Under the pieces are notes generated by a model. That model made no database searches. It was given only the letters and a program-made list of their open reading frames with translations, and was not told where the DNA came from. Shown one piece after another: positions 1 through 64,000 of a stretch of 64,000 bases of DNA. The DNA lies in IMG/VR virus record IMGVR_UViG_3300042502_001233, positions 248,001 through 312,000 of that record. One strand, given 5' to 3'. The translations under genes were made by a program, and so were the position numbers. Position 1 is the first letter of the stretch, and every line of letters starts with the position of its first letter.

Positions 1-162
1 TTGGATGAACTATGGTTCATCAAATCAGACATACTTAAAAATCTTATCGAAACCAACGATTTCCCAAAGTTTTATAACGCTGGAGATATTGGAAGCGAAA
101 CACACGGTTACCTAATAAAAAGAAAAGATTACAAACAATACTTTCATGTGTGCAAAATCTAA
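1..162 (+). CDS. 3' end of a hypothetical protein (partial)
   Basis: Frame 1 is open from the window start to TAA at 160-162 (LDELWFIKSD...FHVCKI). Confidence 0.6.
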   Translation: MDELWFIKSDILKNLIETNDFPKFYNAGDIGSETHGYLIKRKDYKQYFHVCKI

Positions 163-781
163 ACCAAAATTACTAGTAGAACTAGTTCCGACAACTTGCC
201 ACTATAGCAACGTAAGAAGTACCCTAACAACCGAACAATGGGACAAGATTAGAAAATTATCATACGAGGCCGCTGGTAATGTGTGTGAAATATGTGGTGA
301 CACTGGTAAGAAACAAGGATACAGACACAACGTAGAATGTCACGAAATATGGGAATACGATGACGAAAATCATATTCAAAAACTTGCTGGTCTTATTAGC
401 TTATGTCCAACATGTCATAGTGTGAAACACATCGGCCGAGCAATAGCCATCGGAAAAGAAAAAATTTGTTTTGCACAATTGGCAAAAGTTAACAAATGGA
501 CCCCAGAACAAATCCAAGAACACATCGTAGAGTCATTTAAACTACATAAGACGCGCTCAAAATATAAATGGGGGTTAGACCTTAGTTTGCTATCAGAAGA
601 GCCCTATAACATCAAATTAAAAGAAACTGGGGAAAGAATCTTCGAAGTTAAAAAATACAAAAAAGTAAAAAAGAAAAAGGACCCAAACGCACCAAAGAAA
701 ATACACCCAAAAGCCAAAATAGCTGCGATTCTTAAACCCAAGAAACCCACCAACAAAAGACCACCAAAAAAAACGGACTAA
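146..781 (+). CDS. HNH-like / Zn-binding nuclease with Lys-rich tail
   Basis: CEIC...CHEIW.Y...LCPTCHSVKH motif pattern. Confidence 0.65.
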   Translation: MCAKSKPKLLVELVPTTCHYSNVRSTLTTEQWDKIRKLSYEAAGNVCEICGDTGKKQGYRHNVECHEIWEYDDENHIQKLAGLISLCPTCHSVKHIGRAIAIGKEKICFAQLAKVNKWTPEQIQEHIVESFKLHKTRSKYKWGLDLSLLSEEPYNIKLKETGERIFEVKKYKKVKKKKDPNAPKKIHPKAKIAAILKPKKPTNKRPPKKTD

Positions 782-1113
782 TTATTAGTCCCTTTTCTTA
801 ATTTTTCAATAAGCTCTTTCATCTTGACATCATCAGCTAACATACCTTTGAATTTTTCAGTACGGTCACCAGTTTCAGAATCCCACGCAACATTGCAGTT
901 AGGACATTGATAATGAACCTTTTGACCAAAACTCCATGAATCACCATCGGAACTTTCAAGTCGTACTAGTTTACTAGTTGGGTTGTTATCTCTATTTAAA
1001 CCACCATCCCAATCATGGTCACACTCAGGACACTTGCCACAAAAATTTGTTTTGTCAATCAAATAATTTTCTTTCATATATTGCTTTTTGTCAAATATAC
1101 AAATTTTAATCAA
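778..1113 (-). CDS. Small Zn-ribbon hypothetical protein
   Basis: Two CPxC motifs; real start probably downstream of 1113. Confidence 0.55.
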   Translation of the reverse strand: MIKICIFDKKQYMKENYLIDKTNFCGKCPECDHDWDGGLNRDNNPTSKLVRLESSDGDSWSFGQKVHYQCPNCNVAWDSETGDRTEKFKGMLADDVKMKELIEKLRKGTNN

Positions 1114-1143
1114 AAAAGCAAATATTTATAATAAAAATTAAGA

Positions 1144-2001
1144 ATGAAATTATTTTTGCGCAAAAATATCATTATAGAAAATTATTCAAAACCAGCTACA
1201 ACTCAATTGGATGAAATCGATGAAATAGCCAAAGCTCTTCCAGCAACTATCAACAGCGAAATCAAAATACCACAAGATGTAATCAACAGTTTTGAAATTA
1301 AATCTACACTAAACTCTGAATTCTGGACCGATGAAAAATTAAACCCAGACATCAGAGAAACCCTATTGACAATAGCGACAGACTTCTTTGAAGGTCTTGA
1401 GTTACCATCAAACGTAAAAATCAAAGACATAGTCTTTACTGGCAGCCTAGCCAACTACAATTGGTCAAAATTCTCTGACGTGGATTTACACATAGTACTA
1501 GATTTCGGACAAATAGAAGGTAATGATGAATTAATACAAAAATTCTTCGACGCTCAAAAAAACCTATGGAATCTTAAACACAATATCATAATCCATAAAT
1601 TCCCAGTGGAGATATACGCACAAGACTCTAAAAGCAAATTACACGCTACAGCAGTCTATAGTATTAAAAATGACAAGTGGATATTAAAACCATCAAAAGA
1701 AGAGCTTAGAATCAATAAAAACGTTATTAGAAACAAAGCGCTAAAGTTTGTTGCAAAGCTAAAAGAAATCAGAAAAGATTACAACAATCAAGATTATGCA
1801 GCAGCTATCGAAAAAGCAGAAGCTCTAGGTAAAAAAATTAAAAACTATAGAACCAGTGGTCTAGAAGGTGGTGGAGAATACTCAATGGAAAACCTAGTGT
1901 TTAAAGTATTGAGAAGAAGTCCGTTTATGGAAATACTTAACGACTATAAAGCCAAAGCATATGACGCTGAACAATCACTAGAAGAAGATATGATGCTATA
2001 A
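1144..2001 (+). CDS. Pol-beta-family nucleotidyltransferase
   Basis: GS...D-x-D motif (TGSLANYNWSKFSDVDLH). Confidence 0.75.
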   Translation: MKLFLRKNIIIENYSKPATTQLDEIDEIAKALPATINSEIKIPQDVINSFEIKSTLNSEFWTDEKLNPDIRETLLTIATDFFEGLELPSNVKIKDIVFTGSLANYNWSKFSDVDLHIVLDFGQIEGNDELIQKFFDAQKNLWNLKHNIIIHKFPVEIYAQDSKSKLHATAVYSIKNDKWILKPSKEELRINKNVIRNKALKFVAKLKEIRKDYNNQDYAAAIEKAEALGKKIKNYRTSGLEGGGEYSMENLVFKVLRRSPFMEILNDYKAKAYDAEQSLEEDMML

Positions 2002-2030
2002 AAAAGGGACCATAAGTCCCTTTGTTTGTT
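2001..2030. terminator. Bidirectional intrinsic terminator between convergent genes
   Basis: aaaaagggac-cataa-gtccctttgtttgtt. Confidence 0.7.
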
Positions 2031-3260
2031 TTAGAATGGTAATAGAGGGTCAAATTTAAAAATATCTGTTACATCCTCTTCAATTTCTATATCATAACCT
2101 TCCATGTCTTTATCAATCATAAATTTTTGAATCCACCCATCAACTTCAGCTTTTAATTCTTTAGGAGCGTCATGATTACATACACCTCTTAATTGACCAA
2201 CATACAATGTTTGGTATTTGGGTTTATCTTTTGCAGGTATTCTCCAATCGTTTCCATGTACCAACTCCAAAGTATAGTCACCAACTCTGTATATCCCACA
2301 ACGACCATTGTCTACGGTGCTTATGTATGTAGCAACACAATGATGTTGTTTAATACCTTCACGAACGATATCGTGGTTGGTTGTAAGAATTTCATACCCA
2401 CTGTAGCTAGCAAAATCCAAATATATTTGTTTAACTTTTAAATTCGTCAAAGGTTGTGACTCCAATACAATATAAGAAATCTCTTTGGCCCATTCATCGT
2501 GTTCTTCTTTTAATCGTCTAAGACTCCAAGAACAGTTAACTCTTTTATTTAACGTCTTGGCCATTTTGCATGTATCGATAAAATAATGACTGTTATACAT
2601 TTCAGATTTTAAATTGTCAAGGTTTATAAGATACTGACGCATCTCCTTCCAAATTTTTACTTTGTCATAAAAAGAATATTCTTGAGGGTTGGGTTTGGTA
2701 ATAAGCTCAATAACGGGCCATGGCGCTTTAAAGATTTTTTTAAGTATTTTCTTTTCGTTAAATAACTTATCAGTCACTATGGTGTTCAATGAAATACTGT
2801 AACCGTTGGTGGATTCTAGGATATTTCGTACCCATCCAAATCTTTCTTTAAGAAAAACAAAAGCTTCACTAGAATACTGATTATGATTGTATTTTAAATA
2901 TGAATGAGTCGGAACTGTAAAGCTGCTACCATTTTTTATGTAAAACTTTTTCTTGACATATAAAAATTGATTGGTCATGGTTTCATGATTGTACATTATC
3001 CCAGTTTTGGAAATACCATACTTCTTTGTAAACTTGCAAATTTTGAAATCACCGTTAGGGTATTCAAACAAAACCTCTCTATTTTGTGTGTGGTTGTTGG
3101 TGTTACCACCTCTGTTAAAAAACAACACCCTAGCTTTGTATTTGTCCTTTTGATAATCTTCAATCAACCCTTTAAGTTGTGGTGAAAAATATTCAGATAA
3201 CAATCGCCACGTAGGTTCACCACGGTCAGAAAAAACGGGTTCTTTTACTTTTTTTGCCAT
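2031..3260 (-). CDS. PcfJ-like domain protein
   Basis: C-terminal H-D...EG..QHHCVATY...Q.RG..N pattern. Confidence 0.65.
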   Translation of the reverse strand: MAKKVKEPVFSDRGEPTWRLLSEYFSPQLKGLIEDYQKDKYKARVLFFNRGGNTNNHTQNREVLFEYPNGDFKICKFTKKYGISKTGIMYNHETMTNQFLYVKKKFYIKNGSSFTVPTHSYLKYNHNQYSSEAFVFLKERFGWVRNILESTNGYSISLNTIVTDKLFNEKKILKKIFKAPWPVIELITKPNPQEYSFYDKVKIWKEMRQYLINLDNLKSEMYNSHYFIDTCKMAKTLNKRVNCSWSLRRLKEEHDEWAKEISYIVLESQPLTNLKVKQIYLDFASYSGYEILTTNHDIVREGIKQHHCVATYISTVDNGRCGIYRVGDYTLELVHGNDWRIPAKDKPKYQTLYVGQLRGVCNHDAPKELKAEVDGWIQKFMIDKDMEGYDIEIEEDVTDIFKFDPLLPF

Positions 3261-3312
3261 ATTATAGATTTTTAGAATACAAATATACCAATAAAAATCT
3301 TATCATGCAAAT

Positions 3313-4068
3313 TTATATACGAGATAAAATATATTCCTTATCTTCTGGCATGTTAGCGTCAATTATAGGTTCCAAGTATTTGAATTGTTCTTTTTTGTTT
3401 CTTTGGTCGTAAGAAAGGATACTAATCATATCATATTTGTCTAACTGTTTAACAATATTGTCAGGCATTTGTGGAATGGCTTTAGGTACATTTTTAAACA
3501 AATCAATTATATAAGTTATATTGATTCTATTTGCCAACAACGGTGCTAATTTTGGGTTTTTGTAAATTGTTGAGTAAATATTATATTCATTCATTTTATC
3601 AATACGTTCTTCAGGAATGTAATTTAACACTTTAGGATTTCTTGAAATAATATCAGACATATCATAGTTACTAAGTTCATATAATTTATCACCTAGATAT
3701 TTAAACAAAGTTGGTTGTTTAGTTAATAAATCAGATATTTCATAACCTTGAGAATCAACAAATTTTAATAACTCAGGTTTATAAACAAAAGATTTACCAT
3801 TCCCCCTTTCAAATAAACTATATTTAAAATTTTTAAATTTTTCAGGTGTATCTATAGTTATAACACCATCTCTAACAAAATATGGTAACATATTACCATA
3901 CATAATACTTTCAATAAGGTTTTGTTTTTTTGTGTCATCAGTTATGGCATCTATAATCGCTTTATAATATTTTAACCGAAAAATTCCCCAGAAAAATTTT
4001 TTCGGTAACAAGGGTCTACTTTTAAAACCCAAAAAAATTTCCAGGAAAAATTTCGCACACAGCATCAT
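3313..4068 (-). CDS. Hypothetical repeat-rich protein; N-terminal ~35 aa probably spurious (runs into the A/T-tract boundary element)
   Basis: ORF track; composition changes abruptly near 3975. Confidence 0.45.
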   Translation of the reverse strand: MMLCAKFFLEIFLGFKSRPLLPKKFFWGIFRLKYYKAIIDAITDDTKKQNLIESIMYGNMLPYFVRDGVITIDTPEKFKNFKYSLFERGNGKSFVYKPELLKFVDSQGYEISDLLTKQPTLFKYLGDKLYELSNYDMSDIISRNPKVLNYIPEERIDKMNEYNIYSTIYKNPKLAPLLANRINITYIIDLFKNVPKAIPQMPDNIVKQLDKYDMISILSYDQRNKKEQFKYLEPIIDANMPEDKEYILSRI

Positions 4069-4310
4069 GCCCCGTGGTCAGCCCAAAAATGGGGGTACGG
4101 AGGGAGGGGGGTAACGCCAGGATATACGTCCAGGGAGGGGTATGCAGGACTATCTCCAGCTTTAAGTATCTTATATCCATATACAACAAACGTGGTTTAA
4201 AACGTCTTATTTGCGGTCAAGTCAAATAAATGATATATGCAAATAAAGTTATTAACAATTTACATAGTTATTAACATTTGACAAAAACAAAAAAAGTTAT
4301 TAACATTTGT
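3975..4310. other. Non-coding boundary element: A/T-tract repeats, G-rich tract (4091-4140), three TTATTAACA repeats; candidate genome end or packaging region
   Basis: aaaattccccagaaaaattt / aaaatttccaggaaaaattt; gggggtacggagggagggggg...gggagggg. Confidence 0.45.
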
Positions 4311-4385
4311 TAATTTATAATCGTTTTACATAAACTTATTTGATATAAAAAAAGCTACTTTTAAGTAGCTTATTTTTTGTTAGTA

Positions 4386-4982
4386 TTAAATTGTAATACC
4401 TTGCATTTTTACTTCGGCTTTATCAAATATAAAAGTTCGATAGCTATCTTGTTTAAATTCGGCTAACTTTTTAATTTTGTTTTGTACAATTGTTAAATCA
4501 CGTGAATTAACTTTTTTGTACTCGATAGCTTGTAAGATAGTTTTTCTAACTACTAAGCCGTAAACGTGAATTTTCAAGCTATCTTTGTGTAATTTAACAC
4601 CTGTTGCTAAATTGATATAAGCATCAATTTGAGCATCACTTTGAGCTATGGTTTTATCTCCTTCGGCTCTTAATTGTTCTTTTGTCGTTTCATCGCTTAA
4701 ACGCTTGTTTAATGATGTTAAAACATTATCAAAAGCGGTATTTATTAACTCGATAGGATAAGACTTTTGCAAAGTTTCAATAATATCTTTTTTGTTCTCG
4801 GTTAAACTTTGTAAATCATCGTTTAAGATTTTTAAATAACTAACACCTGAATTGATAAGATAGTTACTTTTTTCGCCTTGCTTGTTTACATAATCACGAA
4901 CACCAACAAAATGATTATTTTTAATTTTTTTAGCTGTTACCAAAAGTAATGCGTTTTGTAAAGTTGTTTTTGTGTTTTCCAT
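4386..4982 (-). CDS. Hypothetical protein
   Basis: 198 aa ORF; upstream TAAATTTG box (caaattta at 5036-5043); hairpin terminator ~4349-4378. Confidence 0.75.
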   Translation of the reverse strand: MENTKTTLQNALLLVTAKKIKNNHFVGVRDYVNKQGEKSNYLINSGVSYLKILNDDLQSLTENKKDIIETLQKSYPIELINTAFDNVLTSLNKRLSDETTKEQLRAEGDKTIAQSDAQIDAYINLATGVKLHKDSLKIHVYGLVVRKTILQAIEYKKVNSRDLTIVQNKIKKLAEFKQDSYRTFIFDKAEVKMQGITI

Positions 4983-5170
4983 TTTTGTAAGAATTTTACG
5001 TTAAAATTGATTTTCTTTGTTCACTTTGAACACTGCAAATTTAGTCAAATAAGTTTATCCACAAAATTTTTTTACATAAACTTATCTGAAAAGTTATTAA
5101 CAATTTTGTTTTGTAGTGTTAATAACTTTTTTTGTATAAATGTTTGCATATATAAAATAAATTTATTATA

Positions 5171-5245
5171 CTACACGCGCACCCACACATAACGCGCATA
5201 CATACGCGCCCACGCGTTTACACACATACGCGCATGTGCAATACC
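5171..5245. repeat. Alternating purine-pyrimidine (CA/CG/TA) tract
   Basis: acacgcgcacccacacataacgcgcatacatacgcgcccacgcgtttacacacatacgcgcatgtgca. Confidence 0.7.
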
Positions 5246-5272
5246 TATATCGCGCGGACCAAACGGATAAGT

Positions 5273-8200
5273 TTATTTGTTTAGTTTACGTTTTACTTCA
5301 GATAGTTGGTCATAAGATAGTTCACTAAATCTATCTATTGGCAATTTATCCATATCGTGATTTAAAAGCAACGTAACACCTTTTAATTCTTCTTGGGTAA
5401 GTTCTTCTACTTGCCAACAATTATCTTCAAGATAGTTCTTTAAAATCGCTTGTTCATCTCGATGTACGTTTGTAAGGTTTACTAATAGTTTCATATAAGT
5501 TTATTTGGTTTGATATGCGCTCCCTCGGGAGCGCATGACACAAATGTGTACATAGGGTTATACTTCTTTCCAAAAACCATCAATTTGTGCAACCGTAATA
5601 GGTGTACCAAAAACTAAATCTTTGATGATATCTTGCTCTTGTAATTTAACAAAGTTTTTTTCTGCTTTCACAATATCTTTAGGTTCATAGTTGCCTTGCA
5701 TTGATGAATTGTTATTCATTATACCATAAACACCTATTTGGTATAATTGTGTTGCAAATGTAATTTTTTGCCCAGTTTCAACGTCAACAAATGAATGTGA
5801 TTTGTGATAAGTAAATTTTTTTAATTTTGCCATTGTGATATAAGTTTAATTGATTATTGAGTGCAAAGATACAACAATATTTGACATATACAAATTTATT
5901 TCGCGCATAGACGCAAATGTGTACATAAGGTTATGTGAATAGCATTTGCATTTCAACTGCTCTAAACCCTAACTCCAACGTTCGTTGTAACGTTGTAATA
6001 TCTTTATTAAGTTTGATTTTCTTATTGATTGATTTAATGCTTCTAACTACATTTCGCATAGTTTTTCTTGCTATGGTACGGCTACGTTTCTTATCGAAAC
6101 CAACATAGTTTCTTTCGTAAACGTGTGCATATCTACCATACGCTTTAAACTTATCCATATCAATAAGGCTATCCAAACTTTTCAATTGGTTTTCCAATCG
6201 AATTAAGTCTTGCTCGAGTGTTATATATAATACATTTTCCATATAAGTTTATGTGATTTTAATATAGTCGCCTTTGGCTAACCATATTTCCATTTCGCCA
6301 TAAGTTAAGATACTTTCCACTTTGCAAGTCATAACCAAATATGATTTATATTCGGGTTCTTTGCTTTTTTTAAGGCTTTTGCGTTCAATACTAAAGTTAT
6401 AGCTTTCAACAACTTTTTGGTACTGATACAACGCTGATTTGCCTTTAAGTTTGGCAACCAACACACCCTCTTTGGTTCTAAATTCTAATTCCATATAAGT
6501 TTATTTAGTCTACAATACCATTACCATAATACAAGTTGAAAGACTTGGCTTTGTAATCGTCAGACTGCAACCATTCTTTGTATTTTGTTTTTATTTGTTC
6601 GTCAGCAAAATCGTAATAGTGTCCGTTGCAATAACGTAACTGATTATTCTTTTTGTAGAATTGTTCAAATAAGTCTATGTCGTTTTCAGCAACAAGTGTT
6701 TCATTACGTTTAAATTCGGGTTTAGTATCTAAATATCTAAAACCACTTTCAGTAACAACTGATTTGTTTGCGGGTGCAAAGTAATTTAATGTAACTTCCA
6801 TTTTGATATAAGTTTAATTGGTTTCCGAGGACAAAGATAGACAAATAAAATAACCTACCAAACTTTTGATAGGTTATTTTTAAATTATTTTTAGATAAGT
6901 TTATTTACAATTACAAAACAAAATCGCCATTATTTCTGATAATGTTTTCACAAATAGCAATCAAACGTTCTTCATCGGTTTCATAGACAATATAAAATAC
7001 ATCTAATTTTGAACACAAAATACTTGATATATCAACAGAACGAATATATTGCTTTCCTTCAAACGCATATTCGATAATTGCTAATTGCTTAAGCGTAAAT
7101 ATTTCAAGCAATTTTTTGTGTGCTACATTATCCTCGTAAGTGCCTAAATAACAAGATTCGTTATAGTTATTTACTCTACCGACATAAGAAGCTAACAATC
7201 CACCTTTGGCACAAACCTCACAAGTAATGCTATTAACATTTTCTTTGTTTACATATGCATTTTGAGGCAATTTAATAATTCTATCTTTTTTCGGTTCTAA
7301 TAACTCTGCTTTGATTCTATCAATACAATCTTGGGCAACCATAACTCTTTTTTCAGCATTACTGCTATTGTTAAAAAGTTCGTTGGTTCTTTCAATTTTT
7401 TTTAGAAAAGCATTTTTTAATTTTTTGCTCATAATGATATAAGTTTAATTGATTTAACGTTGCAAATATAAAAAGAATAAATCATTCTACCAAACATTTT
7501 AACAAAAAAAAGCGTGGGTTTATCAAGTCCACGCTTTCCAACATTAATGTTTAACCAATTATCACTTACAAAATGTGATTTCTTTAAGGTTGCAAATGTA
7601 CAACATTTATTCTATATATAACAAATTTATTTTATAAAAGTTTTACAAGTCGGTTAATATACTTGTTATTCTCAACATACTTCTTTTTATTCTCGTCAAT
7701 CTTGACATCTAACTTTATGTTCTCGATACACAATTTATGATTTTCTTCGTGTTTACTATCGACAAGACTTTTTACCCTTGCAAATAGTTCTGAATAACCA
7801 TTAGCAAAATACAAATGAAACGTATCTTTAAAAAAACGTTGTCCGTTTTCTAAGGTTATTTCACGACTATCATCATACATAACCTTATATGGTTTTCCAA
7901 ATTCAAAACCATAATCGTCGGTTAATGAAATAACTTTTTCGTCAGTCAAATCCATATAAGTTTATTTGATTGGGTTATCTCTACGCCACTTTCTAATTGC
8001 ATCGGTCATTGAATAAAAGATATATCGCATACCTTTGATTTCAACAACGCCACTACGAAACTTATAAGCCGTAACTCCGTTTCTAACTTTTTTCTCTGCT
8101 ACGATTGGTGTAGCATCTAAATACATTGGATAACTCATAACGTATAAGTTTATTCAATTACTTCTACTATATTACAACAACTTGCAAGTTCATCAAGTGG

Positions 8201-9786
8201 TATTCTTTCTCGGTTGCTTGTTGAATAGTAACCTTGAAATTCATAACGCTTTACCCACTCTTGTAGCTTTTGTTCTGCTACTTCTCGACTTGGATAAATT
8301 TCTTCTCTACTGATAGCAAAGCCATCGGGACTAAAAACATCAAATTGTGGCATAATGATATAAGTTTAATTGGTTAACGAGTGCAAATATAATAAATTAA
8401 TTTTAAACTGCCAAACTTTTACCAATCAATTTTAATATCATATTCGCCTTGTTCAAGCAACCCTTTTTTACAAAGGTCGTTAGCTATCATTGAAGCGTGA
8501 GGATAAAAATTTCTTTCCCAAAACATATTGATATGTGATTTATCTTCTTTCCATTCTTTTTCATCCTTATCGGTTTTACCCCAATAGTAACCACATTCTT
8601 TTAGTTCTTCACTACTTGCGTTTAATGTTGCTTTAGGGTCTCTTTCAAGCCACGCTTTGAAACTAACCCCCATTTCAACCCCATTGATTACTTCGGGTAT
8701 GGTATCATTCTCATAATCATTTAATGACTTTTCCTCGGTTGATATGGTTTCAACCCCTCTTTGTTTACAATCATCTTGTTGTTGAAAAGAATAAACTTTA
8801 CCATAAGTTTTTTGTACTAAATTATCCCAATCTTGTACAGATATTTGTTTTCTTGTTTGAATATTCATAATATATTTAATTGGTTTAACGATGCAAATAT
8901 AAACAAAAAATCCACACTACCAAAAATAATGTGGATTTTTTTTTCATATAAGTTTATTCAGTTATTTCTTTAAAGACAAACCTTTGTGGTGGTGTATCTT
9001 CATCTAAATAAACTGCTTCCAAATAAACTTGTTCGTAAGTCAATCCAGCATAACAATTTTTTTGCGTTTCCAAATGAATTGGTGCAAACAAACTATCTGT
9101 ACCCTCTTTTACATTCATCATATGCTTAAAGTTCTTGTCAATGGTCTGCAACTGCCCATAAGGGTTTTCGCCATTGTAACGTTTTCCGTTCTCGATGTTT
9201 TTTGCGGTATTGCAAAACGTTGATGCGTGATAACCTATAACGCTTTCATCTGCAACACGTTTGTAAGCAACAACGTATTGAAATGGTTTTTGTTGGTTTT
9301 CTTCAAAGTTTTTACCCATTGCTTCCATTAACGCACCAACAACTTTTTTGGTTTCTTCGGGTGTTGGTCTTTGGTTTTCTTGTTCTGTATTCATAACGTA
9401 TAAGTTTATTTAATTAAATGTATTAATGTATCTATTCCACTTGCAACAACAACTCCGTTTACTTTGAATGTAATGTAACCCACTACAACCACGTTAGGCG
9501 CACCATAATTGTTTGAATTGTCTATGGTATAACCATAACCGATTGCGGTTATTGAATCACCCTTATTTACGTCTAAACTTATGTGTGATTGTTGTAAATA
9601 AGTAGTTGTGTTTTCTTTAGCATTGTAATACCAAAATTCGGGCGAATTACCCTCAATGAAAACTTCAAGTCTTTTGGTTTCTTCTTGGGTGTTTGGTGTT
9701 TCTTCTGAACTGCACGATGCAAATAAACTAATTAGAATAAGTGCTACTGCTAATAAGATTGCTTTGATAATTAATAATTTTTTCAT
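5273..9786 (-). CDS. Run of ~12 small early hypothetical genes (5273, 5558, 5931, 6249, 6505, 6911, 7632, 8150, 8419, 8954, 9406 lipoprotein, plus a short ORF near 7960-8138)
   Basis: Co-oriented ORFs, most with their own TAnnTTTG box; 9406 has a lipobox (LFASC). Confidence 0.7.
5860..5875 (-). promoter_or_regulatory. Example of the Bacteroidota sigma70-type -7 box TAnnTTTG(C), repeated upstream of dozens of minus-strand genes
   Basis: Plus strand gcaaagatac / gcaaatatac, also near 7462, 8383, 8893, 9815, 11287, 13361, 14481, 17205, 19139, 24263, 58712. Confidence 0.8.
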
Positions 9787-9867
9787 TTTGATATAAGTTT
9801 AATTGATTAACGATGCAAAGATATAAACAATTTTATTAACTACAAAGAAAAACTTTAATTATTTTGC

Positions 9868-9903
9868 AAAAAAAAAGAGAGTGTATGCACACACTCTCTT
9901 TTT
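9868..9903. terminator. Intrinsic terminator
   Basis: aaaaaaaagagagtgt-atgc-acacactctcttttt. Confidence 0.75.
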
Positions 9904-10129
9904 GGCTAGCTATTGTTTTCAGAAATTATCTGAGTCAGTCTTATGTTAATTTGTAAAGCATGAATAAAAAAAGCTTAAAGCTACCTAAAGGTTTTCTCTA
10001 CTTAACAACCATTGAATAAACTTATTCGGGTTGCATTAACAAGGCCTACATTAAATCCTATCTTGTTAATTTTTTTTTGTAAAGATAGGATTTTTTAATA
10101 TTTCGATATATTTATATATAAACAATATT

Positions 10130-10657
10130 ATGACTCCAGAAGAAAAAAAACAATACAAAGCCGAATATCGCAAATTAAATCGTGATAAAATCAATGAATA
10201 CAATAAAATGTATCGTGAAAAAAATAAAGAACGAGATAAGTCTAAAAAACAAGAATACAATAAAAACTATTCCCAAGGTTATAAAGAAACTAGAAATAAT
10301 CGATACAACGAGCGAATGAAGAACGACCCACTTTTTAACTTCAAACAAACCATACGAAATTTAATTAGAGTTTCTACCAAAAAAAATGGTTTTAAAAAAA
10401 TGTCTCGCACTGAACAAATTTTAGGTTGTTCTTATGAAGATTTTTACACTTATTTAGAATCTAAATTTGAATCGTGGATGACGTGGGATAATAAAGGGTT
10501 GTACAACGGCACCCCAAATTATGGTTGGGATATTGACCATATTATCCCAACATCAACTGCAACGACTGAAATTGAAATTATGAAATTAAACCATTACACA
10601 AATTTACAACCATTGTGTAGTTATTATAATCGTGATATTAAAAAAGATAATATTTAG
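10130..10657 (+). CDS. HNH homing endonuclease (opposite strand to its neighbours)
   Basis: ILGCS...WMTWDN.G...WDIDHIIP...NHYTNLQPLC. Confidence 0.85.
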   Translation: MTPEEKKQYKAEYRKLNRDKINEYNKMYREKNKERDKSKKQEYNKNYSQGYKETRNNRYNERMKNDPLFNFKQTIRNLIRVSTKKNGFKKMSRTEQILGCSYEDFYTYLESKFESWMTWDNKGLYNGTPNYGWDIDHIIPTSTATTEIEIMKLNHYTNLQPLCSYYNRDIKKDNI

Positions 10658-10745
10658 ACAAGCAAGGATTCAAAAATAGGCTTTGGCTTTAAACATAAAA
10701 ATACACATATACAAAGAAATGTATGTTGAATGATAACAAATAAGT

Positions 10746-12646
10746 TTATTCATTATCAGAATTATAGTAACCAACATAATTTTCCTCTTTACGCAAAAAT
10801 GGTTTCATCTTTTTAATGATTTCAACCTTTGCGTTTGTTGGAAATTTATGTACCAACAATTTTTCAATTACCTCTAAAATAGGTGTGTTGGTTGTTGTAT
10901 CATCAAATTTCATTCTAACATTGATACTCCAATCTTTTGGAATACTGCCGTGATTACGTTCACTAACTTTGGCTCTTTTTAAGCCACGTTCAATAGCAAT
11001 TATTGGTGTTTGATACACATCAACTTCATCATCGTACCAATCGATTTCATCAAAGTAAACACGCATTGAAAGTAGTTTCTTGGTTCTTATGGATTTCCAA
11101 AACTGCTCAACTTCGTTTCTAAGTTTATCTTCGTTAACATATAGTTGTGATTTTCTACTACTATAAGCATAATCGCTACTAACTTCTATTGAAATGGTAT
11201 TATCGGAATTTCTGCCTAAGTTTATTTCAAGGCAATCTTTGGTAAATTGTGAGTTCATAAGAATAATGTATTAATTGTTTCCGAGTGCAAAGATATACAA
11301 AGATTTTTAATATGCAAACATTTTAACAAAAAAAATAAGGTACTAATTTTTTTAGTCAGTACCTTATTATTTAAAGCGTATAAACTTATTTAAAATTCAC
11401 GTTGTTCTAATTCTATTGTTATCTCATCTAACTCCAATCTGAAAAAGTCAGTTAAGATATGTGGAATAAGTTTAGTTAGAAATTGTTTGTAAACTTCATA
11501 ATTTTGTGCTTTGCTTTTTACAAAATAGTAACTCGTTTCATAGTTGCCACTAAAATAGCTATGGTTAGTTTCTTCGTGTTGTTTATAACCTTGCATAAGG
11601 TTATTTACTTTCACTTTGTATTGCCCTATATGAATACTCGTGCTTATTCTTGTTTTGGTGTTGTGATGAAAAGAAACTCTTAACGTTTTGGTTTCTTTTA
11701 ATAGTTTAAGGTCAGGTTCAGCAAACATTGTGAAACTGCTAACCATTGGTGTTGGTACTTCTACTAAATTTACTTTCATTGTGATATAAGTTTAATTGGT
11801 TTCAGTTGCAAATGTAAAACAAATAAACCACAATACCAAAAATAATCATAAAAATAATCAAAAAATTTATTATAAATTTAAAAAGTTTTCTAAATGCTAA
11901 ACTAAATAGCATATCTATTTCATTATTTACCATATAAGTTTATTTGATTTTAGTAGGGTCTAACAACACTTCGCCATCAATCGTAAAGTCAGCGCCACAA
12001 TCATCGCAACATAACATTGTATCGTTTTCCATTTCAAATTTACCCTCTAACGTATGTTGGTGAACTCCCTCGCCCAACAAAATTGTTTTTCTTGTTTGTA
12101 ACATAAGATTATTGTTTAATTGATTATTATTTTGCAAATGTACGATATTAATTTATATCTACCAAATTTTTATTTAACTTTTTTTGAAACTTCAATACAA
12201 CTCATATCAAAATCTTTGTCGTGTTCAAACACAACTTTTTGAATATTGTTATAAGCTGGGTGATTACGATGCCTAAATTCCGAAATAAGTTTATCCCCAC
12301 TCTTGTACGTTCCAAGATACTGCCAACTTTCACCATTGTTAAGTGCTACGTTAGGTTCTTCAATGTTTTCATTGATTGGGTGATTGGATAACTTATCCCA
12401 TAAGTTTATCCATTCTTGACTATCTCTCTTTATAATAACAAAATCCATATAAGTTTATTCTTTTAACCAATGCGTTACAATTTGATTGCTTACATTGAAA
12501 CTACTTTTTTCTTTACCAGTCTGTTTGTCTTTGGTGATAGAAAATGTAGCATCAAGTCTATGTACGTACCCCATACTTGTTTTGGTTCTTACAAGATATT
12601 TTCCTGCAACGCTAGGTTTCTCAATAGTAATATCAATCCATTCCAT
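10746..12646 (-). CDS. Small early hypothetical genes (10746, 11390, 11940, 12170, 12455)
   Basis: ORF track; 12455 probably starts at MEWIDIT (12646). Confidence 0.65.
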
Positions 12647-12764
12647 AGTAAATACTTTAAATAAGTTTAATTGTTGGTGCAAATATAAGAAAACATTTTG
12701 AATAAAAAAAGAAAAAGGACAAAAATTTTCATCTTTGCCCTTGTTCAACCAATTAAACCAATCA

Positions 12765-13331
12765 CTACCAACTTGAACGATAGAAAATTGTTTGGGTTTT
12801 AAAGTCCGTTTCGTTTAGGACTTTAGATATTATCTCAATGGTTTCTTCAATATCTTGAAAATACCATTCGTTAAATTCAGTTCCACCAAAAAAGAAACCA
12901 CTTGTCGTTGGCAAAATTTCTTCACAACCTTTGCCTTGTATAATTCCGTCATTCAAATAAACTTCTTTGAGTGCCAATGCTTGTTTGCATAACGACATAA
13001 GTTTATTTAGTTTTTCTTGGCTAACTTTTGTTAACTGACATTCGTCTATACCACCTTGACATTCTTGTACAAAGTACGTGTGTATTTGATTGGCTTTACG
13101 CCAATATCCAATATCCTCAAAGATTGATAACCAAGTGGAATATTTGCCACGTTCTTTGACCACTTCATCTAATTGTGAATAAGCTTGTTTACTTCTACCT
13201 TTGATACTTTTACGAACTGACTTAAAAGCTTCTTTAGGTACGTCGCTAATAGTGTTATCCACTTTGCTATAATCGTCAGCAGTAAGTCCTTTGACTTTTT
13301 TAGAGCGGTATAAATATTGGTCAAGACCCAT
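12765..13331 (-). CDS. Conserved phage hypothetical protein (MGLD.Y...YWRKAN.IH...GFFFG...Y.SSW type)
   Basis: Recognisable motif set common in phages. Confidence 0.75.
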   Translation of the reverse strand: MGLDQYLYRSKKVKGLTADDYSKVDNTISDVPKEAFKSVRKSIKGRSKQAYSQLDEVVKERGKYSTWLSIFEDIGYWRKANQIHTYFVQECQGGIDECQLTKVSQEKLNKLMSLCKQALALKEVYLNDGIIQGKGCEEILPTTSGFFFGGTEFNEWYFQDIEETIEIISKVLNETDFKTQTIFYRSSW

Positions 13332-13393
13332 AATATAATAATTTTAATTGTTTTACGATGCAAATATATAATATTAATTTTAAACTACCAAAT

Positions 13394-14095
13394 TTATTTA
13401 AAACATTCTGTTGAACTACCATTAAATTTTAATAGCGGTACGTACCTATTTTTGCTTTTTAATCTTTTAAATCTTTTTTCTAAATCCCATATATAAGCTA
13501 AGTCGTTTGATACAACTTCTTTTATTATCTCAAATTTATACGGCATATGTTCTTTATGTGAATAACGTTTCTTTGTTGTTGTAGAAGTTATCCCAAACTT
13601 ATAAAACTCTTCCGTATCGTTGTAACATTTGATAATGTAAAAAACACCTTGCCTACCTTTGGCTTTAGCAATCCAATCATTTTTTTTAAGTGTGCTATAC
13701 ATATATCCGCATTCCCTACAACCTTGTTTATTTGTTGTGTGTGAAGCAGCTTTAATATCAAACTCACCATGAATAGGACAAACAATTTTAACTTTGTTTC
13801 TAGCGGTAGTGTATTCAGTTTTGGTATAATCGTATTTATCACCATGAACATCTTTAGCTTGTTGGATAAACTTATTTGTTTCACTTCTGCGATTATCTCT
13901 ATTAATGTAACCACATTGTTTGCAACCTTGTCCCTCCCAATGGTTTTTTGGTGATATAGTAAAATCACCATGCAATTTGCACGTTACTATAATATTAACA
14001 CGTTTATTAACGTATTCGGTTTTAGAATAGTCGTACTTATCACCATGAATAAGTTTAGCTCGTTTTAATAGTTCAATTGTATCTAATTTTTTCAT
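13394..14095 (-). CDS. Homing endonuclease with CxxHG (DUF723-like) repeats and GIY-YIG-like C-terminus
   Basis: HGDKYDYSK...CPIHG repeats; FYII...YKFGIT. Confidence 0.75.
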   Translation of the reverse strand: MKKLDTIELLKRAKLIHGDKYDYSKTEYVNKRVNIIVTCKLHGDFTISPKNHWEGQGCKQCGYINRDNRRSETNKFIQQAKDVHGDKYDYTKTEYTTARNKVKIVCPIHGEFDIKAASHTTNKQGCRECGYMYSTLKKNDWIAKAKGRQGVFYIIKCYNDTEEFYKFGITSTTTKKRYSHKEHMPYKFEIIKEVVSNDLAYIWDLEKRFKRLKSKNRYVPLLKFNGSSTECFK

Positions 14096-14135
14096 AACAT
14101 ATATTTTATTATAAATATACGCTACGAATCAAAAA

Positions 14136-14153
14136 GTACATATCTAATCCCAT
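14136..14153 (-). pseudogene. Stranded 5' end (MGLDMY) of the 12765 gene
   Basis: ATGGGATTAGATATGTAC versus MGLDQY. Confidence 0.65.
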
Positions 14154-14163
14154 ATAAGTTTAT

Positions 14164-15351
14164 TTATAAAGCAGTTAAACTTGACTTAAACGATAACGTA
14201 TGTTTTTGAGTATGCTCTATTTCACGAGCCATTTTGTCTATATCTACCGAACGTAATTCATTTAACTTTTTAGTTATAGATAACATAATTTCGTTTTGTT
14301 CTTCAATAGAAAAATCACGTCTTAATAGATAAACTACTTTATTAACATATTCGTCTTTAATTTGTGGTTCTTGTTCCATAAGTTTATCCAACTTTTTAGT
14401 GGCTTTGTTTTTTAATGCAATAGTAATTAAAAATGCTTTTTTAATAAATGATTTCATAATATAGTTTTTAATTGTTCGGTGCAAAGATATACAAAGATTT
14501 TTAATATGCAAATAATTTAAAAAAAAAAGTGAGATAGCTTGCACTACCCCACTCTTCACACATTATGAATAAAAAATTAAAAAAAACTTATTTAGGTGAA
14601 ATCTGAAATCCCCAAGCCCAATGCCCGTTATCCAAATCCACAATTATTTTACGACCACTCGTAACTTTATCCCATAACACCTCGTTTACGAGACGACCAT
14701 GTTTAACCCCCTCTGCCTCGCATAAGGTTATTTCTTTTACTTTTGCCTCTTTTGGTTCGTCAATGCCCCAAGCACCACGCCAAATGACAGTGTCTCCTGT
14801 TTTTAATACATTTTCCATATTATAAGGTTTAATTGATTATGTTTGCAAATGTAAGAATTAAAATCGACACCCGCAAAAAATGATGCCGATTTTTTTTTCT
14901 ATATAAGTTTATTTGATTAACGTCGTTTTCTTTCACCCCACCCTTGGTCAGGGTCACCAAAACTTGGTTTGTCCAAATCTTCATAAGTTCCTTTGAAAGA
15001 TAGTGAAACTAATTTTAACGGATACTTTAGTTTCAATATATCCGCATCATAGCAACCAACATCAATACCCAACCCTCGGTTGTGGTCTGTATCTTCATCA
15101 ATCTCTTTCATAAGAGGATAATCACCGTCAAACTTCAACCCCTCTAGCTTATTCCAAAAAGCCAATAGTTCATACATATCATACTTAGGTTCACCATCTT
15201 CTTTGGTTCCCAAATAACCATAATCTTGATAAGTATCTTTTATAAACCCACCACCAAATTCTTGTGGTATCAAAAATTTAAACGACTTACCATAAGCTAT
15301 ATTTTCAACGTTTGTTAAATCATCTGCTTTATTCCAACTAAAACTTCCCAT
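14164..15351 (-). CDS. Three hypothetical genes (14164, 14588, 14917)
   Basis: ORF track. Confidence 0.65.
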
Positions 15352-15454
15352 AATTTTTTAATTTTAAATTCGGTACAAATATAAAAACAAAAAAGTGATA
15401 AAAAAAAACTTCTTACCACTTTTTTTTTTAAAAATTAATTCTTACGTTTGCAAA

Positions 15455-15814
15455 CTATAATTCAGCATCAAAATCACAACTGCCATTTTCTTTGATGCAG
15501 TCACGTATCTTGATACCTAACCCCAAGTCGGCATAGTCTGCCAACTCATCTTTGGTAACACCCAAAGCTTCGATATCTTTATCAGTATAACCATTTACGC
15601 TGGCAAAGAATTCATCCAACTTTTGTTTCTTGTCACCTAACTTTTCTTCGATGTTTGCAATTTCTTCTTCTACACTTTCCAAGTCTTCCTCCTAAAAAGA
15701 ATAGTTAATGTAGTTTGGCTCGTAAGCTTGACCACCAAATCTTTCTGCTGCTGTGGAGCTTTGAACAGCAAACCAGAATTTGCCCTCAATGTCTCCTGAA
15801 TAATACCTTCCCAT
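15455..15814 (-). pseudogene. Single gene (MGRYYSGDIEGKFWF...CDFDAEL) interrupted by an in-frame TAG at 15692-15694
   Basis: TCT TTT TAG GAG GAA GAC TTG GAA continues in frame into the 15455 ORF. Confidence 0.7.
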
Positions 15815-16050
15815 AATGATATGTTTTAAATTAGAATGCAAACATATAAAATCTTTTTTATATATGCAAATATTTTTTAAATATTTTTTACTGGTGCCTG
15901 CGCTACGCGGGGTTACACAAATGTGTACATGCGTGTCCGATGACCTAGCGGCACATAAGAAAGAGGGTCCCCGCAAAATATTTTTAATAAATAAGATAAA
16001 AACTTTACTTTTTATCTTATTACACTATATTTATTATAAACTAAATTTAT

Positions 16051-16221
16051 ATGAGAAAAAAATTAAATGAATCAGAAAAAAAGAAAAAACTAACTGTGAC
16101 AATTAATCCAGCGTTACATGATAAAATTAATACGTTACATAATAACGTATCAAAACACGTTGAGTGGTTAATTTATCAAGATTTACTAAAAAACAATAAC
16201 ATTAACGAAATGCCTTTATAA
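16051..16221 (+). CDS. Small ribbon-helix-helix-like protein overlapping the HNH start (TAATG)
   Basis: MRKKLNESEKKKNLTVTINPALHDKINTLHNNVSKHVEWLIYQDL. Confidence 0.55.
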   Translation: MRKKLNESEKKKKLTVTINPALHDKINTLHNNVSKHVEWLIYQDLLKNNNINEMPL

Positions 16222-16778
16222 TGACACCAGAAGAGAAAAAAGAAAAAAAGAGATTATATAATTTAAAATATAAAGAAAAAGCTAAAGAATACTATCAAGC
16301 TAATAAAGAAAAAATAAAAGAATATCAACAAAATTATAATAAAATTAATAGGAATTTGATAACAGAAAAACGAAAAGACTATTTGAAAGAATATCAAAAA
16401 ACGTACCAAACTGAATATCATAAAAATAGAAGGGAAAATGATATTCTTTATAGATTAACACTGAATATACGCTCACATATATCTCATTTGATTAAAAATA
16501 ATGGTTATAAGAAAACTGATAAAACAATAACGATACTTGGTTGTACTTTTGATGAGTTCAGAATTCATATAGAATCACTTTGGCAACCTTGGATGAATTG
16601 GGATAACTATGGAAACCCAAAAGATGGTATGTTAGAATATAATAAAACATGGGATATAGACCATATTACACCAACATCATCAGCAATAACAGAGGAAGAA
16701 CTAATTAAATTAAATCATTATACTAATCTTAAACCATTATGTAGTAAATTTAATAGACATATAAAAAGGGATAAATAA
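16221..16778 (+). CDS. HNH homing endonuclease, paralog of 10130
   Basis: ILGCT...WMNWDNYG...WDIDHITP...NHYTNLKPLC. Confidence 0.85.
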   Translation: MTPEEKKEKKRLYNLKYKEKAKEYYQANKEKIKEYQQNYNKINRNLITEKRKDYLKEYQKTYQTEYHKNRRENDILYRLTLNIRSHISHLIKNNGYKKTDKTITILGCTFDEFRIHIESLWQPWMNWDNYGNPKDGMLEYNKTWDIDHITPTSSAITEEELIKLNHYTNLKPLCSKFNRHIKRDK

Positions 16779-16836
16779 ACTTATCCCTTTTTATTCGAAT
16801 TAAAACATATTAGCATTATGAACTCTAATAATATTG

Positions 16837-18220
16837 TTAGTCTTTAGCTGCAAATAAATCAGCTAACGCTTTGATTTGTTTAATCTTTACTTTGACAGCT
16901 TTGGCTGTCATAAGATGAGCTGTTTCACTTTGATATCCATCCCAATAAGGTAAATGGATTAATTGTACTGGTTTAATAGCTGCCACCATGTATTCAGCAC
17001 TACCGTCAGCAACTGGAAAATGAATAACTTCTCCAACACATTCTTGGTCAGGGTTACGCTTAATGCACCAATCTTTTAATCTTGCTGTTAAATCAGCACA
17101 ATCTTTTTTGTATTGTTCGATATTTTCCCAATTAAATTCAGGTGCTTCGAATCCTTCTGGTAATGTATAAACTTTTGCCATTGTTATAGTGTTTAAATTA
17201 GAATGCAAATATAAAACATATATTTTAAATATGCAAATTATTTTTAATTAAAATCCTGAACCAATTTCCTGTGGCTCAAACAAACCCCACTTCTCCATAA
17301 GCTTATCCGTTATCTTAAGAGATTCATCTAAGAACCTAAGTTCCTTTTCAGTCTTGAGACCGAAATATTTTATAATTCCTTCTCTATCATTTTTTTCATA
17401 AACGATATGACTATGAATCAATTGTTTTGTTTCGATTGGAAGACTGGCGCACTCTGGCAAACCAGTCTTCATATAGTTATTTTTGTATGACATAAGTTTA
17501 TTTAGTTTTTATAGGTGACCTCCATTTTGGTTTTCAGGGTCACTGAATCCCCATTCGTCCTCATCGTCGTATAAGATAGCTTTATCCAACGCGTATCCAA
17601 CACGCTCGTTCAAGTCTTCATTCTCTATCAAGTAATCTTGAATATCGTCATCGCCAATTGAGTTGGGTACATCTACCTCAAATGCTACCTGTTTGCTGTA
17701 GTAACGTGTTACGGTTACTGTTACTTTACGTGTATCTGACATAAGTTTATGCGTTTTCATGTTCCTGTTTGGTTACGAAAGCCTCAAAGTCTACAGCGTT
17801 GCCGTCAAACAAAAGTCTACGTTTGTTGCTATATGAACCGTCTCTTTTTATATATCCAATCTCATAACACTTCAACGTTATTTGTTTGGTATCAAAGTCA
17901 ACCAATACATGGTACTCATACTCTTCACCAACATCTTTGGCGTTGTTTGAATAGATATAAAAACCACCTGCACTATCACCCTTGAAATGTGATATCATTT
18001 GCGCTGCGAAACATCCAGCACCATTAAACACTTTGCTTGTTTCGTTACAGCTGATACCATTAACCACAATACCTGACTTGATGAAATCTGCCAGTTCCTG
18101 TCCGTGACCGCTTGGGTATCCGTCAAATTGACGATACATAGTTAAAAGTTTCTCCTGTTTTTGTTTGCCGTTATCGTCGTTCCATACTTCGATAACTCTT
18201 GTTAATGAACGTGTTCCCAT
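16837..18220 (-). CDS. Four hypothetical genes (16837, 17248, 17509, 17747; the last probably starts MGTRS at 18220)
   Basis: ORF track; MGTR...Y...DGYP motif in 17747. Confidence 0.65.
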
Positions 18221-18376
18221 AATGAATATTATTTTAATTGTTAATTGAATGCAAATGTATGAATAAAATTTTACATAACCAAATATATACAAAGATTTTT
18301 AACCTGCAAACTTTTTTTAAACTTTTTTAATATTTTTTTATAGGGCCATATTGCAGGCCCCATAAAACAAATAAGT

Positions 18377-19108
18377 TTATTTGGTTTTGATTGCAAACCC
18401 ACTAGCAAAAGCCAATAAGTTTTTTTCACGACCACCTTTGCCAGTATTCTTTTTATACTTCAAACCGACAATAACGTTTTTTTCATCTAAAAAACGCAAA
18501 TCATCCAAATCACCGTTTATAACTTTGAAACCTTTGTACGTTTCAGGTAATTTGTCAAATACCATTGCAACATTAAACCCACGCTCCAATAAACCCATTG
18601 CTATAGTATCATTAGTTTCAGAACGTGAAAATGTTAAATGATAATTACTAGGTAACACTTTGTCAAAACGCAAATAGTTTTTAGTGTAATCGTAAAATTG
18701 TACATCAGGAAACAATTCGAAGATATTTTTACCGTCGAAGATTTTATACTTCTCATAAGGTAAATCACTAGTACCATTTAAACGAAATGTAACAATTGCT
18801 TTATCTTTGTTTTTATCGATAGCTTTTTGAACTTCACCTTTAAGCTTATTCAAAAAAGAAACCCTATCTTTGAGAAAAAATTCTGTTTTGTTTAATCGAC
18901 CCTGCATAACACTAGTATACATACCACCAAAGCCACTACCAACAAGACAACTATCTGCACACCCCTTAGAGGCGTGACTACATACGTTTATACCTTTGCT
19001 GTTTGCAGTGAACGGTGACATATACAATATGAAAGTCATATAGCCAAGCTTTTCACCTTTGATTGTTTTTGCATTGTTTGTACTCAATAACGGTTTTGTA
19101 AATTCCAT
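18377..19108 (-). CDS. Phage Gp88-like protein
   Basis: C.HAS.GC...CL, FRLNGTSD, QFYDYTK, YHLTFS, GD..DLRF motifs. Confidence 0.7.
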   Translation of the reverse strand: MEFTKPLLSTNNAKTIKGEKLGYMTFILYMSPFTANSKGINVCSHASKGCADSCLVGSGFGGMYTSVMQGRLNKTEFFLKDRVSFLNKLKGEVQKAIDKNKDKAIVTFRLNGTSDLPYEKYKIFDGKNIFELFPDVQFYDYTKNYLRFDKVLPSNYHLTFSRSETNDTIAMGLLERGFNVAMVFDKLPETYKGFKVINGDLDDLRFLDEKNVIVGLKYKKNTGKGGREKNLLAFASGFAIKTK

Positions 19109-19149
19109 AATAAAAATGTTTAATTGATTAATTCGAGTGCAAATATATG

Positions 19150-20025
19150 AATAGATTTTTAATATGCAAACTTTTACCTGGAAATTTTTATTTTTTTTTC
19201 AGGACCATACATATAAGCTTATACGTATATATTTCATTTGCGCATTGCTACACATTCTGTAGCATTCCGCAAACAGGATATACGGCCATGGCCCCAGCAG
19301 CCCGCTGCATCCTTCAGGCCAGAACCTTCACACATACATACATGTGATGACGCCAGCGCCAGCAAATATGCGGGTTAAGCTTTACCTCTTCAGGTCCCTG
19401 CAAAAATAATTGAAAAAAAGTATGCATGTTACTTGCATATGAAAAATCTCCATAGCACATTTGTCCCATGAAAATATCAGCACTGTGCAACAGCTGCACA
19501 ATACATCCCGCATTGCGGGACCAGATTTCTTTTGCCTATATGCAAATAAGTTTATTTGTTTTACCATCTCAGGCCATGCAGCGCCCGCTGCTCAAGATGC
19601 GCCCAGAATTCTCCATGGCGCCATAATCCCATCACCCGCGTGGGCTAGACACAAAAGTGTACATTCATGTCCGATGGCCATCATGGCCTAGCGGCACATA
19701 CAGGGTACCTTGCAATGCATAGTAGTTTAAAATTTTGGCTGAAAAAGTGGCGTGTGTTTTTGAAGGGGATAAAGCTTTCTTCCATATATCTTTTACGCCC
19801 ATAACTACCTCATAATCATCATTTCCATTTTTATGGGTGTGTTTTCAAGTATTTTTATTCGTTTTTACCATTTTTTTCCACATTTTACCACAAACTCCCA
19901 CGGGAATTGCTGCTTGTGCGTGTGGGTACATTTAGGAACGTATTAAAATACTATACATATATATTTTCATATGTATTATGAATGTATGTATATACGCATT
20001 CCATGTACACAAAAGTGTACATATA
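19150..20025. other. ~870-bp non-coding, locally GC-rich element with palindromes; second boundary of the early block
   Basis: No credible ORFs; tggcca/catg/tgca palindromes; ATGTACAC-AAAA-GTGTACAT at 20003-20022. Confidence 0.55.
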
Positions 20026-20027
20026 TG

Positions 20028-20402
20028 TTACCAGCATTTTAACAATTTCAGTTTATAGTTTTTATCATTTACATTATCTGGGTAATAGTGTAGGTCTATG
20101 GTATCCAATGTATCTTTGACTATTATGACAATTTTTATTTCTTCATAGTCATCATCAACGAGTCTATAAAAGAAGGTATTTTTTTTAATAAAAAATTGTT
20201 TTGACACTACATAAAGATTTTGTTCTTTGTATGGGGTTGTTATGTTTACTTCATATTTATCGAACACAACTTTTCCTATGGTATTTATTTCGTTCCATCC
20301 TTGTGGTGTTTTTATTTCTATGTAGTGAAATTCATATGTTCCTTCTAAGGTTTGTCCAAACGATGATAATGATAATAGTGTTAATAGTATTATATATTTC
20401 AT
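20028..20402 (-). CDS. Secreted hypothetical protein
   Basis: Bacteroidota-style signal peptide (MKYIILLTLLSLSSFGQ). Confidence 0.65.
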   Translation of the reverse strand: MKYIILLTLLSLSSFGQTLEGTYEFHYIEIKTPQGWNEINTIGKVVFDKYEVNITTPYKEQNLYVVSKQFFIKKNTFFYRLVDDDYEEIKIVIIVKDTLDTIDLHYYPDNVNDKNYKLKLLKCW

Positions 20403-20936
20403 TTTTTTTTTCTTAGTGTTTCTTCTTCTTGTTCTTTATCTTCTCCAAATAAATCATCACCTTTATAGTCTGGATGTTTTTCATGCATATCAGTAATTCC
20501 TTTAACCCAAAGAATACATATTATAAAAACGACTAGTATTGTTATTAGTATTCCCATGTTACTTATTTCTGAAATTAAGATAGGTTAGACCCAACATTAG
20601 GATGTTTGTTATTGGGTTAAGTAGTCTATCGTTATATGCGTAGCATACGATGTTTCCTATTACTAGCATTGCTATAGCGATTGCTCCGAATATGTGATTT
20701 GTTTTCATGATGTTTGTACTTTTTCTATTTGATTGGTTTTGTGATTGAACAACAAGTCGTCTCCTATGTGTTCGTATAGTGTTCCGTTCTTCTCAAAGGT
20801 TTTGCCATGTTTTTTTGACTTGGTTATTTCTTTGAGGGTTGTTGATGCGTCTTCGCACCAATGTCTTTGTGGTTGTTTTGCCATGGTTTATAGTATTATG
20901 ATGCAAATATACTACATTGTTTTTATATATGCAAAT

Positions 20937-21023
20937 TTATCTTGCAATATATACTTTTTCAATGTATACCAGAACGTTGTACTGATAACCGTTGTATTGA
21001 TGATATCCTAATTTATCTTGCAT
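20937..21023 (-). CDS. Truncated YAR-array unit (28 aa, MQDKLG...YIAR)
   Basis: Manual translation; not in the ORF track. Confidence 0.5.
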   Translation of the reverse strand: MQDKLGYHQYNGYQYNVLVYIEKVYIAR

Positions 21024-21997
21024 AATATATTTGGTCTTTTAAATTACTTTCATAATAATAGCTTATCCATAAACCAAATTGTTCACCATTGATATAATTC
21101 CCTATATTGCATAGATTTCCATTTGTCCAATACCATTCCCACAATCCGTGGCGTTGGCTTCTTCTATATGGTTTTTTATCTTGCATGGTATTCATGTTGT
21201 TCTCTTATTTCTCTGTTGTATCTAAGCAACGGTCTATAGTATAGATATCCGTAAGGTTCATCATTTATGAAATGAGTTTGAAGGAATATGTCACCAGTGT
21301 TTGCTGCATGCCATCGCCAATATCCGTGACGTTCACCTTGTTTGTTTCTTGGTGTAATATCGTTATCTTGCATAGTATTCATAACTTATTTTTCCAGTGT
21401 GCCAATGGAATTCTTTATATCCAACACTTACACCATCTATATAGTTTTTTATATAGTATAGTCCTCCATTATCGTGATATACCATCCATTTTCCGTTGCG
21501 ATTTTTGTGTTCGTTTTTTTGGTTTATTTTATATTGCATGATATACTGTTTCTGAATATTTGCCACAATTAAATTCATAATACCCATGCAATTTTCCGTA
21601 GATGTAGTGCGATATACTTAATAGTTTTCCATTTGACCAATATATAACATGTTGACCAATTTGATTACCGTTTGCGTATGAGCCTTTATCGTGTAACTGA
21701 CCGTTATCATGATATCTTTCCCAATAACCGTGTCTTTGTTTTTGTTTGTTTCTTGGTGTGATGTCTTTATCTTGCATAGTATAATTCATTTCCTATGTGT
21801 TCACAAAACCCATATATTGTCCTATTTAACATATTGCATTTCAACGTTAAACTACCATCTTCTGAATATGATTCATAGGGTCCAACAACATCACTGTTAA
21901 CAAATAACCCTTTAAAATGTAGCGTTCCATTGGAATAATATACTTCCCAATACCCATGGGCTTGATTTTGATTGTTAAATGGTTTGTTATCTTGCAT
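21013..21997 (-). CDS. Five overlapping MORN-variant/YwqK-like paralogs (stops at 21013, 21176, 21363, 21529, 21767)
   Basis: MQD..P.N...HG.W..Y..NG.....Y.NG...G......YYAR pattern. Confidence 0.75.
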
Positions 21998-22163
21998 AGT
22001 ATTCTATTATTCCTGAACTATTATAATAACTCCAATGTTCAAAGTACCCAAATTCTTCTCCGTTTATGTAGTGACCTTTGTACCATAAGTTATTGTTATC
22101 ATGATGTACCACCCAATAACCATGGGGTTCTTTTTTTTCGTTATGGGGTGTCTTATCTTGCAT
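21987..22163 (-). CDS. YAR-array unit (58 aa, MQDKTPHNEKKEPHGYW...EYYAR)
   Basis: Manual translation; below the ORF-track cutoff. Confidence 0.75.
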   Translation of the reverse strand: MQDKTPHNEKKEPHGYWVVHHDNNNLWYKGHYINGEEFGYFEHWSYYNSSGIIEYYAR

Positions 22164-22329
22164 AGTACGTTCTTTCGTTTATATAGTTATCAGCTACTCG
22201 GTACCATATCCAACCACCTAGAACTTCACCATTGACAACGTTACCACATACACGGTATGTTGGGTTCCAGCTGGTATCCCAAAATCCATGGGCTTATCCT
22301 AATAAGTTAGTTGGTTCTTTATCTTGCAT
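22153..22329 (-). pseudogene. YAR-array unit with in-frame TAA at 22294-22296
   Basis: MQDKEPTNLLG*AHGFW...TYYAR. Confidence 0.7.
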
Positions 22330-22501
22330 AGTAAAAACTTGTTATTAATTCTTCTTTGACTCCATAGTGGGCGCTGTGTCCAAACATTCTACCATTGATA
22401 TAGTTATAGGTGTTGGACATATTACCGTTAGCCCAACGATATATCCATAGCCCATAGGCTGCACCTCTTTCGTTTCTTTTGTTTGTTTCTTTATTTTCCA
22501 T
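22319..22501 (-). CDS. YAR-array unit
   Basis: Ends FYYAR. Confidence 0.75.
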   Translation of the reverse strand: MENKETNKRNERGAAYGLWIYRWANGNMSNTYNYINGRMFGHSAHYGVKEELITSFYYAR

Positions 22502-22537
22502 AATAAAAAAGGGTAGCTAAACGCTACCCTTATTTGA

Positions 22538-22771
22538 TTAGTCCCAAGCGTTTTGTAGCTTTTTGGTTACTGGGTTCAACTCTTGTTGAACGTACTTGAT
22601 AACGTTAGGTGATTCGATAGCGATTGTTCCATGCTCTCCGTGCAAAACTTGGCTGTTTTTTCCAGCTTTGATTTTAAGAATGTTCTCATCGATTTTCTCA
22701 ACTTCTACAACGTTAGTCATTGTGTGCGTGTTTGTGCTAGGTTCTAGCACGATAGTCTTCTGATTTCCCAT
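22538..22771 (-). CDS. His-motif (H.EH) hypothetical protein lying within the array
   Basis: THTM...HGEHG...QQELNP; own promoter and downstream hairpin (22505-22532). Confidence 0.65.
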   Translation of the reverse strand: MGNQKTIVLEPSTNTHTMTNVVEVEKIDENILKIKAGKNSQVLHGEHGTIAIESPNVIKYVQQELNPVTKKLQNAWD

Positions 22772-22844
22772 GTTTTTTTATTTTTAAATGGTTTGTTATA
22801 ATTACAGTACAAATATACTACTTAATTTTTAATTGTGCAAATTT

Positions 22845-23404
22845 TTATCGACAAAAATAAAATTTATTACTTGGTAATTCTTTAAATGAGCGAGTTACTT
22901 CAGTATACCCATATGCTACTCCGTTAACATAGTGTGAAGTTTCCCATGGTCGCCCATCAACCCGATAGTCTTGAAATGGACCGTGTAGTTCTCCTTTTTC
23001 GTTTCTTGGTGATTTATCTCGCATAGTATTCCTCACTTTCTATATTGTTGGATTTGTTTCTCCAAATAAAATAACCGTATCCATCATCATTAAAATAATG
23101 ACCTATACAGAAAGCAACACCGTTGGACCAATAATCTTCCCAACGTCCGTGACGTTGGTATTTATCGTTAAGTGGTTTTTTATCTTGCATAATACTCTTT
23201 TACATAAAATGATTCACCATCTTCCTCATTTTCATAATATATGGAATAACCATATTCAACACCGTTAATGTTGTGGTCCATAAACCATATAGTACCATTA
23301 CCTAAATAACATATCCATTGACCATGTGGTTGTCCTTGTTCGTTACGTGGCTCTTGATTAACTGGCATAATAACTTTTATTTGTCGTTTTGTTTTATCAT
23401 ACAT
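22845..23404 (-). CDS. Three further YAR-array units (22845-23024, 23014-23190, 23180-23404)
   Basis: 23014-23190 translated by hand: MQDKKPLNDKYQRHGRW...EYYAR. Confidence 0.75.
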
Positions 23405-23464
23405 TAGTAAAAAAAATCACACACCTATTACGAGCGTGTGGTTTTTCGTGGGAATAAAAATGTG

Positions 23465-24238
23465 TTATGATTGTGCTACCAACAAACCAAAGTATTGTTC
23501 TTTGGTAAGAGACACCATTTCTCCTTCTGGTTTAACATCTTCGTCCATTTCAGTAAGCAAGATGTCGCCTTGGCGTTTCAATGCTTTGATATAAGGGATA
23601 ATGTTTTTGTGAACAACAAACGTTGATGCAATCGCTGTAAGTGGGTCGTCTTTGTATTGGTCGTCAATCCATAACCAATGTTCTTTGTTGGTTGACGTAC
23701 ACCAGCATTTTACTGCGTATAGTGATTCTTCAAGACCTAACTTCTTGCCTTCTATTTCGTGAGTTTCGTAGATGTTGTCATATTCTTCAACGCCAGTGAA
23801 ATTACCCTCAGCATCATATTGTCTATGATTAACTTTGACACCATCAGTTTTGATTCTTTTGGCACCCAACTCGTTAATCATTTGAGGGATATCAATTGAC
23901 GAGAACACCAATGCTTGGAACTCTCTACCCTCTAACTCAAACGATTCTTTGAATGTAAACGGTTCTACTGTGTCGTACATTTCAGCAAGACTGTCGAAGA
24001 ATTTTACAGTTTTGTCGTAATCGATTTCTGATACTTCTTTAAGCCCAGCGATTTGATGTTCTGGGTATCCGTTAAGGAAAATGTTTTTCTTTACGTTGAT
24101 GAAACGATTCATAAATCGCTCATAGTTTGTATGAACACCTTTAAGGTATTTTACCAATTCAGTTGGGGTACAACCTACCATTTGTTCTGTGTCAGTTTCG
24201 AAGTAGACACCATTGAATGCTGTGAAAATGATTTTCAT
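23465..24238 (-). CDS. Hypothetical protein with C.ST...W...A.A.TF...RQGD motif (DUF6745-like)
   Basis: Motif recall only. Confidence 0.5.
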   Translation of the reverse strand: MKIIFTAFNGVYFETDTEQMVGCTPTELVKYLKGVHTNYERFMNRFINVKKNIFLNGYPEHQIAGLKEVSEIDYDKTVKFFDSLAEMYDTVEPFTFKESFELEGREFQALVFSSIDIPQMINELGAKRIKTDGVKVNHRQYDAEGNFTGVEEYDNIYETHEIEGKKLGLEESLYAVKCWCTSTNKEHWLWIDDQYKDDPLTAIASTFVVHKNIIPYIKALKRQGDILLTEMDEDVKPEGEMVSLTKEQYFGLLVAQS

Positions 24239-24313
24239 ATGTTATTGTTATTTAATTACAGTGCAAATATACTATATTGTTTTTATACTTGCAAATATTT
24301 TTTGATTTTTTTT

Positions 24314-27300
24314 TTATTCTATGGTTATTTGTGTTTTGTCACTGTATTGGTGTGCATCATAACCATCGATTCCGTTTTGTTCAAAATCAGCATCGTTAAG
24401 CCAATAAACATGTCCATTGTCTTTAACACATTTTACTATGTGTCTGGAACCTGAGTTCCATATGGTGTAGTTTCCTTTGGGTAGTTTTTCAACCAACCCC
24501 ATATCATTTTTGTCTTTTGGACCATTGCAATTTACCATCCCTATTATCATACCTAACGAGAATAAGAATACGATTGCAAATGTTTTAAGTTCTTTCATAG
24601 TTATTCGATTATTGTTTTACCACAGCTCATACATGTTCCGTGTGGTTTGTTATATATTCTTTGGCGACAAACTCATGGTCACATGGTTGTTCTTCTAGTA
24701 TTTCACCACGTTCGATTTCTTCTTTTCGATTTAACAAATCAATTTTTTCCATGACTTTGCTTGTGACAAATTTCTTTGTGAATGTTGGTGATTCAATATC
24801 GATTGATAATTTGAATATTTCATCAAATTCAAAATATTCAATGGTTGGTCCCCACAACAAGTATTTTTTTTTAGTTTTAATTATAGGTGTTGAATTGTAG
24901 AAAATTGTTTCTTCCCATCCGCTAACGTCGTGGTCACCTGAATAACGATTAATTTCGTATAGATATTCTCTACCTTTTATTGTTATTTTTTTCATGGTTT
25001 TTGTGCTATTATTACATTTTCTATTCTTACTTTGAGTCTTTCAGCATCTCGTTTGTTCCCGATGATAACACCGTTTACTATTGAAAACGCGTGACCGCTT
25101 ACGATAACCAAGTATCTACCAATTGGTCGTTGTTTTAGAAACATACCAACAGTTATCTTGTAGTTCTTATCATCTTTGTTATCATATAAACCTATACGAC
25201 TTTTTGAACCCTTGTAGGTTAGGTCCCAATGAGGGATATAATCTATTTCATATTCGCCAATCTTATACCCAGCTTTATTTAGGTCTAGAAATATTGGATA
25301 AACGGACATAGTTCCACGTTGTGGTTTTCTTTTGAATTTATCGGCAGCTATAGCATGCGCATCATCATAAGGTACCCCAAACGTTTCTGTAATGGCTCTC
25401 ACCACGCAGTCGTTTCTTTCTCTACCAGATTTTTTGCTATCTTTGTAGCTTTTTGGCCATGTTGTTGATTTGACTTCCATATAAATTTATTTTACCAATC
25501 GTAGCCTTCGTATGTTATGCCGACCTTTCTTAGCTTGTGTTTAAGCCTTGAAGGCAAATTTTTCATTCGTATCATACCACCTAGTCTATTTTCCCATAAC
25601 AGCGGCCATTCTTTTTTGGTTGTTGTGGTAAATGCCTCAGCAACTTTTCTACACCCAAGACACTCAAACCCTTCTGGGGCTAGTATTCTGTTTGTAATTA
25701 ACCTATTGGTAGTTGGGTTGTAGTAGCAATATGTATGTGTTGTTCTACCCATACTGACTAGTTATTTAATTCATCGAAAGTAGCCACACCATCTTTGATA
25801 GTTACAACTACTCTAAACCCAATACCTCTAACACCTTCTTCGGTTGTTAGTTCATAGGTCTTACCTTTGTAATTTATTTCAATTACATAACCACCCCAAA
25901 GTCCTTGATACGAACCATCAGGAAGTGTTGTTACTTGTGGTACTTTCTCTTTGATTGATAAAATTTTATTTGACATAAGTTTATTTGTTAAAGTATTTTT
26001 AAATTTATTAAATATCCATAGCGCATTCATGGGTACAATAATCACAACAGTTACATAAGCTTTCGCTGTCATTATGTATATCCTCTGCGTAAGGACATGT
26101 GTGTAATTCGTTATAATCACCGCAAGTACATTTTGTGTTTTCTGTCATATTTAGTTTTATTTTTACCTAGTAACTTTTTTCTTGTTTTTTATTATTGGTT
26201 TTGGTTTCTCTTTTGGTTTCTCTATGATGCTGTCTTTCCATTCAACCATTTCATAGTAAAAGTCCAGAGCTATTAATTTATTTTTTCTGGTTACTACCAA
26301 CGTACCAGTAACTTTGGCTTTACTTATGTTGAGAACCAATTTCTTGGTTGACATTTTCTTGTTTAAATATCGTCTGACGATTGTATCACATACTTCGATA
26401 CGTATAGTTCCTTTGGCTTTGTGATTGGAAAATATAAGTGTGGAATCTACAATCTTACCAGTTCCAACGATACCTTCGTAGCCACGTTCATAATATTCAA
26501 CCGTCTGACCGAACGCCAGTGTTGATAACAGAAGAAATATAATCGTTAGTTTCATTACGTTATCATTAATTTTTTAAGTTCTTTAGGTGTTTTAAAATCT
26601 TGTATATCACCAACTTTACATTTGATGTAAGGGTTATACAGCCAATTTTCTTTAACAGATAACACACCAGTTTTGTTTATCTTGTTAGCGTAATATGTAA
26701 TAGAAGAAAAATCTTTATTCGTTATTTTTTTACTACTATTGAAACTAAAATACATATCTGGGAAACTATGGTTAAATGATAGTTTTTCTCTTTCAAAAAA
26801 AGAATAGCTAACGTTTTTAATAACATAAAAGTCGTTATGTGTTGTTTTGATAATATCACCAACTTTATATCCTTTACTACCAATAAAATCATTTAAAACT
26901 TTATCAAATTTCTCACCGTATTCATGTACGATTGGTTGAATTGCTGATTGAAATTCTGATTTTAAAACTTCAAGTTTGTTAGCATATTTAGTTTTAGGGT
27001 TATCAAACACTGTTACTGCGTCTTTGAGCATCTTTAAATTATTTGCTTTGTACCAATCATCATGGTCTTTTTCATCATAACCTTCCAATATTGTATCATA
27101 ATCAATATCGTTTAAATTATGTGTAATGTAATAGGTTCTACTGAAACCGCCAGTACCTACTATTTCGTTTACCTCGAAATCTTCTAAATTTTCTCTTTTT
27201 GATATGTTATAATAATCCGTTGTTGAACGAACACTATCACCACCCACAAAAAAATACTGTTTAGTTACTTCTAATTCTTCCATTTCAATAATTTTTGCAA

Positions 27301-30300
27301 TGGCGGCATCGTATATCTCAGTCCATGGTATTCCATTGGAATATTTAGGTAATATCACTATAAACGTATAAGGAACATATCTATACGTAAACTTATACAC
27401 TTCTGGAAACATATTAGGGTTTCCGTCAGAAATATCTATTGTAAAATCAACTTTGGTTTCTGATTTAATATTGGTAATTATAGTTGAAATAAATTCAGCA
27501 ATTTCATCTTCGGTTTTTGAAAACATAATTTTAATATTTTAATAAGTTATTTGCAAATATATAACAAAGATTTTATACTACCAAATAATTCTGAAAATAG
27601 TTATCCAAAAAAGTATGCAGAACAAATGAAATGGGTATTTGTAAGTTTCATACATTTTATCCACATATGGTTTTACCTCAGCCCATAGCTTTTCTTCGCT
27701 ATCAACCTCTTCTAATTTGAACTCGTCGTTGTCTTTTATTAGTCTGTAAGTCACATAGAATTGATACGCCAACAAAATTGGTAATATTGGTAGGTTATAT
27801 ACAAAAGATATTATTCTCATAACTTTTTTATAAATTAGGAAACTCTAATAGAAAATTAACACTATTAAAATCGTTAAGCGTAATTAACTTTGTTACCGTT
27901 GACGAATCTTGTTTGATAACGATGTGTTGAAAACGTTCGTATACTTTGTAATCAACAGCTTCGAACTCATGGATAAACCACCCATGGTCTTGTAGCTTTT
28001 GGATATCGTCTTTTGTGAACCATCGAAATAGTTGTTCAAGGCTTTCAGTAGCTGATAACCACCCAACAATCTCTGGGTCGAAATCCATTTCCAATTCATT
28101 ATTTGCACAGAAGTTAAAATCGTTGTGGATTAACCCAGTGAATTGACCTTGGTAATCGTACCAAAGTCCTTGTAACGTGTCTTTGTGACACACTCTGTAA
28201 AATGTTCTTTTCATAATTAATCGATTTCGACATATTGTAACTGATAAGAACACCCAAAGATGACATCTTGTATCAACACAAGTCTAAGTTCTAATTTTTT
28301 CATACCGTTTCTAGTTAGTTTATAATATGCTGACGCATCGTAAGCCATCGACTCACCACCCATCAATGCTAATGGTTTATTGCTGTTCATTTGTTTTTTT
28401 TGGTAAAGTTATATCCATAATCAATCTAGCTCGTTCTGATTCTTTTCTAGCAACACATAACTCACAGTCAACGTAATGTTCAACATTTTCTGAACTATTA
28501 TTATAATCAATCACCAAGTATTCATGTTGGTCAGAACCCAACACAATACCTTCTTCAAAATTATTTAAACCCTCAGCGTATAACTTGAATGGTTTAGGGT
28601 ATTTGGGTTTGATTGTATCACCCTTAAGTTGTTTATATTCTTCTTTTGATATCTCTACTGTGTCTGAATTTTCAACACAAGACGCTAACGTAAACATCGC
28701 AATAATAAGTAATAATATTTTTTTCATGTTATCTAACTTTTGTTATTAAATTAAAGTACAAATATACTAATTATTTTTATGTTATCAACTTTTTTTAACT
28801 TTTTTTTATTTGTACTGTCGGTTCACTATCGTCACCAATAGCGTAAATAAGTTTATACGTTTCACCATCAATGTTATATTGCTCTTCATAAAGGTGTAAA
28901 CTATTGGCGGAATGAATTGGTTCCATCTTTTTGGCTTCATTTAATACAATCTCAATCATTGATTGCTCTTCGATATCTTCCCATTTTTCAAACCATTTAT
29001 CCAAAAATGACAAGTCAGGTTTGGTTTCAACAATTTCTTCTGGGTCCAACTCAGAACCTTCTTCGTAGGTTATTGGTGCAAATTTTTGTTGGAACTCACG
29101 TTCATAATCGTGTAGCGCTTTAAGAGCAGTGCCACTGTTTCTCCAATCTTCTGGAAAAGGTTTAGATTTTGAACCAAAGGTTACTATTTGTTGTGCAATA
29201 ACTTTACCTGAATTGCTTCTTATTGTGAATTTAAAATCTTTCTTAGACATATTCAAAACTTTTCTTTAATTTTCTTTTTGGTGTTGCTGTCCAATATGTG
29301 TTTTCAAAATCAATCACGATTTCTGGGTTATGTTCAAACCCAGTTTCATAGTTGTTCGCGAACCATATATTGTATTGTTCTCTGTATGATAACGTCACAC
29401 AACAGTCTTGACCCCACTTTTTGTAGAACTCATCGTTTAGAGTTAGCATTTCTACAAACTCTTCTCTGGTGTAGTTCTCTGGGTGATACCATTCGTTGTG
29501 TTCGTTCTTAACGTTTTTACACCACTTGCCTGACGAATCAAACTTAACTGTTCTAAGATAAGCATGATATAAATCATCTAGGGTTTTAGGTATGATTACC
29601 TCAGTTTCTGTTTTAGGTTTAACCTTTTTGCGTTCGTCCGCGATATATTCTTCGGCATCAAAAATTGTTTTAAATATTTTGTTCTCCGCAAAGGTTCCAG
29701 CTATGGAGCCATAATAATCTTGTACCGTTCTCCAATAACGGAAAAACCATAAAAACTTGGCTTCGTATTCAACTAAGTAGTGACTATGTGAAAACTTACC
29801 GTATTCATCGTAGTGGTCAACCTTTTTAATTCTAGCTTTTTCTAAATTCATAATATTTTTTCTAGCACAAACGCACCAAGTTAATGGTGCGCTTATGGTT
29901 AAAGAAGATTATTCATCATCTTCGTCTTCTTGAGTTTCTTCAACGTCAGTAGTTGCGTTAGCCGCATCGGTCAAGGCACCGTAGTACTCTTTCTCTAGGT
30001 CGTCTAAACCACTGATTTGTTTGAACAACTTAACAGCTGCTTCGTTAAACTCTTTCATTTTTGTTGTTTCCAATTGAGCCAATTCTTTTTTCTTAGCATC
30101 AAGAGAACGTTGCATCTCGATACGGTTTTTAAGAAGAGTTTTCAAAGCTTCTTTCGTTGCTTTCTCAACAGATTCAGTTTCTTCCTTGAACAACTCTGTA
30201 ACGATGTCACCTAACGTGTCTTTCTTTACTGTTGTTACTTGTCTCAAATTATTTTCACCACCAACGATAGCTACTAATTTTTTGAGGTTCTTTTCGTAGG

Positions 30301-32416
30301 CTTTTTGGACTTTTTGATTGTCATTCCCACCTTGTTTTTCTTCACTCATATGATTAAAATTTAATATTTCTTATGTCGTCAAAGTTTATATCGGACAACG
30401 ACTCAATAGGTTTAGGTTGATTTGTCTCAATAAATTTTTCTAATTCAAGCGTTTTGTTGAACGCTTCAAAATCAAACGTTTCTAGATACTTAGCAAGATA
30501 AGTCATAGAAGGTACGTATCTATAATACCTAGTCAAATCAGATAAACTTATCTTTATGATTTTACAACCATCAATTGTGCATAACGGTGAGTAATCTGAA
30601 ACCTTAAAACCATTCTTGATGTCGAATTCTTTACGTATAAACTTAGTCATATAAGAATTTACCAAAGAAATAATATCATCGTAGGTTGTGATTTTGTGTT
30701 TGTTAGCTTTCCATGATTCCAACACTCTGTTGCACTCACGTACCGTATTCTCAACGATATGTTTACATTTTACTTTTTGGGCGTCAGACCCATATACAAC
30801 TGCATCCATAATTTATTGTTTTTTCTTTCTTTCTTCGTCTTCTCTGTCATGTTCTATACCCAGAACATGCATTAATAATTCAAAAACACCAATGATAACC
30901 ATCATTATCATGGCACCTATCAAGATAATAACCTCTGGGGCTATTAACAATAGCACTAATAATATAACTAACCAAATCATCTTTATTTAGTTTTTTGTAT
31001 CACAAAACAAAATTTACCAGTTACACTGTTAGCGCTGTAAGTGTTTCCACCAGCATAACCAGCCACATGTTGTGCAGTTACTGATACTATTGACCAACCT
31101 TTTTCCAACCAATCATTAATGGTTTTCTCTGATTCTGTAATTATTACTTTTTGTTCCATAGTTATTTGTTTTTAATTATTTCGTAGTGACCACAAACTGT
31201 AATTTCTCGACCATAAGCGTCTATGAACACTATACAGTTATAGTCAAGAACTTCATACTTATTAGTACTATACCCTTGATTATCAGATACAATTCTATAT
31301 TTATGTGTTGGCATCGACCTTAATGTAGTATATATCATACCGAGTGCACAACATACCAAAAACGCTGCTAATAGTTTTAAACTTATTTGTTTCATGATTA
31401 ATTTTTTTTAACGTGTATGGTTGCTAATCGGTCAATGTATCTTCGACAGTTGCCGAAATCTATAATGATAAACTCACTAAAGAAAGATATCACTACACCA
31501 ACTTTTGAACCTTCTTCTCTAAAATTTACTTTTACGGTATCACCTTCTCTCGGAAATGTTTCTGTCCACATATAAATTATTTTTACAAATATACAATTAA
31601 TTTTTTAATTCTGCAACTTTTTATTAGGGCATAACCCAAAATAATTTTCCTTGGTCCCAACATACTGGTATGTTAGATAGAGGTTGTTCTATAGGAACTT
31701 TATATATCACCACGATACCATTATCAGTTTGCATGGTTACCGTTCTGGTGTGTTTACGTGTTGGTTCTGCATACAACACTTCTCCGTTGATTCGAATTGA
31801 TTCTTTGCAAATGTTCTGGTTAGATTTACAAGACATTACAATTACGCCCAACATAACTAAAATAAACTTATTCATTGGTAATTTCATTAGCGGTTAAAAA
31901 ATCTTTATCAACTTCTTTCCAATTATCTCTAATCCATTTGGCCACATGAATAAAACCAGCTTTGGCTTTGGTGAACTGTTCATCGGTAAGACTACCTTTC
32001 TCTGACACAATACCAAAAGCAAATCTTAGACCATTGCTTAGCATGGCTTCATCACTAAAGTTAAGTGTTTTGATTACTGGTATGTTGTCAGGGTCTGGAA
32101 TACCACCAAACTCTTGTAGTGCTGCCTTGGCGTGGTCGTTTAATTTTTTGAACATCTCTTGTCCTTTTATCTTATCAGCCACTTCTTCTAATTTGTCGCT
32201 TTGTACCACAATAGCCATTGGTTCAAATTCACCACCATTGTGTAAGTTAGGACAATCTTTGATATTGAACCAACCCATTTTGTTTTCCCTAGCGTATTGA
32301 GTACAATTTGGGTGTAACATAATTTGTTCATAATGTTGTTCATCTGCATCCTCTACTTTGTAACGTACTTCCCAAGTCCCCTTGTTGAAGATGTACTGTC
32401 CGTTTACTTTGTTCAT
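24314..32416 (-). CDS. Block of ~18 hypothetical genes, several membrane or lipoproteins; 24992 has DCVVRAI...GHA (papain-like Cys/His pattern)
   Basis: ORF track; signal peptides and lipoboxes in 24314, 26163, 28377, 31624. Confidence 0.65.
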
Positions 32417-32468
32417 GTTTATGTTATTAATTTATGCAAATATACTAAATAAAAATAATATAACGAAA

Positions 32469-33275
32469 TTAAATCGGTAAATTAATTTTACTTAAAATTT
32501 GATTTGATACGTGTGTATATATTTCAGTGGTTTTTACGTTAGCATGACCTAAACATTTTTGTATAATTCTTAAATCAGTACCAGCTTCCAACAGAGCGGT
32601 GGCTTGTGAATGTCTTAACAAATGAAAATGATATTCTTCACCAATATATTTTTTAACTATTTCATTACAACTTCTATGAGAATATTGTAAATTGTTACCT
32701 TGACCATTAAACAAATATTCTTTAGGTTTATACACTTTAAAATATTCACGCAAAAGATTTAAAACAATTGGTGACAAGGGAACGAATCTATCTTTTCTTC
32801 CTTTACTGTTTTTAATGTGTATTAACATTCGTTTACTATCAATATCTTCAATTTTTAAATTACACAATTCAGAAACTCGCATTCCTGTTGAATACGCTAA
32901 TGTAAGTATAGCTTTGTGTTTAATGTTTTCGATTTTAGATAATTTTTCGAGCAGAAACTCCTTTTCGATTATTTTTGGTAATTTTTTCTCTTTTCGTGGT
33001 CTTTTAAACGAAACCTTATCGTATTTTCTTTCTAATCCGTATTTATATAAAAACCTTATTGCGTTTATAACTTGATTTTGTTGTGAAACAGACGTGAATT
33101 TGTAATTATCTAAGTAATTCTGAAAATCTTTAGAATTTAAGTGAGCGACTTGTTTGTCCCCTACATTTTTAATGAAAGAGATAATGTGATACATATAATT
33201 TTCTTTTGTTCGTGGCGAGTAGTTAAGATATATAAACTTTTGTTCACAAATCTTTATAATTTTTTCGTTTAACAT
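32469..33275 (-). CDS. Integron-integrase-like tyrosine recombinase (short form, no IntI insertion)
   Basis: SQQNQVINAIRFLY, RPRKEKKLP, GMRVSE, KGRKDR, HLLRHS, LGH, TTEIYTHV; likely start MLNEK at 33275. Confidence 0.9.
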   Translation of the reverse strand: MLNEKIIKICEQKFIYLNYSPRTKENYMYHIISFIKNVGDKQVAHLNSKDFQNYLDNYKFTSVSQQNQVINAIRFLYKYGLERKYDKVSFKRPRKEKKLPKIIEKEFLLEKLSKIENIKHKAILTLAYSTGMRVSELCNLKIEDIDSKRMLIHIKNSKGRKDRFVPLSPIVLNLLREYFKVYKPKEYLFNGQGNNLQYSHRSCNEIVKKYIGEEYHFHLLRHSQATALLEAGTDLRIIQKCLGHANVKTTEIYTHVSNQILSKINLPI

Positions 33276-33294
33276 ACTGATTTTATTAATGGTT

Positions 33295-33325
33295 TGAGAT
33301 GTTTTTACATATATTATAGTTAGCA
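33295..33325 (+). other. Candidate attI-like site (crossover G|TT at 33319)
   Basis: First cassette starts GTTAGCACC just upstream of the integrase, with no attC hairpin to its left. Confidence 0.65.
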
Positions 33326-33331
33326 CCAATA

Positions 33332-33808
33332 CTACGATAGTGCTTCGATTTCAAGTATCATATCTTTATTTTTTACAGAAAAAACAAATTCACCTACATA
33401 TCCTGCGTCTTCTCCGTAAATAGCATCGCAACTATTCAATTCAGTTAGAAATTTGCTTGATAAGTCTTCTCCTAAAACATTTGAAAATAAATCAAGTTCT
33501 TCTTTGTAATTTGATGTAATTGCTATATCACCGATTACGAATAATCCTTGTTGTCTATTAAATCTATTTCCGTTTTTACCAGTTTTTTCACTATAAATTT
33601 TATTCCATTTATCTAATTTTAGAATATTATAATTTGTTGTATCTATGGTTATTTTATAACAATTATCACCGAATTTTTTAGCGTAATCTAAGTTAACCGC
33701 TAAATAATCAGCACCACTTCGGTTTTTATCATAAACACCATCAACACATTTATACACTGTGGTTTTACCAAAGTTTTTAACTTTATCTATTAATTCTCTT
33801 ATTTCCAT
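33332..33808 (-). CDS. Cassette 1 gene; possible ART-like fold
   Basis: VYK...YLAVNLDYAKKFG; the fold call is weak. Confidence 0.6.
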   Translation of the reverse strand: MEIRELIDKVKNFGKTTVYKCVDGVYDKNRSGADYLAVNLDYAKKFGDNCYKITIDTTNYNILKLDKWNKIYSEKTGKNGNRFNRQQGLFVIGDIAITSNYKEELDLFSNVLGEDLSSKFLTELNSCDAIYGEDAGYVGEFVFSVKNKDMILEIEALS

Positions 33809-33862
33809 ATTTTTACTTATAAATATTCCAAATTTAAAATTCTACCAAATAAACCGTAATGG

Positions 33863-33957
33863 TGCTAACAAGGTGTATAAGAAAGTTTGCTATCAAGTTC
33901 AGTGGTAAATTTGAAAGTTCCTATAAGCAAACCTTCTCATACACCCAATCGTTATAT
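33863..33957 (+). repeat. attC-like site 1 (family A)
   Basis: TAAC 33866, arms GGTGTATAAGAAAGTTTGCT / AGCAAACCTTCTCATACACC, GTT 33951. Confidence 0.9.
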
Positions 33958-33972
33958 TCAATATCAAAAATT

Positions 33973-34329
33973 TTATGGTTTTATAGAAATTGAATTAAAC
34001 CACTTGAGTTCAGATGTTAATTCATTCAACTTACCTTCGTATTTAACTATTTTATTTTCGTTCAATGGTTCGGATATTTTATAACCACCATCAATCTTTA
34101 TATGTTTAGTTTCTTTTTGATTTAGTTTGGAATGAATATTACCAATCCTCTCATTTATTGATTTAACATTCATATCAATAACCCATCTAACATCATCTAT
34201 ATTATGTTTAGATAATTCTTCAACAACTCCATTCCATTTAGTAATGAGTTTTGTTTCTAAATCAAAAACTAAACCACGTTGTCCGCCAAGACAACCATCT
34301 TCTTCAAACCATTCAATTTCTTTTTTCAT
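33973..34329 (-). CDS. Cassette 2 gene
   Basis: ORF fills the cassette. Confidence 0.75.
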   Translation of the reverse strand: MKKEIEWFEEDGCLGGQRGLVFDLETKLITKWNGVVEELSKHNIDDVRWVIDMNVKSINERIGNIHSKLNQKETKHIKIDGGYKISEPLNENKIVKYEGKLNELTSELKWFNSISIKP

Positions 34330-34352
34330 ATGTATAAATTTTTTGATACTAA

Positions 34353-34406
34353 ATATAACAAATGATAAACAACATTAAAACGATTGTTTATCATCAGACG
34401 TTAGTA
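34353..34406 (+). repeat. attC-like site 2 (short family B)
   Basis: TAAC 34356, ATGATAAACAA / TTGTTTATCAT, GTT 34400. Confidence 0.85.
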
Positions 34407-34435
34407 GCAAATTGTAAAACTTGCCACCGCACCAA

Positions 34436-34714
34436 TTACATATATTGTTCCTTTTTGAAATTTATGAATGATAGTTTTTCGTCAACACATTTCTCACAAA
34501 TTTGTGCAGTCCATTTCTGCGTATCTTTTCCGCTATGGTAGCCCCAATGTGTTTCTAACTTCATAAATTCAAAACTGTAATATGGCTCACCGTTATCAAC
34601 TCTAACATTATTATCTATTTCACCTTCATCAACCTTACAACTTTTGCCACAGCAATCACAAATCACATCTGTAATAACTTCGGTCTTTTTGTTTTGTGTT
34701 TCCTTTGTTTCCAT
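34436..34714 (-). CDS. Cassette 3 gene, Zn-finger (CDCC...CEKC)
   Basis: ORF track. Confidence 0.75.
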   Translation of the reverse strand: METKETQNKKTEVITDVICDCCGKSCKVDEGEIDNNVRVDNGEPYYSFEFMKLETHWGYHSGKDTQKWTAQICEKCVDEKLSFINFKKEQYM

Positions 34715-34765
34715 TTATATTTTAGTTTATCGTTTTCCTACGCTCAAAAAAGTTTTACAATCAGC

Positions 34766-34820
34766 TACTAACAGCGTATAAAAAACATTAAAACGATTTT
34801 TTATACGCAAACCGTTATAA
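34766..34820 (+). repeat. attC-like site 3 (family B)
   Basis: TAAC 34769, GCGTATAAAAAA / TTTTTTATACGC, same acattaaaacga loop as site 2, GTT 34814. Confidence 0.85.
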
Positions 34821-34826
34821 CCAATA

Positions 34827-36731
34827 CTACTTTTCGTCTCCGTAAATTGGCATATATCTTTCATCGTAACCAACGATTTTTCTATGTTTATTATCATCAA
34901 TGTATTTATCATCAGCATTTTTTTGTTGGTCAAACTCTTCTTTAAGTTTGATTAACCCATCTCTTAGTTCTTTTGGCAAAAGAGATTCATCAGCTAAAAT
35001 TTCTTGTCTGATTTGTTCGTGTTTTTGGTGAATATTATTCCCATGTTCAATTATTTTTTCTATTTTATTCTCCATATTTTTAATTTTTAAAACATTCAAT
35101 TAGTTTAATACTTGGTAAATTCCAAACATCAATTATTTTATAATCTGAACCATCAGTATTTGTTAGTATGATATTATTCGGTTCAATTTTGAAATCTGTT
35201 CTTATACAAATACCAAGGTTTTTATCGTTTTCTCTAATAAGAAAAAATGGTTCAAAACTTTTACTAACATCAGCTTTGTATCTTTTATAATTATAAACAT
35301 CATGTTCACCTATAATATGAAAATCTTTAAAATTATCAAATATAACACAAATCTGTCCAGATGCTATAACAACATCTAAATCAAATTCTTTCATATAATA
35401 CCTAACGAAACTATTTAAACTTTCGTTATGTTCAAGTTGTGTAATATCATTATTTGGTTTTTTATAATCCCAAACATAATCTTTTACTTTATCAACATTT
35501 TTTTCATATTCCTTAAATGTTTTATATTCAAGTCTTTTTAATATTTCTTCCATATTTTAATATTTTAACAATAAATCATTCAATTCTATATCTAAACCAA
35601 ATAATGATTTTTCAATCACTTCACGTATTGTTAATGTTGGTTCATCTTTCATAATATTTAAACAAATTAACATTAGCTCATTTGTTCTATCTGTTTGGTT
35701 GGTGAATTTAATCACATAATCAATATATTTTAAATCATCAAAATGTTCCATATTTTTAATTTTCATATATTTTAAAAATTTCTTCAATTTTAACTATTTT
35801 ATTACCAAATAAAACTTTATCACCAATAAACTCGTATTTAGAAATAAGATAATTTTCAAACCAATGTAAAAAAATAACAATATCTTGGTATGAATATTCA
35901 CTTTCAATATCCATAAATATTTTATGGTCTAAAAACATCCCAATAGGGTAGTAAACCCAATCATCTGGATTTCTACTATCTACTTCATCCACTAATTCCC
36001 TACAAAAAGATAAATCATTAAAATGATGATTATATACGTGAGGCTCATACCCACCAATTTTATTTTTATATGGTAAATTTAAACTCTTAATAAAATAAGG
36101 TTTTTTTTCATAATTGACATTAGATTCATATAATGAATTACGAAGTTTTAGTTTAAGTTTTTCTAACTTTTTATCGTAGTTGGTATTTGTCTTCGCAACA
36201 AATCCTTTATTTTTAAATTCTTCAACTTCTTCATCTGAACAATCTTCAACCCATTTAATATCAATATCAATAAGTTCTGTTTCTACTGAAGTGTCATCGT
36301 TTATTTTAGTTTCTCCACGATAGGCAAATGGTATTAAACCATTTTCTGGTATTTTAAAATTTTTTTCCATATTTTATAAATTTATTTTATTGATTAATTG
36401 GATATATGAGTTAATAGGTAATTTTTCAGATAAATATTTTTTTATTATTTCTGAATTATTGTATTTTTTTGGGTTATCCAAAAACTCAAAAAGAATTTCT
36501 TTAAATAAATCTTTTTCAATATCACTTTCACTACAATAACTCATAAAATCACCAAATGATGGTATGAAAGTATTAATATCAGTCATTATTATTTATATGT
36601 TTTAGTATTTCTTTAATAACATCTACCCATTGATTGGTTTCAGTTATATGTTTAATTTTGTTTTCTGAAAAAGAAGATACTTGTCTAAGACCTTCTTTAT
36701 CTGTAATAATAATCTCCATTTTATTTTCCAT
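34827..36731 (-). CDS. Cassette 4: operon of six ORFs (34827, 35080, 35557, 35756, 36374 and a short ORF near 36586-36731)
   Basis: ORF track; own TATATTTG promoter box near 36746. Confidence 0.7.
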
Positions 36732-36800
36732 AATTTATTTTTTTTACAAATATACTAATTATTATTCAATTAATCAAGTTTTATCTTAAAATCACCGTAC

Positions 36801-36824
36801 TGGTTATAACAAATGTTATAACCA
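36801..36824 (+). repeat. Collapsed attC-like site 4
   Basis: tggttaTAAC-aaat-GTTataacca; no hairpin body. Confidence 0.7.
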
Positions 36825-36827
36825 ATA

Positions 36828-37849
36828 CTACTTTTCGTCTTCGTAAATCGGCATAAAGTTTTCAGAATAACCAACTATTTTCCTATGTTTATTCTCTTCG
36901 ATATATTTATCATTAGCTATTTTTTGTTGGTCAAATTTTTCTTTAAGTTTTATTAACTCATCCTTTAGTTCTTTTGGTAAAAGAGACTCATCAGCTAAAA
37001 TTTCTTGTCTGATTTGTTCATGTTTTTGGTGAATACTATTTCCATATTCAATTATTTTTTTTATGTTATTCATGATTAAACGTATATTTTATATTTATTT
37101 TCTTTATAAGTTATTAATAATAATTCTCTAGGTATAACAGATAATGTATCTAACCAATTATGTCTTTCAGTTTCTGTTTTCTCCAAATATATATCTTCTC
37201 TAATGGTGTTTAAGCAGTCCGTTCTTATTATTGTGTTGAAATTGTCTGATAAAACCAATCTATTTTCTAATTCTAAATTAGTTTTAATAACGTTTAAACC
37301 AATACTTTGATATTGGTTCGTGGTTTTTGTGATTTCATTTATAAAATCACACATTTTTAAGTGCTTTAAAGATGGTTCATTTTTAGTAACTAAACTAAAA
37401 AATTCAAAATCAGTATCTTTATTCAACCAATCATACTTTTTAATCGAAATTATTAGTTTTAATTTATCACGATATTCATCAACTTCAGTTTTTGAAAGTT
37501 CTCCGACCATAACCCACGTTAAATCTTCAATAAATGTTTCATTACCATCAATGGGTGTTAACTTAGCTTTCGGAACGCCAATCATTGTTTCTTGTTCATA
37601 TTTATTACCACATTCTATTAACGATTTATTTGGATAACTTGTTTTTGTATCAGTTTTATAAATAAAATTAACTTTCCTTGGAATAAAATATTCTTCCAAT
37701 TCTTTAAATATTTCTGGATACCTTTCTTTTAAATATGAGTCACATTTTACGTAGTCAATACCATATCTAAAAGTCGTTTTATGTAATGCTAAAGAATAAC
37801 TTTTAATCACATCAATCAAATTATTTATATTATATATGCTTTTTTTCAT
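36828..37849 (-). CDS. Cassette 5: two ORFs (36828, paralog of 34827; 37076)
   Basis: ORF track; ends nearly identical to cassette 4. Confidence 0.75.
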
Positions 37850-37921
37850 AATTTATTTTTTTTACAAATATACTAATAATTATTCAATTAGTCAAGTTTT
37901 ATCTTAAATTCACCGTACTGG

Positions 37922-38015
37922 TTATAACAAGGTGTATAAGAAAGTTTGCTATTAAGTTTAGTTGTAATTTGAAAGTTCATCTAAGCAAACCTTCTCATAC
38001 ACCCAATCGTTATGT
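37922..38015 (+). repeat. attC-like site 5 (family A)
   Basis: TAAC 37925, GTT 38009. Confidence 0.9.
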
Positions 38016-38091
38016 GTAAGTGTGAGTTCCCTCTCCGAATTAACTTTTGTGTTAGAAAATTTTAGAAAAAAGAACCCACCGCACATATTTT

Positions 38092-39033
38092 TTATTTTTT
38101 TTCAGTTATTAAATTATTATCTAAAGCATAAAATAATTGTATAAAGTATCTTTTATCTTTTAATTTCACATCTCCAGTATAACTATCATATGTTCTACCG
38201 TTTGTCATTCTTATTTTCGATAATGGTTGAGTTCTTAATAATTGAATGTCTTTTTCATTCATATTAAAGTATGATTCACCATCACAGTTAAATTTTTTCC
38301 AAGATTTTTTAGTAATCTTTTCACCATTTTCAAAAAGAATAATAATCTCATCATTTTCATTACATCCACCAATACCTACCATTGTAGTAGTAATCATTGA
38401 AAATGATAGTTTATCAGAGTTTATGTGTGTTGATATTCTGAATCCAATTTTTCCAACATCGTTAGCACAGATAAAATCTCTACTTCCATATACATATGTT
38501 TCCCCACTCATAACATCAGTTTCCTTTACTACATAAACACTGTCTTTTGATGTTTGTCCAAAAGATACTATTGTCATTAAACACATCATTAGTGTCATCA
38601 TCATTACTTTTAAATTTTTCATTTTTATTTATTTTAAGTTAATTATTTTTTAATTTCTACAATCAATCATTACAGTTCCACCACCACAAATATACACATC
38701 ATTAACGTGAGTGTTATTTTTATAATGTTCTTTTAAATCACTTTTTAATGTCTCATATTCATTACCATTTACAACTTTTTCAATTCTAACATTAATTAAT
38801 CTACCAGTTGGCATTACTTTATATGAACCATCCTTTGTGTATTTTGTATATTCCTGACCACCTAACATCCCATAACTTTGGTATGTGGTTTGTAAAGATT
38901 CAACAAACTCATCAGTTATTTGATACAACTCTGTGTTTGGTTCTATAATGTTTTTCACTTTATCACCAACACCATTACAAGACATCATAAAAACAGCCAA
39001 TAATCCCATTAAAATTAATTTTACTTTTTTCAT
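38092..39033 (-). CDS. Cassette 6: secreted protein (38092) and lipoprotein (38650)
   Basis: Signal peptide ...VSFGQ; lipobox FMMSC; TACCTTTG box near 39096. Confidence 0.75.
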
Positions 39034-39202
39034 TTTATTTGTTTTTTTAATTTACCTACTCTAAATCAGTTTTCGGTTTCCCTGTTTTTGTTTTACAAAG
39101 GTAAGTATAATTTCTTAAATAAAAAAATATTTCCCCTTCTTTTTTTCTAAAATTTTCTTTTAGTGCTTCAATTGAAGTTCATCGCTTAATAATCACACCT
39201 AC

Positions 39203-39297
39203 ACATAACAAGGTGTATAAGAAAGTTTGCTGTAAAGTTTGGTGGTAAAATTGAAAGTTCGTCTAAGCAAACCTTCTCATACACCCAACCGTTAGCA
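39203..39297 (+). repeat. attC-like site 6 (family A)
   Basis: TAAC 39206, GTT 39291. Confidence 0.9.
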
Positions 39298-39303
39298 CCA
39301 ATA

Positions 39304-39732
39304 CTACGTCCATTGCGGAGAATCAGGCATTTCATATCCAAGTTCTTGTAATTTCAGGTATCCGAAAAAGTGATTTTTATTATATCCTGATATTTCGTCA
39401 TCTGAACTATATTCAGTAAACCAAACAGATTTATGGTGAAACTGCATTCTACACTTTGATATAGTAGTAAAATAACCATCACTTACGGTATCTTGGCTAA
39501 GTAGCTCTACATCAATTGAACAATCCCCATACTTTCTAAATGATTCATAAAAATCAAGCCCAAGTATTCCGTTTCTTGAAATTATAGTGTTAACTGTCAA
39601 AGGGTGTATTCTGTTAATAACTGAAATTACATCTTCGTCAGTAATATCAATTAGTCGTTTCAAAACCGTACTGGTGCTAACAGCACCTATACCCAATTGG
39701 GCAGTTTCGTTGTTTTTTGAAGTTTCTTCCAT
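39304..39732 (-). CDS. Cassette 7 gene (start inside attC7)
   Basis: N-terminal TAQLGIGAVS encoded by the attC arm. Confidence 0.75.
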   Translation of the reverse strand: MEETSKNNETAQLGIGAVSTSTVLKRLIDITDEDVISVINRIHPLTVNTIISRNGILGLDFYESFRKYGDCSIDVELLSQDTVSDGYFTTISKCRMQFHHKSVWFTEYSSDDEISGYNKNHFFGYLKLQELGYEMPDSPQWT

Positions 39733-39807
39733 TTTATTAAGTTTTATCTGTTATTGAAAATTTGTGCTATTTATTGCCCAACTGGGCATAGCTACAATCC
39801 GTTAGCA
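39675..39807 (+). repeat. attC-like site 7 (family C)
   Basis: TAAC 39678, CTATACCCAATTGGGCA / TGCCCAACTGGGCATAG, GTT 39801. Confidence 0.88.
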
Positions 39808-40095
39808 GTAATCAGGATGAACTGCTAAATAATGTAAGTAAATAGAATGAATTTTTGGCTTACCAATACAAGTTAATAAACTAACTTGTTCTGCATTAAT
39901 AAATTCTGCTATTGGAATTTTACCTGAAATATCAATTCGTAATATTTTAATTGGCTCTTTAGATTTATCAAAAGTGTTGTAAAAAATATTTTTTTTAATT
40001 AAATCTATTTCTTTTAAAAATAAATCCGAAAAGACTACTGCTAACACATTATTGTCGCAATTGGCGGTTTTGGTACTCTCTGAATGTTTTGTCAT
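39802..40095 (-). CDS. Cassette 8 gene (start inside attC8, stop at the crossover TTA)
   Basis: ORF track. Confidence 0.7.
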   Translation of the reverse strand: MTKHSESTKTANCDNNVLAVVFSDLFLKEIDLIKKNIFYNTFDKSKEPIKILRIDISGKIPIAEFINAEQVSLLTCIGKPKIHSIYLHYLAVHPDYC

Positions 40096-40172
40096 TACTT
40101 TTATTTTTAGTGATTAATCAATAGTTTGTTTTGTGTTTGTCGCCACCTGACGACAATAATCCAACGTTAAAT
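40039..40172 (+). repeat. attC-like site 8
   Basis: TAAC 40042, ATTATTGTCG / CGACAATAAT, GTT 40166. Confidence 0.85.
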
Positions 40173-40499
40173 GCAAGTTATCCCAAAATCACGTTTAAGA
40201 ATTTTGATACAATTTTCCTTATTAAGTGATGAAATATAAATGCAATTTTCTTTTTTAATAACTTTTTTATTTTTCTTTTTAAAATTACCATTAACAGCAT
40301 CGTTCCAATGAATCTCTTTTATTTCAAGCTCGAAAACGGCTAATTCAATAGTTCTTTTATTTAAATCAAACTCAAACAAAATGTGATTTTCGTGTGGTAT
40401 AATTCTTGAATCAAAAACTTTTTGAATTTCTGCTTGTTGCTGTTTAGTGATTTCAATTTTATCTTTTACTTTGTCTTTTTCAAAATCGGATAATCTCAT
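40167..40499 (-). CDS. Cassette 9 gene
   Basis: Stop at the crossover TTA. Confidence 0.75.
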   Translation of the reverse strand: MRLSDFEKDKVKDKIEITKQQQAEIQKVFDSRIIPHENHILFEFDLNKRTIELAVFELEIKEIHWNDAVNGNFKKKNKKVIKKENCIYISSLNKENCIKILKRDFGITCI

Positions 40500-40510
40500 A
40501 TTTAACCTGC

Positions 40511-40643
40511 ATTTAACAGCCGTTTGGCAAGATTAGTGCTTTAGGGCTTAATTTATAATTGTCTTGTATTTGTTATTTAAGTGATAAAATGATAGTTTTA
40601 CGCTTATTTATCACTAACCTCGCCAAGCGTGAAAACGTTAGCA
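40511..40643 (+). repeat. attC-like site 9
   Basis: TAAC 40514, TTGGCAAGATTAGTG / CACTAACCTCGCCAA, GTT 40637. Confidence 0.85.
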
Positions 40644-40982
40644 GTCATTGCTACCATACGTTTCCAAATCGAAAATTTCGCCAACTTCATTTCTATATTG
40701 AAATTTAAAATTGTCTGTTAAATTTCGTGTCAATGATGCACTTGAAAATACTTTTTTATTTTGAACACAACTTGCAATATCTTCAATCTTTGCTCTACCA
40801 AAATCGTAGCTATCACCGTGCAAAGTAAATATTGAATTATCTCTATCAAGTGTCCACCATCCACCGCCTTTAACCTTTGAAATATCGGTTGCAAGTTGTT
40901 TATGATAAGTACATTTTGCCACTATTAAGCAGTCGCCTTCTTGGTCATCTGTTTCGATTATAAATTTTGGGAATACATCCAT
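40638..40982 (-). CDS. Cassette 10 gene
   Basis: Likely start MDVFPK; GGGWW...G.S.DFG motif. Confidence 0.75.
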   Translation of the reverse strand: MDVFPKFIIETDDQEGDCLIVAKCTYHKQLATDISKVKGGGWWTLDRDNSIFTLHGDSYDFGRAKIEDIASCVQNKKVFSSASLTRNLTDNFKFQYRNEVGEIFDLETYGSNDC

Positions 40983-41021
40983 TTTTAAATTGAGTTTTGT
41001 TGTTAATAATCCGCAACGAAC

Positions 41022-41152
41022 TGCTAACATAGTGTTGCCAAAATGGGGGCAGACGTGCATTTAATGAACATTTGTACTGTATTCAGCAGTAGTGCTTTTA
41101 ATGGGCTTTTGTACTATAAATCCCCTACTTCGGCAACACTCAGCCGTTAGCA
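41022..41152 (+). repeat. attC-like site 10
   Basis: TAAC 41025, AGTGTTGCC / GGCAACACT, GTT 41146. Confidence 0.85.
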
Positions 41153-41162
41153 GTAATTATTG

Positions 41163-41387
41163 CTAACCGTTGTACATAGAAAAAGCCACTACATCGAAGT
41201 CGCCTAAAAAATCTTCTTTCTTTCTTGTCACGATAACTTGAACTTGTATTTCTTCATTTTCATTTATAACTAAACTTCCACAAGAGGTTGAAAAAGCATA
41301 GTTTTCTTGGTTTTCTGCTAATTTTTCAGCACATTCTTTGATTGCTCCTTTCAAATAAAGCGAATCGATTAATTTTTCTAAAGCCAT
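41163..41387 (-). CDS. Cassette 11 gene
   Basis: Likely start MALEK. Confidence 0.7.
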   Translation of the reverse strand: MALEKLIDSLYLKGAIKECAEKLAENQENYAFSTSCGSLVINENEEIQVQVIVTRKKEDFLGDFDVVAFSMYNG

Positions 41388-41408
41388 AATATTTGGTATT
41401 ATAACTAC

Positions 41409-41539
41409 TGCTAACATTCGCTATACAATAGTTGGGTTAATTTTTAAATTTAAAGTTCAGTTTGTACTTTTTTAATCAGTCTTTAATCGAAGTTTGGGTC
41501 TGTACCTTTCCCAACCATCGTATAGCTTTTCCGTTATAA
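41409..41539 (+). repeat. attC-like site 11
   Basis: TAAC 41412, GCTATACAATAGTTGGG / CCCAACCATCGTATAGC, GTT 41533. Confidence 0.85.
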
Positions 41540-41544
41540 GCCAT

Positions 41545-41793
41545 TTAAAGCGGAAACCTACTACGACAATATTCTCCATCATTTTTTTCGTAAAAACTTC
41601 TTGCATCTTCACGAGTTCCTACAAAAACACATCTATCCTCTTGCATAATATAAACACATTCTCTATTCCATAAAGCAAGTGGTATTTTAAACCATTTCGC
41701 ACCATCTTCAATATCATCGTGTACATGAAGAGAAAAACGGCTTATAACAGCGGTTTTGTCGCATTGTGGCACTTGGTCTTTTTCTGTATTCAT
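41545..41793 (-). CDS. Cassette 12 gene (start inside attC12)
   Basis: MNTEKDQVPQCDKTAVISR. Confidence 0.7.
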   Translation of the reverse strand: MNTEKDQVPQCDKTAVISRFSLHVHDDIEDGAKWFKIPLALWNRECVYIMQEDRCVFVGTREDARSFYEKNDGEYCRSRFPL

Positions 41794-41877
41794 AGTTTTT
41801 AATTTAATTATTGTTTTATTTTTGTTAAGTTTGGTCTTTAATCGCCACAACGACGACAAAGCCACAGGACGTTAGTA
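41742..41877 (+). repeat. attC-like site 12
   Basis: TAAC 41745, GTT 41871. Confidence 0.85.
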
Positions 41878-41882
41878 GCCAT

Positions 41883-42086
41883 TTAAGAAAGTGCTTTTTT
41901 CAACGCTTTCAATATTCTTTGGCACTCTTTCTTTTCTTCACCAACATTATTCCAAACAAGAAACTCATAAGTACTTATCATTCCTTCTGCTGTATCTCGT
42001 CTTATTTTAACATTAACAAAACGGCTACTAACAGCACCTATACCCAATTGGGTAGTTTCTTGGTTATTCAAATTTTCGTGTTCCAT
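41883..42086 (-). CDS. Cassette 13 gene (start inside attC13)
   Basis: MEHENLNNQETTQLGIGAVSSR. Confidence 0.7.
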   Translation of the reverse strand: MEHENLNNQETTQLGIGAVSSRFVNVKIRRDTAEGMISTYEFLVWNNVGEEKKECQRILKALKKALS

Positions 42087-42158
42087 ATTTACTTTATTTT
42101 AAGTTGATAATTTTGTGTTTCAAATCGCCCAACTGGGCATAGCTGCAAAACGTTAGCC
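42026..42158 (+). repeat. attC-like site 13 (family C)
   Basis: TAAC 42029, arms nearly identical to attC7, GTT 42152. Confidence 0.88.
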
Positions 42159-42164
42159 GTAATT

Positions 42165-42431
42165 CTAATCACGCCAAGTGATGTGCATTGCTTCTAACTT
42201 ATCCCCAAGTATCGGACTGCCATAGTTTTCAAACTTCATTTTAATTGAAGGATAAACTTCCAATCCATTTGGACATTGTGTTTTTAATGGTAGCTTTCGT
42301 TTATCTTCTGAAATTCGTAATGCTTCTAAAATGAAGTCATTCAAACTTTTATCTTCGGAAGAAGAACTACGGCTAACAACGTATTGCTGAACATTGCCAG
42401 CTTCATCGGTAATTTGAACTTTGTATTCCAT
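42165..42431 (-). CDS. Cassette 14 gene (start inside attC14)
   Basis: MEYKVQITDEAGNVQQYVVSRS. Confidence 0.7.
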   Translation of the reverse strand: MEYKVQITDEAGNVQQYVVSRSSSSEDKSLNDFILEALRISEDKRKLPLKTQCPNGLEVYPSIKMKFENYGSPILGDKLEAMHITWRD

Positions 42432-42504
42432 ATCAACCTTTTATTTTAAATTAAACATTTGTGCTTCTAAATTGGCAACGTCAGCAATACGCAAAACGTT
42501 ATAC
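42371..42504 (+). repeat. attC-like site 14
   Basis: TAAC 42374, CGTATTGCTGA / TCAGCAATACG, GTT 42498. Confidence 0.85.
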
Positions 42505-42520
42505 ACAATATTTTTACCAA

Positions 42521-43020
42521 TCACACCGCATAAATCCATAATTGAGTTATTTGTTCGTCAGTAATATTTTCTGGTGTTATATCATATTCACCATATTTTT
42601 TCATATATGTTATATATTCTAATTTCATATCTTTGGATAACGAGTTCCAAAAATTTAATGATTTTTGTCTGTCTTCCATTTCTTCATCATTCATAACTCT
42701 AATTATTTTATGTTCTAATAATTGTGGTGCAATAATACCTTGATTATATAACCAACTCGCTAACTTAAATTGTAGTCTTACTAATAGTGTTTTCATTTCT
42801 TATTTATTATTTATTAAAATTACTCGAAAATAGGTAAAAAAGTTTCGTTATCATAACCAATAATCTTTTTACCGTTTTTTATATTATCGTTTATCCATTT
42901 ATCTTCTTCAGACCACTTTGTTTCAAATTCTGTTTTTAAATTATTCATTCGGTCTTTTAAATCTTGTGGGATATTATCATTATTTAATATCTCATTTCTT
43001 AATTGTTCGTGTTTTTCCAT
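42521..43020 (-). CDS. Cassette 15: two ORFs (42521; 42820, paralog of 34827/36828)
   Basis: ORF track; TATATTTG box near 43035. Confidence 0.7.
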
Positions 43021-43085
43021 AATTCTATTTTTTACAAATATACTAATTTATTTCTAATTTATCAACCCTCCCACAAAAATACTGT

Positions 43086-43179
43086 GTATAACAAGGTGTA
43101 TAAGAAAGTTTGCTATCAGCATTTGTGGTAATTTTAAAGTTCATCTAAGCAAACCTTCTTATACACCCAACCGTTATAG
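43086..43179 (+). repeat. attC-like site 15 (family A)
   Basis: TAAC 43089, GTT 43173. Confidence 0.9.
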
Positions 43180-43208
43180 GAAATTTTATTTTTTTTCTCA
43201 CCGCACCG

Positions 43209-43511
43209 TTAGCATCTTGGAACACCTTCTGCTGGGTCATACCATCCGTGAATATTAAATTCGTGCTTTGGCGAAGGTTTTTTACCCCATTTAGCAACTG
43301 CTTCTTCTTCTGTTTTTGGAAACGGAAATTGATTATGAATAACATTTAGTTCTTGTTGGTGCTTTTCATCACCCATACTTGGGTCAATTTCGTGTTTAAA
43401 AACTAAATTAAGATGCTTCTTAATCATTGTCGTTTGTTCTTTGGTTATTGTTTCAGCGTTGCTTACTTCAAAAAAACCTTGTAGCCAATAGGCAAAATCT
43501 CTACTTGTCAT
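43209..43511 (-). CDS. Cassette 16 gene (MTSRDFAYWLQGFFE, a phage-type motif)
   Basis: F.YWLQG..E...IK.HL.LVF motif. Confidence 0.75.
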   Translation of the reverse strand: MTSRDFAYWLQGFFEVSNAETITKEQTTMIKKHLNLVFKHEIDPSMGDEKHQQELNVIHNQFPFPKTEEEAVAKWGKKPSPKHEFNIHGWYDPAEGVPRC

Positions 43512-43557
43512 ATTTTTAAATTTGTTTATTGCCAACCCACAAAAAAATAAAACTATC

Positions 43558-43653
43558 CTATAACACGGGTTTGACGTAATGCCACCAGATAGTTTAGGCT
43601 AAATTTAAAGTTCGTGCAAGGTGGCACTAACGCCAAGCCCGAAACCGTTATGA
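43558..43653 (+). repeat. attC-like site 16 (last)
   Basis: TAAC 43561, CGGGTTTGACGTAATGCCAC / GTGGCACTAACGCCAAGCCCG, GTT 43647. Confidence 0.85.
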
Positions 43654-44118
43654 AAACCATTCTGGTAATTCTCTACCTTTCCATTTGGCTAATTTCCTTT
43701 TCTCTGTTCTATAATATTCTCTGTAGCTATCCACAGCATCACCAACCTTGCATTCGTCTGGCATAGCCAAAGCAAATGGTGTTATATCACTATTGTATTT
43801 CAATTTAGGTTTATGTATTAAACACCATTCAATTACCGCTTGTGACTTATGTCTTTTTTCGTAACGATATGTGTATTCTTTGCACAATTCAAGTCCCAAA
43901 TCACAAAGCCAAATGTAGTTTTCCATACATTCTCTGGCCCATATTGCACTTGGATGATTTTTATGGGATAACTTGTATGGTATATCATACCCAGATTCTA
44001 CTACGTGATGAACGCCACACAACAATTGTGCATATTCAACTATCATCTTGGTACAATGGCGATTTACATGGTATTTTGCACATTTTTTAACATCTAAATC
44101 TAAAACGAATATGTTCAT
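43648..44118 (-). CDS. Pyrimidine-dimer DNA glycosylase / endonuclease V family protein
   Basis: MNIF.LD...CA.YH...H..KM.VE.AQLL...H.NHP...W...EY..RY...H. Confidence 0.8.
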   Translation of the reverse strand: MNIFVLDLDVKKCAKYHVNRHCTKMIVEYAQLLCGVHHVVESGYDIPYKLSHKNHPSAIWARECMENYIWLCDLGLELCKEYTYRYEKRHKSQAVIEWCLIHKPKLKYNSDITPFALAMPDECKVGDAVDSYREYYRTEKRKLAKWKGRELPEWFS

Positions 44119-44168
44119 AATTTTAATTTTTATTATACAAAGATACTATTTTATTTTAAATTACAAAA

Positions 44169-45137
44169 TTAATATCTATATTTTTTAAAAATATTTTCAG
44201 AATTTTTTGTTAATTTCACAATACCAGATGAAATTAATTCAATTATTTTTTGTTTTGTAACATATGGTGATTCTATTTCAGTTATAATTGAATAATTTTC
44301 ACCAAAAATTTCTTTACCTTTTTGTATTTTTATCGGGTTTACACCGTATTCTAACAGACTAGTTGGTTTTATTTCATAAATGAAATCACCATCAGTGAAA
44401 TCTGGGAAATATGTTTTTATTTTATCTTTATAAAAATATTTAACAGCGTATTTTTTTATTTCACAACTAGTAAATATTTTATCACTATTATTAATTAAAA
44501 AAGATAATTCTAGTGAACTTCTAAAATAAAGATTGTTATACCAACCACTAACATGTTTAACATTATTTGATGTTGTTATGTATTTTTCTCTATCTAAATT
44601 TTCAGTATAGAACTTATTTAGAGATTCACTAATTTTATTTTTAGTCTCGTTATTATGTTTTAAAGTGTTATTTTTCCTTTTTGATTCAATAATATTTTTT
44701 TGCCACTCATTCGTTCTTTCAAGTTTAGAACCAGTTAATTTGTCAATAACTTTATTTTTTATTTCATCTACTTTCATTGGGTTATTAACACCATATTTTT
44801 GTAAATTAGAAATTTCCCAATTTTTTTGTTTAATTTTTTGGTTAGTGTTAGAAACCCTTTTATCAACCATATCTTTAGATTGAGTTTTACCTAACCAATA
44901 ATCTCTTTTAATTGTTTTGTTTTTGTTCCTACATTCAATAGAACAATTTTTTAAATAACCAACACCTACATTTCTGTATGTAGTTTCTTTACCACAAACA
45001 CAACATTCACCGTCACCTTTAATTTTTAAATATTTGTCATAGTATTCTCTACCATTTAGATTGTGTTTAAAATTAACATGTGTTGTTAAAGCTTTTAAGT
45101 TTTTGAATTCTTCATTACAAATTTTACAAGTTTCCAT
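44169..45137 (-). CDS. Homing endonuclease (C2H2 finger, NUMOD3-like repeats, TnsA-like PD-(D/E)XK)
   Basis: FRSSLE...YFPDF...YEIKP. Confidence 0.7.
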   Translation of the reverse strand: METCKICNEEFKNLKALTTHVNFKHNLNGREYYDKYLKIKGDGECCVCGKETTYRNVGVGYLKNCSIECRNKNKTIKRDYWLGKTQSKDMVDKRVSNTNQKIKQKNWEISNLQKYGVNNPMKVDEIKNKVIDKLTGSKLERTNEWQKNIIESKRKNNTLKHNNETKNKISESLNKFYTENLDREKYITTSNNVKHVSGWYNNLYFRSSLELSFLINNSDKIFTSCEIKKYAVKYFYKDKIKTYFPDFTDGDFIYEIKPTSLLEYGVNPIKIQKGKEIFGENYSIITEIESPYVTKQKIIELISSGIVKLTKNSENIFKKYRY

Positions 45138-45172
45138 ATCTTTTTATTTATAAATATACGGAACTTTGAAAA

Positions 45173-45259
45173 AGTTTCAAGTATCATCTTAACAACATGT
45201 TTATCATTGTGATATTGTGCACATTTTTTTGTGTTTGTGTCCAGTACAAATATATTCAT
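45173..45259 (-). pseudogene. Stranded 5' end of the glycosylase gene (MNIFVLDTNTKKCAQYHNDKHVVKMILET)
   Basis: Manual translation aligns to the N-terminus of 43648. Confidence 0.85.
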
Positions 45260-45311
45260 ATTGCAAATATATAAGTTATTTTTTTAACCATCAAAATTTT
45301 TATCTTAAAAA

Positions 45312-46472
45312 TTATTTTTCAGGGGTTTCTTCATTAACAACAGCCCAATATACACAACCAATCGATATAATCAATGTCATAATGTAAACAAACCATAATT
45401 GTCCAGAGGTTGGTTCAAATGACAAATAGTTGAAATCTTTGAACGATTTATAATGCCAATGTGAGTTTATAGCCTTCATATATATATTATAAAATGCTTT
45501 ATCATCTTTGACTGGTGCTTCCATTAAATCTTCTCTGATATCTATCAAAACACGTTTATTATCGCACCATGAAAATGGTTTAACCCATTCAATGTTACCC
45601 AAGTTGTCAAGCCCGATGCAAACAACTATTTCATTCTGATTACCACCATCCCAATAAGCTTCTTGTTGGAATGCTGTGCTGATATCTCTGTTCTTAAAGA
45701 ACAAAGTAAAAATTTTAACCTTATATTTACGACCATATGCTCCGTTGATATAATCTAACGTTTTAATAATTTTAAGTCTTGACCTAGAGTTAAAATCTTC
45801 TATACCTATGACACTAGATTGGTAATTATATTGTTGTAATTCAGGATACTCATACAATCCACTAGTCCTTGCTTTATCTTTTTCAATATTTGGATAGTTA
45901 AAGGCCGAATGGTTACTTTTAAGAATATTTGTGAACGATTTGGTATGTGTTGTGGTTATCGATGTATTGATGTCACGATTCCAGATAATACGGTACATAT
46001 CACCATCCTTACCACAAGAACCACGATAATTTATATCACGATTTAACTCAACAAATTTAGGCGTTTCTTTCCAAAGTTTGACCAAAGATAAATATTTGTC
46101 TCGACTTATTGATATTTCATCACCATCTGAGTCAATCATAACATAACGTTCTGAGTTATAGTCACAATAGGAACAGTCATAATAAACCGTGTGTGTTGTT
46201 CTATTTTTTCCAGAACCAGTACTATATGTGCGGCTACATGTTTTCTTTTTCCATGTTTCCCATGCTTCATAGTATCTAGCTTCTGTTACAATATAACCGT
46301 TGTATTCAACGTCTGAAAGGGTTACTGATTTCATAGTGTAATATGAAATCAATATAAACAATGCGCTACCAGCAACTGGGATAAGAATTTCCCACCAAAC
46401 AATTTTGTTTTTAAATAAAACCCACCCTATCACAGCGGCTAGGATGGGGATTATAAGTGCATACCAAATCAT
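45312..46472 (-). CDS. Membrane protein
   Basis: Two N-terminal and one C-terminal hydrophobic helices. Confidence 0.75.
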   Translation of the reverse strand: MIWYALIIPILAAVIGWVLFKNKIVWWEILIPVAGSALFILISYYTMKSVTLSDVEYNGYIVTEARYYEAWETWKKKTCSRTYSTGSGKNRTTHTVYYDCSYCDYNSERYVMIDSDGDEISISRDKYLSLVKLWKETPKFVELNRDINYRGSCGKDGDMYRIIWNRDINTSITTTHTKSFTNILKSNHSAFNYPNIEKDKARTSGLYEYPELQQYNYQSSVIGIEDFNSRSRLKIIKTLDYINGAYGRKYKVKIFTLFFKNRDISTAFQQEAYWDGGNQNEIVVCIGLDNLGNIEWVKPFSWCDNKRVLIDIREDLMEAPVKDDKAFYNIYMKAINSHWHYKSFKDFNYLSFEPTSGQLWFVYIMTLIISIGCVYWAVVNEETPEK

Positions 46473-47605
46473 TAGAGGTCAAGTTTTATAATGTTAAACA
46501 ATTCATTTTCGTTATTATACACTTTATGAGGGTAATCATTAGGTACATAACTATTATCATAACTAAAATATAGTAGTTTTATTTTTTTCATTTCACATTT
46601 TTTTCGTTTATTTTCATCTCTTTTTACAATTTTCTCAAATTCTTTTTCGCCACCAAAAAATTTAATTGGTTTAAAATGTTGACCACCTTGATATTCAATA
46701 GCTATTTTTAATTTAGGAATGAATATATCAAAATGTTGTTTACCAAGCCACTTTGGTGAAAATTTATTTAAAACTTCTAAAGTTTTAAATTCTTTTTTTA
46801 AGTTTTCAAAAAGTTTATTTTCAGAAACAGTACCAAATAAATTACATTTTGGGCAACCACAGCCTTTTAAATGCGTGTTAGGTATTTGTTCAAAATCACC
46901 ATGAATACTACATGTTATTGTTAATTTAGTTTTTGAACCTTTATATATACTTTTACTGTAATCATACCTATCACCATGTATTAATAAAGCGATTTTTTTA
47001 AACTCTTCTGTGTTAGTAGAAACTCTACCGACACATTTAGGACAACCACTACCGTCTAAATGTATAAAAGGGATTTGATTAAAATCACCGTGAATAGGGC
47101 AGTTAATTATGACTGAACTTTTATTGTTTATATAATTAACTTTATCATAATTGTAAAAAAAGTTATGTTTTTTACTAGCTTTTTCTATAAACCTATTATT
47201 TATAATTTTAGTTTCCCTTATTTTTCCAATTTTACATATTGGACACCCTTGACCTTTTAAGTGCATAGCTGGTGTTTGTTCAAACATACCATGGTTATCA
47301 CATATTATTTTAACTTTTGTTTTTGTGTTTACATAATCAACCATCGAATAATCATATTTATCCCCATGTGCTTCATTAAAAGATTTCAAAACGCTATCAA
47401 TATCTTTTTTTTCTTTACCAGCACATTTAGGACAACCACGACCACTTAAATGACTATGAGGCAATTGATAAAATTCACCGTGTATACTACAAATTATAGG
47501 TATTTTAGTTTTTGAGTCGTAATCACTTATGTTTTCATAATTATATTTATCACCATGAACCAATTTACTCTTTTCGATGAACTTTTCTTTTGTTAATTTT
47601 TCCAT
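46472..47605 (-). CDS. Endonuclease with four CxxHG repeats and Vsr/PD-(D/E)XK C-terminus
   Basis: FDIFIPKLKIAIEYQGGQHF. Confidence 0.75.
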   Translation of the reverse strand: MEKLTKEKFIEKSKLVHGDKYNYENISDYDSKTKIPIICSIHGEFYQLPHSHLSGRGCPKCAGKEKKDIDSVLKSFNEAHGDKYDYSMVDYVNTKTKVKIICDNHGMFEQTPAMHLKGQGCPICKIGKIRETKIINNRFIEKASKKHNFFYNYDKVNYINNKSSVIINCPIHGDFNQIPFIHLDGSGCPKCVGRVSTNTEEFKKIALLIHGDRYDYSKSIYKGSKTKLTITCSIHGDFEQIPNTHLKGCGCPKCNLFGTVSENKLFENLKKEFKTLEVLNKFSPKWLGKQHFDIFIPKLKIAIEYQGGQHFKPIKFFGGEKEFEKIVKRDENKRKKCEMKKIKLLYFSYDNSYVPNDYPHKVYNNENELFNIIKLDL

Positions 47606-47639
47606 ATATTCTTTTTAATTATAAATATATGGAAAGTTA

Positions 47640-48206
47640 TTAAAAGACAGAATTTGAATCGTCTTTTCCTGTTCTCATAACTTCTTCGGTTAGAGAAGAT
47701 TTGATTGGCGTGTACTCCAACTTGGTACGTCCGTAGAAGATGTTGTAGAAGGAACCTGGGAATTTCTGAATCAAGTTCTTGTGTTGTCTAACAACATCTT
47801 GCAAAACTTTTTCTTGGTTGAAGAAGCCCTCACGTTGCGCTTCAACCGCTCTTGATAAGTCTTTATACAAAGCGCTTACTTCGGCATAGTTTGCGTTAGG
47901 GTTAGATTCTGTAATCCATTTCATAAACACACCCTCAGCGTCCTTACGACCTTCCATGATAATGTTTATGTTTTTACGGAATGATTCATCGTTCTTCACA
48001 GCAATTTGCGATTTCTGGCTAATCACTTTGAACATCTTGTCGTAGAATGACGTTCTCTCATCAATCTTTTGCTCAAAGGTGTTTCTTAAATCAATCTCGT
48101 TGTTCGAGAATGAAATGAAGTTGCCGATGAAGACTAAGAACATGATTACACCTAATCCGATTAAACCGAATTTAATTAACGTACCGTTACTGAATTTGTT
48201 TTCCAT
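47640..48206 (-). CDS. LemA-like membrane-anchored protein
   Basis: N-terminal TM helix, coiled coil, ...H.NL...FP ending. Confidence 0.55.
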   Translation of the reverse strand: MENKFSNGTLIKFGLIGLGVIMFLVFIGNFISFSNNEIDLRNTFEQKIDERTSFYDKMFKVISQKSQIAVKNDESFRKNINIIMEGRKDAEGVFMKWITESNPNANYAEVSALYKDLSRAVEAQREGFFNQEKVLQDVVRQHKNLIQKFPGSFYNIFYGRTKLEYTPIKSSLTEEVMRTGKDDSNSVF

Positions 48207-48302
48207 TTTGTTTAAATTTTAATGTTTTTAATTTAGATAGCAAATATACGAATAATATTATTAACATACAATTTTTTTATTCGTTATTTTTATTTATTTT
48301 TT

Positions 48303-51300
48303 TTAAATTGTTATTGCAATTCCGTCAACGCTGTTCTCAACTCTACCGTAGACCTCATACTTACCGTTACGTTCAGCTGGGTTTTCGTCAGTAGACTTGG
48401 CAAAGTTCATCAGCAAACGCATTTCAGCTAGTTCACCATAGTCTAAGGATTTAGCGTTCTTGCTGAATCTAACACCGTTGCCAGTGTCAACCATTTTAAG
48501 AACCATTTTGCCTCGATTGTTAGCGTTCCAAAATTCTTCTTGTGAATAGAATAATTTTAATATTCTATGACCTTTATTGTTGTGTGAATCAACGATGTCG
48601 TATTCATGTTGACCGTCTGACAGTACAACATATTTTTTTTGTTCTTTAGCCATTACCATTCAATTTTAACTTCAAATTCTTCTACTATGGGTTCTGTTGT
48701 TATCAAAAACCCTATTCTGTTTACCAATCGCATTCCGCTGATATAATACATATCTGGAACGCATTCATCATCATCTTCATCACAATCTTCACAGTCATCA
48801 TCTGATTCAATTATTGTGATTACGCGATTTTGTTTAGACATTTCGCGAACAAATTCTATTTCTTCACCAAAGGTCTCAAACATTTTACCATCAAACCCAG
48901 CATTGGTATCAATGTGGTTATCAATCAATTCGTATTGTGCATCGAATTCTTCTTCTGTTAGTTTTTTTATTTCTTTTGACATATTTTTTATTTTTTATAT
49001 TCTTTCCAATCTAGCCAAAAACCAATTCCGACTATAATATTCATCCCAACGGAAGCTATTATCTCATATAAATCTTTATAAACGTTTAAAGATAAATGTA
49101 TATGACCAACCATCCAAAAAGGTATTGATAAATTGTTTGAAATCCACCTAACTAGATAAGTTATAAAACTTTTCATTTTTAATAGTCGTCTTCGTAACCA
49201 CAGATTGAACATTCGTGATATGTTTTGTGGCTATCACGTCCTGAATAAATCATTGCGCTAGAACCATCTTCGTGTTTGTGTGTACAAACTGATTGAAACC
49301 CTTCTATGGCTTTGTTGAAACCTTTGATTTGGTGTTTCAACTCATCGTATTGATATTGTAATTTATCAATAGTTTCTTGGGCGCATGTAGGTACTTCTAT
49401 TTTGCTATAAAATTGTTTAAGCGCTTCTAATGGTGTGCTAACATCGTCTAGTCGATTGACCAAATTTTGTTTTTCTTTTTCTAGATTTTTAATACTTTCT
49501 TTCATATTTTTTAATTTAAACAGATTAACGAATCATTTATTTTACAGAAAGATTTGGCTTCGTGATACTTCAACGCATCAATAGAAGTGTATAAGTTGTT
49601 ATAGATATATCTTAATTGAGTATCTATAAACACTAAATCTTGTATTTCTTCTGGTGTGTTGTATTCTTCACACTCCAAGTCTAATCTGACATCTTCTAAC
49701 TCATCAATCAACTCTTGCAACCCTTCTGAAAAGGTTAATAGTTTGATGTAACTGTAGTTAACAAGTTCATCAAAAGTAAACAATCTGGTATTTAACTCAT
49801 CGTTCATACTAGTCTTTCTTTTTATTATCCTTGTCATAGTAATTTTTACTACCAATGTGGATATTTGGGAATCCGTTAACTAAAAATGCGAATGCTAATA
49901 CAATCGCTGGTATTACAAATAGTACGTCCATGGTTATTTCTTTTTAAGAATTTCTTTGAATTGTCGTTCAACAGTAGTTACAACTGATTGAATTTTTCTG
50001 TAATCTTCATCAGTTAATACAGCATCACCAAAATACTCTCTAATCAACTTGTTACTCATATTAACATACAAGTTTTTTAAGTTGTTGGTGCTTAACATGG
50101 CGCGTTGTAATGGTGTGGCTACACCACCTTGAATGGTGATATCTCTTTCGACATTCTCTTTACCATATCTACGAGGAACAGATTTCTCTTTCACAACTTT
50201 TACAACCTTAACAGCTTTTGGTTTAACCTCAACGATTGGCTCAACTACAGCTTCAATAACTGGTTCAACTACAGTTTCAACGATTGGTTCAGGTTGTATA
50301 TCCTCACCAGTATTCAACAATTGATTGTATCTAATAGCGTATTCTTCTTTGGTAGAGATAAGTTCTTCGAAGATACTAGTTATCATTTCTTCGGTTCTTT
50401 CAGGTAACTTACCTTCTTTGGTTAAACGATATAAAACACTAAATGGCAATTTAACATCTTCTGTAAAGATTGCATTCAAGTCTTCTATTTTTTCGATTAA
50501 TCTTAGAGTTGTAAGTCTATCAAACTTCAACTCAGCTATTTTTGTGAAAAATGATTCCATTATTTTGCAGCTTTGGTTTTTAATTCAGTTAAAATTTTAT
50601 TGTGTTGTGAAACTTGGTTACCCAACTTGGCTTTCAAATCTTTAACGTGTTTACCAAGACTGTCACATGTTGTTCTATAAACAACAACCTCTAACTTGTT
50701 GGCTCTGCGTTTGTCCAAGATATCTTTAACTTCATTGATTAAACGGTGTGACTCTGATACGTGACTAGGTTTGGTCCCTTCTACTTTGTGGTACCATACT
50801 GATAGTTCTTTATCTAAATCAGATTGTGTTTGAAAAGCATTTTGTGCTATTTGCTCAATTGTATCGTAATGCTTTACGAAATCTCTTAATTTTTCTAATG
50901 AATCTTTTGACATAACTAATTCGTTTAAATATTAGAGTACAAAGATACGACTATATTTTATATACGCAAATTTTTTTTCACTTTTTTTCAAAAAAAAAAT
51001 CCTAACTCTCGTTAGGACTTGATTTTATTAGTTGTAAGCTTGTGGGTTATCAACAACTTTACCCATTGCAGTTACCTTGCTTAACTTAGGATGCCTTACT
51101 TTACCGTCGGCATCTGGCTTACCAGACATTTCTTTGGTTGTAATTGACCTATCTGATGCGTTGTCAGCGTCACACTTATGGTCACCACACATAGCACCTG
51201 ATGCATCCATTACTTGAGATAGCTTAAGAATTCTATTAGGACCTTGTGTCGCATTTTTAACTTTAGCCGTAAGAGTTTTTACTTTCTTTTTTTCACCAGC

Positions 51301-51923
51301 ATTTAAATCTTCATAATCTTTTTGACTAGAAGGTTTATCCTCGTTATCATCTGGATAGTCATTGGCTGGGTTTTTCTTGTTTAATGGTTTTTTAGTCTCT
51401 TCGCTGTTCTTGCCAGCTTCTAACATATTACCCAATAAACCTTCTCTAACCAATTGTTGTATTAATATCTTGCTCATCGTATTTTATTTTATTATAAATA
51501 TCATGAAACATGATAAAAATCAACTAACTACTGCATTTTTTTACCATAACTTTTACTGGTGATAGCTCTTTTAGGTATCGAATAATCATATTGAGTCGAA
51601 TCAAACACATCATCTGGTGATTCATACAATATCTTATTCATATCTTCAAGACTCAATTCAACATTATAACCAGTGGCTTCATAAATTTTGTAACGGAAAT
51701 CAGTGATTCGGTTGTTGACCTCAATAGCTTTATTTTCTGACCACTTTTCCCATATTGGGAACAAAGTATCTTCATCAATATTAAAAATGCTCATAATCGT
51801 TTGCATCACACTTCTGAGGCCAACTTCTGAACCATCGAAGTTATCCACTAACTTATACGACACCAAAGTTGATAAGGTGAATATATAGTTGTTTTCTAGA
51901 TATTTCGTAATCATTTGTTCCAT
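48303..51923 (-). CDS. Block of ~9 hypothetical genes
   Basis: ORF track. Confidence 0.65.
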
Positions 51924-52801
51924 TACGCAAAGTTTTCGTAGGCAGATTTCATTCTAACACTGTTTTTGAATTTTTTAAGTGTTTTTTCTCTAACTTGACG
52001 AACCATTTCACGTGTTAAGTTAACGTCTTTACCTACTTCTTCAAGTGTTCTAGCTGCATGACCATTTAAACCAAACAAAGATTCCATAATATACTTGTCT
52101 CTCGGTTTAAGAGTTTCAAGAAGCACGTTGATTTCTTCAACAACATCACTATTGTTTAACAAATAGTCTGTTGATTTATCTGTATCATCAGAAATCAAAT
52201 CACCCAATGTTGAACTGTTACCTTCATCATTGTTGATTTCTCTATCCAAAGAGTCCACATTAAATGTAGACAAGGAATCTAAGAATTCAAATTCATCAGT
52301 AGTCATTTCGTTACCGAATGCACTAATAACTTCTTGAATATCGACTCTGTGGTTGTTCTTTTGCTCCAACTCACTAACCAATTTATCCAACTTTGACAAG
52401 TTGTTGATTTTATTGGCTGGAAGTCTAACTATTTTACCGTGTTTAGAAATGTGTTCTAAAATAATTTTTCTAATTGACCATACGGCAAACGATATAAATT
52501 TATAACCCATACTTGGTTGAAACTTCTTCACAGCCAAAATAAGTCCAATGTTACCTTCGTTTACTAAGTCTTCCAATGGAATCTTGTCTGTTGCATATTT
52601 TTTAGCCACAGAAATCACAAAACGTAAGTTTCTTTCAACCAATTCATCAGCAGCAGCTTTGTCACCATTTAAGACTTTTTCAGTCAACTTAGCTTCTTCA
52701 TCAGGTGTTAGCATAGGTATATCATTAACCTCTCTCAAATATTGTTTGAAAGATGCTATATCTCTGTTAGTAAGTTTGGAGGTAATTTTAAATTTTTTCA
52801 T
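51923..52801 (-). CDS. RNA polymerase sigma70-family factor (RpoD/RpoS-like)
   Basis: NLRFVISVAKKY, DLVNEGNIGL, KFISFAVW.IR, region 4 TLEEVG...LTREMVRQ. Confidence 0.92.
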   Translation of the reverse strand: MKKFKITSKLTNRDIASFKQYLREVNDIPMLTPDEEAKLTEKVLNGDKAAADELVERNLRFVISVAKKYATDKIPLEDLVNEGNIGLILAVKKFQPSMGYKFISFAVWSIRKIILEHISKHGKIVRLPANKINNLSKLDKLVSELEQKNNHRVDIQEVISAFGNEMTTDEFEFLDSLSTFNVDSLDREINNDEGNSSTLGDLISDDTDKSTDYLLNNSDVVEEINVLLETLKPRDKYIMESLFGLNGHAARTLEEVGKDVNLTREMVRQVREKTLKKFKNSVRMKSAYENFA

Positions 52802-52856
52802 CGTATATGTTTATTTGGGTGTTACTATTATTATTTGCAAATGTAATACAAAGTTT

Positions 52857-53303
52857 TTAATCATTTAAACTTCTTTGTAAATCTTTTTTCAAGTCTCTAT
52901 CCTTGATTGTTTCTCTCTTGTCGTGTAGGTTCTTACCTCTGGCTAACCCAATTTCTAGTTTGATTAACCCTTCGTTCGTTAATTTGATTGCTAAAGGTAT
53001 GATTGTCAGACCCTTCTCAGAAACCTTTTCTTTCAACTTTAGGATTTCTTTCTTCTTCATTAGAAGTTTTCTATCTCTCAAAGGTTGGTGATTGTTGTAT
53101 TTGCCACCTTCTTTGTGTTCGGCCACGTGCATACCTTTGATGTATATTTCATCATCTTGGATGAAACAATACGCTTCCGATATGGAAGTTTTGCCACCTT
53201 TGATTGATTTAACCTCGGAACCTTTAAGCTGAATACCAGCTGTGTGTTTATCGAGTATGTTGTATTCGAAAAAACCTTTCTTATTGCTTACTATTGTTTT
53301 CAT
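52857..53303 (-). CDS. smpB: SsrA-binding protein SmpB
   Basis: N.K..FEY...AGI.L.GSEVKSI...R.RKLL.KK.EI...GK.LHDKRE. Confidence 0.95.
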   Translation of the reverse strand: MKTIVSNKKGFFEYNILDKHTAGIQLKGSEVKSIKGGKTSISEAYCFIQDDEIYIKGMHVAEHKEGGKYNNHQPLRDRKLLMKKKEILKLKEKVSEKGLTIIPLAIKLTNEGLIKLEIGLARGKNLHDKRETIKDRDLKKDLQRSLND

Positions 53304-53757
53304 TTTTATTTATTAGTTTAGTTGCTAAATAACATAAATCAATCGTTTTGACTTTTACTATAACGTCTTTTCTATTTTCTCTACGATAAAGTTCATACGT
53401 ATCTTTTGATGTACCTATTTCTTTACCTTTGGTTTTATTGGCAATAAATTCTTGTAATATAATTTTGTCAACAATAATCCAATAGTCTTCAGTTTCAAAA
53501 GCAAAAAAATCAGCATCACCATATAACCAAGATAATTTGCCTCTAACATTTTTAAGTTCGACCCAATGAAAATTTTCATTGTAAAATAAATCTGACCTAG
53601 ATTCTTTTTTCAAACTTTTAACATCTATTTTAGCTTCTATTTTCAAATCCCAATGTTCGTACATATCTTCTTCTTTTGTAGAAGGTGTAACATTGGTGAA
53701 TAACGCAGAAAAATCATCTTCTTTTAATTTACCGATTATAAATTCTTTATTATTCAT
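53281..53757 (-). CDS. PD-(D/E)XK-like nuclease
   Basis: EDMYEHWD...IDVK...WVELKNV.G..SWLYG. Confidence 0.5.
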   Translation of the reverse strand: MNNKEFIIGKLKEDDFSALFTNVTPSTKEEDMYEHWDLKIEAKIDVKSLKKESRSDLFYNENFHWVELKNVRGKLSWLYGDADFFAFETEDYWIIVDKIILQEFIANKTKGKEIGTSKDTYELYRRENRKDVIVKVKTIDLCYLATKLINKNENNSKQ

Positions 53758-54001
53758 TTTTCTTCTTTTTAGTTTTCTTTGGCCACATACCTTCACATGG
53801 TTCTTGACACCATCTGGCGGTTCTGGCAACGATTACGTTAATGGTATGGATGTTACAACCATCTTCCAAGTGTTTGGCGTATTCTCTACACGCTGCTCTA
53901 TCCATTTTATGTTTCACTGCAAGATGAACAACCCCGCCACATTTTGAACATGTGGCGGCCATTACTTCGACTTTACTTAAGTCTTCTTCTTGTTCTGCCA
54001 T
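53750..54001 (-). CDS. Small Cys-rich protein
   Basis: ORF track. Confidence 0.55.
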   Translation of the reverse strand: MAEQEEDLSKVEVMAATCSKCGGVVHLAVKHKMDRAACREYAKHLEDGCNIHTINVIVARTARWCQEPCEGMWPKKTKKKKNE

Positions 54002-54697
54002 TTAAACTTTTGCTGCTGATGGTTCCCCATCAATGATTACTAAATATTCACCAGTTGTTCCTATGGTGTCGATACCAATCAAACTATCAGTTATCGTTAG
54101 TTCTTCGATTGTGGTGTGACCCACAACAAATCGATAACCATCTAACTTGTTTTTTAATAGTGATGGTATTCTAACCCATATTGGGGGTTGTGTAACATCA
54201 TTACCACTATTACTAAAGTTATCACCGTAAGTAAACCTAAACGATTCAATGTTTGACATGAACCTTCTGTTTACTGAATCTTCCAACTCGGATAAGTTTA
54301 TGTCATTATTTTCACACCATGTTTTGGTTAACCCAGCGTGTGTGAACACAAAATCTTCATAAACATAACACATCTGTAACAAACCAGTTGATACGGCTGG
54401 TTCCAAGACTTCATTAATATCAATAGCTTTAAACTTCTGATACCCAGAATAAGTTTCTTGAGCTCCTTTAAGATAATGAAAGTCGTGATTACCAATAAGC
54501 AAAATAACCTTATCCACATTTTCTTTTTTAAAATTTAGAATGTCTATAAAGTTCTGTATTTGTTGGTCTACTGAAACATCGTAATGCGTGTCGAAATAAT
54601 CTCCTATAAAGACTATTTTATCAGCATCAGTTTCTTTAGCCACGATATTTTTCCAGTGGATGCGACCATGAGTGTCGCCAAGACATACTATTTTCAT
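54002..54697 (-). CDS. Calcineurin-like metallophosphoesterase
   Basis: GDTHG, GDYFD, GNHD, HAG, GHT. Confidence 0.9.
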   Translation of the reverse strand: MKIVCLGDTHGRIHWKNIVAKETDADKIVFIGDYFDTHYDVSVDQQIQNFIDILNFKKENVDKVILLIGNHDFHYLKGAQETYSGYQKFKAIDINEVLEPAVSTGLLQMCYVYEDFVFTHAGLTKTWCENNDINLSELEDSVNRRFMSNIESFRFTYGDNFSNSGNDVTQPPIWVRIPSLLKNKLDGYRFVVGHTTIEELTITDSLIGIDTIGTTGEYLVIIDGEPSAAKV

Positions 54698-55296
54698 TTT
54701 GTTTTGTTTTGTTTATGTTCTAGTTTTTTGAAATCTAACGTTTTGTATAACATACTATGATGATATGACTCTTTAAAAAAAGATTCGAATTTAACAACTT
54801 CTTTTATTGATGTTAATCTAATTTGTTTTCTTGACTGTTTAAAATTAATATCGAATTTTGTTTTAAAATAATTTATTATTAATTGTATTTCCTCATCATT
54901 AAAATTATCAACAGCTAAAATTAAATGACAAATATTACCGTTATAATAAAGACAACCATCATCCATATACCATACAGCGATAGCCATAGGTTCTAACATT
55001 TCTAAAATTTCTTCTGTGATTACTTTTCTATCGTTATAAAATAATTCTCTATATTTAACATAATCATCAATTATAGAATAGCATGTTATTGAATGATAAA
55101 ATTTATTAGTCCTTTTATCAAATCTTTTTCGTTCATAAATTGAATAATTATTTAAAGAATTTTCAGCTTTCCATATAGCATAGTCTTTTTGAGCTAATGA
55201 ATGTTCCCATCTAACACTATAAGATTTTCGTCTATTACATAGTTTAGGTACTATTGCATCACCTAAAATCGTTCCTAATAAAATTTGTTCTTTCAT
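54694..55296 (-). CDS. LAGLIDADG homing endonuclease
   Basis: LLGTILGDA and IAVWYMDDG motifs. Confidence 0.85.
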   Translation of the reverse strand: MKEQILLGTILGDAIVPKLCNRRKSYSVRWEHSLAQKDYAIWKAENSLNNYSIYERKRFDKRTNKFYHSITCYSIIDDYVKYRELFYNDRKVITEEILEMLEPMAIAVWYMDDGCLYYNGNICHLILAVDNFNDEEIQLIINYFKTKFDINFKQSRKQIRLTSIKEVVKFESFFKESYHHSMLYKTLDFKKLEHKQNKTK

Positions 55297-55600
55297 TTGT
55301 ATGTTTTATTATAAATATACAAAACCATGATAAAAGACTAACACAAAATAGTAATGCTATTATTTTCATATATACTTTTTAACGTTTACAAATATACTAC
55401 ATAAAACGCTAAAATGCAAGTTTTTTTTACGTTTTTTTTAACAGTAAGACCAATTAGATGGGTCATTGTGGTCATCTAATTCATGTTCTTCGTGGTCATG
55501 TTTTTCTTTATTTTTATGTTTATGACCTTTCATAATATTAGACAATCTTTTTTTAATCTGAGTAGATTTTACTATTATGTTTACAAATTTTTTCATAATT

Positions 55601-56629
55601 TTAATTTTTTAATTTTAATAACCATTGTAATTTGGCTTTTATGTTATATATTTTTAAACTAAAACTTTGTAACCATGTTATAAAACCTCTATATTTGTAC
55701 GCTAATTTTAATTTTTTAACAATACCCTTATGTTCGGTAGGCGATACCTTCATAATCCATGGCATCCAACTTATATCATCAGAAGCAACTATTGGAACTT
55801 TAGCTGTTACGAAATCAGCTGTAACAATGTTGAACGATTCAGAAAAAGATACTTGCATACCTATATCCATTTTAGATGCCGCTTCCAAAAATTCAGCATG
55901 TTTATACCATCTATGTTCAACCAACTCGTGTCTAGAATGTTCAAACAACGCTTGAATGTTTTTTAACGCATTGTCACCAGATTGTTCAGTTCTGGTTCCG
56001 TTGATATGAAATCTTAAAGTTTTACCTATTTTTTCAGCAAACTCTATCGCAGCCATCGCTTGTTGGTATGTGTTTTTCATTGGTCTAATCGCACCAAAAG
56101 AACCAATATCAACAAACTCTTTGCTTTTCACATGTTTTTTAGGTGTGAATGGTTTCGCTTTATAAATATTTGGTAAAAAGATAAAATTACCTTCTGGGAA
56201 ACAGTAAGTTAATTGTTCAGTAAGTTCCGTTGTGTTAGGAGCAATTTCAATTTTTAACTCATCGATAGAAGCATATTGTTTTATCCATCTAGTTGCGATA
56301 CCTTCGTTGGCCAAAAATGGTGCTTTTGAATGTAATCTCACAATCCATCTTCTATTTAGATGTCTTTGGATTTGGAACAATTCTTTGAACTTTGCTGGTG
56401 GAACCCAAATAGCTTCAATTATAACCACATCTGGGTTAAATTCAGTCACTACTCTATCAATAGAATTTGAGTCAGGTACTGGTGTAATTTTAGCATCAAA
56501 GTCGTTTTCATTTAGATAATTAACAACAAAACTAGCTGAATTAAATAATCCAGATGTGACACCATAGTAGTCTTTTACTCTGTCGCAAGTTATAAATTGT
56601 ATACGTTTTTTTGGGGTGATTTCGTTCAT
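55601..56629 (-). CDS. Putative GT-B glycosyltransferase
   Basis: FGAIRPMKN...SFSESFNIVTAD...VPIVAS. Confidence 0.6.
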   Translation of the reverse strand: MNEITPKKRIQFITCDRVKDYYGVTSGLFNSASFVVNYLNENDFDAKITPVPDSNSIDRVVTEFNPDVVIIEAIWVPPAKFKELFQIQRHLNRRWIVRLHSKAPFLANEGIATRWIKQYASIDELKIEIAPNTTELTEQLTYCFPEGNFIFLPNIYKAKPFTPKKHVKSKEFVDIGSFGAIRPMKNTYQQAMAAIEFAEKIGKTLRFHINGTRTEQSGDNALKNIQALFEHSRHELVEHRWYKHAEFLEAASKMDIGMQVSFSESFNIVTADFVTAKVPIVASDDISWMPWIMKVSPTEHKGIVKKLKLAYKYRGFITWLQSFSLKIYNIKAKLQWLLKLKN

Positions 56630-56703
56630 TTTGTCGTTTAATAATAAATATAGTAAACGACCTAGAAATAATATTTTTTTTGTGTTAATTTTGTACTATT
56701 TTG

Positions 56704-56802
56704 TGCGAGAGGATGGATTCGAACCACCGACACCTAGTCCCTAGTTGTTCCCTTGTACTTCGGGCTAAAAACCTTAGCGTTTACCAACTTCGCCACTCTC
56801 GC
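56704..56802 (-). tRNA. Non-canonical tRNA-like RNA (Leu-like frame, irregular anticodon arm)
   Basis: Acceptor GCGAGAG/CTCTCGC-A, D arm GCG..GGTAAA.CGC, T arm GGTGG-TTCGAAT-CCATC. Confidence 0.65.
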
Positions 56803-56804
56803 AG

Positions 56805-56886
56805 TTTCTAGTCTTTCCCAGTGTCACCCACTTATAAGCCTCTAGGTTTTTGTTCCTGTTAGGGTAAGGCAATTAATCACAATGTA
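56805..56886 (-). ncRNA. Small structured RNA candidate, paralog of 57789-57890
   Basis: Shared 20-mer ACACTGGGAAAGACTAGAAA plus CCCTAACA. Confidence 0.45.
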
Positions 56887-56887
56887 A

Positions 56888-57535
56888 TTATTTTCTTCCT
56901 TGAACCCAACCTTCGTTTAAGTAGGTTTCAAGGTCTTCTTTTTTAATTTTTTTGTTGGTACCATCTTTGGTTATCCAACATGTACCATATTGACTGTTTA
57001 ATTCGCCAATACCAGTGTTTTTCATTTTTTCTGATATTAATATCTTAGATTCCTCTGAATGTTTTTTACCATCCCAATCGTGAAAATATTTTTTTTCACG
57101 TTTACCTTCTTTATATGCTCTTTTTAAACCGTTAGAATGATTTTGTTTATAATTTATTTTAAATTCTAAATCATTTTCTCTTTTTTTAGCTAAACCTTTA
57201 CCACCAGAACTTGAACATTTAATCATATGTTCTTCACTTGAAAACCCACCTTGACCACCTTCCTTAAGGTTCATACATTTACCATCAGAAATTAATTCTT
57301 TGGTAACTAACTCAATCTCTCTAAGAACTAATTCTTCTCTTGTCGGTAAGAACTCAAGTATTTCTTTGGTATGGTTTTCTACACCATATTTTCTAATTGA
57401 ATATCTGAGTATTTTACCACTCCCCATATAACCATCATCTAGGTTACTTGTGCTATGCATCCCTACATACCATCGTCCAGTTACATTACATGTTGTTTTA
57501 TATATGTAATGTATGTTTCTTTCTTTTCTTGCCAT
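56888..57535 (-). CDS. GIY-YIG homing endonuclease with NUMOD3, inserted in the RNA cluster
   Basis: YIYKTT...WYVGMH...YMGSG; GKKHSEESK. Confidence 0.85.
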   Translation of the reverse strand: MARKERNIHYIYKTTCNVTGRWYVGMHSTSNLDDGYMGSGKILRYSIRKYGVENHTKEILEFLPTREELVLREIELVTKELISDGKCMNLKEGGQGGFSSEEHMIKCSSSGGKGLAKKRENDLEFKINYKQNHSNGLKRAYKEGKREKKYFHDWDGKKHSEESKILISEKMKNTGIGELNSQYGTCWITKDGTNKKIKKEDLETYLNEGWVQGRK

Positions 57536-57592
57536 TTTACTTCTTTCTAAATAAATATCTAGAAATTATAAAAAGTACAAAAAAGTTTAAGG

Positions 57593-57666
57593 TGGAAGTA
57601 ACGGGACTCGAACCCGTGTTCTCGCAACATCAGCCGCTTTATACTATCCTATTGTACTATACTCCC
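57593..57666 (-). tRNA. tRNA-like RNA with G3:U70 and A73, irregular anticodon loop (CTGATG)
   Basis: GGGAGTA/TACTTCC-A, D arm GTAC/GTAT, T arm ACGGG-TTCGAGT-CCCGT. Confidence 0.7.
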
Positions 57667-57788
57667 ATTTGATTACTGTAGGCAATGAATAACACTTATC
57701 TATCATTTATTAGCATCAGATAGAACGATTCTTCTTGTTACCCAACTATCGGTGTCGCTAACGCCTCATGCACTCACACAGTAATCAT

Positions 57789-57890
57789 TTTCTAGTCTTT
57801 CCCAGTGTTTTCAACCATTGCAGTAAGTGCTCTAGAACACTTGCCAATTACCTAACATATAAATCTTGTTAGGGGCTTAACCGTTGGATT
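57789..57890 (-). ncRNA. Small structured RNA candidate, paralog of 56805-56886
   Basis: Shared 20-mer; internal hairpin GCAAGTG...CACTTAC. Confidence 0.45.
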
Positions 57891-57895
57891 TCTTG

Positions 57896-57988
57896 TGGAG
57901 AAGAAAGGGTTCGAACCTTTACAAGCCGCTAAGCTGCCATCCATGACCTTCCTCTGGACTCGAACCAGACTTCTTCCAAAGCTTCTCC
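57896..57988 (-). ncRNA. tRNA-like RNA with two T-loop arms
   Basis: GGAGAAG/CTTCTCC-A; TCTGG-TTCGAGT-CCAGA and AAAGG-TTCGAAC-CCTTT. Confidence 0.65.
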
Positions 57989-58336
57989 ATTTTGAGAGGA
58001 TTAGGTATGGCTCACCCCTCTATAACTGACGTCCTACCTTGACAGTCTTTTTGTTTTTGGTTAAGAATAGGGTTCACACCTAAAAAGAGACTCATGTTCT
58101 CGGAAACCACTTGAGTTTCCACCACCTTTTGCGGCTTGTTAACCGATTTGTCGATGCTCTGGCCACTGCCACCAGTTCTCCCCTTGAAACGAAGTGTTTT
58201 CTGTTAAACTACGCACCATAAGACCTTGCAAGGAATCGCTACTAAGTCGTCGACTACTTTTTGCTAAACTATTCTGATACATTTGCAACCCTAACACCGC
58301 TACTGCGAGGCTAGGAAATGTACCTTAACAATTTTG

Positions 58337-58500
58337 TAGACAAGGCTGAGTTCGAATCAGCATACCCAAACTAGCCACGCTTGGAAAAGGTTTTTAATGA
58401 GCTTTCCCCTTTGCTCCGAGCCGAATGTGTCTATCAATTTAATGTTCACCTAGAACAACCACCCCCAATGAGGTCAGCTTGACTTTTCCACCACTTGTCT
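58337..58500 (-). ncRNA. Enlarged (164 nt) tRNA-like RNA
   Basis: AGACAAG/CTTGTCT-A; T arm GCTGA-TTCGAAC-TCAGC; D arm GTG...AGACAC split by an insertion. Confidence 0.6.
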
Positions 58501-58761
58501 CCTATCTGTACCCTACATAGATTGGGTAAGCGACCTCTGTCACTTCCTATCAACAATGCCATCCATGTTTGGCTATAGTGTATAGACATACCAAGTCTAA
58601 TTGGTTTTGATTACATCTCCTAGCCGCTAAGCCTGATGTCGCGTGCCAGACCTTACTGGCATAAATGGTGGTTACACTACTGTTGAATCAGAACAGATTT
58701 TTTTTTACATTGCAAATATACTACTTAGTTTTTATACTTGCAAATTTTTTTTAAACTTTTT

Positions 58762-59016
58762 TTATTCACACCAACAATTATTTCTATCATACCCACAACT
58801 AGGGCATTTGTTGGCGCTTTCTCTTTCGTGTTCTTTACGTCTGGTTTCAGCGTCTGGAACCCATTCACCGATTTCTTCATTGTACTCCATTCCTTCATAA
58901 AAACCACCTTTGGTATTTGATGAAAAGAATTCTCTGTTGGTCATTAAACCTTGTTTTCTGTGATGGTCATCCCAAAACGTGTCATCTTCGTTATACGCTG
59001 GATATTTGTTGCTCAT
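58762..59016 (-). CDS. Small hypothetical protein (Cys-rich C-terminus)
   Basis: ORF track. Confidence 0.6.
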   Translation of the reverse strand: MSNKYPAYNEDDTFWDDHHRKQGLMTNREFFSSNTKGGFYEGMEYNEEIGEWVPDAETRRKEHERESANKCPSCGYDRNNCWCE

Positions 59017-59020
59017 AGTA

Positions 59021-59686
59021 CTATTTTTTTATTTCTACCACAATTGGTTTGTTTTGCACTTGGTAGTTGAAGTTAAGTATTGATGCGTTTACAAACACCC
59101 CACCATCTGGAAACTCAAACTTACCGTATGCTTCGTGGATATGACCACACACAAATAGCTTTAGGTTGGTCATTTCAGCAGACTTCTCCAATAAATAAGG
59201 ACAGCCAGTAGATACACCTCTAGTTGTCATATCCAAGAAACCTTTCATTGGACCATGTGTTATAAGCACATCGGTATCCAACGGTATCATATCCCAATGT
59301 TGACATATATCAGTACCCATTCTATTAAACGCCCAATCATAAAACCATGGGGTGACTCCACTACCATGAAATTTTAACCCTTCAATTTCTACATTAGTAT
59401 CATGTAAATAAATTATTGTTGGGTATTTTTCTTGTAACATTTCGTTGACAGCAAAAGTACTAACTTTTTCAAACCAAAAATCATGATTACCTGGAATAAA
59501 AATTTTGTATTTATAATTTAAAGCATTATACCAACTTAAGAAATCTTCAACCTCTCTTAGACTTCCTCTTCCAGATATATCACCAGCGTGTATTATCATG
59601 TCAATAGAACCATCTTTATTATCTAACCAATCTGGCGGTATGCGGTGATGTATTGAATGGGTGTCACTTATACATGTAATAGTCAT
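59021..59686 (-). CDS. Metallophosphoesterase (MPPED/239FB-like)
   Basis: SDTH, HAGD, GNHD, THGP, GHIHE. Confidence 0.9.
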   Translation of the reverse strand: MTITCISDTHSIHHRIPPDWLDNKDGSIDMIIHAGDISGRGSLREVEDFLSWYNALNYKYKIFIPGNHDFWFEKVSTFAVNEMLQEKYPTIIYLHDTNVEIEGLKFHGSGVTPWFYDWAFNRMGTDICQHWDMIPLDTDVLITHGPMKGFLDMTTRGVSTGCPYLLEKSAEMTNLKLFVCGHIHEAYGKFEFPDGGVFVNASILNFNYQVQNKPIVVEIKK

Positions 59687-60543
59687 ATTTCATTTATTTT
59701 TTCTAAACATGTGATACTTAAACATTCACTCCATCCTTCAAATGGTAATTTAGGCATCACTTTATAATTTTTATATTCTTTAATTAATCTTTTCTCCATA
59801 TCATAAATTTTAGATGGGTTATCCTCGATTAATTTTATTATTTCAAACTGGTAATTTTTTAAACTTCTATAACGTTCTTTTACAGTATTAGATGTAATAC
59901 CAAATTTTATAAATTCTTCGTTTTTATTAAAAACCCTTAAAATATAAAAAAAAGCTGTTTTACCTTTGGTTTTTTTTAACCATGATTCTTTACTAAAACC
60001 AACACTTCCACATTTTTTACAACCATGACCACATAAATGTGATTCAATTAATTGGTCAAATTCACCATGTATTGGACAATTAATTTTTATTTTAACCTTA
60101 CCATTAGTATAATCAAAAGTTTTATAAGAATAAAAATTATTATGTACTTTATTAGCTTTAAATACGAACAGTTTATATTTTTCAGTACACGTCTCAATAC
60201 TTATTTTAGAACCTTTAAGTAAATCGTAACATTGTGGTGTATATTTAAAACCGTTTACGTCTTCAACTAATAAAGATTCTTTCATTCCATTATAGTCTAA
60301 CAATTTTAATGTTGGGTGTAACAATTTTATCTTTGATTCGATGTATTTTTCTTTATCAACAACTGATTGAATATTAAAAGATGATTTTAATAAATTATAA
60401 CCATTACTTTTTCGATAAAGCCAACCATCACTATCTTCAACTATTATTTCAGAGGTAACATTAGTAAATTTTACTATTTTAAAATTTGGGAATTTTTCAT
60501 TAAATTTATTAATAAAAGATTCATTTGCTTCTTTATGTTTCAT
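59683..60543 (-). CDS. Homing endonuclease, CPIHG repeat plus GIY-YIG-like C-terminus (related to 13394)
   Basis: FYIL...FIKFGIT...F.GWSEC. Confidence 0.75.
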   Translation of the reverse strand: MKHKEANESFINKFNEKFPNFKIVKFTNVTSEIIVEDSDGWLYRKSNGYNLLKSSFNIQSVVDKEKYIESKIKLLHPTLKLLDYNGMKESLLVEDVNGFKYTPQCYDLLKGSKISIETCTEKYKLFVFKANKVHNNFYSYKTFDYTNGKVKIKINCPIHGEFDQLIESHLCGHGCKKCGSVGFSKESWLKKTKGKTAFFYILRVFNKNEEFIKFGITSNTVKERYRSLKNYQFEIIKLIEDNPSKIYDMEKRLIKEYKNYKVMPKLPFEGWSECLSITCLEKINEI

Positions 60544-60572
60544 ACTAATAAATATCTAAAAATATTTAAAAG

Positions 60573-60614
60573 TCAAATTTTATTGTGTGTATCACTTATG
60601 CATGTTATTTTCAT
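60573..60614 (-). pseudogene. Stranded 5' end of the 59021 phosphoesterase (MKITCISDTHNKI*)
   Basis: Matches MTITCISDTHS. Confidence 0.85.
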
Positions 60615-61834
60615 TATGAAAAATTTTCATTATCATTTTCAAATGAACCACCAGCTCCAGAGCCTGAGAAGTCTCCACCCCCAAATCCTCCTTCGAATGA
60701 TTCATTATTATTATTCATTGATTCACCGATAATACCACCAATCAAATTACCACCAACAACAGTTCCGATTAACGCTGAATCGGTTATATAACCAATCATC
60801 GCTGATTCAACAAAAGAATTATCATTATCAACAGTAACGTTTGTTGTTTTGGTTTGACCAGTATTTTCTCTATGTTTAAAATAATTTTTAACATAGGTGT
60901 CGTCTTTGGTTATATATAAACCATTTTTGTCTTTTTTATTAATGGTTTTTGCGATTGGTGTGAATTCAGTAATTCGTTTTAAGTATTGTCTACTTTCTAA
61001 AGACCCATGCCAAATGTGATACAAATCACCTTTAACATAACCTAATTTACCTTTTGTTTTCTTAAAGAATTTTTTAGACCATTTGGTTACAGCATCAATA
61101 TCTTCTGTAAACGATTTAGCGATACACTTATGACAAATATGACCAGCAGCAGCATGTGCCATAATATGGTCAGCACCACCTACCAAAGCTTTGTCATACA
61201 AAGGTATTTTATCTAAAAGACTTCTTTGAGCACCCCATGCAAAACCAACGTGACCGTGTTTATCATAGTTGTGGTCATCTGAATAATCAGTTGTAACATA
61301 GTTGGCAGCGAAGCTTCTCCACAATCTAGGATGTCTAACTGGTGGTTCACATCTCATATGGTCTTTAGCTTCATGTAAGTTAAAGTCTGGTTCGTATTGG
61401 TCTTTTTCCAAATGAACACAATATTCAAACAATTGAACAATTTGTTTTTTCTGTAATTCGTCAACGGCATCTACCAACCAATTTTTGTTTGTGAATAACA
61501 CATCAGCATCAACCCACATAACATATTTAAAAGAATAAGGTAATTTTTTAATCAAACCGTTCAATAGCGTTTCTTTGTGCCAAAGAGTTGTTTGTGTGTG
61601 TACCAAGCTAAAATTTAAGTTGTCATGGTTTAATTCTGGTTTTGAATCACCAATAACACATTCCACAATTCTATGGTTTAAATGTTTTATTGATTCGTAA
61701 AATTTGTTGAAAGCGATTAACCTATAAGGGTTATTCTCAGGGTTAAAATAACAAGCGATGATTACCGCTTCTGGGTGGTTCACATATCCTGTGTTTGTTT
61801 CCCCGAATAAAAATTTTTTGAAAAAATTATGCAA
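60614..61834 (-). CDS. GT-A-like glycosyltransferase with Gly-rich C-terminal tail
   Basis: WHKETLLN, WVDAD, GGAD, HIWHG; tail GGFGGGDFSGSGAGGSF. Confidence 0.65.
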   Translation of the reverse strand: MHNFFKKFLFGETNTGYVNHPEAVIIACYFNPENNPYRLIAFNKFYESIKHLNHRIVECVIGDSKPELNHDNLNFSLVHTQTTLWHKETLLNGLIKKLPYSFKYVMWVDADVLFTNKNWLVDAVDELQKKQIVQLFEYCVHLEKDQYEPDFNLHEAKDHMRCEPPVRHPRLWRSFAANYVTTDYSDDHNYDKHGHVGFAWGAQRSLLDKIPLYDKALVGGADHIMAHAAAGHICHKCIAKSFTEDIDAVTKWSKKFFKKTKGKLGYVKGDLYHIWHGSLESRQYLKRITEFTPIAKTINKKDKNGLYITKDDTYVKNYFKHRENTGQTKTTNVTVDNDNSFVESAMIGYITDSALIGTVVGGNLIGGIIGESMNNNNESFEGGFGGGDFSGSGAGGSFENDNENFS

Positions 61835-61893
61835 GTTATTTTCATTATCTTTTATTTTTTACAAATATACTAAAACTTTTATTAATCTGCAAC

Positions 61894-62691
61894 TTAAAGA
61901 CCGCTATTTTTACTAATATAACGTTCAGAAGCCGCAACCACAGCTTCTGAATACCAATCATCATAAGCTTTTTCTATGAATTCATATATAATTTCAGTCT
62001 CACCAATAAAATAATTTTGCATTTTTTCTTTGGTCAAAGGTCCTCGGCCAATCCATGTTACAACCCAATTCCTTGTCCCCATAGTTATAACCAACTCTTG
62101 GAAAAATTCTTGTATTTTGTTTTGTATTACGTTCTTGCTATACCACTCATACAATAAAGTTTTGGCGTGTTCAACTTGTTTATATGTATCCAAAGATAAC
62201 TGAGTATCAAATTTTTCAGAAAGCTCTTTATATTTAACACCAGATTGATAATTTTTGATATACCTTTCAACTCTAGGTCTAATTATGTATTCGTTATAAT
62301 ATGAATGAAAATAAGCTGTGATAAAATCTGGGCTGTATTCTTTCTTTCTATTAAAATGTTTTAACATAACTTGTAACCCATTAGTCGCACCGTATTTATC
62401 ACCAACACTATTTAGATAATCGTACAAATCTTGAGTTAGTTTTTCTTTAAATTTTAAATACCACCCTTTTACTATGTCAAAAGATGAAGTTTTATCATCT
62501 ATGTAATAGTTGCCAATTATTACATTGAAACGATGTGTGATAAAATAATCAAATTTTATTTTTTGTTTGGTATCTTTCTCAACTACCATAACATCTATGT
62601 TGTCTAGCATTACGGTATAGTTTCTATTTAAGAATTTTACTATAAACTTTTCGTCTGTCATTTTTATAATCTTTTGACTTAAATATAACAA
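61894..62691 (-). CDS. Hypothetical protein
   Basis: ORF track. Confidence 0.65.
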   Translation of the reverse strand: MLYLSQKIIKMTDEKFIVKFLNRNYTVMLDNIDVMVVEKDTKQKIKFDYFITHRFNVIIGNYYIDDKTSSFDIVKGWYLKFKEKLTQDLYDYLNSVGDKYGATNGLQVMLKHFNRKKEYSPDFITAYFHSYYNEYIIRPRVERYIKNYQSGVKYKELSEKFDTQLSLDTYKQVEHAKTLLYEWYSKNVIQNKIQEFFQELVITMGTRNWVVTWIGRGPLTKEKMQNYFIGETEIIYEFIEKAYDDWYSEAVVAASERYISKNSGL

Positions 62692-62713
62692 AAAACCTTG
62701 ATAAAATCAAGGT

Positions 62714-64000
62714 TTAAAGATTAATTAACGACAAATTTATGTTCTTTTTCTCAACATCTACACTGGATACAATCACATGAACCATGTCCCCAAGTCTAAT
62801 CTTGTGACCTGTGTTATAACCTTTTACGCAATGATTGTTGGTATCAGCTTGATAAGTATCACCGTTGATGTCTGATAGTTTTATGAACCCATCACATTTG
62901 TTCTCTAGTATCTCTACAAACAAACCGTAATCAGTTACAGAACTCACAATACCTTTGAATACTTTGCCAATGTTTTCACTCATATAAACACATTGCATGT
63001 ATTTGATTGAATCACGTTCTGCTTTCTGCGCCTTCTTCTCTCTTTCAGATAAATGTTGGCATCTGGTTTCAAGCTTCTCAATTTTAGGTAGCGTTGGTTT
63101 GTTCTCCAAGTACAACCCTAACAGTCTGTGTGTTATAACGTCTGGATAACGTCTAATCGGACTGGTGAAGTGGCTGTAGTCTTTAAAACCAAGACCATAG
63201 TGACCAATGTTTTTAGTTGTGTAGTTTGCTTTCTGCATTGTTCTCACAACCAAGTTGTTAATCATATCTTCCTCAGCAGTACCTCTAACATCCAACAACA
63301 ACTGGTTAAGAGTTCTTGTGGTTTCCTCTGGTGTGTCAATACGAATCTCATAACCAAACTGTGAAATAAATTCCTTTAAGTTATTTAATTTATCATCGTT
63401 AGGTTTATCATGTGCTCTGTTTACATTAGGCAACTCTCGTTTGTTTATGTATTGAGCAACATGTCTGTTTGCCAACAACATAAATTCCTCAATCAACTTG
63501 TTTGAGTCTTTGGCTACCTTGAAGTGGATACCAATTGGCTTGTTGTTTTCATCCAACTTGAATTTAACCTCTTGTTTATCAAAGGATATTGAACCTTTCT
63601 TTGAACGAGTCTTACGCATTCTCTGTGCTATCTTATTTAACAATCTAACTGCATCAAACATTTTCTTTACTTCCGTAGCGTATCTCATGCTACTGTCAAT
63701 ATTCATGTTTTTCATAAATTCAAAATCAGATATGTCGGTTTCTCCTTTACCTTCTGATTCAATAATTATTTGTGCTTCTTCATATGTAAGTCTACAATCA
63801 GAGTTAATCACAGTTCTACCGAACCATTCTTCAAGCACATGACCGTTTTGGTCAATCTTAAACACCGCTGAGAAACACAATTTGTCCTCGTTAGGTCTAA
63901 GACTACACAATCCGTTAGACAAGTTCTCAGGAAGCATTGGAACACATCTGTCAACTAGATACACACTGGTACCTCTGGCAAACGCTTCTTTATCCAATTG
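62714..64000 (-). CDS. rnr: Ribonuclease R (RNB + S1), 5' part outside the window
   Basis: RGTSVYL, LIEEFMLLAN, HYGLG...YSHFTSPIRRYPD, S1 domain. Confidence 0.93.
   Translation of the reverse strand, partial: QLDKEAFARGTSVYLVDRCVPMLPENLSNGLCSLRPNEDKLCFSAVFKIDQNGHVLEEWFGRTVINSDCRLTYEEAQIIIESEGKGETDISDFEFMKNMNIDSSMRYATEVKKMFDAVRLLNKIAQRMRKTRSKKGSISFDKQEVKFKLDENNKPIGIHFKVAKDSNKLIEEFMLLANRHVAQYINKRELPNVNRAHDKPNDDKLNNLKEFISQFGYEIRIDTPEETTRTLNQLLLDVRGTAEEDMINNLVVRTMQKANYTTKNIGHYGLGFKDYSHFTSPIRRYPDVITHRLLGLYLENKPTLPKIEKLETRCQHLSEREKKAQKAERDSIKYMQCVYMSENIGKVFKGIVSSVTDYGLFVEILENKCDGFIKLSDINGDTYQADTNNHCVKGYNTGHKIRLGDMVHVIVSSVDVEKKNINLSLINL

What the first reader, a model, noticed from the sequence alone, without database searches (positions are those of the whole stretch)
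4330..19560. About 35 copies of the quasi-palindrome ATAAGTTT(A)/(T)AAACTTAT concentrated in one 15-kb block
Seen (by-eye count): copies near 4330, 5049, 5077, 5267, 5495, 5840, 6243, 6495, 6808, 6895, 7439, 7956, 8144, 8360, 8948, 9400, 9793, 10016, 10740, 11380, 11786, 11934, 12284, 12400, 12449, 12661, 12997, 13866, 14154, 14378, 14903, 16776, 17492, 17741, 18371 and 19546, against only a handful in the remaining ~44 kb. Many form stop-start junctions (TAA-ACTTAT-ATG), but several lie inside CDSs or are inverted, so this is not only a translation signal. Inference: binding sites marking the first-injected or early DNA (protection, translocation or coordinated shut-off), or shuffling points for early gene modules.
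Basis: partly seen in the sequence, partly recalled or inferred. Interest (0 to 1): 0.62.

Follow-up and report, generated by a model that had tools for sequence, protein, structure and literature searches.

The report
Repeated gene-junction connector in phage early block
A short sequence (TAAACTTAT) repeated about 45 times in one 15-kb stretch of a 362-kb lake-water phage is a standard connector between small early genes: it carries the stop of one gene, sits just before the start of the next, forms part of repeated promoter leaders, and often lies where related phages have gained, lost or swapped genes.

Summary
AAACTTAT occurs 53 times in the window (10.8 expected). Forty-five copies lie in 4332-19553, out of 117 in the whole 362-kb phage genome, and 34 of the 45 are on the gene strand.

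It is the core of a roughly 20-nt element at gene boundaries. Nine copies are stop-start junctions (TAA, 6 nt, ATG). Seven sit in the roughly 26-nt leader of Bacteroidota-type promoters, one precedes a start after a hairpin, and nine follow a gene end only.

Boundary copies are conserved between two phages that differ by 14% (17 of 20 against 35% expected). Copies inside ORFs are not (2 of 5).

Relatives are mosaics. Several indels are flanked by direct repeats of the motif or of the promoter cassette. One gene has a promoter leader in one phage and a gene-gene junction in the other, and the switch falls at the motif.

More distant relatives keep the architecture but use other leader repeats.

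Best reading: a start-associated junction element within PeSL-like mobile regulatory cassettes of a T4-type jumbo phage, in a host without Shine-Dalgarno sites. A dedicated binding factor is not excluded. The "first-injected DNA" idea has no support.

The parts
4332..19554 (-). The block: about 35 small genes, nearly all on the - strand and almost all ORFans, with 18-19 host-type promoters and 45 copies of AAACTTAT.
5840..5848 (-). Leader copy (class P). The arrangement is a -7 box TAnnTTTG, about 14 nt, CAATTAAACTTATATC, 3 nt, then ATG. The same arrangement occurs at 6808, 7439, 8360, 9793 and 11786. At 12661 the ATG is 14 nt further on.
   Evidence: The transcription start is inferred 4-5 nt after the -7 box from PMC6847099.
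6243..6251 (-). Stop-start junction copy (class I). The TAA of the upstream gene is inside or just before the motif, and ATG follows at 0 nt (6243, 6495, 7956, 11934, 12449), at +5 (8144, 9400) or overlapping at -2 (17492, 17741). Copy 5495 has a hairpin, then the motif, then ATG.
6895..6903 (-). Gene-end-only copy. A gene stop and the motif are followed by a hairpin or terminator and, in at least four cases, by a promoter whose leader carries the motif or a degenerate copy. The others are 5267, 8948, 10740, 14154, 14903, 18371 and 19546, plus 16777 on the + strand at the end of the + strand gene 16221-16778.
6847..6880 (-). Stem-loop directly upstream of the promoter at 6832-6839. It is one example of the terminator-plus-promoter cassettes. 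Others are at 8905-8941, 12715-12742, 14524-14557 and 17255-17280.
5864..5871 (-). A -7 box (TAnnTTTG) of a Bacteroidota-type promoter. There are 18 in the block; the highest coordinate of each is 5871, 6839, 7470, 8391, 8901, 9823, 11295, 11816, 12142, 12687, 13368, 14489, 14853, 15383, 15846, 17213, 18259 and 19147. Fourteen of the 18 leaders share CAATTAAA.
5049..5085 (.). Inverted pair of motif copies (10-nt arms, 17-nt spacer) in the 290-nt spacer upstream of gene 4386-4982.
12285..12293 (-). Sense copies inside ORFs (8803, 11466, 12285, 12400, 12997, 14049, 14378, 18415). They are not preferentially conserved in the relative (2 of 5) and are probably incidental or transient.
5925..6256 (-). 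A gene cassette (gene 5931-6242) that is present here and absent from relative G001. It is flanked by 14-nt direct repeats, a one-mismatch motif at 5925-5938 and the motif at 6243-6256, and G001 keeps one copy.
8395..8869 (-). Gene 8419-8868, present here and absent from G001, flanked by two promoter-leader cassettes. The alignments overlap by 38 nt in G001.

Best explanation
TAAACTTAT is the core of a roughly 20-nt junction element (about AAAnYRAW-TAAACTTAT-nT[G/C]) that acts in the mRNA of an early, host-RNA-polymerase-transcribed block of small genes. The phage is a T4-type jumbo phage whose host (Bacteroidota, inferred) does not use Shine-Dalgarno sites.

Within operons the element supplies the TAA stop of one gene and places the next ATG 0-6 nt after it. 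That arrangement allows tight translational coupling or re-initiation on an unstructured AU-rich stretch. At promoters the same sequence forms the 3' half of a roughly 26-nt leader.

Because the same 13-20 nt lies at many gene boundaries (half in this block), and because the terminator-promoter-leader cassettes are themselves flanked by it, recombination between any two copies adds, deletes or swaps a gene or a promoter cassette and still leaves a working stop-spacer-start junction. This is the behaviour described for PeSL cassettes of T4-type phages.

Shown here: the position and orientation of the copies, their conservation, their lineage specificity, and mosaic joints at copies. Inferred: the effect on translation, and the claim that recombination uses the motif as its homology.
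For: Position: 26 of the 35 copies that are sense to a gene lie at gene boundaries, as 9 stop+start, 8 start-only and 9 stop-only copies. Nine of 10 tight promoter-less junctions carry the exact motif. Seven of 18-19 promoter leaders carry it exactly, and 14 of 18 share CAATTAAA. Outside the block, 1 of 433 genes has the motif upstream.

Host signals: TAnnTTTG -7 boxes with TTTG at -33, and start regions that are A-rich at -11 to -14 with A at -3 and no SD. These match the Bacteroidetes signals described in PMC6847099.

Selection: 17 of 20 boundary copies are exact in both phages at 14% divergence, against 35% expected (P = 7e-6). Copies inside ORFs are not conserved, 2 of 5. The immediate flanks are hypervariable, with 24-32% mismatches against 2-8% in the core. 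Motif start regions are as unstructured as other start regions, -2.2 against -2.8 kcal/mol, while random 50-mers give -5.3.

Recombination: 8 of 23 homology breakpoints lie within 15 nt of a copy, against 1.9 expected for random positions. Indels are flanked by direct repeats of 14, 15, 20 and 38 nt; the 14- and 15-nt repeats are the motif itself and the 38- and 20-nt repeats lie in promoter cassettes. Gene 6505-6801 has a promoter leader here and a gene-gene junction in G001, and the switch falls exactly at the motif.

Phage type: Gp23-type capsid protein, T4-like terminase, and a weak UvsX-like recombinase candidate.

Relatives: the same block is found in at least 4 relatives.
Against: No expression data exist; no RNA run holds the sequence. 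Motif-bearing start regions score only at the 20th-30th percentile of the phage's own generic start-region model, and class I copies have T rather than A at -3, so the motif is not simply an optimal start context. Nine copies follow a gene with no start behind them, and relatives carry arrays of inverted copies in non-coding DNA; neither serves initiation. Breakpoints are not enriched at motif-bearing boundaries relative to other gene boundaries. Conservation could be partly due to homogenisation by recombination rather than selection on expression.
Confidence: 0.55

Rival explanations
1. The motif is the binding or cleavage site of a dedicated phage factor that controls the whole block. The factor could be a DNA-binding repressor acting as a roadblock (like the stoperators of mycobacteriophage L5), an RNA-binding translational repressor (like T4 RegA), an endoribonuclease (like T4 RegB), or an antisense RNA made from the inverted arrays seen in relatives.
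For: The exact word is confined to one block of about 35 genes and is oriented with transcription. It occurs at gene ends without a following start, and in non-coding arrays of 4-6 copies in G001, L170 and L180. The 16-nt consensus is a near-palindrome, perfect at 18371 and 19546. It is not an optimal generic start region. More distant relatives have a different leader repeat, as expected if a factor co-evolves with its site.
Against: No RegA or RegB homologue was found. The palindromic flanks show no covariation beyond base preferences. The 8-mer is not avoided elsewhere in the genome: 72 copies outside the block against about 58 expected. The window's own genome lacks the inverted arrays. 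The fixed phase with stop and start codons is not required of a protein site. No candidate factor was identified.
Confidence: 0.25
2. The motif has no role in expression. It is a linker kept only because cassettes flanked by it spread and are homogenised by recombination (concerted evolution of a mobile junction), possibly helped by the two homing-endonuclease-like genes in the block.
For: Direct-repeat indels and a promoter-cassette swap occur at the motif. Leader repeats are lineage-specific in L182 and L189. Exact copies are concentrated in the left 8.5 kb, with degenerate copies to the right. An HNH gene lies at 13394-14095 and an endonuclease VII-like gene at 10130-10657, and the latter is absent from G001.
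Against: Copies in the middle of long uninterrupted homologous stretches (for example 9400 and 8948) are also exact while their flanks diverge. The motif is always in phase with real stops and starts. Breakpoints are not enriched at motif boundaries over other boundaries.
Confidence: 0.12
3. The motif is the promoter, or start site, of a phage-encoded RNA polymerase that gives each small gene its own short-leader transcript.
For: Jumbo phages often use short AT-rich single-element promoters just upstream of starts (background knowledge). The motif lies 0-6 nt before ATG.
Against: No match to RNA polymerase beta, beta-prime or T7-type families was found in the genome; this is weak evidence, because phage enzymes are divergent. 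Seven copies lie at a fixed distance downstream of canonical host promoters. Nine copies have no gene behind them.
Confidence: 0.04
4. The cluster is a chance or compositional effect, or a Chi-like protective word.
For: The region is AT-rich and the word is AT-rich. The strand bias resembles that of Chi sites.
Against: There are 45 copies against about 2.6 expected in the block, and composition is the same as elsewhere. The copies sit at gene boundaries, and copies inside ORFs are not conserved, which is the opposite of what is expected for Chi.
Confidence: 0.02

Closest known systems
PeSL cassettes (promoter-early stem-loop) of T4-type phages (Arbiol et al. 2010, PMC2839356; Comeau et al. 2014, PMC4122927)
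   Same: Repeated cassettes of a strong host-type early promoter plus a stem-loop lie between small ORFan genes in a hyperplastic region of a T4-type phage. Indels and replacements between close relatives are bounded by the cassettes. Crossovers have been reported between the -10 box and the ATG, which is the leader, where this motif lies.
   Different: The promoters are of the Bacteroidota type (TTTG / TAnnTTTG), not sigma-70 type. The repeated word is not the promoter or the stem-loop but the leader. The same word also forms promoter-less stop-start junctions and flanks the cassettes as a direct repeat. Mini-circles were not tested.
Start-associated sequences (SAS) of Cluster K mycobacteriophages (Pope et al. 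2011, PMC3203893)
   Same: A short asymmetric repeat, present in 11-19 copies, confined to the non-structural half of the genome, nearly all in one orientation, a few nt upstream of ATG starts, sometimes containing the upstream stop codon, absent from the host. Its function is unknown but is proposed to lie in translation initiation.
   Different: The sequence is unrelated: SAS is GGGATAGGAGCCC and contains a Shine-Dalgarno core, whereas this motif is AU-rich with no SD, in a host group whose ribosomes ignore SD. There are more copies here, in a much smaller region, and the link to mosaic joints is explicit.
Stoperators of mycobacteriophage L5 and Cluster A (13-bp repressor sites; cited in PMC3203893)
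   Same: Many copies of an asymmetric short site lie in short intergenic spaces and are oriented with transcription.
   Different: Stoperators are bound by a known repressor of a temperate phage and are spread over the genome. Here no repressor is known and the copies are confined to one block and phased with start and stop codons.
T4 RegA and RegB targets in early mRNAs
   Same: Sequence signals at the translation start regions of many early genes allow a coordinated shut-off.
   Different: No RegA or RegB homologue was detected. T4 targets are degenerate (RegA) or are the SD tetranucleotide (RegB).

Membership tests
PeSL-type mobile regulatory cassettes | A repeated strong early promoter matching the host's primary sigma consensus | tested here: met
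   There are 18 -7 boxes TAnnTTTG in the block, mostly with TTTG about 19 nt upstream, each 20-35 nt before an ATG. Twenty-five of about 49 full promoters in the genome lie at 240-280 kb. The consensus is taken from PMC6847099.
PeSL-type mobile regulatory cassettes | An adjacent stem-loop or terminator | tested here: met
   Terminator-like hairpins lie directly upstream of, or overlapping, the -33 element of at least 5 promoters (6847-6880, 8905-8941, 12715-12742, 14524-14557, 17255-17280). The scan found 14 hairpins against 6.3 expected. Not every promoter has one.
PeSL-type mobile regulatory cassettes | Location between ORFans in a hyperplastic region of a T4-type phage | tested here: met
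   Gp23-type capsid protein with E = 6e-63 and a T4-like terminase. Of 30 block proteins scanned, 24 have no family match or match only families of unknown function.
PeSL-type mobile regulatory cassettes | Indels or replacements between close relatives are bounded by the cassettes | tested here: met
   Indels are flanked by 14-38-nt direct repeats of the motif or promoter cassette, and 8 of 23 breakpoints lie at a copy against 1.9 for random positions. There is no excess over other gene boundaries.
PeSL-type mobile regulatory cassettes | Formation of circular excision products during infection | not testable with these tools
   This needs inverse PCR or long reads from infected cells. The contig data are uninformative because assemblies break at repeats.
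Start-associated sequences (Cluster K SAS) | The 13-bp sequence GGGATAGGAGCCC with an SD core, in Cluster K mycobacteriophages | tested here: not met
   The motif here is TAAACTTAT with AU-rich flanks and no SD. The phage is a T4-type phage with Bacteroidota-type signals.
Start-associated sequences (Cluster K SAS) | One orientation, a few nt upstream of ATG starts, restricted to non-structural genes, sometimes holding the upstream stop | tested here: met
   Thirty-four of 45 copies are on the gene strand. ATG lies at -2 to +6 for 16 copies and at +14 for one more leader copy. The upstream stop is inside or beside 18 copies.
Stoperator-type repressor sites | Binding by a phage repressor that blocks elongation | not testable with these tools
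   No candidate repressor was identified. The flank-covariation test for a dimer site was negative.
T4 RegA / RegB regulons | Presence of a RegA (PF01818) or RegB (PF10715) homologue | tested here: not met
   No match in the 362-kb genome at E <= 1.

The most novel reading that the evidence does not exclude
The motif is a genuine cis-signal read by a dedicated factor, or by the ribosome itself. One version is an SD-independent termination-reinitiation or ribosome-recruitment signal that lets a phage translate strings of tiny early genes in Bacteroidota. The other is the target of a phage protein or antisense RNA that switches about 35 early genes off together; the arrays of inverted copies in relatives could be the source of such an RNA. 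Its role as a recombination joint would then be secondary.
Probability: 0.2. Interest if true: 0.75.

Novelty: new variant of a known kind. Interest (0 to 1): 0.45.

Why it matters
Translation initiation in Bacteroidota works without Shine-Dalgarno pairing and is poorly understood for internal genes of operons. A phage that uses one fixed stop-spacer-start connector for most tight junctions of an early block offers a compact sequence to test for coupling or re-initiation in that phylum.

It also extends the PeSL idea, in which regulatory cassettes act as linkers for modular gene exchange, to freshwater jumbo phages of a different host phylum. It shows a tidier design in which the linker itself carries the stop and the start, so any exchange between copies gives a working junction. 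The more distant relatives, with the same architecture but other leader repeats, suggest that these linkers evolve in concert within each lineage.

Tried and rejected
- Megablast of the block against named phages found no match.
- Rfam found only two tRNAs in the window.
The 17-mer leader scan was what found the relative G001.
- RegA, RegB, RNA polymerase beta, beta-prime and T7-type polymerase families gave no match in the genome.
- Palindrome hypothesis: the flanks are no more complementary than shuffled flanks.
- 'Optimal generic start region' hypothesis: motif start regions score below the median of the phage's other genes, and their folding energy is the same as that of other start regions.
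- Excess of breakpoints at motif boundaries over other gene boundaries: not found.
- RNA evidence: no RNA run holds the stretch.
- Laying contigs of four lake metagenomes showed loose ends and two low-support joints near cassettes. Short contigs break at repeats, so this is not independent evidence.
- The simple comparison of mismatch rates (4.9% in the core against 13.7% elsewhere) is biased by choosing sites that are exact in one genome. The symmetric test was used instead.
- Pairing of the motif with host 16S rRNA was not tested because the host is unknown.
Full report
**The observation.** AAACTTAT occurs 53 times in the 64-kb window, against 10.8 +/- 3.2 in dinucleotide-preserving shuffles. 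Forty-five copies lie between 4332 and 19553.
- The window is bases 248,001-312,000 of a 362,018-bp virus record.
- Genome-wide there are 117 copies, 45 of them in this 4.2% of the sequence.
- TAAACTTAT is the most spatially clustered 9-mer of the genome.
- Base composition does not differ from the neighbouring DNA.
- Thirty-four of the 45 copies are on the - strand, the strand of nearly all genes here.

**Anatomy.** Aligning the copies gives a longer consensus of about AAAnYRAW-TAAACTTAT-nT(G/C). The copies fall into clear contexts.
- Seven lie in the leader of canonical Bacteroidota-type promoters: TTTG, about 19 nt, TAnnTTTG, about 14 nt, CAATTAAACTTATATC, 3 nt, ATG.
- With transcription starting 4-5 nt after the -7 box, as measured in Flavobacterium johnsoniae (PMC6847099), the leader is about 26 nt and the motif occupies about +12 to +20.
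- Nine are stop-start junctions. The upstream gene ends in the motif's TAA, or a few nt before it, and the next ATG follows at 0, +5 or -2.
- One precedes an ATG after a hairpin.
- Nine follow a gene end with no start behind them. In at least four of these a hairpin and a promoter come next, and that promoter's leader again carries the motif or a degenerate copy. The terminator-promoter-leader cassette is therefore flanked by direct repeats of the motif.
- The remaining copies are eight sense copies inside ORFs, ten copies that are not sense to any gene, and one sense copy (5049) that forms an inverted pair with one of those ten (5078).
- Nine of the ten tight promoter-less junctions of the block use the exact motif. 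Seven of 18-19 promoter leaders carry it exactly, and 14 of 18 share CAATTAAA.
- Outside the block, 1 of 433 called genes has it upstream.

**Who and where.**
- The phage has a Gp23-type major capsid protein, a T4-like large terminase and a weak UvsX-like recombinase candidate. It is a T4-type jumbo phage.
- Its generic start regions have no Shine-Dalgarno motif. They are A-rich at -11 to -14 and have A at -3. Its promoters are TTTG/TAnnTTTG. Both are hallmarks of Bacteroidota (PMC6847099), so that host phylum is inferred.
- Runs that hold the sequence are lake-water metagenomes, and none is RNA.
- Full host-type promoters are concentrated at 240-280 kb of the genome.
- The block's proteins are almost all ORFans, plus two homing-endonuclease-like genes.
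- This is the profile of an early, hyperplastic region.

**Relatives.** A 119-kb viral contig (G001) has 52 of its 58 TAAACTTAT copies in a 15-kb block at its end. An 8-kb metagenome contig (L170) has 38 copies. Several short contigs and a 331-kb contig (L180) carry the same block.

The window and G001 are 76-92% identical in a mosaic of shared and unshared segments. Among motif sites in aligned DNA, 19 of 25 are exact in both genomes, where neutral decay at 14% divergence predicts 35% (P = 4e-5). For boundary copies the figure is 17 of 20; for copies inside ORFs it is 2 of 5. The core is an island of 2-8% mismatch between flanks of 24-32%.

**Mosaic joints.** Eight of 23 homology breakpoints lie within 15 nt of a copy, against 1.9 for random positions, and most of the others lie in the promoter cassettes. 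The clearest events are these.
- Gene 5931-6242 is present here and absent from G001. It lies between 14-nt direct repeats of the motif, of which G001 keeps one.
- G001 has an extra 233 nt between two copies where the window has one (6495).
- Gene 8419-8868 lies between two promoter-leader cassettes that overlap by 38 nt in G001.
- Gene 6505-6801 is preceded by a promoter leader here and by a gene-gene junction in G001, and homology switches exactly at the motif.

However, breakpoints at gene boundaries carry the motif no more often than gene boundaries in general (7 of 12 against 50%). The data show that copies are joints. They do not show that the motif is more recombinogenic than other boundaries.

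**More distant relatives.** Two large contigs whose PcfJ-like flanking gene is 37-40% identical (L182, L189) have the syntenic block of small genes, each with its own Bacteroidota-type promoter. Their repeated leaders are different: ACAAACAAACACTA in one, and ACCTATCAAAA or TCAAAGAAATCAAAATCAA in the other, where a stem-loop sits between -33 and -7. TAAACTTAT is absent. The architecture is general in this phage group, while the word is lineage-specific.

**What it is not.**
- It is not an optimised generic start region. Motif start regions score at the 20th-30th percentile of a model built from the other 433 genes, although they are as unstructured as other start regions.
- The near-palindromy of the 16-nt consensus reflects base preferences, not covariation.
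- No RegA, RegB or phage RNA polymerase family is detectable.
- The word is not avoided elsewhere in the genome.
- Rfam has nothing here.

**Interpretation.** The best-supported reading is a standard junction element of early mRNAs. It carries the stop, a short AU-rich spacer and the start, and so it couples translation of tiny genes in a host without SD-guided internal initiation. It also doubles as the leader of PeSL-like promoter cassettes. Being identical at many boundaries, it lets homologous recombination add, remove or swap genes and promoter cassettes without breaking expression.

This resembles two known systems. One is the PeSL cassettes of T4-type coliphages and vibriophages (PMC2839356, PMC4122927). 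The other is the start-associated sequences of Cluster K mycobacteriophages (PMC3203893). It is a member of neither by sequence.

The main rival is a site for a dedicated regulator (DNA, RNA or antisense). That rival is kept alive by the gene-end-only copies and by the arrays of inverted copies interleaved with hexamer repeats in G001, L170 and L180. The 'first-injected DNA' idea has no support.

**Limits.**
- There is no transcript or ribosome evidence.
- The gene calls are my own simple caller.
- The host is inferred from signals only.
- The contig-level read data are uninformative at repeats.
- The number of independent recombination events is small.

Noticed in passing
G000:C1:322,760-329,800 (L190 10760-17795), outside the window: The same phage genome carries a CRISPR array of about 30 repeats of 36 nt (beginning GTTGTGATTCC) with 30-nt spacers. 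The array degenerates towards one end. Next to it are genes matching Cas6, a Cas7fv-like protein and a 760-aa Cas3 HD-helicase, plus an unassigned 276-aa ORF. This looks like a compact type I system on a jumbo phage. Cas1 and Cas2 were not looked for, and the spacers were not searched.
   Followed up: partly
L045 5130-5400 (G001); L170 7700-7960; L180 2480-2700: Three relatives carry, at the edge of the block, arrays of 4-6 motif copies in the orientation opposite to the genes. The copies are 36-66 nt apart and interleaved with hexamer repeats (GGGTTC or GGATTC/AGATTC types), and no ORF is present. The window's genome has only single copies there (4332, 5078). Their function is unknown. They could be a decoy or antisense RNA, or debris of repeated cassette loss.
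   Followed up: partly
window 20945-23188, - strand: Eight tandem small genes all begin ATGCAAGATAA (MQDK...) and share a downstream HG.W-type motif. They form a paralogous family directly to the right of the block and do not carry the junction motif.
   Followed up: no
window 4248-4306 and 5093-5127: Five copies of the palindromic word GTTATTAACA flank the 198-aa gene 4386-4982 on both sides, and two of them form an inverted pair. They look like operators for a regulator, possibly the product of that gene, which matches no family.
   Followed up: no
window 5160-5260 and 5530-5560, 5900-5935: There is a GC-rich repetitive spacer of CGCGC/ACGCGC words in an otherwise 30% GC region. A second repeated gene-end element, TAACC(C/T)TATGTACACATTTG, follows the stops of genes 5558-5833 and 5931-6242.
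   Followed up: no
window 10130-10657 (+) and 13394-14095 (-): Two homing-endonuclease-like genes lie inside the block, one endonuclease VII-like and one HNH. The first is on the opposite strand and is absent from relative G001, as expected for a mobile insertion.
   Followed up: partly
window 15683-15700: The called TTG start of gene 15455-15682 is preceded by AGGAGG, a Shine-Dalgarno-like word. That is unusual in this genome, where start regions lack SD, and the start call may be wrong.
   Followed up: no
window 56704-56802 and 57591-57666, - strand: Two tRNA genes are present. ARAGORN could not assign an anticodon to one of them, and the other is 99 nt long by Rfam, which could mean an intron or a long variable arm. 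The genome holds many more tRNA-like words at 28-51 kb and 330-357 kb.
   Followed up: no
G000:C1:221,163-223,595 (L168 1-2433): The large terminase lies in an open frame of at least 811 aa. Residues 4-348 match T4-like terminases. Residues 323-790 match crAss-like phage terminases and regions annotated as thymidylate synthase or methyltransferase in other phages. This suggests an insertion (perhaps an intein or a fused domain) or a mis-joined frame.
   Followed up: no

Follow-up and report, generated by a model that had tools for sequence, protein, structure and literature searches.

A tandem array of diverged MORN_2-type mini-genes with a motif-built 11-nt overlap in a freshwater jumbo phage

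Introduction

A 362-kb freshwater jumbo phage genome carries a run of very short genes, most of which begin inside the end of the gene before, and this raises the question of what such genes encode, what keeps their junctions constant while their interiors diverge and what use a phage might have for so many of them. The run lies in a 64,000-nt stretch of the genome (the window; positions 248,001 to 312,000 of IMG/VR record IMGVR_UViG_3300042502_001233), where a first-pass annotation had described it as a chain of MORN/YwqK-like mini-genes. A literature search found no description of a phage mini-MORN array, its junction or its variation, and megablast of window positions 18000-26000 against 50,697 GenBank phages gave zero matches.

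Layout of the array

The twelve units annotated were borne out, all on the minus strand between 23404 and 20937: nine are intact and the others are a relic fusion (U1), a nonsense allele (U5) and a stub (U12). They do not form the one unbroken chain that had been supposed, as they are divided 3 + 9 (U1-U3 and U4-U12) by an intervening 77-aa gene that is unrelated to them and has a promoter and a terminator of its own. A scan of the 362-kb genome with the unit profile gave zero further copies beyond the array. The features are as follows (window coordinates; L009, L013 and L015 are relatives).

24295-24264, minus: promoter of the 257-aa gene
24238-23465, minus: conserved 257-aa flanking gene, 98% identity in L009; synteny anchor
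23440-23418, minus: terminator-like hairpin and T8, between the 257-aa gene and U1
23404-23180, minus: U1, relic fusion, 74-aa ORF; its N-terminus stems from the initial codons of a leading unit since deleted, whose relic C-terminus (KSYYAS-stop) is legible in another frame; ancestral start of the complete unit is the ATG at 23368; 81% identity to orthologue L015_03
23190-23014, minus: U2, intact, 58 aa, two-repeat MORN; 11-nt overlap with U1
23024-22845, minus: U3, intact, 59 aa; start MRD (ATGCGAGATAA), end YFCR with no embedded ATG; closes sub-array 1
22841-22810, minus: promoter of the 77-aa gene, Bacteroidota-type (TTTG-N19-TAnnTTTG), immediately past the U3 stop
22771-22538, minus: embedded 77-aa gene, unrelated to the MORN units
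22531-22509, minus: strong intrinsic-terminator-like hairpin, 9 bp (5 GC), then a T-run ending at the U4 start codon
22501-22319, minus: U4, intact, 60 aa; opens sub-array 2; start MEN; 83% to L015_09
22329-22153, minus: U5, nonsense; TAA at 22296-22294 is codon 12
22163-21987, minus: U6, intact, 58 aa
21997-21767, minus: U7, intact, 76 aa, three repeats; above the Pfam MORN_2 cut-off
21777-21529, minus: U8, intact, 82 aa, three repeats; end YHAI (junction variant ATGCAATATAA); above the MORN_2 cut-off
21539-21363, minus: U9, intact, 58 aa; start MQY
21373-21176, minus: U10, intact, 65 aa; end YHAR; 79% to L013_19
21186-21013, minus: U11, intact, 57 aa; above the MORN_2 cut-off; 90% to L009_20
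21023-20937, minus: U12, stub, 28 aa between direct repeats TGCAAGATAAAT; missing in L009
20935-20904, minus: promoter of the next gene (20884-20705); its -33 element starts within the U12 stop codon

The details of individual units had been called correctly: U5 does carry a nonsense allele (22153), the truncated unit at 20937 is the U12 stub, and the two units absent from the ORF track, U6 (21987) and U2 (23014), are each an intact ORF of 58 aa. In L013 and L015 the U5 orthologue is intact, with Glu at codon 12, and the TAA allele recurs in three other lake metagenomes. The type represented by U3 is widespread among relatives. In U12 the last copy of the junction has ATT in place of ATG, and the promoter at 20935-20904 marks the end of the array. 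The 77-aa gene and the terminators that precede each sub-array were overlooked in the first reading. This gene occupies the same position in four of four close relatives (97% identity in L009, dN/dS 0.03), and a family search placed it in no family, the matches being phage 'hypothetical' clusters only.

Fold and family of the units

Membership of MORN_2 (PF07661) was judged by a 22-23-residue repeat of the form G-x-W ... Y-x-N-G ... G. Three of ten units (U7, U8 and U11) pass the Pfam cut-off and five others score weakly, while searches with the units of the PHROGs, NCBIfam and PADLOC libraries gave nothing meaningful and a PDB sequence search gave weak SET7/9 matches only. A profile of the unit family retrieved 10,489 proteins at E<=1e-3, the top ones being long multi-MORN_2 proteins. 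The AF2 model of U11 (pLDDT 90.6) is a meander of four to five strands, which in a Foldseek search of the PDB matched the MORN repeats of SET7/9 (rmsd 1.1 Å), MORN1, MORN4 and junctophilin. The top match in the structural search of Swiss-Prot was YwqK (P96723; E 2.9e-3, TM 0.81 by query), aligned at 1.0 Å rmsd over 50 residues with 26% identity. Because the family profile and the fold agree, we regard the MORN_2 assignment as settled despite the weak Pfam scores; by this partly model-based assignment the units are β-hairpin mini-proteins of the MORN_2 type with two or three repeats, and the likeness to MORN/YwqK proteins proposed at first is upheld by HMM and structure searches alike.

There are 169 small homologues in metagenomes, many of them named 'YwqK antitoxin' by JGI. 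The 'MORN variant' proteins of uncultured freshwater Caudovirales (UniProt A0A6J5M5P7 and neighbours, BFVD; 56-84 aa) are near relatives (43-51% identity, TM 0.85-0.89), so that the mini-MORN protein type had already been deposited and named, although these entries exist as annotation only.

The relation to longer proteins suggests a different reading, in which the units would not act singly but associate by their edges, whether following the gene order or not, and so build up a long heteromeric MORN β-sheet comparable to multi-MORN proteins of about 1,090 aa, with the conserved termini acting as universal connectors and coupled expression holding the stoichiometry. The closest profile matches are indeed long proteins with 12-16 repeats, in-frame fusions and units of three to four repeats occur naturally, both ends are the most conserved portions of every unit, and the C-terminal strand of one unit together with the N-terminal half-repeat of the next resembles one MORN repeat. 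However, the monomer alone is folded confidently by AF2, N-terminal residues 2-3 vary freely, and copy numbers of 12 to 41 with 61 of 80 unit types found in one genome only (see below) are hard to fit to a defined assembly, so that we regard such a split solenoid as distinctly unlikely.

Selection on the units

Orthologous units have a dN/dS of about 0.3 (0.11-0.79) as against 0.03-0.16 in the flanking genes, with unit dS (0.3-1.0) resembling that of the flanks. No dN/dS value reaches 1, and even the variable columns have a pooled value of 0.43, so that positive selection, which was considered, has no direct support. In the 116 units of five arrays the frames are open, with two breaks seen. 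On these substitution rates the units are demonstrably real coding genes under selection. The array of the window is the smallest seen and contains a nonsense allele, a relic and a stub, as might be expected of neutral or decaying repeat DNA left by a broken multi-repeat gene and now without function; that reading is contradicted by dN/dS values well below 1 at dS of 0.3-1.0, by more than 100 intact frames kept in five genomes and by the 169 small homologues in metagenomes, and is hardly tenable.

The 11-nt junction

The 11-mer ATGCAAGATAA is present eight times in the window, every copy lying in the array and on one strand; the remaining two sites in the genome (71928 and 116977) are inside unrelated ORFs. 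For the 12-mer with up to one mismatch there are nine copies as against 0.77 expected from shuffles, and none of 100 shuffles reached nine. The window array has ten 11-nt overlaps, eight of them exact, the variants being those at U2/U3 and U8/U9. Throughout five related phage arrays the overlap is exactly 11 nt in 96 of 102 adjacent pairs and 14 nt in two. Each unit starts inside the last four codons of the preceding unit and in the +1 frame, the embedded ATG being built from the Tyr-Ala codons (TAT-GCN) of an upstream C-terminus that reads Y-Y-A-R-stop.

The junction Ala codon is GCA in 72 cases, GCG in 14, GCT in five and GCC in four, and the Arg codon is AGA in 70, AGG in five, CGC in five and CGA in one. 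As Y-Y-A-R is preserved although its Ala codon varies synonymously and its Arg codon comes from two families, conservation of the junction is mainly due to coding constraints, and the overlap has stayed at 11 nt over about 100 junctions because it is made from a conserved protein motif. Residue 2 of the downstream protein can be Q, R, L, P or H, and residues 2-3 are free to vary. The ATG is gone in 12 of 18 units without an overlapping successor. Codon use shows that selection acts on the upstream frame, with its C-terminal Tyr-Tyr-Ala-Arg, and on the embedded ATG, and that the 'MQD' start is mostly a by-product; of the conserved dual-coding junction that had been described the dual coding stands, but MQD as a conserved feature does not, since residues 2-3 vary.

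A nearly invariant junction with every gene in the +1 frame of its predecessor could also be taken to indicate a single long protein made by programmed +1 frameshifting or stop bypass at every junction. We consider this extremely improbable: 96 of 102 junctions have the ATG at the identical place and it disappears where no gene follows, no slippery or stimulatory element is conserved past the coding motif, the stop codons differ among units (TAA, TAG and TGA), and gene callers and databases list the units as separate proteins of 55-85 aa.

Turnover of units and their breakpoints

Related loci were found with a two-junction DNA pattern and the 257-aa flanking gene. Syntenic arrays have 12, 20, 22 and 41 units of differing content, and in five arrays the 116 units fall into 80 types, 61 of which are confined to a single genome. 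The interiors are as diverged as the first reading had it, paralogues sharing just 25-47% protein identity, and 47% is the highest identity between units within any genome. Contigs from three other lake samples (2020 to 2024) are the same as the window and show zero unit indels; the only joints from a fourth run (X9) were short-sided ones among related strains and were judged unreliable. As the number of these genes is 20 to 41 in relatives, the family is one with fast turnover, and, judged from these comparisons, its diversity is one of old paralogy and whole-unit gain and loss, not of recent expansion. The proposal of an expandable library is supported, as number and content vary (12, 20, 22 and 41 units) where a fixed number and order would have spoken against it.

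The junction had further been suggested as a recombination point in a cassette-like system with no adjacent recombinase. The boundaries of four whole-unit indels lie in the junction repeat, which fits the suggestion, but in further rearrangements the breaks fall within units, so that the sequences are consistent with the idea but do not prove it. Junction-bounded indels preserve the frame, and selection would leave no others in place however they arose. The sole tyrosine recombinase of the genome (32469-33329) lies 9 kb from the array and is not conserved in relatives, in line with the first reading: none is present in G001-G004, including a 76-kb contig that carries a 20-unit array, nor in an 86%-complete 306-kb relative.

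These observations bear on whether the junction is the site of a site-specific recombinase, as in integron or rAID arrays, with which the phage array shares short exchangeable genes and a conserved boundary sequence. The junction-bounded whole-unit indels and the tyrosine recombinase 9 kb away would fit; the lack of a conserved recombinase would not, and the boundary is itself coding sequence (11-15 nt) in which no inverted repeat or attC-like structured site was seen on reading and whose variation tracks codon degeneracy. The hairpin repeats close to the recombinase belong to a separate element. Such a system is largely refuted and very unlikely here. A diversity-generating retroelement target was also rejected, as there were zero RVT_1 (reverse transcriptase) matches across the 362-kb genome. 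Without a dedicated recombinase, the short junction and a conserved stretch of about 50 nt at the 5' end of the coding sequence could provide the microhomology for loss, gain and shuffling of units.

A bolder version, which we hold to be possible but doubtful, is a recombinase-free cassette system in which whole units are exchanged, lost and gained among co-infecting jumbo phages through microhomology of the junction and the conserved 5' segment. The phages would draw on an open pool of at least 80 types of mini-binder, each neutralising a different effector of host defence or toxin type and made from one reinitiation-coupled message. If true, the array would be to phages what polyimmunity or defence islands are to bacteria. 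The unit-wise turnover in itself illustrates how a variable gene repertoire can be maintained by a phage without a dedicated recombinase.

Expression and possible function

Only three promoters were found in the region (24295, 22841 and 20935), and the TAnnTTTG motif is absent within the sub-arrays of the window, which thus have no internal promoters; in the long arrays it is present in the non-overlapping gaps. Hairpins directly precede U1 and U4, so that each sub-array starts just past a terminator. Shine-Dalgarno-like 4-mers lie upstream of 1.9% of ORFs as against 3.3% of random 14-mers, and the A at -3 of the embedded ATG comes from the penultimate Tyr codon. The promoter type and the lack of Shine-Dalgarno sites point to Bacteroidota and suggest a host in that phylum. 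The sequence features of translational coupling are present, namely same-strand overlap of stop and start with no internal promoter or ribosome-binding site.

The reading that we favour, and consider reasonably probable on the sequence evidence, is that of an operon transcribed by read-through and coupled in translation, whose diversified small binders are probably inhibitors of an immunity-like kind and belong to an old, fast-turnover family. Transcription of each sub-array would start at the promoter of the conserved gene ahead of it and read through into the units, and translation would proceed by termination-reinitiation, the ribosome stopping at TAA and restarting at the ATG 8 nt upstream, which would fit a system that initiates translation independently of Shine-Dalgarno sites. 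The products would form a library of small, mutually different binders, and by analogy with YwqK and the YwqJ deaminase they are most likely immunity-like inhibitors of toxin-type effectors of the host or of competitors. As MORN repeats serve many functions, the case for inhibition is drawn only from the similarity in fold and the pattern of evolution. A scan of neighbours within about 3 kb on either side and of the larger ORFs of the window found no toxin domain, the gene tables of the relatives' loci list no toxin within 6-10 kb, and no toxin, target or defence gene adjoins the array.

If the units do inhibit, they would offer at least 80 sequence types of confidently folding 55-85-aa binders, each under purifying selection, which could serve as a small-binder scaffold and also as a panel for the discovery of effectors, of host defence or toxin type, in freshwater Bacteroidota. 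The motif-built 11-nt overlap is in addition a natural system in which to study termination-reinitiation without Shine-Dalgarno sites.

Comparison with known systems

YwqK of B. subtilis (COG2849, MORN_2) is the immunity partner of the LXG deaminase toxin YwqJ (PMC8321402). It shares repeat type and fold with the phage units, but is a single 154-aa gene beside its toxin, whereas the units are of 55-86 aa, have no toxin near and come in arrays of 12-41. The polyimmunity loci of Bacteroidetes are strain-variable, toxin-less runs of at least four tandem small immunity-type genes (Zhang et al., 2012, PMC3482391), and the phage arrays resemble them in having 12-41 tandem units, no toxin and variable content. 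It might be proposed that the array is a polyimmunity island whose orphan immunity genes shield the infected host from T6SS or contact-dependent toxins instead of countering anti-phage defence; such toxin-less arrays are known in Bacteroidetes (PMC3482391) and the top structural match, YwqK, is an interbacterial immunity protein (PMC8321402). The known loci, however, mix many unrelated families on bacterial chromosomes with ordinary spacers, whereas here a single family is joined by an 11-nt dual-coding overlap; the 362-kb phage shows no evident prophage context, its lone tyrosine recombinase not being conserved in relatives, and protection of the host from neighbouring cells would be of little gain to a lytic jumbo phage. 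We consider this proposal unlikely and retain the coupled library of inhibitors as the preferred reading.

Giant eukaryotic viruses (Orpheovirus, Pithovirus, Klosneuvirinae and Pandoravirus) have MORN-repeat multigene families (PMC5753266, PMC6418002), which are likewise viral paralogue expansions varying in number and content and give structural matches of TM 0.75-0.85; they differ in virus realm and hosts, in their mostly longer proteins and in having no start/stop-overlap chaining. The junction itself resembles ATGA and TAATG coupling, where a same-strand start also lies inside the preceding end with no intercistronic initiation signal, but the overlap in the phage array is of 11 nt and in another reading phase. 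In a related huge phage, mini-MORN genes ending in YYI are joined by ATGA overlaps.

Anatomy and expression signals of the array

The source genome is a 362-kb IMG/VR virus record (GC 31.4%) of which the window comprises bases 248001–312000, and lake-water metagenomes hold near-identical DNA. On the minus strand, from 23404 down to 20937, lie twelve units with the pattern described in the first-pass annotation: nine intact ORFs of 57–82 aa (U2–U4 and U6–U11), an ORF of 74 aa (U1), and the nonsense allele and truncated unit it had listed, namely U5 with TAA at codon 12 (22296–22294) and U12, a stub of 28 aa. The claim that the units are chained holds in part: ten consecutive unit pairs share an exact 11-nt overlap, in which the end of one gene (typically Tyr-Tyr-Ala-Arg-stop) contains the ATG of the next (ATGCAAGATAA in eight pairs, ATGCGAGATAA at U2/U3 and ATGCAATATAA at U8/U9), but the array is not continuous, being interrupted between U3 and U4 by an unrelated 77-aa gene. 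With up to one mismatch the junction 12-mer occurs nine times, always in the array and on a single strand (0.77 expected from shuffles), and the 11-mer has only two more sites in the 362,018-bp genome, both within unrelated ORFs. A profile of the units found no further copies in the genome.

Features in and around the array, in order of transcription

24295, minus, promoter before the conserved 257-aa flank gene
24238–23465, minus, 257-aa gene
23440–23418, minus, terminator-like hairpin and T-run; U1 begins directly after
23404 downwards, minus, U1–U3
22841, minus, promoter before the 77-aa gene
22771–22538, minus, 77-aa gene
22531–22509, minus, strong terminator-like hairpin and T-run following the 77-aa gene; U4 begins directly after
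to 20937, minus, U4–U12
20935, minus, promoter after U12

Promoter-like TTTG-N17-22-TAnnTTTG sequences number 31 on the minus strand and five on the plus strand. Near the array they occur only at the three positions listed, and the motif scan there found none ahead of U1 or U4. As neither sub-array has its own promoter and each starts right after a hairpin, each lies where read-through from a conserved gene with a promoter would arrive. Shine-Dalgarno-like 4-mers show no enrichment ahead of ORFs (1.9% versus 3.3% in random sequence), and leaders are rich in A, which occupies −3 in 69% of cases; read against established knowledge of Bacteroidota, these promoter and initiation signals lead us to infer a Bacteroidota host. 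A conserved element that resembles a promoter and spans about 47 nt (TTTGCA-N19-TAGTATATTTG) has at least 13 copies before minus-strand genes (e.g. 24295, 22841, 20935, 19170, 18310, 58749), and a sigma-70 family protein is encoded at 51923–52801. The 77-aa gene, with its own promoter and terminator, occupies the same position in four phages (97% identical in one relative, dN/dS 0.03); it matched no family, and the phage clusters to which it belongs are widespread and labelled ‘hypothetical’.

The units are small MORN_2 repeat proteins

The MORN/YwqK-like assignment was borne out at the level of profile and fold. Three units exceed the Pfam cut-off for MORN_2, and another five have weak scores. 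At E ≤ 1e-3, a profile from ten units matched 10,489 of 1.84 billion representative proteins, and the top matches are long proteins each with 8–18 matching stretches, which identifies the units as the MORN_2 repeat module. The AlphaFold2 model of U11 (99-sequence alignment, mean pLDDT 90.6) is an antiparallel meander of four to five strands that matches the MORN repeats of SET7/9 (rmsd 1.1 Å), MORN1, MORN4 and junctophilin among solved structures; among reviewed proteins the best match is the Bacillus subtilis immunity protein YwqK (TM 0.81, rmsd 1.0 Å over 50 residues), antitoxin to the LXG toxin YwqJ (PMC8321402). The nearest viral models are ‘MORN variant’ proteins of 56–84 aa from uncultured freshwater phages, followed by giant-virus MORN multigene families. 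The scaffold positions are H13, G14, W16, Y19, Y31-I-N-G34, G38, Y39 and the C-terminal Y-Y-A-R, and residues 40–53 vary most in sequence and length.

A word-indexed search gave 169 small homologues in two classes, MQD...YYAR, the type of the window array, and proteins ending in YYI, which in another 290-kb phage occur as isolated copies between members of other small gene families and use ATGA overlaps. In this freshwater huge phage (L017, JGI 3300031787 Ga0315900_10000016, 289.7 kb) the mini-MORN genes of region 1–10198 end in YYI and are interleaved with several other families of small genes present in multiple copies (83, 107, 131 and 155 aa). An ATGA overlap of 4 nt links almost all of these genes, another way of achieving a chained layout.

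Coding logic of the junction

Adjacent unit pairs were pooled from five arrays (n = 102). The overlap is 11 nt in 96 pairs and 14 nt, with one codon inserted, in two.

Residues and codons at 96 junctions

Penultimate Tyr: TAT 51, TAC 41 (free)
Ala: GCA 72, GCG 14, GCT 5, GCC 4
Last residue: Arg 81 (AGA 70, AGG 5, CGC 5, CGA 1), Lys 7
Stop: TAA 88, TAG 7, TGA 1
Next protein, residue 2: Q, R, L, P, H
Next protein, residue 3: D, N, G, A, Y

Variation sits at degenerate positions of the upstream frame, and the residues of the downstream protein change as a cost. Selection holds the C-terminal motif together with the start codon; ‘MQD’ is largely a by-product. In agreement with this, a non-circular check showed that 12 of 18 units without an overlapping successor have lost the ATG (Tyr to Phe, Ile, Cys or Thr, or Ala to Cys) and that the basic last residue is kept. 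Both non-overlapping gaps within long arrays carry a TAnnTTTG motif, so units do without the overlap where there is a promoter. One unit type follows such a 24-nt gap (L015 5252–5449 and L009 3612–3803, array coordinates), suggesting internal transcription restart in arrays of at least 20 units. The penultimate Tyr codon also provides the favoured A at −3. Our confidence in the anatomy and coding logic of the array is high; with moderate confidence, as judged from the sequence, successive units would be translationally coupled by termination–reinitiation.

Related arrays and evolution of the units

Syntenic loci were recovered by a two-junction DNA pattern, the 257-aa flank protein and exact-protein look-ups.

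Arrays in four syntenic loci (units before + after the 77-aa gene)

Window: 362-kb genome; 3 + 9 = 12
L009: 76-kb contig, flank 98% identical; 5 + 15 = 20
L013: 340.7-kb contig; 4 + 18 = 22
L015: NCBI GCA_902726325.1, 338.8 kb; 4 + 37 = 41

In all four, the 257-aa gene is followed by the short sub-array, then by the 77-aa gene and then by the long sub-array. In a clade further removed (78% identity in the flank) the 257-aa gene has single units nearby, and an array of 16 units lies about 7.5 kb off. The window array, smallest of the four, is decayed at three places (a relic upstream of U1, the U5 nonsense codon and the U12 stub), and contigs from three other lake samples (2020–2024) match it with zero differences, the U5 TAA included, so that the reduced form is a stable strain genotype.

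Reciprocal best-hit orthologues of window units

U1: L015_03, 81% identity
U2: L013_03, 72%
U3: L009_05, 73%
U4: L015_09, 83%
U5: L015_10, 75%
U6: L009_09, 62%
U10: L013_19, 79%
U11: L009_20, 90%

Orthologue order is mostly collinear with some local swaps. No two paralogues of the window exceed 47% identity, which gives no hint of recent duplication or homogenisation. When the 116 units are clustered by single linkage at 55% identity, they fall into 80 types, 61 of them confined to one genome; with arrays of 12, 20, 22 and 41 units, this upholds the earlier idea of an expandable library. Unit diversity is old and turnover proceeds via unit gain and loss. The dN/dS of unit orthologues (0.11–0.79, median about 0.3), against 0.03–0.16 at similar dS for the 257-aa and 77-aa genes, indicates that the units are real genes under purifying selection weaker than that on their neighbours. 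Pooled over 21 pairs, dN/dS is 0.23 in conserved columns and 0.43 in variable ones; the variable surface is kept type by type.

Breakpoints and recombination

The proposal that the junction is a recombination point fits some events and not others. Four whole-unit indels have both ends within the junction repeat:

L015's second leading unit, absent from the window; the deletion spans one TTATTATGC to the next
U12 stub, absent from L009; two TGCAAGATAAAT copies flank it
L015_21, absent from L009
L015_11 and L015_12, absent from the window and L013

Homology blocks shared by the window and its relatives mostly start 4–18 nt ahead of the ATG of a unit and stop 10–11 nt past one. The junction is not respected, however, by a 131-nt deletion within the relic upstream of U1 that brought the relic's ATG in frame with U1, by the neighbours L009_17 and L009_18 (5′ half 89% identical, remainder 40%), by in-frame fusions and units of three to four repeats, or by a 33-nt N-terminal insertion in L015_10 compared with its orthologues in the window and in L013. 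The bias is consistent with a microhomology hotspot at the junction but is no proof of one, as only frame-preserving indels would survive selection. No reverse transcriptase was found in the genome, and four related records lack a counterpart of its only tyrosine recombinase (32469–33329), in keeping with the suggestion that the array has no adjacent recombinase.

Downstream of this recombinase a repeat of about 98 nt occurs in four copies 88–89% identical (33857–33963, 37916–38021, 39206–39303, 43080–43177), probably the other ‘cassette-like system’ of the first-pass annotation. The folded copy (37910–38025, minus) forms a long hairpin of about 27 bp (−35.5 kcal/mol, z −6.8), and the repeat had no Rfam match. 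Direct repeats 1–2 kb apart next to the recombinase, of 257 nt (88%; 34814–35070/36815–37071) and 118 nt (86%; 36704–36821/37822–37939), suggest duplicated small genes or gene ends.

Possible function and precedents

The units may form a library of small binders or inhibitors, an inhibitor role being the most likely. This reading draws on the YwqK-like fold, the open repertoire with presence/absence variation between near-identical phages, protein evolution faster than that of the neighbours, the type-specific conservation of the variable surface, and two parallels: polyimmunity loci (PMC3482391), which the array resembles as a tandem immunity-like gene set, and the giant-virus MORN families found among the structural matches. 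Against this reading, no partner gene was found among the array neighbours scanned and defence-family searches gave no match. Databases already contain proteins of the mini-MORN type under the names ‘MORN variant’ or ‘YwqK antitoxin’; in the literature searched, neither the arrays nor the motif-built 11-nt overlap nor array turnover was found described. The known kinds that the array extends are tandem immunity-like or repeat-protein multigene families and overlap-coupled operons.

Other features of the window

A phage-encoded RNase II/R-like protein with RNB and S1 domains lies at 62714–63997 (minus), and two tRNA genes lie at 56704–56802 and 57593–57666 (both minus). The ORFs at 46472–47605 and 13394–14095 (both minus) contain DNA repeats of 72–74 nt within and between them; these repeats, and matches of the 377-aa ORF of this pair to treble-clef zinc-finger, DUF723 and CapR-like proteins, point to a repeated-module protein.

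Follow-up and report, generated by a model that had tools for sequence, protein, structure and literature searches.

Integrons, such as class 1 integrons and the Vibrio chromosomal integrons, combine an IntI tyrosine recombinase with a primary attI site and an array of gene cassettes carrying attC sites. Integron parts have also been reported in phages. Bacterial integrons captured by temperate phages or prophages, as well as small clusters of attC sites without integrase (CALINs) in virulent phages, were described previously (Qi et al. 2023, PMC9892861), and it was shown that the bacterial IntI1 can recombine attC sites carried by virulent phages. Other systems that are relevant here are the Xer recombinases, including archaeal XerA, and the PeSL mobile regulatory cassettes of T4-type phages (PMC2839356, PMC4122927). 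Here we analyzed a 64,000-nucleotide stretch (the window; positions 248,001 to 312,000 of IMG/VR virus record IMGVR_UViG_3300042502_001233) of a 362-kb phage, which carries 16 small gene cassettes, built and bounded like integron cassettes, next to a Xer-like recombinase gene. An earlier note, made from the sequence alone, interpreted this region as an integron-like system with a short IntI-like recombinase. Our results support the integron-like reading, but with qualifications regarding the recombinase, the orientation of the cassette genes, and the suggestion that integrons are known mainly from bacterial chromosomes and plasmids. A lineage-resident array with its own non-IntI recombinase was not found in the literature that we searched.

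All the elements described in the earlier note are present, and their positions are given in the table below. The alternative reading of the recombinase ORF, with 286 codons and starting with TTG at 33329, runs through the core. The lone core GTTAGCACCA at 33319-33328 has no hairpin on its recombinase side. Each of the 16 units starts with GTTA and 6 further nucleotides and ends with the reverse complement of its own first 8 to 10 nucleotides (8 nucleotides once, 9 nucleotides three times, and 10 nucleotides twelve times). In the six variable bases, the start of a unit matches its own end at 5.75 of 6 positions, whereas the end matches the start of the next unit, across the hairpin, at only 2.56 of 6 positions, and none of 100,000 permutations reached the observed sum (P<1e-5). 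The sites between the boxes measure 40, 41, 80-83, and 117-122 nucleotides, with one site collapsed to 4 nucleotides. This corrects the range of roughly 55-135 bp given previously to 40-122 nucleotides between boxes, or 60-142 nucleotides when the boxes are included, and the terminal core was placed at 43647-43650. All sites fold, and the circularized versions give a 10-bp R stem. A simple stem scanner found 9 hits in the 64-kb window, all inside the array, against about 0.1 per shuffle. The region has a low G+C content of 23-34% and the data come from metagenome assemblies, but a chance pattern or an assembly artifact in AT-rich repetitive DNA is refuted by the recurrence of the pattern in more than 100 independent contigs from different samples and in isolate genomes. 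Moreover, the sites differ in sequence, so repeat collapse is not expected.

Table. Positions of the recombinase gene, the attI-like site, the cassettes, and the distal boundary in the window (ORFs of the cassettes are on the minus strand).
Coordinates	Strand	Feature	Body	Site	ORFs and remarks
32469-33275	-	Tyrosine recombinase, 268 aa			ATG at 33275; Xer/IntI-group enzyme lacking the IntI-specific insertion
33276-33322	+	attI-like site			43-nt leader of the recombinase gene ending in ATATATTATA followed by GTTA; crossover core GTTA at 33319-33322
33319-33950	+	Cassette 1	33319-33869	33870-33950 (81 nt, type A)	33332-33808, 158 aa, without Pfam match; 10-nt own-end complementarity
33951-34399	+	Cassette 2	33951-34359	34360-34399 (40 nt)	33973-34329
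34400-34813	+	Cassette 3	34400-34772	34773-34813 (41 nt)	34436-34714
34814-36814	+	Cassette 4	34814-36810	36811-36814 (collapsed, 4 nt)	Six ORFs; its two ends are homologous to those of cassette 5
36815-38008	+	Cassette 5	36815-37928	37929-38008 (80 nt, type A)	36828-37073 and 37076-37849
38009-39290	+	Cassette 6	38009-39209	39210-39290 (81 nt, type A)	38092-38622 and 38650-39033, with signal-peptide or lipoprotein-like N-termini
39291-39800	+	Cassette 7	39291-39681	39682-39800 (119 nt)	39304-39732, starting 51 nt inside the site
39801-40165	+	Cassette 8	39801-40045	40046-40165 (120 nt)	39802-40095; stop codon is the TAA of the core
40166-40636	+	Cassette 9	40166-40517	40518-40636 (119 nt)	40167-40499
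40637-41145	+	Cassette 10	40637-41028	41029-41145 (117 nt)	40638-41060
41146-41532	+	Cassette 11	41146-41415	41416-41532 (117 nt)	41163-41417
41533-41870	+	Cassette 12	41533-41748	41749-41870 (122 nt)	From 41545, starting in the site
41871-42151	+	Cassette 13	41871-42032	42033-42151 (119 nt)	41883-42086
42152-42497	+	Cassette 14	42152-42377	42378-42497 (120 nt)	42165-42431
42498-43172	+	Cassette 15	42498-43092	43093-43172 (80 nt, type A)	42521-42796 and 42820-43020
43173-43646	+	Cassette 16	43173-43564	43565-43646 (82 nt)	43209-43535
43647-44118	-	Distal boundary			Terminal GTTA (43647-43650) fused to a conserved backbone gene (43648-44118, 156 aa, no Pfam match) whose stop codon is the TAA of the core

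The geometry of recombinase, attI-like site, and array is conserved across a large family of phage contigs. Of 68 distinct related loci, 47 have at least one cassette starting no more than 140 nucleotides upstream of the recombinase ATG, whereas none of 57 downstream controls does. In 93 cassettes from relatives, the complementarity peaks sharply at 10 nucleotides (9 nucleotides in 27, 10 nucleotides in 62, and 11 nucleotides in 4), although a few cassettes have imperfect or mismatched boxes, such as cassette 2 of the related locus L205. The attI motif ATATAT(A)ATA-GTTA is 89-100% conserved in 46 loci, and the sequence diverges right after the core. In a set that was anchored only on a 21-nucleotide hairpin arm, 87 of 88 arms follow TAAC, GTTA follows about 80 nucleotides later in 81 of 88, the own-complement box is present in 60 of 79, and the recombinase gene lies on the same side and strand in 19 of 19.

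Natural variants break at the core. L205, whose recombinase is 90% identical, shares both flanks with the window at 88% and 94.5% nucleotide identity, up to 33322 and from 43645, with nothing shared to the left of the latter position, but the 10.3-kb array is replaced by an unrelated 2.3-kb array of 5 cassettes. Of two other related loci, L015 equals L018 plus a 717-nucleotide body and an 80-nucleotide hairpin inserted exactly at the attI-like core. Similarly, loci L058 and L059 diverge right after hairpin-GTTAT, and loci L011 and L024 share body, distal hairpin, and GTTAT at 99.4% identity in unrelated contexts. A copy of cassette 10 with about 90% nucleotide identity lies in locus L095, whose recombinase is only 54% identical, and this homology begins exactly at GTTA. 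Isolates of the cultured Polaribacter phage Freya differ only by nested blocks that all start at the GTT located 46-49 nucleotides upstream of their recombinase gene: relative to Freya_10, Freya_9 lacks 307 nucleotides, Freya_5 lacks 3198 nucleotides, and Freya_1 lacks 4942 nucleotides, whereas Freya_6 equals Freya_5 plus 472 nucleotides, with 3-7 kb of identical sequence beyond. The recombinase of Freya is, however, only 38.6% identical to that of the window. Gain, loss, and replacement of cassettes with junctions at the GTT core thus occur in relatives, as expected for an integron-like system. One could also imagine that each unit is an invertible switch, with the 10-bp inverted boxes at its two ends acting as double-strand recombination sites whose unit-specific spacer restricts recombination to the unit's own ends. 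Inverted repeats with unit-specific sequence do flank every unit, and a TA-rich motif at similar spacing from the core occurs both in attI and, as reverse complement, next to the TAAC box. We consider this very unlikely, as 121 of 128 cassettes have their gene in the same orientation, the observed variants are insertions, deletions, and replacements between directly oriented cores with different spacers, and inversion does not explain the hairpins.

A set of 85 sites had a median fold z of -3.9, against -0.3 for body segments, and these sites fall into 44 arm-sequence families. The minus strand is the more stable in 65 sites against 17, and in 15 of 15 window sites. RNAalifold found no consensus on a MAFFT alignment of the 15 window sites, so the conservation of structure rests on the folds of the individual sites, and canonical extrahelical bases were not identified. 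The better-folding strand is also the mRNA sense strand, so the G-T asymmetry could reflect an RNA-level role. It is possible that the hairpins are regulatory stem-loops, acting as terminators, insulators, or promoter-carrying elements between small phage genes, as in the PeSL cassettes, with shuffling by general homologous recombination between similar hairpins and an unrelated recombinase. The hairpins do lie between genes, some loops carry start codons and enriched motifs, and identical hairpins can sit between different bodies, as L011 and locus L034 share a site at 98.7% identity. However, we regard this as improbable, as it explains neither the cassette-specific 10-nucleotide complementarity between a unit's own two ends, nor the junctions at GTT between partners that share no other homology, such as attI and hairpin sites, nor the fixed position and strand of the recombinase gene.

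The recombinase is not IntI-like in the defining sense. It matches Pfam PF00589 and PF13495 and has the catalytic R-K-H-R-H-Y residues, with R133, K158, H218, R221, H244, and Y253 being invariant in 14 homologs. The best NCBIfam model is XerA_Arch at 186 bits, below its cutoff of 220, and the integron-integrase model TIGR02249 gives 158 bits in two stretches, below its cutoff of 265. The protein aligns end to end with archaeal XerA (4a8e and 5hxy), whereas the IntI-specific insertion is lacking, as 34 residues face 82 in VchIntIA (IntI4, 2a3v). This is an argument against our interpretation, because the I2-helix insertion is reported to be needed by integron integrases for single-strand recombination (Escudero et al. 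2020, PMC7790495). Possibly, the sites are real integron-type sites that are recombined by another enzyme, such as a host IntI, a host XerC/D, or a second phage enzyme, while the adjacent recombinase serves lysogeny or dimer resolution. The activity of IntI1 on phage-borne attC sites would fit with this, and the flavophage literature reads these genes as lysogeny integrases (PMC8776804). Nevertheless, this seems unlikely, as the linkage of recombinase, attI-like core, and array is tight and oriented over enzymes 47-100% identical to that of the window, and in Freya at 38.6%, and the crossover point lies in the leader of the recombinase gene. More distant homologs at 33-38% identity have no arrays, and a 362-kb phage is an unlikely lysogen.

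Taken together, we are fairly confident that this is a phage-resident gene-cassette platform that works like an integron but uses a different recombinase lineage. The recombinase would recombine the attI-like site in the leader of its own gene with attC-like hairpin sites. A mobile cassette consists of TTA and 6 nucleotides, a body usually carrying one small gene on the opposite strand, the reverse complement of that start ending in TAAC, a hairpin site of 40-122 nucleotides, and a final G. When the cassette is excised as a circle, its two ends would meet and form a 10-bp R stem, an asymmetric internal loop, a long L stem, and a variable loop. Insertion would occur between the G and the TT of attI, and excision between attI or attC cores in direct orientation. 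In the absence of experimental evidence for circles or for catalysis by this enzyme, it is inferred that the adjacent recombinase is the catalyst, that the substrate is a folded single strand (the minus, mRNA-sense strand, which corresponds to the integron bottom strand), and that circles are the intermediates. The array stores accessory phage genes and turns over much faster than the backbone. In the long sites, the start codon and the first 10-18 codons lie inside the cassette's own hairpin site, so that gene and site move together.

Compared with integrons, the locus has the same arrangement of a tyrosine recombinase gene abutting a primary site, followed by an array of mostly single-gene, promoter-poor cassettes, each with an imperfect-palindrome site of about 60-140 bp including boxes. 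In both, only AAC and GTT are conserved, the crossover lies at the GTT core, the start of each cassette is complementary to the inner box of its own site, one strand folds better than the other, the cassettes are mostly ORFans, and turnover is fast next to a conserved platform. It is not a canonical integron, as the recombinase is nearer to XerA, the R box is 10 bp with a GTTA core, and there is an asymmetric internal loop instead of recognized extrahelical bases. The cassette genes are inverted, as they read toward the recombinase gene and many start inside their own site, and the carriers are phage genomes, ranging from siphoviruses of about 44 kb to contigs above 300 kb. The integrons and attC clusters reported by Qi et al. 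also represent integron-type sites in phage DNA, including that of a Polaribacter phage, and already introduced the idea that phages carry cassettes. However, their complete integrons have canonical IntI and look captured from bacteria, whereas here the platform has its own non-IntI recombinase and is conserved across a phage lineage. The closest sequence and structure relatives of the recombinase are the XerA proteins, and a Xer enzyme can apparently use a folded single strand as substrate with single strand exchange, as for XerCD and the attP hairpin of the CTX phage. In our case there is no dif-like 28-bp site, and the enzyme is phage encoded and tied to an array of many different hairpin sites rather than to one chromosomal site. 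Finally, the PeSL cassettes also lie in hyperplastic regions of large phages made of small ORFan genes separated by stem-loops, with gene-by-gene insertion, deletion, and replacement between close relatives. PeSLs seem to have no dedicated recombinase and probably recombine through sequence homology of the motif, whereas here the junctions lie at a 3-4-nucleotide core between otherwise unrelated partners, and the units carry own-end complementarity.

The window is part of the IMG/VR contig IMGVR_UViG_3300042502_001233, which is 362,018 nt long. Nearly all its genes are on the minus strand, and its content is phage-like, with homing and HNH endonucleases, a sigma factor and a nuclease. Each of the 16 units of the array starts with GTTA plus six variable bases, ends with the reverse complement of its own start, closing in TAAC, and is followed by a site of 40, 41, 80-83 or 117-122 nt that folds into a hairpin, except that one site is collapsed to 4 nt. 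In the six variable bases, the start of a unit matches its own end at 5.75 of 6 positions, whereas the end matches the start of the next unit, just across the hairpin, at only 2.56 of 6 positions. None of 100,000 permutations reached the observed sum (P<1e-5). This own-end rule is what separates integron-type cassettes from a row of palindromic spacers. A stem scanner that ignores the rule found 9 sites in the 64 kb, all of them inside the array, against about 0.1 in shuffled sequences. The observation is confirmed. Megablast of the array against GenBank phages found no match, and Rfam found nothing in the array. Outside the array, Rfam indicates two tRNA genes, of which ARAGORN reports only the second, with an odd two-base anticodon call. 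The length of the first suggests an insertion or a long variable arm.

Features of the array and of its surroundings (window coordinates unless stated otherwise)
Feature	Coordinates	Strand	Description
Tyrosine recombinase gene	32469-33275	minus	268 aa
attI segment compared with the sites	33309-33322		contains TATA-N5-GTTA
Core GTTAGCACCA	33319-33328	read on plus	43 nt upstream of the recombinase ATG; no hairpin on its recombinase side
Cassette array	33319-43646		16 units
Paralogous small ORFs	34827-35099, 36828-37073, 42820-43020	minus	66-90 aa; recombinase-proximal end of cassettes 4, 5 and 15
Collapsed site	36811-36814		4 nt
ORFs of cassette 6	38092-38622 and 38650-39033	minus	signal-peptide or lipoprotein-like N-termini
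Examples of similar long sites	39682-39800 and 42033-42151		arm of the site is translated
Terminal GTTA	43647		fused to a backbone gene
Homing or HNH endonuclease-like genes	44169-45137, 46472-47605, 59683-60543	minus	just beyond the array and further on
tRNA genes (Rfam)	56704-56802 and 57593-57666	minus	the first is 99 nt long
Cassette with extended terminal repeat	12864-13141 of L205		ends form an imperfect inverted repeat of about 28 nt

When the two ends of a unit are joined, as they would be in an excised circle, each site folds into a 10-bp R stem, an asymmetric internal loop with 1-2 nt next to TAAC and 3-5 nt next to GTTA, a long L stem and a variable loop. We collected 85 different sites of at least 30 nt from 68 loci. 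The base after TAAC is A in 97% of these, position +7 is T in 97%, and the base before GTTA is C in 91%. Based on per-site folds compared with shuffles, the median fold z-score is -3.9, against -0.3 for equally long pieces of cassette bodies. The arms fall into 44 sequence families, so structure is conserved and sequence is not. RNAalifold on a MAFFT alignment of the 15 window sites gave no consensus structure, as the arms are too diverged and the short sites misalign. The minus strand folds better in 65 sites against 17, and in 15 of 15 window sites, because of G-T pairs. In integron terms the plus strand is the top strand, with R'' at 5' and R' at 3' and the cassette lying 5' of its site. 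The better-folding strand is therefore the bottom strand, as in integrons. However, here it is also the mRNA sense strand, so an RNA-level cause cannot be excluded. The TA-rich element that lies 5-6 nt from the core in attI also appears, as reverse complement, next to the TAAC box of the sites, and Freya, a cultured Polaribacter phage, has TATA-GGGGT-GTT. This may be a recombinase-binding element.

Of the 16 cassettes, 12 carry one ORF, three carry two and one carries six, all on the minus strand. A Pfam search of 20 cassette proteins gave nothing above threshold. Neither ORF of cassette 6 has a Pfam match, and they are possible envelope or superinfection-exclusion proteins. The three paralogous small ORFs share ...HEQIRQEIL... 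and ...IVGY...PIY... motifs, and cassettes 4 and 5 also share both termini while their interiors differ. Stop codons lie 1-36 nt from the G of the core, and in cassettes 8-10 and in the backbone gene the stop is the TAA of the core itself. In six of the eight long sites the ORF starts 32-54 nt inside the site, and at +117 in cassette 12 if its GTG start is used, and it reads through one arm and through the TAAC box. The site to the right of a body therefore belongs functionally to that body. Different cassettes with similar long sites encode similar N-terminal peptides (...ET(A/T)QLGIGAVS...), because the arm of the site is translated. The Bacteroidetes -7 promoter motif TAnnTTTG lies near the start of only about 6 cassettes and is not enriched, whereas the loops are enriched for TTTGTG and GTTTTGT on the plus strand. 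Across relatives, 121 of 128 cassettes have their gene in the recombinase sense, which is the reverse of canonical integrons. Shufflons and invertible segments are found in both orientations, and this fixed gene orientation, together with the insertion and deletion variants described below, contradicts the possibility that each unit is inverted by unit-specific recombination.

The recombinase has many relatives. We fetched 34 IMG/VR loci, 80 metagenome loci and 80 loci from genome collections, and more than 120 protein clusters are at least 72% identical and mostly labelled XerD. With a strict parser, requiring at least 9 exact complementary bases and a chain anchored within 140 nt of the ATG, 47 of 68 distinct loci have at least one cassette directly upstream of the gene, while none of 57 downstream controls does. 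The complementarity is 9 nt in 27 cassettes, 10 nt in 62 and 11 nt in 4. Exact-match chain parsers of this type under-count, because one 8-nt link breaks a chain. The bases to the left of the first core are conserved as ATATAT(A)ATA-GTTA in 46 loci, and the sequence diverges right after the core. As an independent sample, we scanned IMG/VR for a 21-nt arm of the commonest hairpin. This gave 102 stretches, of which 80 were analysed (88 arm occurrences). In 87 of 88 cases the arm follows TAAC, in 81 of 88 there is GTTA about 80 nt on, and in 60 of 79 the own-complement box is present upstream. In all 19 cases where a recombinase homolog lies in the stretch, it has the same side and strand as in the window. 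Recurrence in independent assemblies and in isolates excludes an artefact. It is still possible that another enzyme catalyses the recombination, because IntI1 can use phage-borne attC sites (PMC9892861), but this is hard to square with the conserved, oriented linkage. Homologs at 33-38% identity have no arrays. On a Flavobacteriales MAG contig (JADFAL010000071.1), about 1.9-6.4 kb beyond the start codon on the 3' side of a recombinase 41% identical to that of the window, there is a chain of four cassettes with the same own-end rule and related hairpin arms. It lies on the other side of the recombinase gene and in inverted orientation, so it may be a second architecture of the system. In bacterial genome collections, close homologs occur in MAG contigs and in one isolate contig, of Tenacibaculum soleae A2R05 (NZ_JAUOSW010000010.1), which has a recombinase 50% identical to that of the window, an attI-like TATATCATAGTTAGCAAC and hairpin sites. 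Its neighbouring genes look phage-like, including a Clp-protease head gene. It is a possible prophage or co-cultured phage and another culturable handle on the system. No clear chromosomal, non-phage example was established.

The earlier note had proposed to test whether relatives differ by cassettes at G|TT, and they do. Locus L205, which has a recombinase 90% identical to that of the window, matches the window at 88% up to 33322, the last base of the attI GTTA, and again at 94.5% from 43645, two bases before the terminal GTTA. Between these points it has 5 unrelated cassettes in 2.3 kb instead of 16 in 10.3 kb. The backbone genes flanking the window array were found only in L205, so the comparison of array size on a common backbone rests on that single relative. 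The related loci L015 and L018 are identical through the attI side, after which L015 has an extra 717-nt body and 80-nt hairpin, and then the two are identical again. Two other loci, L058 and L059, are 99.8% identical through the first units and diverge right after a hairpin-GTTAT. Loci L011 and L024 share one body, its distal hairpin and GTTAT at 99.4% identity, while the hairpin on the other side is unrelated. The mobile unit is therefore the body plus the recombinase-distal site. Window cassette 10 has a copy at about 90% nt identity in L095, a locus whose recombinase is 54% identical, and the homology starts exactly at GTTA. As seen in L205, L011 and L024, cassettes can also share about 30 nt at each end, plus the short hairpin, while carrying different bodies. 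Regulatory stem-loops like the PeSL cassettes of T4-type phages (PMC2839356), if shuffled by homologous recombination, explain neither the own-end rule nor junctions between partners, such as attI and the hairpin sites, that share only the core.

An interesting finding was the variation among cultured isolates of Polaribacter phage Freya, whose recombinase is 38.6% identical to that of the window. All isolates share the 49 nt from the ATG to ...TATAGGGGTGTT and differ from there on. Based on exact block mapping between isolates, Freya_9 equals Freya_10 minus 307 nt, Freya_5 equals Freya_10 minus 3198 nt, Freya_1 equals Freya_10 minus 4942 nt, and Freya_6 equals Freya_5 plus a new 472-nt unit. 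Every far junction is a GTT. In Freya_10 two of these follow a full hairpin site and one follows a 13-nt remnant, and in Freya_6 the junction follows an arm remnant. The sequence beyond is identical for 3-7 kb. Nested changes that all share the attI endpoint are what attI x attC recombination predicts. The evidence for insertion at attI and excision at the core rests on natural variants only, and the position within GTT is not resolvable.

The recombinase matches PF00589 (E=2.9e-39) and has R133, K158, H218, R221, H244 and Y253, all invariant in 14 homologs. The earlier note had described it as having IntI-type motifs, but it is not an integron integrase in the defining sense. Against VchIntIA (2a3v) the match splits into two stretches, and profile positions 175-208 (34 residues) face chain residues 178-259 (82 residues). 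The insertion carrying the I2 helix is therefore absent, judged from this alignment. Archaeal XerA structures (4a8e, 5hxy) align end to end. All NCBIfam models, whether Xer or integron integrase, score below their cut-offs. Cury et al. (PMC4889954) define IntI by this region, and Escudero et al. (PMC7790495) attribute single-strand recombination to the I2 helix. This family therefore either works without that helix, on sites with an asymmetric loop rather than recognised extrahelical bases, or uses another substrate form.

The integron-type interpretation is supported, with these qualifications, although catalysis by the adjacent recombinase and circular intermediates are inferred. Three arguments favour single-strand exchange over classical double-strand exchange, although these are inferences: the partners share only GTT(A), which is too little for a 6-8-bp overlap, the stems covary while their sequences drift, and the two strands differ in stability. 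We consider it somewhat more likely than not that phages of Bacteroidota carry their own active, lineage-wide gene-capture system, which arrived at integron logic (attI, folded hairpin sites, cassette circles, exchange at G|TT) with a Xer-like recombinase that never had, or has lost, the I2-helix insertion thought necessary for single-strand recombination. If so, integron-type recombination arose more than once, or predates IntI, and much of the hypervariable accessory gene content of these phages is driven by a dedicated enzyme. It would be a platform resident in viruses rather than borrowed from bacteria, giving a mechanism for the fast turnover of small ORFan genes in large phages, the place where anti-defence and host-takeover genes are expected. 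The homing or HNH endonuclease-like genes beyond the array are a second kind of mobile element in the same region. The finding challenges the statement that recombinases without the IntI-specific region near attC sites are not cassette recombinases (PMC4889954) and the statement that the I2 helix was the innovation that enabled single-strand recombination (PMC7790495). It also affects annotation, as these genes are labelled XerD or integrase and taken as signs of a temperate lifestyle. The paper that described the flavobacterial phages Freya and Ingeline reads their integrases in this way and does not mention arrays. Under the above reading, many such integrases would in fact be cassette recombinases.

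In the literature searched, which did not cover all journals, we found no description of a resident array with a non-IntI recombinase in phages. The closest report is that of Qi et al. 2023 (PMC9892861), which describes three complete integrons in temperate phages or prophages, with canonical IntI and apparently captured from bacteria, and 17 attC clusters without integrase. Compared with the Xer recombinases, the enzyme scores below the curated family cut-offs, with 186.2 against 220 for XerA_Arch, 154.9 against 335 for XerC and 151.1 against 330 for XerD. Compared with integrons as defined for IntegronFinder (PMC4889954), the array has an adjacent tyrosine recombinase and sites that are imperfect inverted repeats in which TAAC and GTTA are invariant and whose lengths cluster near 40, 80 and 110-120 nt, and the start of a cassette pairs with the inner box of its own site and not with that of the neighbour. 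It differs in that the integron-integrase models TIGR02249 (158.6 against a cut-off of 265) and PRK15417 (106.8 against 435) are not reached, the additional region near patch III is missing, and the cassette genes do not read away from the recombinase gene, as they do in integrons, where they are expressed from a common promoter Pc at the platform.

What the first reader, a model, noticed from the sequence alone, without database searches (positions are those of the whole stretch)
32469..33275. Integrase lacks the IntI-specific insertion, yet the sites look bottom-strand folded
Seen: ~268 aa, with LLREYFKVYKPKEYLFNG running straight through where classical IntIs carry the extra segment that binds extrahelical bases. 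The arms of several sites (1, 5, 6, 7, 9, 11, 13) have A-C mismatches on the top strand at about +10/+12 and +15 after TAAC, which become G-T wobbles on the bottom strand. The spacer before CGTTA is asymmetric, and only some sites (8, 12, 14) have a bulged base. Inference: a distinct class of ssDNA-hairpin recombinase using mismatches for strand selection, which an IntI C-terminal HMM could miss.
Basis: partly seen in the sequence, partly recalled or inferred. Interest (0 to 1): 0.8.

Follow-up and report, generated by a model that had tools for sequence, protein, structure and literature searches.

The report
Integron-like gene cassette array in jumbo phage
A giant phage carries its own integron-like gene-capture platform: a small tyrosine recombinase that lacks the hallmark integron-integrase insert, an insertion site next to it, and about 16 swappable gene cassettes, each marked by a DNA hairpin. 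This kind of machinery was thought to need that insert.

Summary
The 268-aa recombinase (32469-33275, minus strand) has all catalytic residues of a tyrosine recombinase but lacks the roughly 45-residue IntI-specific segment. Fifteen hairpin sites (33866-43650) fold better on the minus strand, because A.C mismatches on the plus strand are G.T wobbles on the minus strand.

The locus behaves like an integron:
- A conserved attI-like site (core TAAC followed by TATNATATAT) lies 40-110 nt upstream of the integrase start in 28 of 31 related phage loci.
- Arrays of hairpins lie only upstream of the integrase, all in one orientation.
- The two ends of each cassette are complementary across the TAAC crossover.
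- Two phages with nearly identical backbones differ by one 802-bp cassette inserted exactly at the attI TAAC.
- Two phages whose integrase genes are 75% identical share one cassette at 99.4% identity, bounded by TAAC cores.

It differs from classical integrons in four ways: the recombinase forms its own clade, next to integrases of flavobacterial phages; the sites carry a 3-4 nt bulge beside the core and fixed G.T wobbles instead of spaced extrahelical bases; cassette genes read towards the integrase; and the host is a 362-kb phage.

Single-stranded folding and strand choice by wobbles are inferred, not shown. No description of such a system was found in the searched literature.

The parts
32469..33275 (-). 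Tyrosine recombinase (268 aa), the putative cassette integrase; it has no IntI-specific insert
   Evidence: Pfam Phage_integrase plus Phage_int_SAM_4. NCBIfam scores are all below cut-off: XerA 186 against 220, IntI 159 against 265, XerC 155 against 335. Catalytic residues R133, K158, H218, R221, H244 and Y253 are conserved. The model has no helix at 183-199.
33276..33322 (-). attI-like insertion site. On the minus strand the core reads TAAC (33322-33319) followed by TATAATATATGT. It lies between the integrase ATG and the first cassette.
   Evidence: The motif YTAAC-TATNATATAT is found upstream of the integrase in 28 of 31 related loci, with variable sequence 5' of TAAC. Homology on the integrase side with 7 other phages stops at 33322. 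In L020 compared with L023, one cassette is inserted at this TAAC.
33323..43650 (-). Array of about 16 cassettes. On the plus strand each runs from just after one GTTA to the next site's GTTA. All ORFs lie on the minus strand and read towards the integrase.
   Evidence: The cassette ORFs have no Pfam or PHROG match. The first gene beyond the array (43648-44118) matches phrog_624 at 1e-57.
33866..33954 (-). Hairpin site S1 (89 nt)
   Evidence: R1 scores 102 bits on the minus strand and 32 bits on the plus strand. dG is -14.7 (minus) against -11.9 (plus).
34356..34403 (-). Hairpin site S2 (48 nt)
   Evidence: 38.8 bits. The same site type occurs in 8 other phage loci.
34769..34817 (-). Hairpin site S3 (49 nt)
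   Evidence: 46.5 bits.
36806..36822 (-). Remnant of an 89-nt site whose hairpin is deleted (plus strand reads TAACAAATGTTA). It fuses two cassettes.
   Evidence: The flanks are homologous to 37842-37940 up to TAACAA. R1 gives a weak hit, E = 0.35.
37925..38012 (-). Hairpin site S4 (88 nt)
   Evidence: 103 bits.
39206..39294 (-). Hairpin site S5 (89 nt)
   Evidence: 103 bits.
39678..39804 (-). Hairpin site S6 (127 nt). The start codon of ORF 39304-39732 lies in its loop.
40042..40169 (-). Hairpin site S7 (128 nt)
40514..40640 (-). Hairpin site S8 (127 nt). This is the weakest site and the only one without a strand preference in the folding energy.
   Evidence: E = 0.88.
41025..41149 (-). Hairpin site S9 (125 nt)
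41412..41536 (-). Hairpin site S10 (125 nt)
41745..41874 (-). Hairpin site S11 (130 nt)
42029..42155 (-). Hairpin site S12 (127 nt)
42374..42501 (-). Hairpin site S13 (128 nt)
43089..43176 (-). Hairpin site S14 (88 nt)
   Evidence: 105 bits.
43561..43650 (-). Hairpin site S15 (90 nt), the far end of the array
   Evidence: 55.8 bits.
37855..37901 (-). Promoter-like motif of Bacteroidota type inside a cassette. Copies also lie at 36737-36783 and 43025-43071 (repeat family D13, read in register with this copy), so some cassettes carry their own promoter.
   Evidence: Repeat families D1 and D13. In each case the motif sits between the hairpin and the first ORF. Promoter function is inferred from the consensus only.

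Best explanation
This is an integron-like gene-capture platform carried by a jumbo phage, probably one infecting Bacteroidota.

Read on the integrase-sense (minus) strand, the order is: cassettes, then attI, then the integrase gene. Each cassette starts with a hairpin site. The site consists of the core TAAC; a G that pairs with a T on the other arm; a 3-4 nt bulge; a stem of about 20 bp whose sequence varies but which keeps G.T wobbles at fixed positions; a loop of 10-90 nt; and the closing arm ending T-GTTA. One or a few ORFs follow on the same strand.

The proposed mechanism is as follows. The recombinase cuts and rejoins within or beside TAAC. A hairpin site recombining with attI inserts a circular cassette next to the integrase gene. 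Two hairpin sites recombining with each other excise or reshuffle cassettes.

Shown by sequence comparison:
- the architecture of the sites;
- the crossover position;
- the modularity of the cassettes;
- insertion at attI;
- exchange of a cassette between diverged phages;
- a folding bias towards one strand.

Inferred:
- that this recombinase is the catalyst;
- that the site is recognised as a folded single strand (the integrase-sense strand, as in classical integrons);
- that the bulge and the wobbles replace the extrahelical bases read by the IntI I2 helix;
- that the product is resolved by replication.
For: Recombinase:
- The catalytic residues are intact and the IntI insert is absent.

Sites:
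- 15 sites in the window against 1.6 expected by chance.
- Covariance model R1 finds them only in the array, and far better on the minus strand (105 bits against 42 bits for the best site).
- In 39 aligned sites, 97.4% of cells pair (75% after shuffling), 16 of 25 pairs show compensatory changes, and the covariation score is 0.60 against at most 0.14 for slid controls.

Conservation of the layout:
- Across the related viral loci, about 130 sites lie upstream of the integrase, all but two in one orientation, against 6 downstream.
- The loci that the simple scan missed also have sites when searched with R1.

Crossover and modularity:
- The 9-nt flank after site k pairs with the 9-nt flank before site k+1: 7.43 of 9 positions, and at least 8 of 9 in 63% of cases.
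- The two flanks of the same site pair at 4.83 of 9 (3% reach 8 of 9). Random pairs give 4.84 of 9 (5%).

attI:
- A conserved motif is present in 28 of 31 loci, and homology breaks exactly at TAAC.

Mobility:
- From attI through the integrase gene, L019, L020 and L023 are 100% identical over 849 nt, yet the DNA 5' of TAAC is unrelated.
- L020 equals L023 plus one 802-bp cassette.
- L016 and L029 share a 495-bp cassette at 99.4% identity, bounded by TAAC cores, while their integrase genes are 75% identical. A second shared piece lies in the opposite order.

Strand bias:
- G.T or T.G occurs 212 times against 29 A.C in stem positions 1-14.
- The integrase-sense strand is more stable in 106 of 117 sites, with a mean difference of -2.4 kcal/mol.
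Against: - There is no experiment. All related loci are metagenomic assemblies.
- The favoured strand is also the mRNA-sense strand, so G.U pairing in RNA could explain the wobble bias without any single-stranded DNA.
- The recombinase lacks the I2 helix, which published work treats as the basis of attC hairpin recombination in IntI (PMC7790495).
- No free circular cassette was observed.
- The cassette genes point towards the integrase, so the classical logic of expression from a promoter at attI does not apply.
- The nearest relatives in the tree are integrases of cultured flavobacterial phages that have no such sites.
Confidence: 0.8

Rival explanations
1. The cassette system is real, but the sites are recombined as double-stranded or cruciform DNA, not as a folded single strand. 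On this view the wobble bias comes from selection on the mRNA hairpin or from strand-biased mutation.
For: The recombinase looks like a compact Xer-type enzyme with no I2 helix. The favoured strand is the coding strand, and in 42 of 79 long hairpins the ORF start lies in the loop, so RNA folding would matter. The sense strand has excess G over C throughout.
Against: The conserved half-cores lie 40-160 nt apart, so in linear duplex form they cannot make a normal core site. Stems covary freely in sequence, which points to recognition of structure. The wobbles sit at fixed positions: the pair at alignment columns 33/85 of A3 is G.T in 38 of 39 sites. The 7:1 ratio exceeds what the skew would give. 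A cruciform would also present the other strand, which carries A.C mismatches.
Confidence: 0.15
2. The hairpins are RNA-level or transcriptional elements (terminators, processing or translation-control hairpins). The recombinase is an ordinary phage integrase or dimer resolvase that merely happens to lie next to them.
For: The hairpins are intergenic, lie on the sense strand, carry G.U-compatible wobbles, and often enclose start codons. The sister clade consists of annotated phage integrases.
Against: This does not explain the conserved TAAC at attI, the homology breaks exactly at TAAC, the complementary cassette ends hundreds of nt apart, the single-cassette insertion, or the 99.4%-identical cassette shared by diverged phages. 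No T-run follows the hairpins (direct reading of the sequences), and there is no Rfam match.
Confidence: 0.03
3. Modules are shuffled by homologous recombination between repeated hairpin sequences, as proposed for the promoter-stem-loop (PeSL) motifs of T4-type phages, without a site-specific enzyme.
For: Four nearly identical 89-nt sites in the window, and many more across phages, could serve as homology patches.
Against: attI and the hairpins share only TAAC, yet a cassette sits exactly there. Neighbouring cassettes carry unrelated stems. The crossover always falls at one end of the site, not inside the repeat. A recombinase gene always sits beside the array.
Confidence: 0.02

Closest known systems
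Bacterial integrons (IntI, attI, attC cassettes; for example class 1 and the Vibrio chromosomal integron)
   Same: The recombinase gene lies beside an attI site. It is followed by an array of cassettes, each carrying an imperfect palindrome with inverse cores of the AAC / GTT type, variable stem sequence and variable length (48-160 nt). The crossover falls in the core at one end. Cassette ends are complementary only in the circular form. Most cassettes are small ORFan genes (median cassette 426 bp). The better-folding strand is the integrase-sense strand, as with the attC bottom strand.
   Different: There is no IntI-specific insert or I2 helix, and the protein scores below the IntI cut-offs. 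It forms a separate clade. The sites have a 3-4 nt bulge directly beside the core and fixed G.T wobbles, instead of two spaced extrahelical bases. The R box extends to about 13 bp. Cassette genes lie on the folding strand and read towards the integrase. Some cassettes hold their start codon inside the hairpin loop. The host is a jumbo phage. A model built on these sites does not detect the Vibrio attC sites.
XerCD-mediated integration of the CTX phage single-stranded hairpin (IMEX elements)
   Same: A Xer-type tyrosine recombinase without an I2 helix acts on a folded single-stranded hairpin. This shows that such chemistry does not strictly need the IntI insert (background summarised in PMC7790495).
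   Different: The CTX hairpin mimics a duplex dif site and uses the host enzymes for one integration event. Here the phage encodes its own enzyme, there is a dedicated attI, and many different hairpins sit in an array.
Archaeal XerA and bacterial XerC/XerD dimer resolvases
   Same: Best sequence and fold matches: 4a8e at 3e-35; 5hxy is the top Foldseek hit; NCBIfam XerA is the top-scoring model. Size and two-domain build are similar.
   Different: The protein scores below every curated cut-off. No dif-like 28-bp site was seen. The gene is tied to a cassette array in every locus. Relatives at 46% identity or less, in chromosomes and MAGs, have no hairpin sites.
Clusters of attC sites (CALINs) and IntI integrons reported in phage genomes (PMC9892861)
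   Same: Cassette-like arrays inside phage genomes, including one Polaribacter phage.
   Different: Those were found with IntI and attC models and have 2-4 classical attC sites with no phage-specific recombinase. The system described here has its own recombinase family, its own attI, and 15-20 sites per array.
pdif modules of Acinetobacter plasmids and PeSL modules of T4-type phages (named from my own knowledge, not tested here)
   Same: Small gene modules bounded by short recombination or stem-loop motifs that shuffle between replicons.
   Different: pdif sites are 28-bp duplex Xer sites in alternating orientation. PeSL shuffling is thought to go through homologous recombination. Neither has an attI, a dedicated recombinase, or structure-defined sites.

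Membership tests
Integron (IntI-based) | Integrase carries the IntI-specific additional domain (I2 helix) in the catalytic domain | tested here: not met
   Alignment A1 shows about 45 residues missing relative to IntI1 and IntIA. 2a3v and TIGR02249 match in two stretches with the middle absent. The model has a loop at 183-199.
Integron (IntI-based) | Integrase reaches the curated IntI model cut-offs (TIGR02249, NF011946) | tested here: not met
   158.6 bits against a cut-off of 265, and 106.8 bits against 435.
Integron (IntI-based) | attC-type sites: imperfect palindromes with inverse cores ending AAC / starting GTT, with variable sequence and length and conserved structure | tested here: met
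   15 sites in the window and 117 unique sites in 23 loci. The cores are nnMTAAC and GTTAKnn. There is strong covariation.
Integron (IntI-based) | Two spaced extrahelical bases on the 3' arm of the folded bottom strand, with an unpaired central spacer | tested here: not met
   Instead, one 3-4 nt bulge lies on the 5' arm beside the core, and G.T wobbles sit at fixed stem positions. The comparison with classical attC rests on my knowledge of the VchIntIA-VCR structure.
Integron (IntI-based) | An attI site beside the integrase gene where cassettes are inserted | tested here: met
   The motif is conserved in 28 of 31 loci, homology breaks at TAAC, and one cassette is inserted there in L020 relative to L023.
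Integron (IntI-based) | Cassettes are discrete mobile units with the crossover in the core | tested here: met
   Cassette ends are complementary. L016 and L029 share a 99.4%-identical cassette bounded by TAAC cores.
Integron (IntI-based) | Cassette ORFs read away from the integrase and are expressed from a promoter at attI or intI | tested here: not met
   The longest ORF lies on the integrase-sense strand, reading towards the integrase, in 133 of 142 cassettes. Some cassettes have their own promoter-like motif.
Integron (IntI-based) | Recombination of one folded strand, with replicative resolution | not testable with these tools
   Only indirect evidence: the integrase-sense strand is more stable in 106 of 117 sites.
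Xer recombinases (XerC, XerD, XerA) | Reaches the curated equivalog cut-offs | tested here: not met
   XerA 186 against 220, XerC 155 against 335, XerD 151 against 330. The protein lies outside the XerC/D group in the tree.
Xer recombinases (XerC, XerD, XerA) | Acts at a single dif-like duplex site of about 28 bp | not tested
   No dif-like site was searched for. The gene is linked to hairpin arrays in every locus that has enough upstream sequence.
Temperate-phage integrase (attP/attB) | One attP next to the integrase gene, and prophage copies in host genomes | tested here: inconclusive
   Among one genome per GTDB species, close relatives occur only on MAG contigs that also carry the hairpins. 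No clear prophage junction was seen.

The most novel reading that the evidence does not exclude
A lineage of phage tyrosine recombinases without the I2 helix runs a true integron-type system on folded single-stranded hairpins. It reads a bulge and fixed G.T wobbles instead of extrahelical bases. This would be a second class of integron, either independently evolved or ancestral, living in jumbo phages. It would bear directly on the proposed viral origin of integrons and on whether I2 is needed for hairpin recombination.
Probability: 0.55. Interest if true: 0.92.

Novelty: new variant of a known kind. Interest (0 to 1): 0.86.

Why it matters
- **Origin of integrons.** Published work attributes the shift of integron integrases from duplex to hairpin substrates to acquisition of the I2 helix, notes the lack of intermediates, and speculates about a viral origin (PMC7790495). 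This locus offers a natural I2-less enzyme tied to hairpin cassettes in a virus, so those ideas become testable.
- **Blind spot in detection.** As I understand it, integron finders key on the IntI C-terminal model and a classical attC model. This family is large: 6284 proteins at E <= 1e-10 among the candidates scored. It would then go unrecognised. I could not run those finders here.
- **Phage genome plasticity.** The system gives jumbo phages a dedicated way to trade small accessory genes of unknown function, possibly counter-defence genes.
- **Possible tool.** A compact recombinase with structure-defined sites could be useful for DNA engineering.

Tried and rejected
- **Plain TAAC...GTTA pattern.** 96 matches against 72 expected, so it is uninformative on its own. 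A stem-aware scan and a covariance model were needed.
- **Megablast of the window against GenBank phages.** No match, so no annotated close relative exists there.
- **Pfam and PHROGs on cassette ORFs.** Nothing usable.
- **Rfam on the array.** No family for the hairpins; only a sub-threshold DUF805b hit.
- **Cultured relatives.** Cellulophaga phage Ingeline and Polaribacter phage Freya, whose integrases are 39-40% identical to this one, have no R1-type sites. The length variation upstream of the Freya integrase was not explained.
- **GTDB genomes.** Only MAG contigs with integrases at least 53% identical carry sites. The chromosomal relative in Ilyomonas (46% identity) and the Xer-like relatives do not.
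- **Cassette sharing at protein level.** Few shared cassettes between loci. Turnover is so fast that most arrays share only the hairpins.
- **Literature.** Six full-text searches found no description of this system.
- **Longer TTG start at 33329.** Rejected, because it would run through attI, and homologues start at the position of the ATG at 33275.

Full report
**Source and setting.** The window is part of a 362,018-bp viral contig, IMGVR_UViG_3300042502_001233 (L006 is the same locus). It reads like a large phage. Nearly all genes are on the minus strand, and it encodes HNH and homing endonucleases, a sigma factor and a nuclease. GC content is about 31%. A promoter-like motif of the Bacteroidota type recurs in intergenic regions. 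GenBank phages hold no close relative.

**The protein.**
- The ORF at 32469-33275 (minus strand, 268 aa) is a complete tyrosine recombinase: Pfam Phage_integrase plus the SAM_4 N-terminal domain.
- R133, K158, H218, R221, H244 and Y253 are conserved.
- It falls below every curated NCBIfam cut-off: XerA 186 against 220, integron integrase 159 against 265, XerC 155 against 335, XerD 151 against 330.
- The integron-integrase model and the VchIntIA structure each match in two stretches with the middle missing.
- In alignment A1, IntI1 and a Vibrio IntIA carry about 45 extra residues exactly where the query reads straight through LLREYFKVYKPKEYLFNG.
- An AlphaFold model (pLDDT 88) has only a loop at residues 183-199. 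Its best structural matches are XerA and VchIntIA about equally. The IntI alignments are about 50 columns longer than the query.
- In a quick maximum-likelihood tree the family forms a clade (SH-aLRT 96). Its sisters are the integrases of Cellulophaga phage Ingeline and Polaribacter phage Freya, followed by a chromosomal protein of Ilyomonas. IntI1 and IntIA form a separate clade on the XerC/D side. The tree is unrooted and small, so ancestry cannot be read from it.

**The sites.**
- A stem-aware scan finds 15 sites between 33866 and 43650, plus a remnant with its hairpin deleted at 36806-36822. The same scan gives 1.6 hits per dinucleotide shuffle of the window, with a maximum of 5.
A.C mismatches lie on the plus strand at +10 or +12 and at +15. 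In total there are 27 A.C against 4 G.T. The minus strand folds better in 14 of 15 sites, and in most sites only the minus-strand fold closes the TAAC/GTTA box.
- An alignment of 39 sites of the 88-nt class from 19 loci gives this consensus structure:
  - a 5-bp box, TAACG with TGTTA, including one G.T;
  - a 4-nt bulge on the 5' arm only;
  - a 20-bp stem.
- In that alignment, 97.4% of cells pair (75% after shuffling). 16 of 25 pairs show compensatory changes. The covariation score is 0.60, against at most 0.14 when the partners are slid. The strongest covariation lies beyond the 12 stem positions used to select the sites.
- One G.T wobble is nearly invariant (38 of 39 sites), and two more are common.
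- Covariance model R1, built from this alignment, finds hits with E below 0.01 only within the array. It scores the minus strand far above the plus strand (105 bits against 42 bits for the best site).

**The layout is conserved.**
- The protein family is large: 6284 proteins at E <= 1e-10 among the candidates scored. Relatives of 57-90% identity lie on viral contigs of up to 343 kb.
- Across these viral loci, about 130 sites lie upstream of the integrase, all but two in one orientation, against 6 downstream. Loci that the simple scan missed also have sites when searched with R1.
- Over 117 unique sites, spacers are 5 nt against 1-2 nt in most cases. Stem positions 1-14 hold 212 G.T or T.G wobbles against 29 A.C.
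- The integrase-sense strand is the more stable in 106 of the 117, with a mean difference of -2.4 kcal/mol and p = 4e-19. The mean is negative in all 23 loci.
- Relatives at 46% identity or less, the two cultured flavobacterial phages, and a classical Vibrio integron give no R1 hit.

**Evidence for recombination.**
1. Nucleotide homology between the window's array and other phages' arrays is confined to the hairpins. The integrase gene is 70-80% identical, and that homology stops at 33322 in seven loci.
2. At that point every locus has a conserved motif: TAAC followed by TATNATATAT, 40-110 nt upstream of the integrase start. The sequence on the other side of TAAC varies. This is an attI-like site.
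3. The 9-nt flank after site k pairs with the 9-nt flank before site k+1: 7.43 of 9 positions, and at least 8 of 9 in 63% of cases. The two flanks of the same site pair no better than random, at 4.83 against 4.84. So each unit between consecutive TAAC cores carries matched ends that would complete a 13-bp box only in a circle. This is the classical signature of a cassette whose crossover lies in the core.
4. L019, L020 and L023 are 100% identical over the 849 nt from attI to the end of the integrase gene, and 96-100% identical for kilobases downstream. Their DNA on the cassette side of TAAC is unrelated.
5. L020 equals L023 plus one 802-bp unit, made of an 89-nt hairpin and an ORF of about 190 aa, sitting exactly at the attI TAAC. 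attI and the hairpin share only four bases there, so a repeat-driven assembly error cannot produce this.
6. L016 and L029 have integrase genes only 75% identical, yet share a 495-bp segment at 99.4% identity that runs from one TAAC core to the next. A second shared piece lies in the opposite order.

**Cassette content.**
- In 24 loci there are 142 cassettes, with a median length of 426 bp. The longest ORF lies on the integrase-sense strand in 133 of them.
- None of the window's cassette ORFs tested matches Pfam above its cut-off or any PHROG. The first gene beyond the array matches phrog_624 strongly.
- In long hairpins the ORF often starts in the loop (42 of 79). The TAA within the next TAAC core serves as the stop codon in 22 of 137 cassettes.
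- Some cassettes carry a promoter-like motif between the hairpin and the first ORF.

**Comparison with classical integrons.** Viewed on the plus strand, the geometry of integrase, attI and sites is that of a classical integron. The integrase points leftward, attI lies beside it, and each cassette ends with its site, with the crossover at the far end. The better-folding strand is the integrase-sense strand, as with the attC bottom strand.

The differences are:
- the enzyme (no I2 helix, a separate clade);
- the unpaired features of the site (one bulge beside the core and fixed wobbles);
- the longer R box;
- the inverted orientation of the cassette genes, which places the folding strand on the coding, non-template strand;
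- the host, a jumbo phage.

A cassette newly inserted at attI therefore lands at the downstream end of a co-directional gene string, just before the integrase gene.

**What is inferred.** The following are inferences:
- this recombinase catalyses the events;
- the site is used as a folded single strand;
- the bulge and wobbles set the orientation.

The main caveat is that the favoured strand is also the transcript strand, so RNA-level selection could contribute to the wobble bias. Xer enzymes acting on the folded CTX phage genome show that hairpin substrates do not strictly need the IntI insert (background in PMC7790495).

**Literature.** Six full-text searches and three papers consulted with the paper reader turned up no description of this system. 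The one study of integrons in phages used IntI and attC models. It reported three IntI integrons and 17 small attC clusters (PMC9892861).

Noticed in passing
window 15829-15875, 17196-17242, 22800-22846, 24254-24300, 58703-58749 and at least 8 more: A recurrent intergenic motif that on the minus strand reads TTTG, a spacer, then TAnnTTTG. This is the Bacteroidota-type promoter consensus (from my own knowledge) and supports a Bacteroidota host.
   Followed up: partly
window 5827-5859, 6795-6827, 7426-7458, 8347-8379, 9780-9812, 11773-11805, 14890-14922: A conserved leader (plus strand GATATAAGTTTAATTGRTT) lies directly upstream of seven minus-strand start codons. It may be a class-specific promoter or translation signal (family D15).
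   Followed up: no
window 21701-23202; 46842-47514; 13811-14083; 60008-60101: Repeated coding modules of about 166-226 nt and about 190 nt (families D4, D9, D11, D18). The modules at 46842-47514 lie inside the HNH/homing endonuclease gene 46472-47605.
   Followed up: no
window 39053-39086 (-): A sub-threshold Rfam match to DUF805b RNA (29.3 bits, gathering score 35.6, E = 6e-5). It lies inside cassette 6, upstream of ORF 38650-39033.
   Followed up: no
window 57591-57666 (-): ARAGORN calls a tRNA-like gene of undetermined type with a two-base anticodon.
   Followed up: no
window 34827-35099, 36828-37073, 42820-43020: Three paralogous small ORFs lie in three different cassettes. 34814-35070 and 36815-37071 are 88% identical, starting at the GTTA core.
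   Followed up: partly
window 36806-36822 and 43177-43211: These look like sites whose hairpin has been deleted, leaving TAAC and GTTA cores close together. The second is a guess, based on a GTTAGC half-site that supplies the stop codon of ORF 43209-43535.
   Followed up: partly
cassettes of 24 loci; in the window, ORFs ending at 39802, 40167, 40638, 43209 and 43648: The TAA inside the TAAC core is the stop codon of the upstream cassette ORF in 22 of 137 cassettes. Hairpins longer than 105 nt hold the ORF start in their loop in 42 of 79.
   Followed up: yes
Polaribacter phage Freya_1 to Freya_10 (MT732463-MT732472); L045, L060: Freya phage isolates, all from the same host strain, differ by up to 4.9 kb. 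The start of the record lies 50 to about 4150 nt upstream of their integrase gene, in a run of small ORFs. They have no R1-type hairpins. A TAAC...GTTA inverted repeat lies at L060 7-115.
   Followed up: partly
window 43648-44118 and 45095-45259; L003 7816-8117: The phrog_624 gene just beyond the array has a truncated paralogue 1 kb away. Its homologue in another phage lies on the other side of the integrase.
   Followed up: no
attI versus the hairpin 5' arm, for example L001, L006, L038: The attI sequence after TAAC (…TATATGTGAAA…) resembles the 5' arm of the 88-nt hairpins (…TATATGAGAAG…), offset by about 2 nt. This may mark the second binding site of the recombinase.
   Followed up: no
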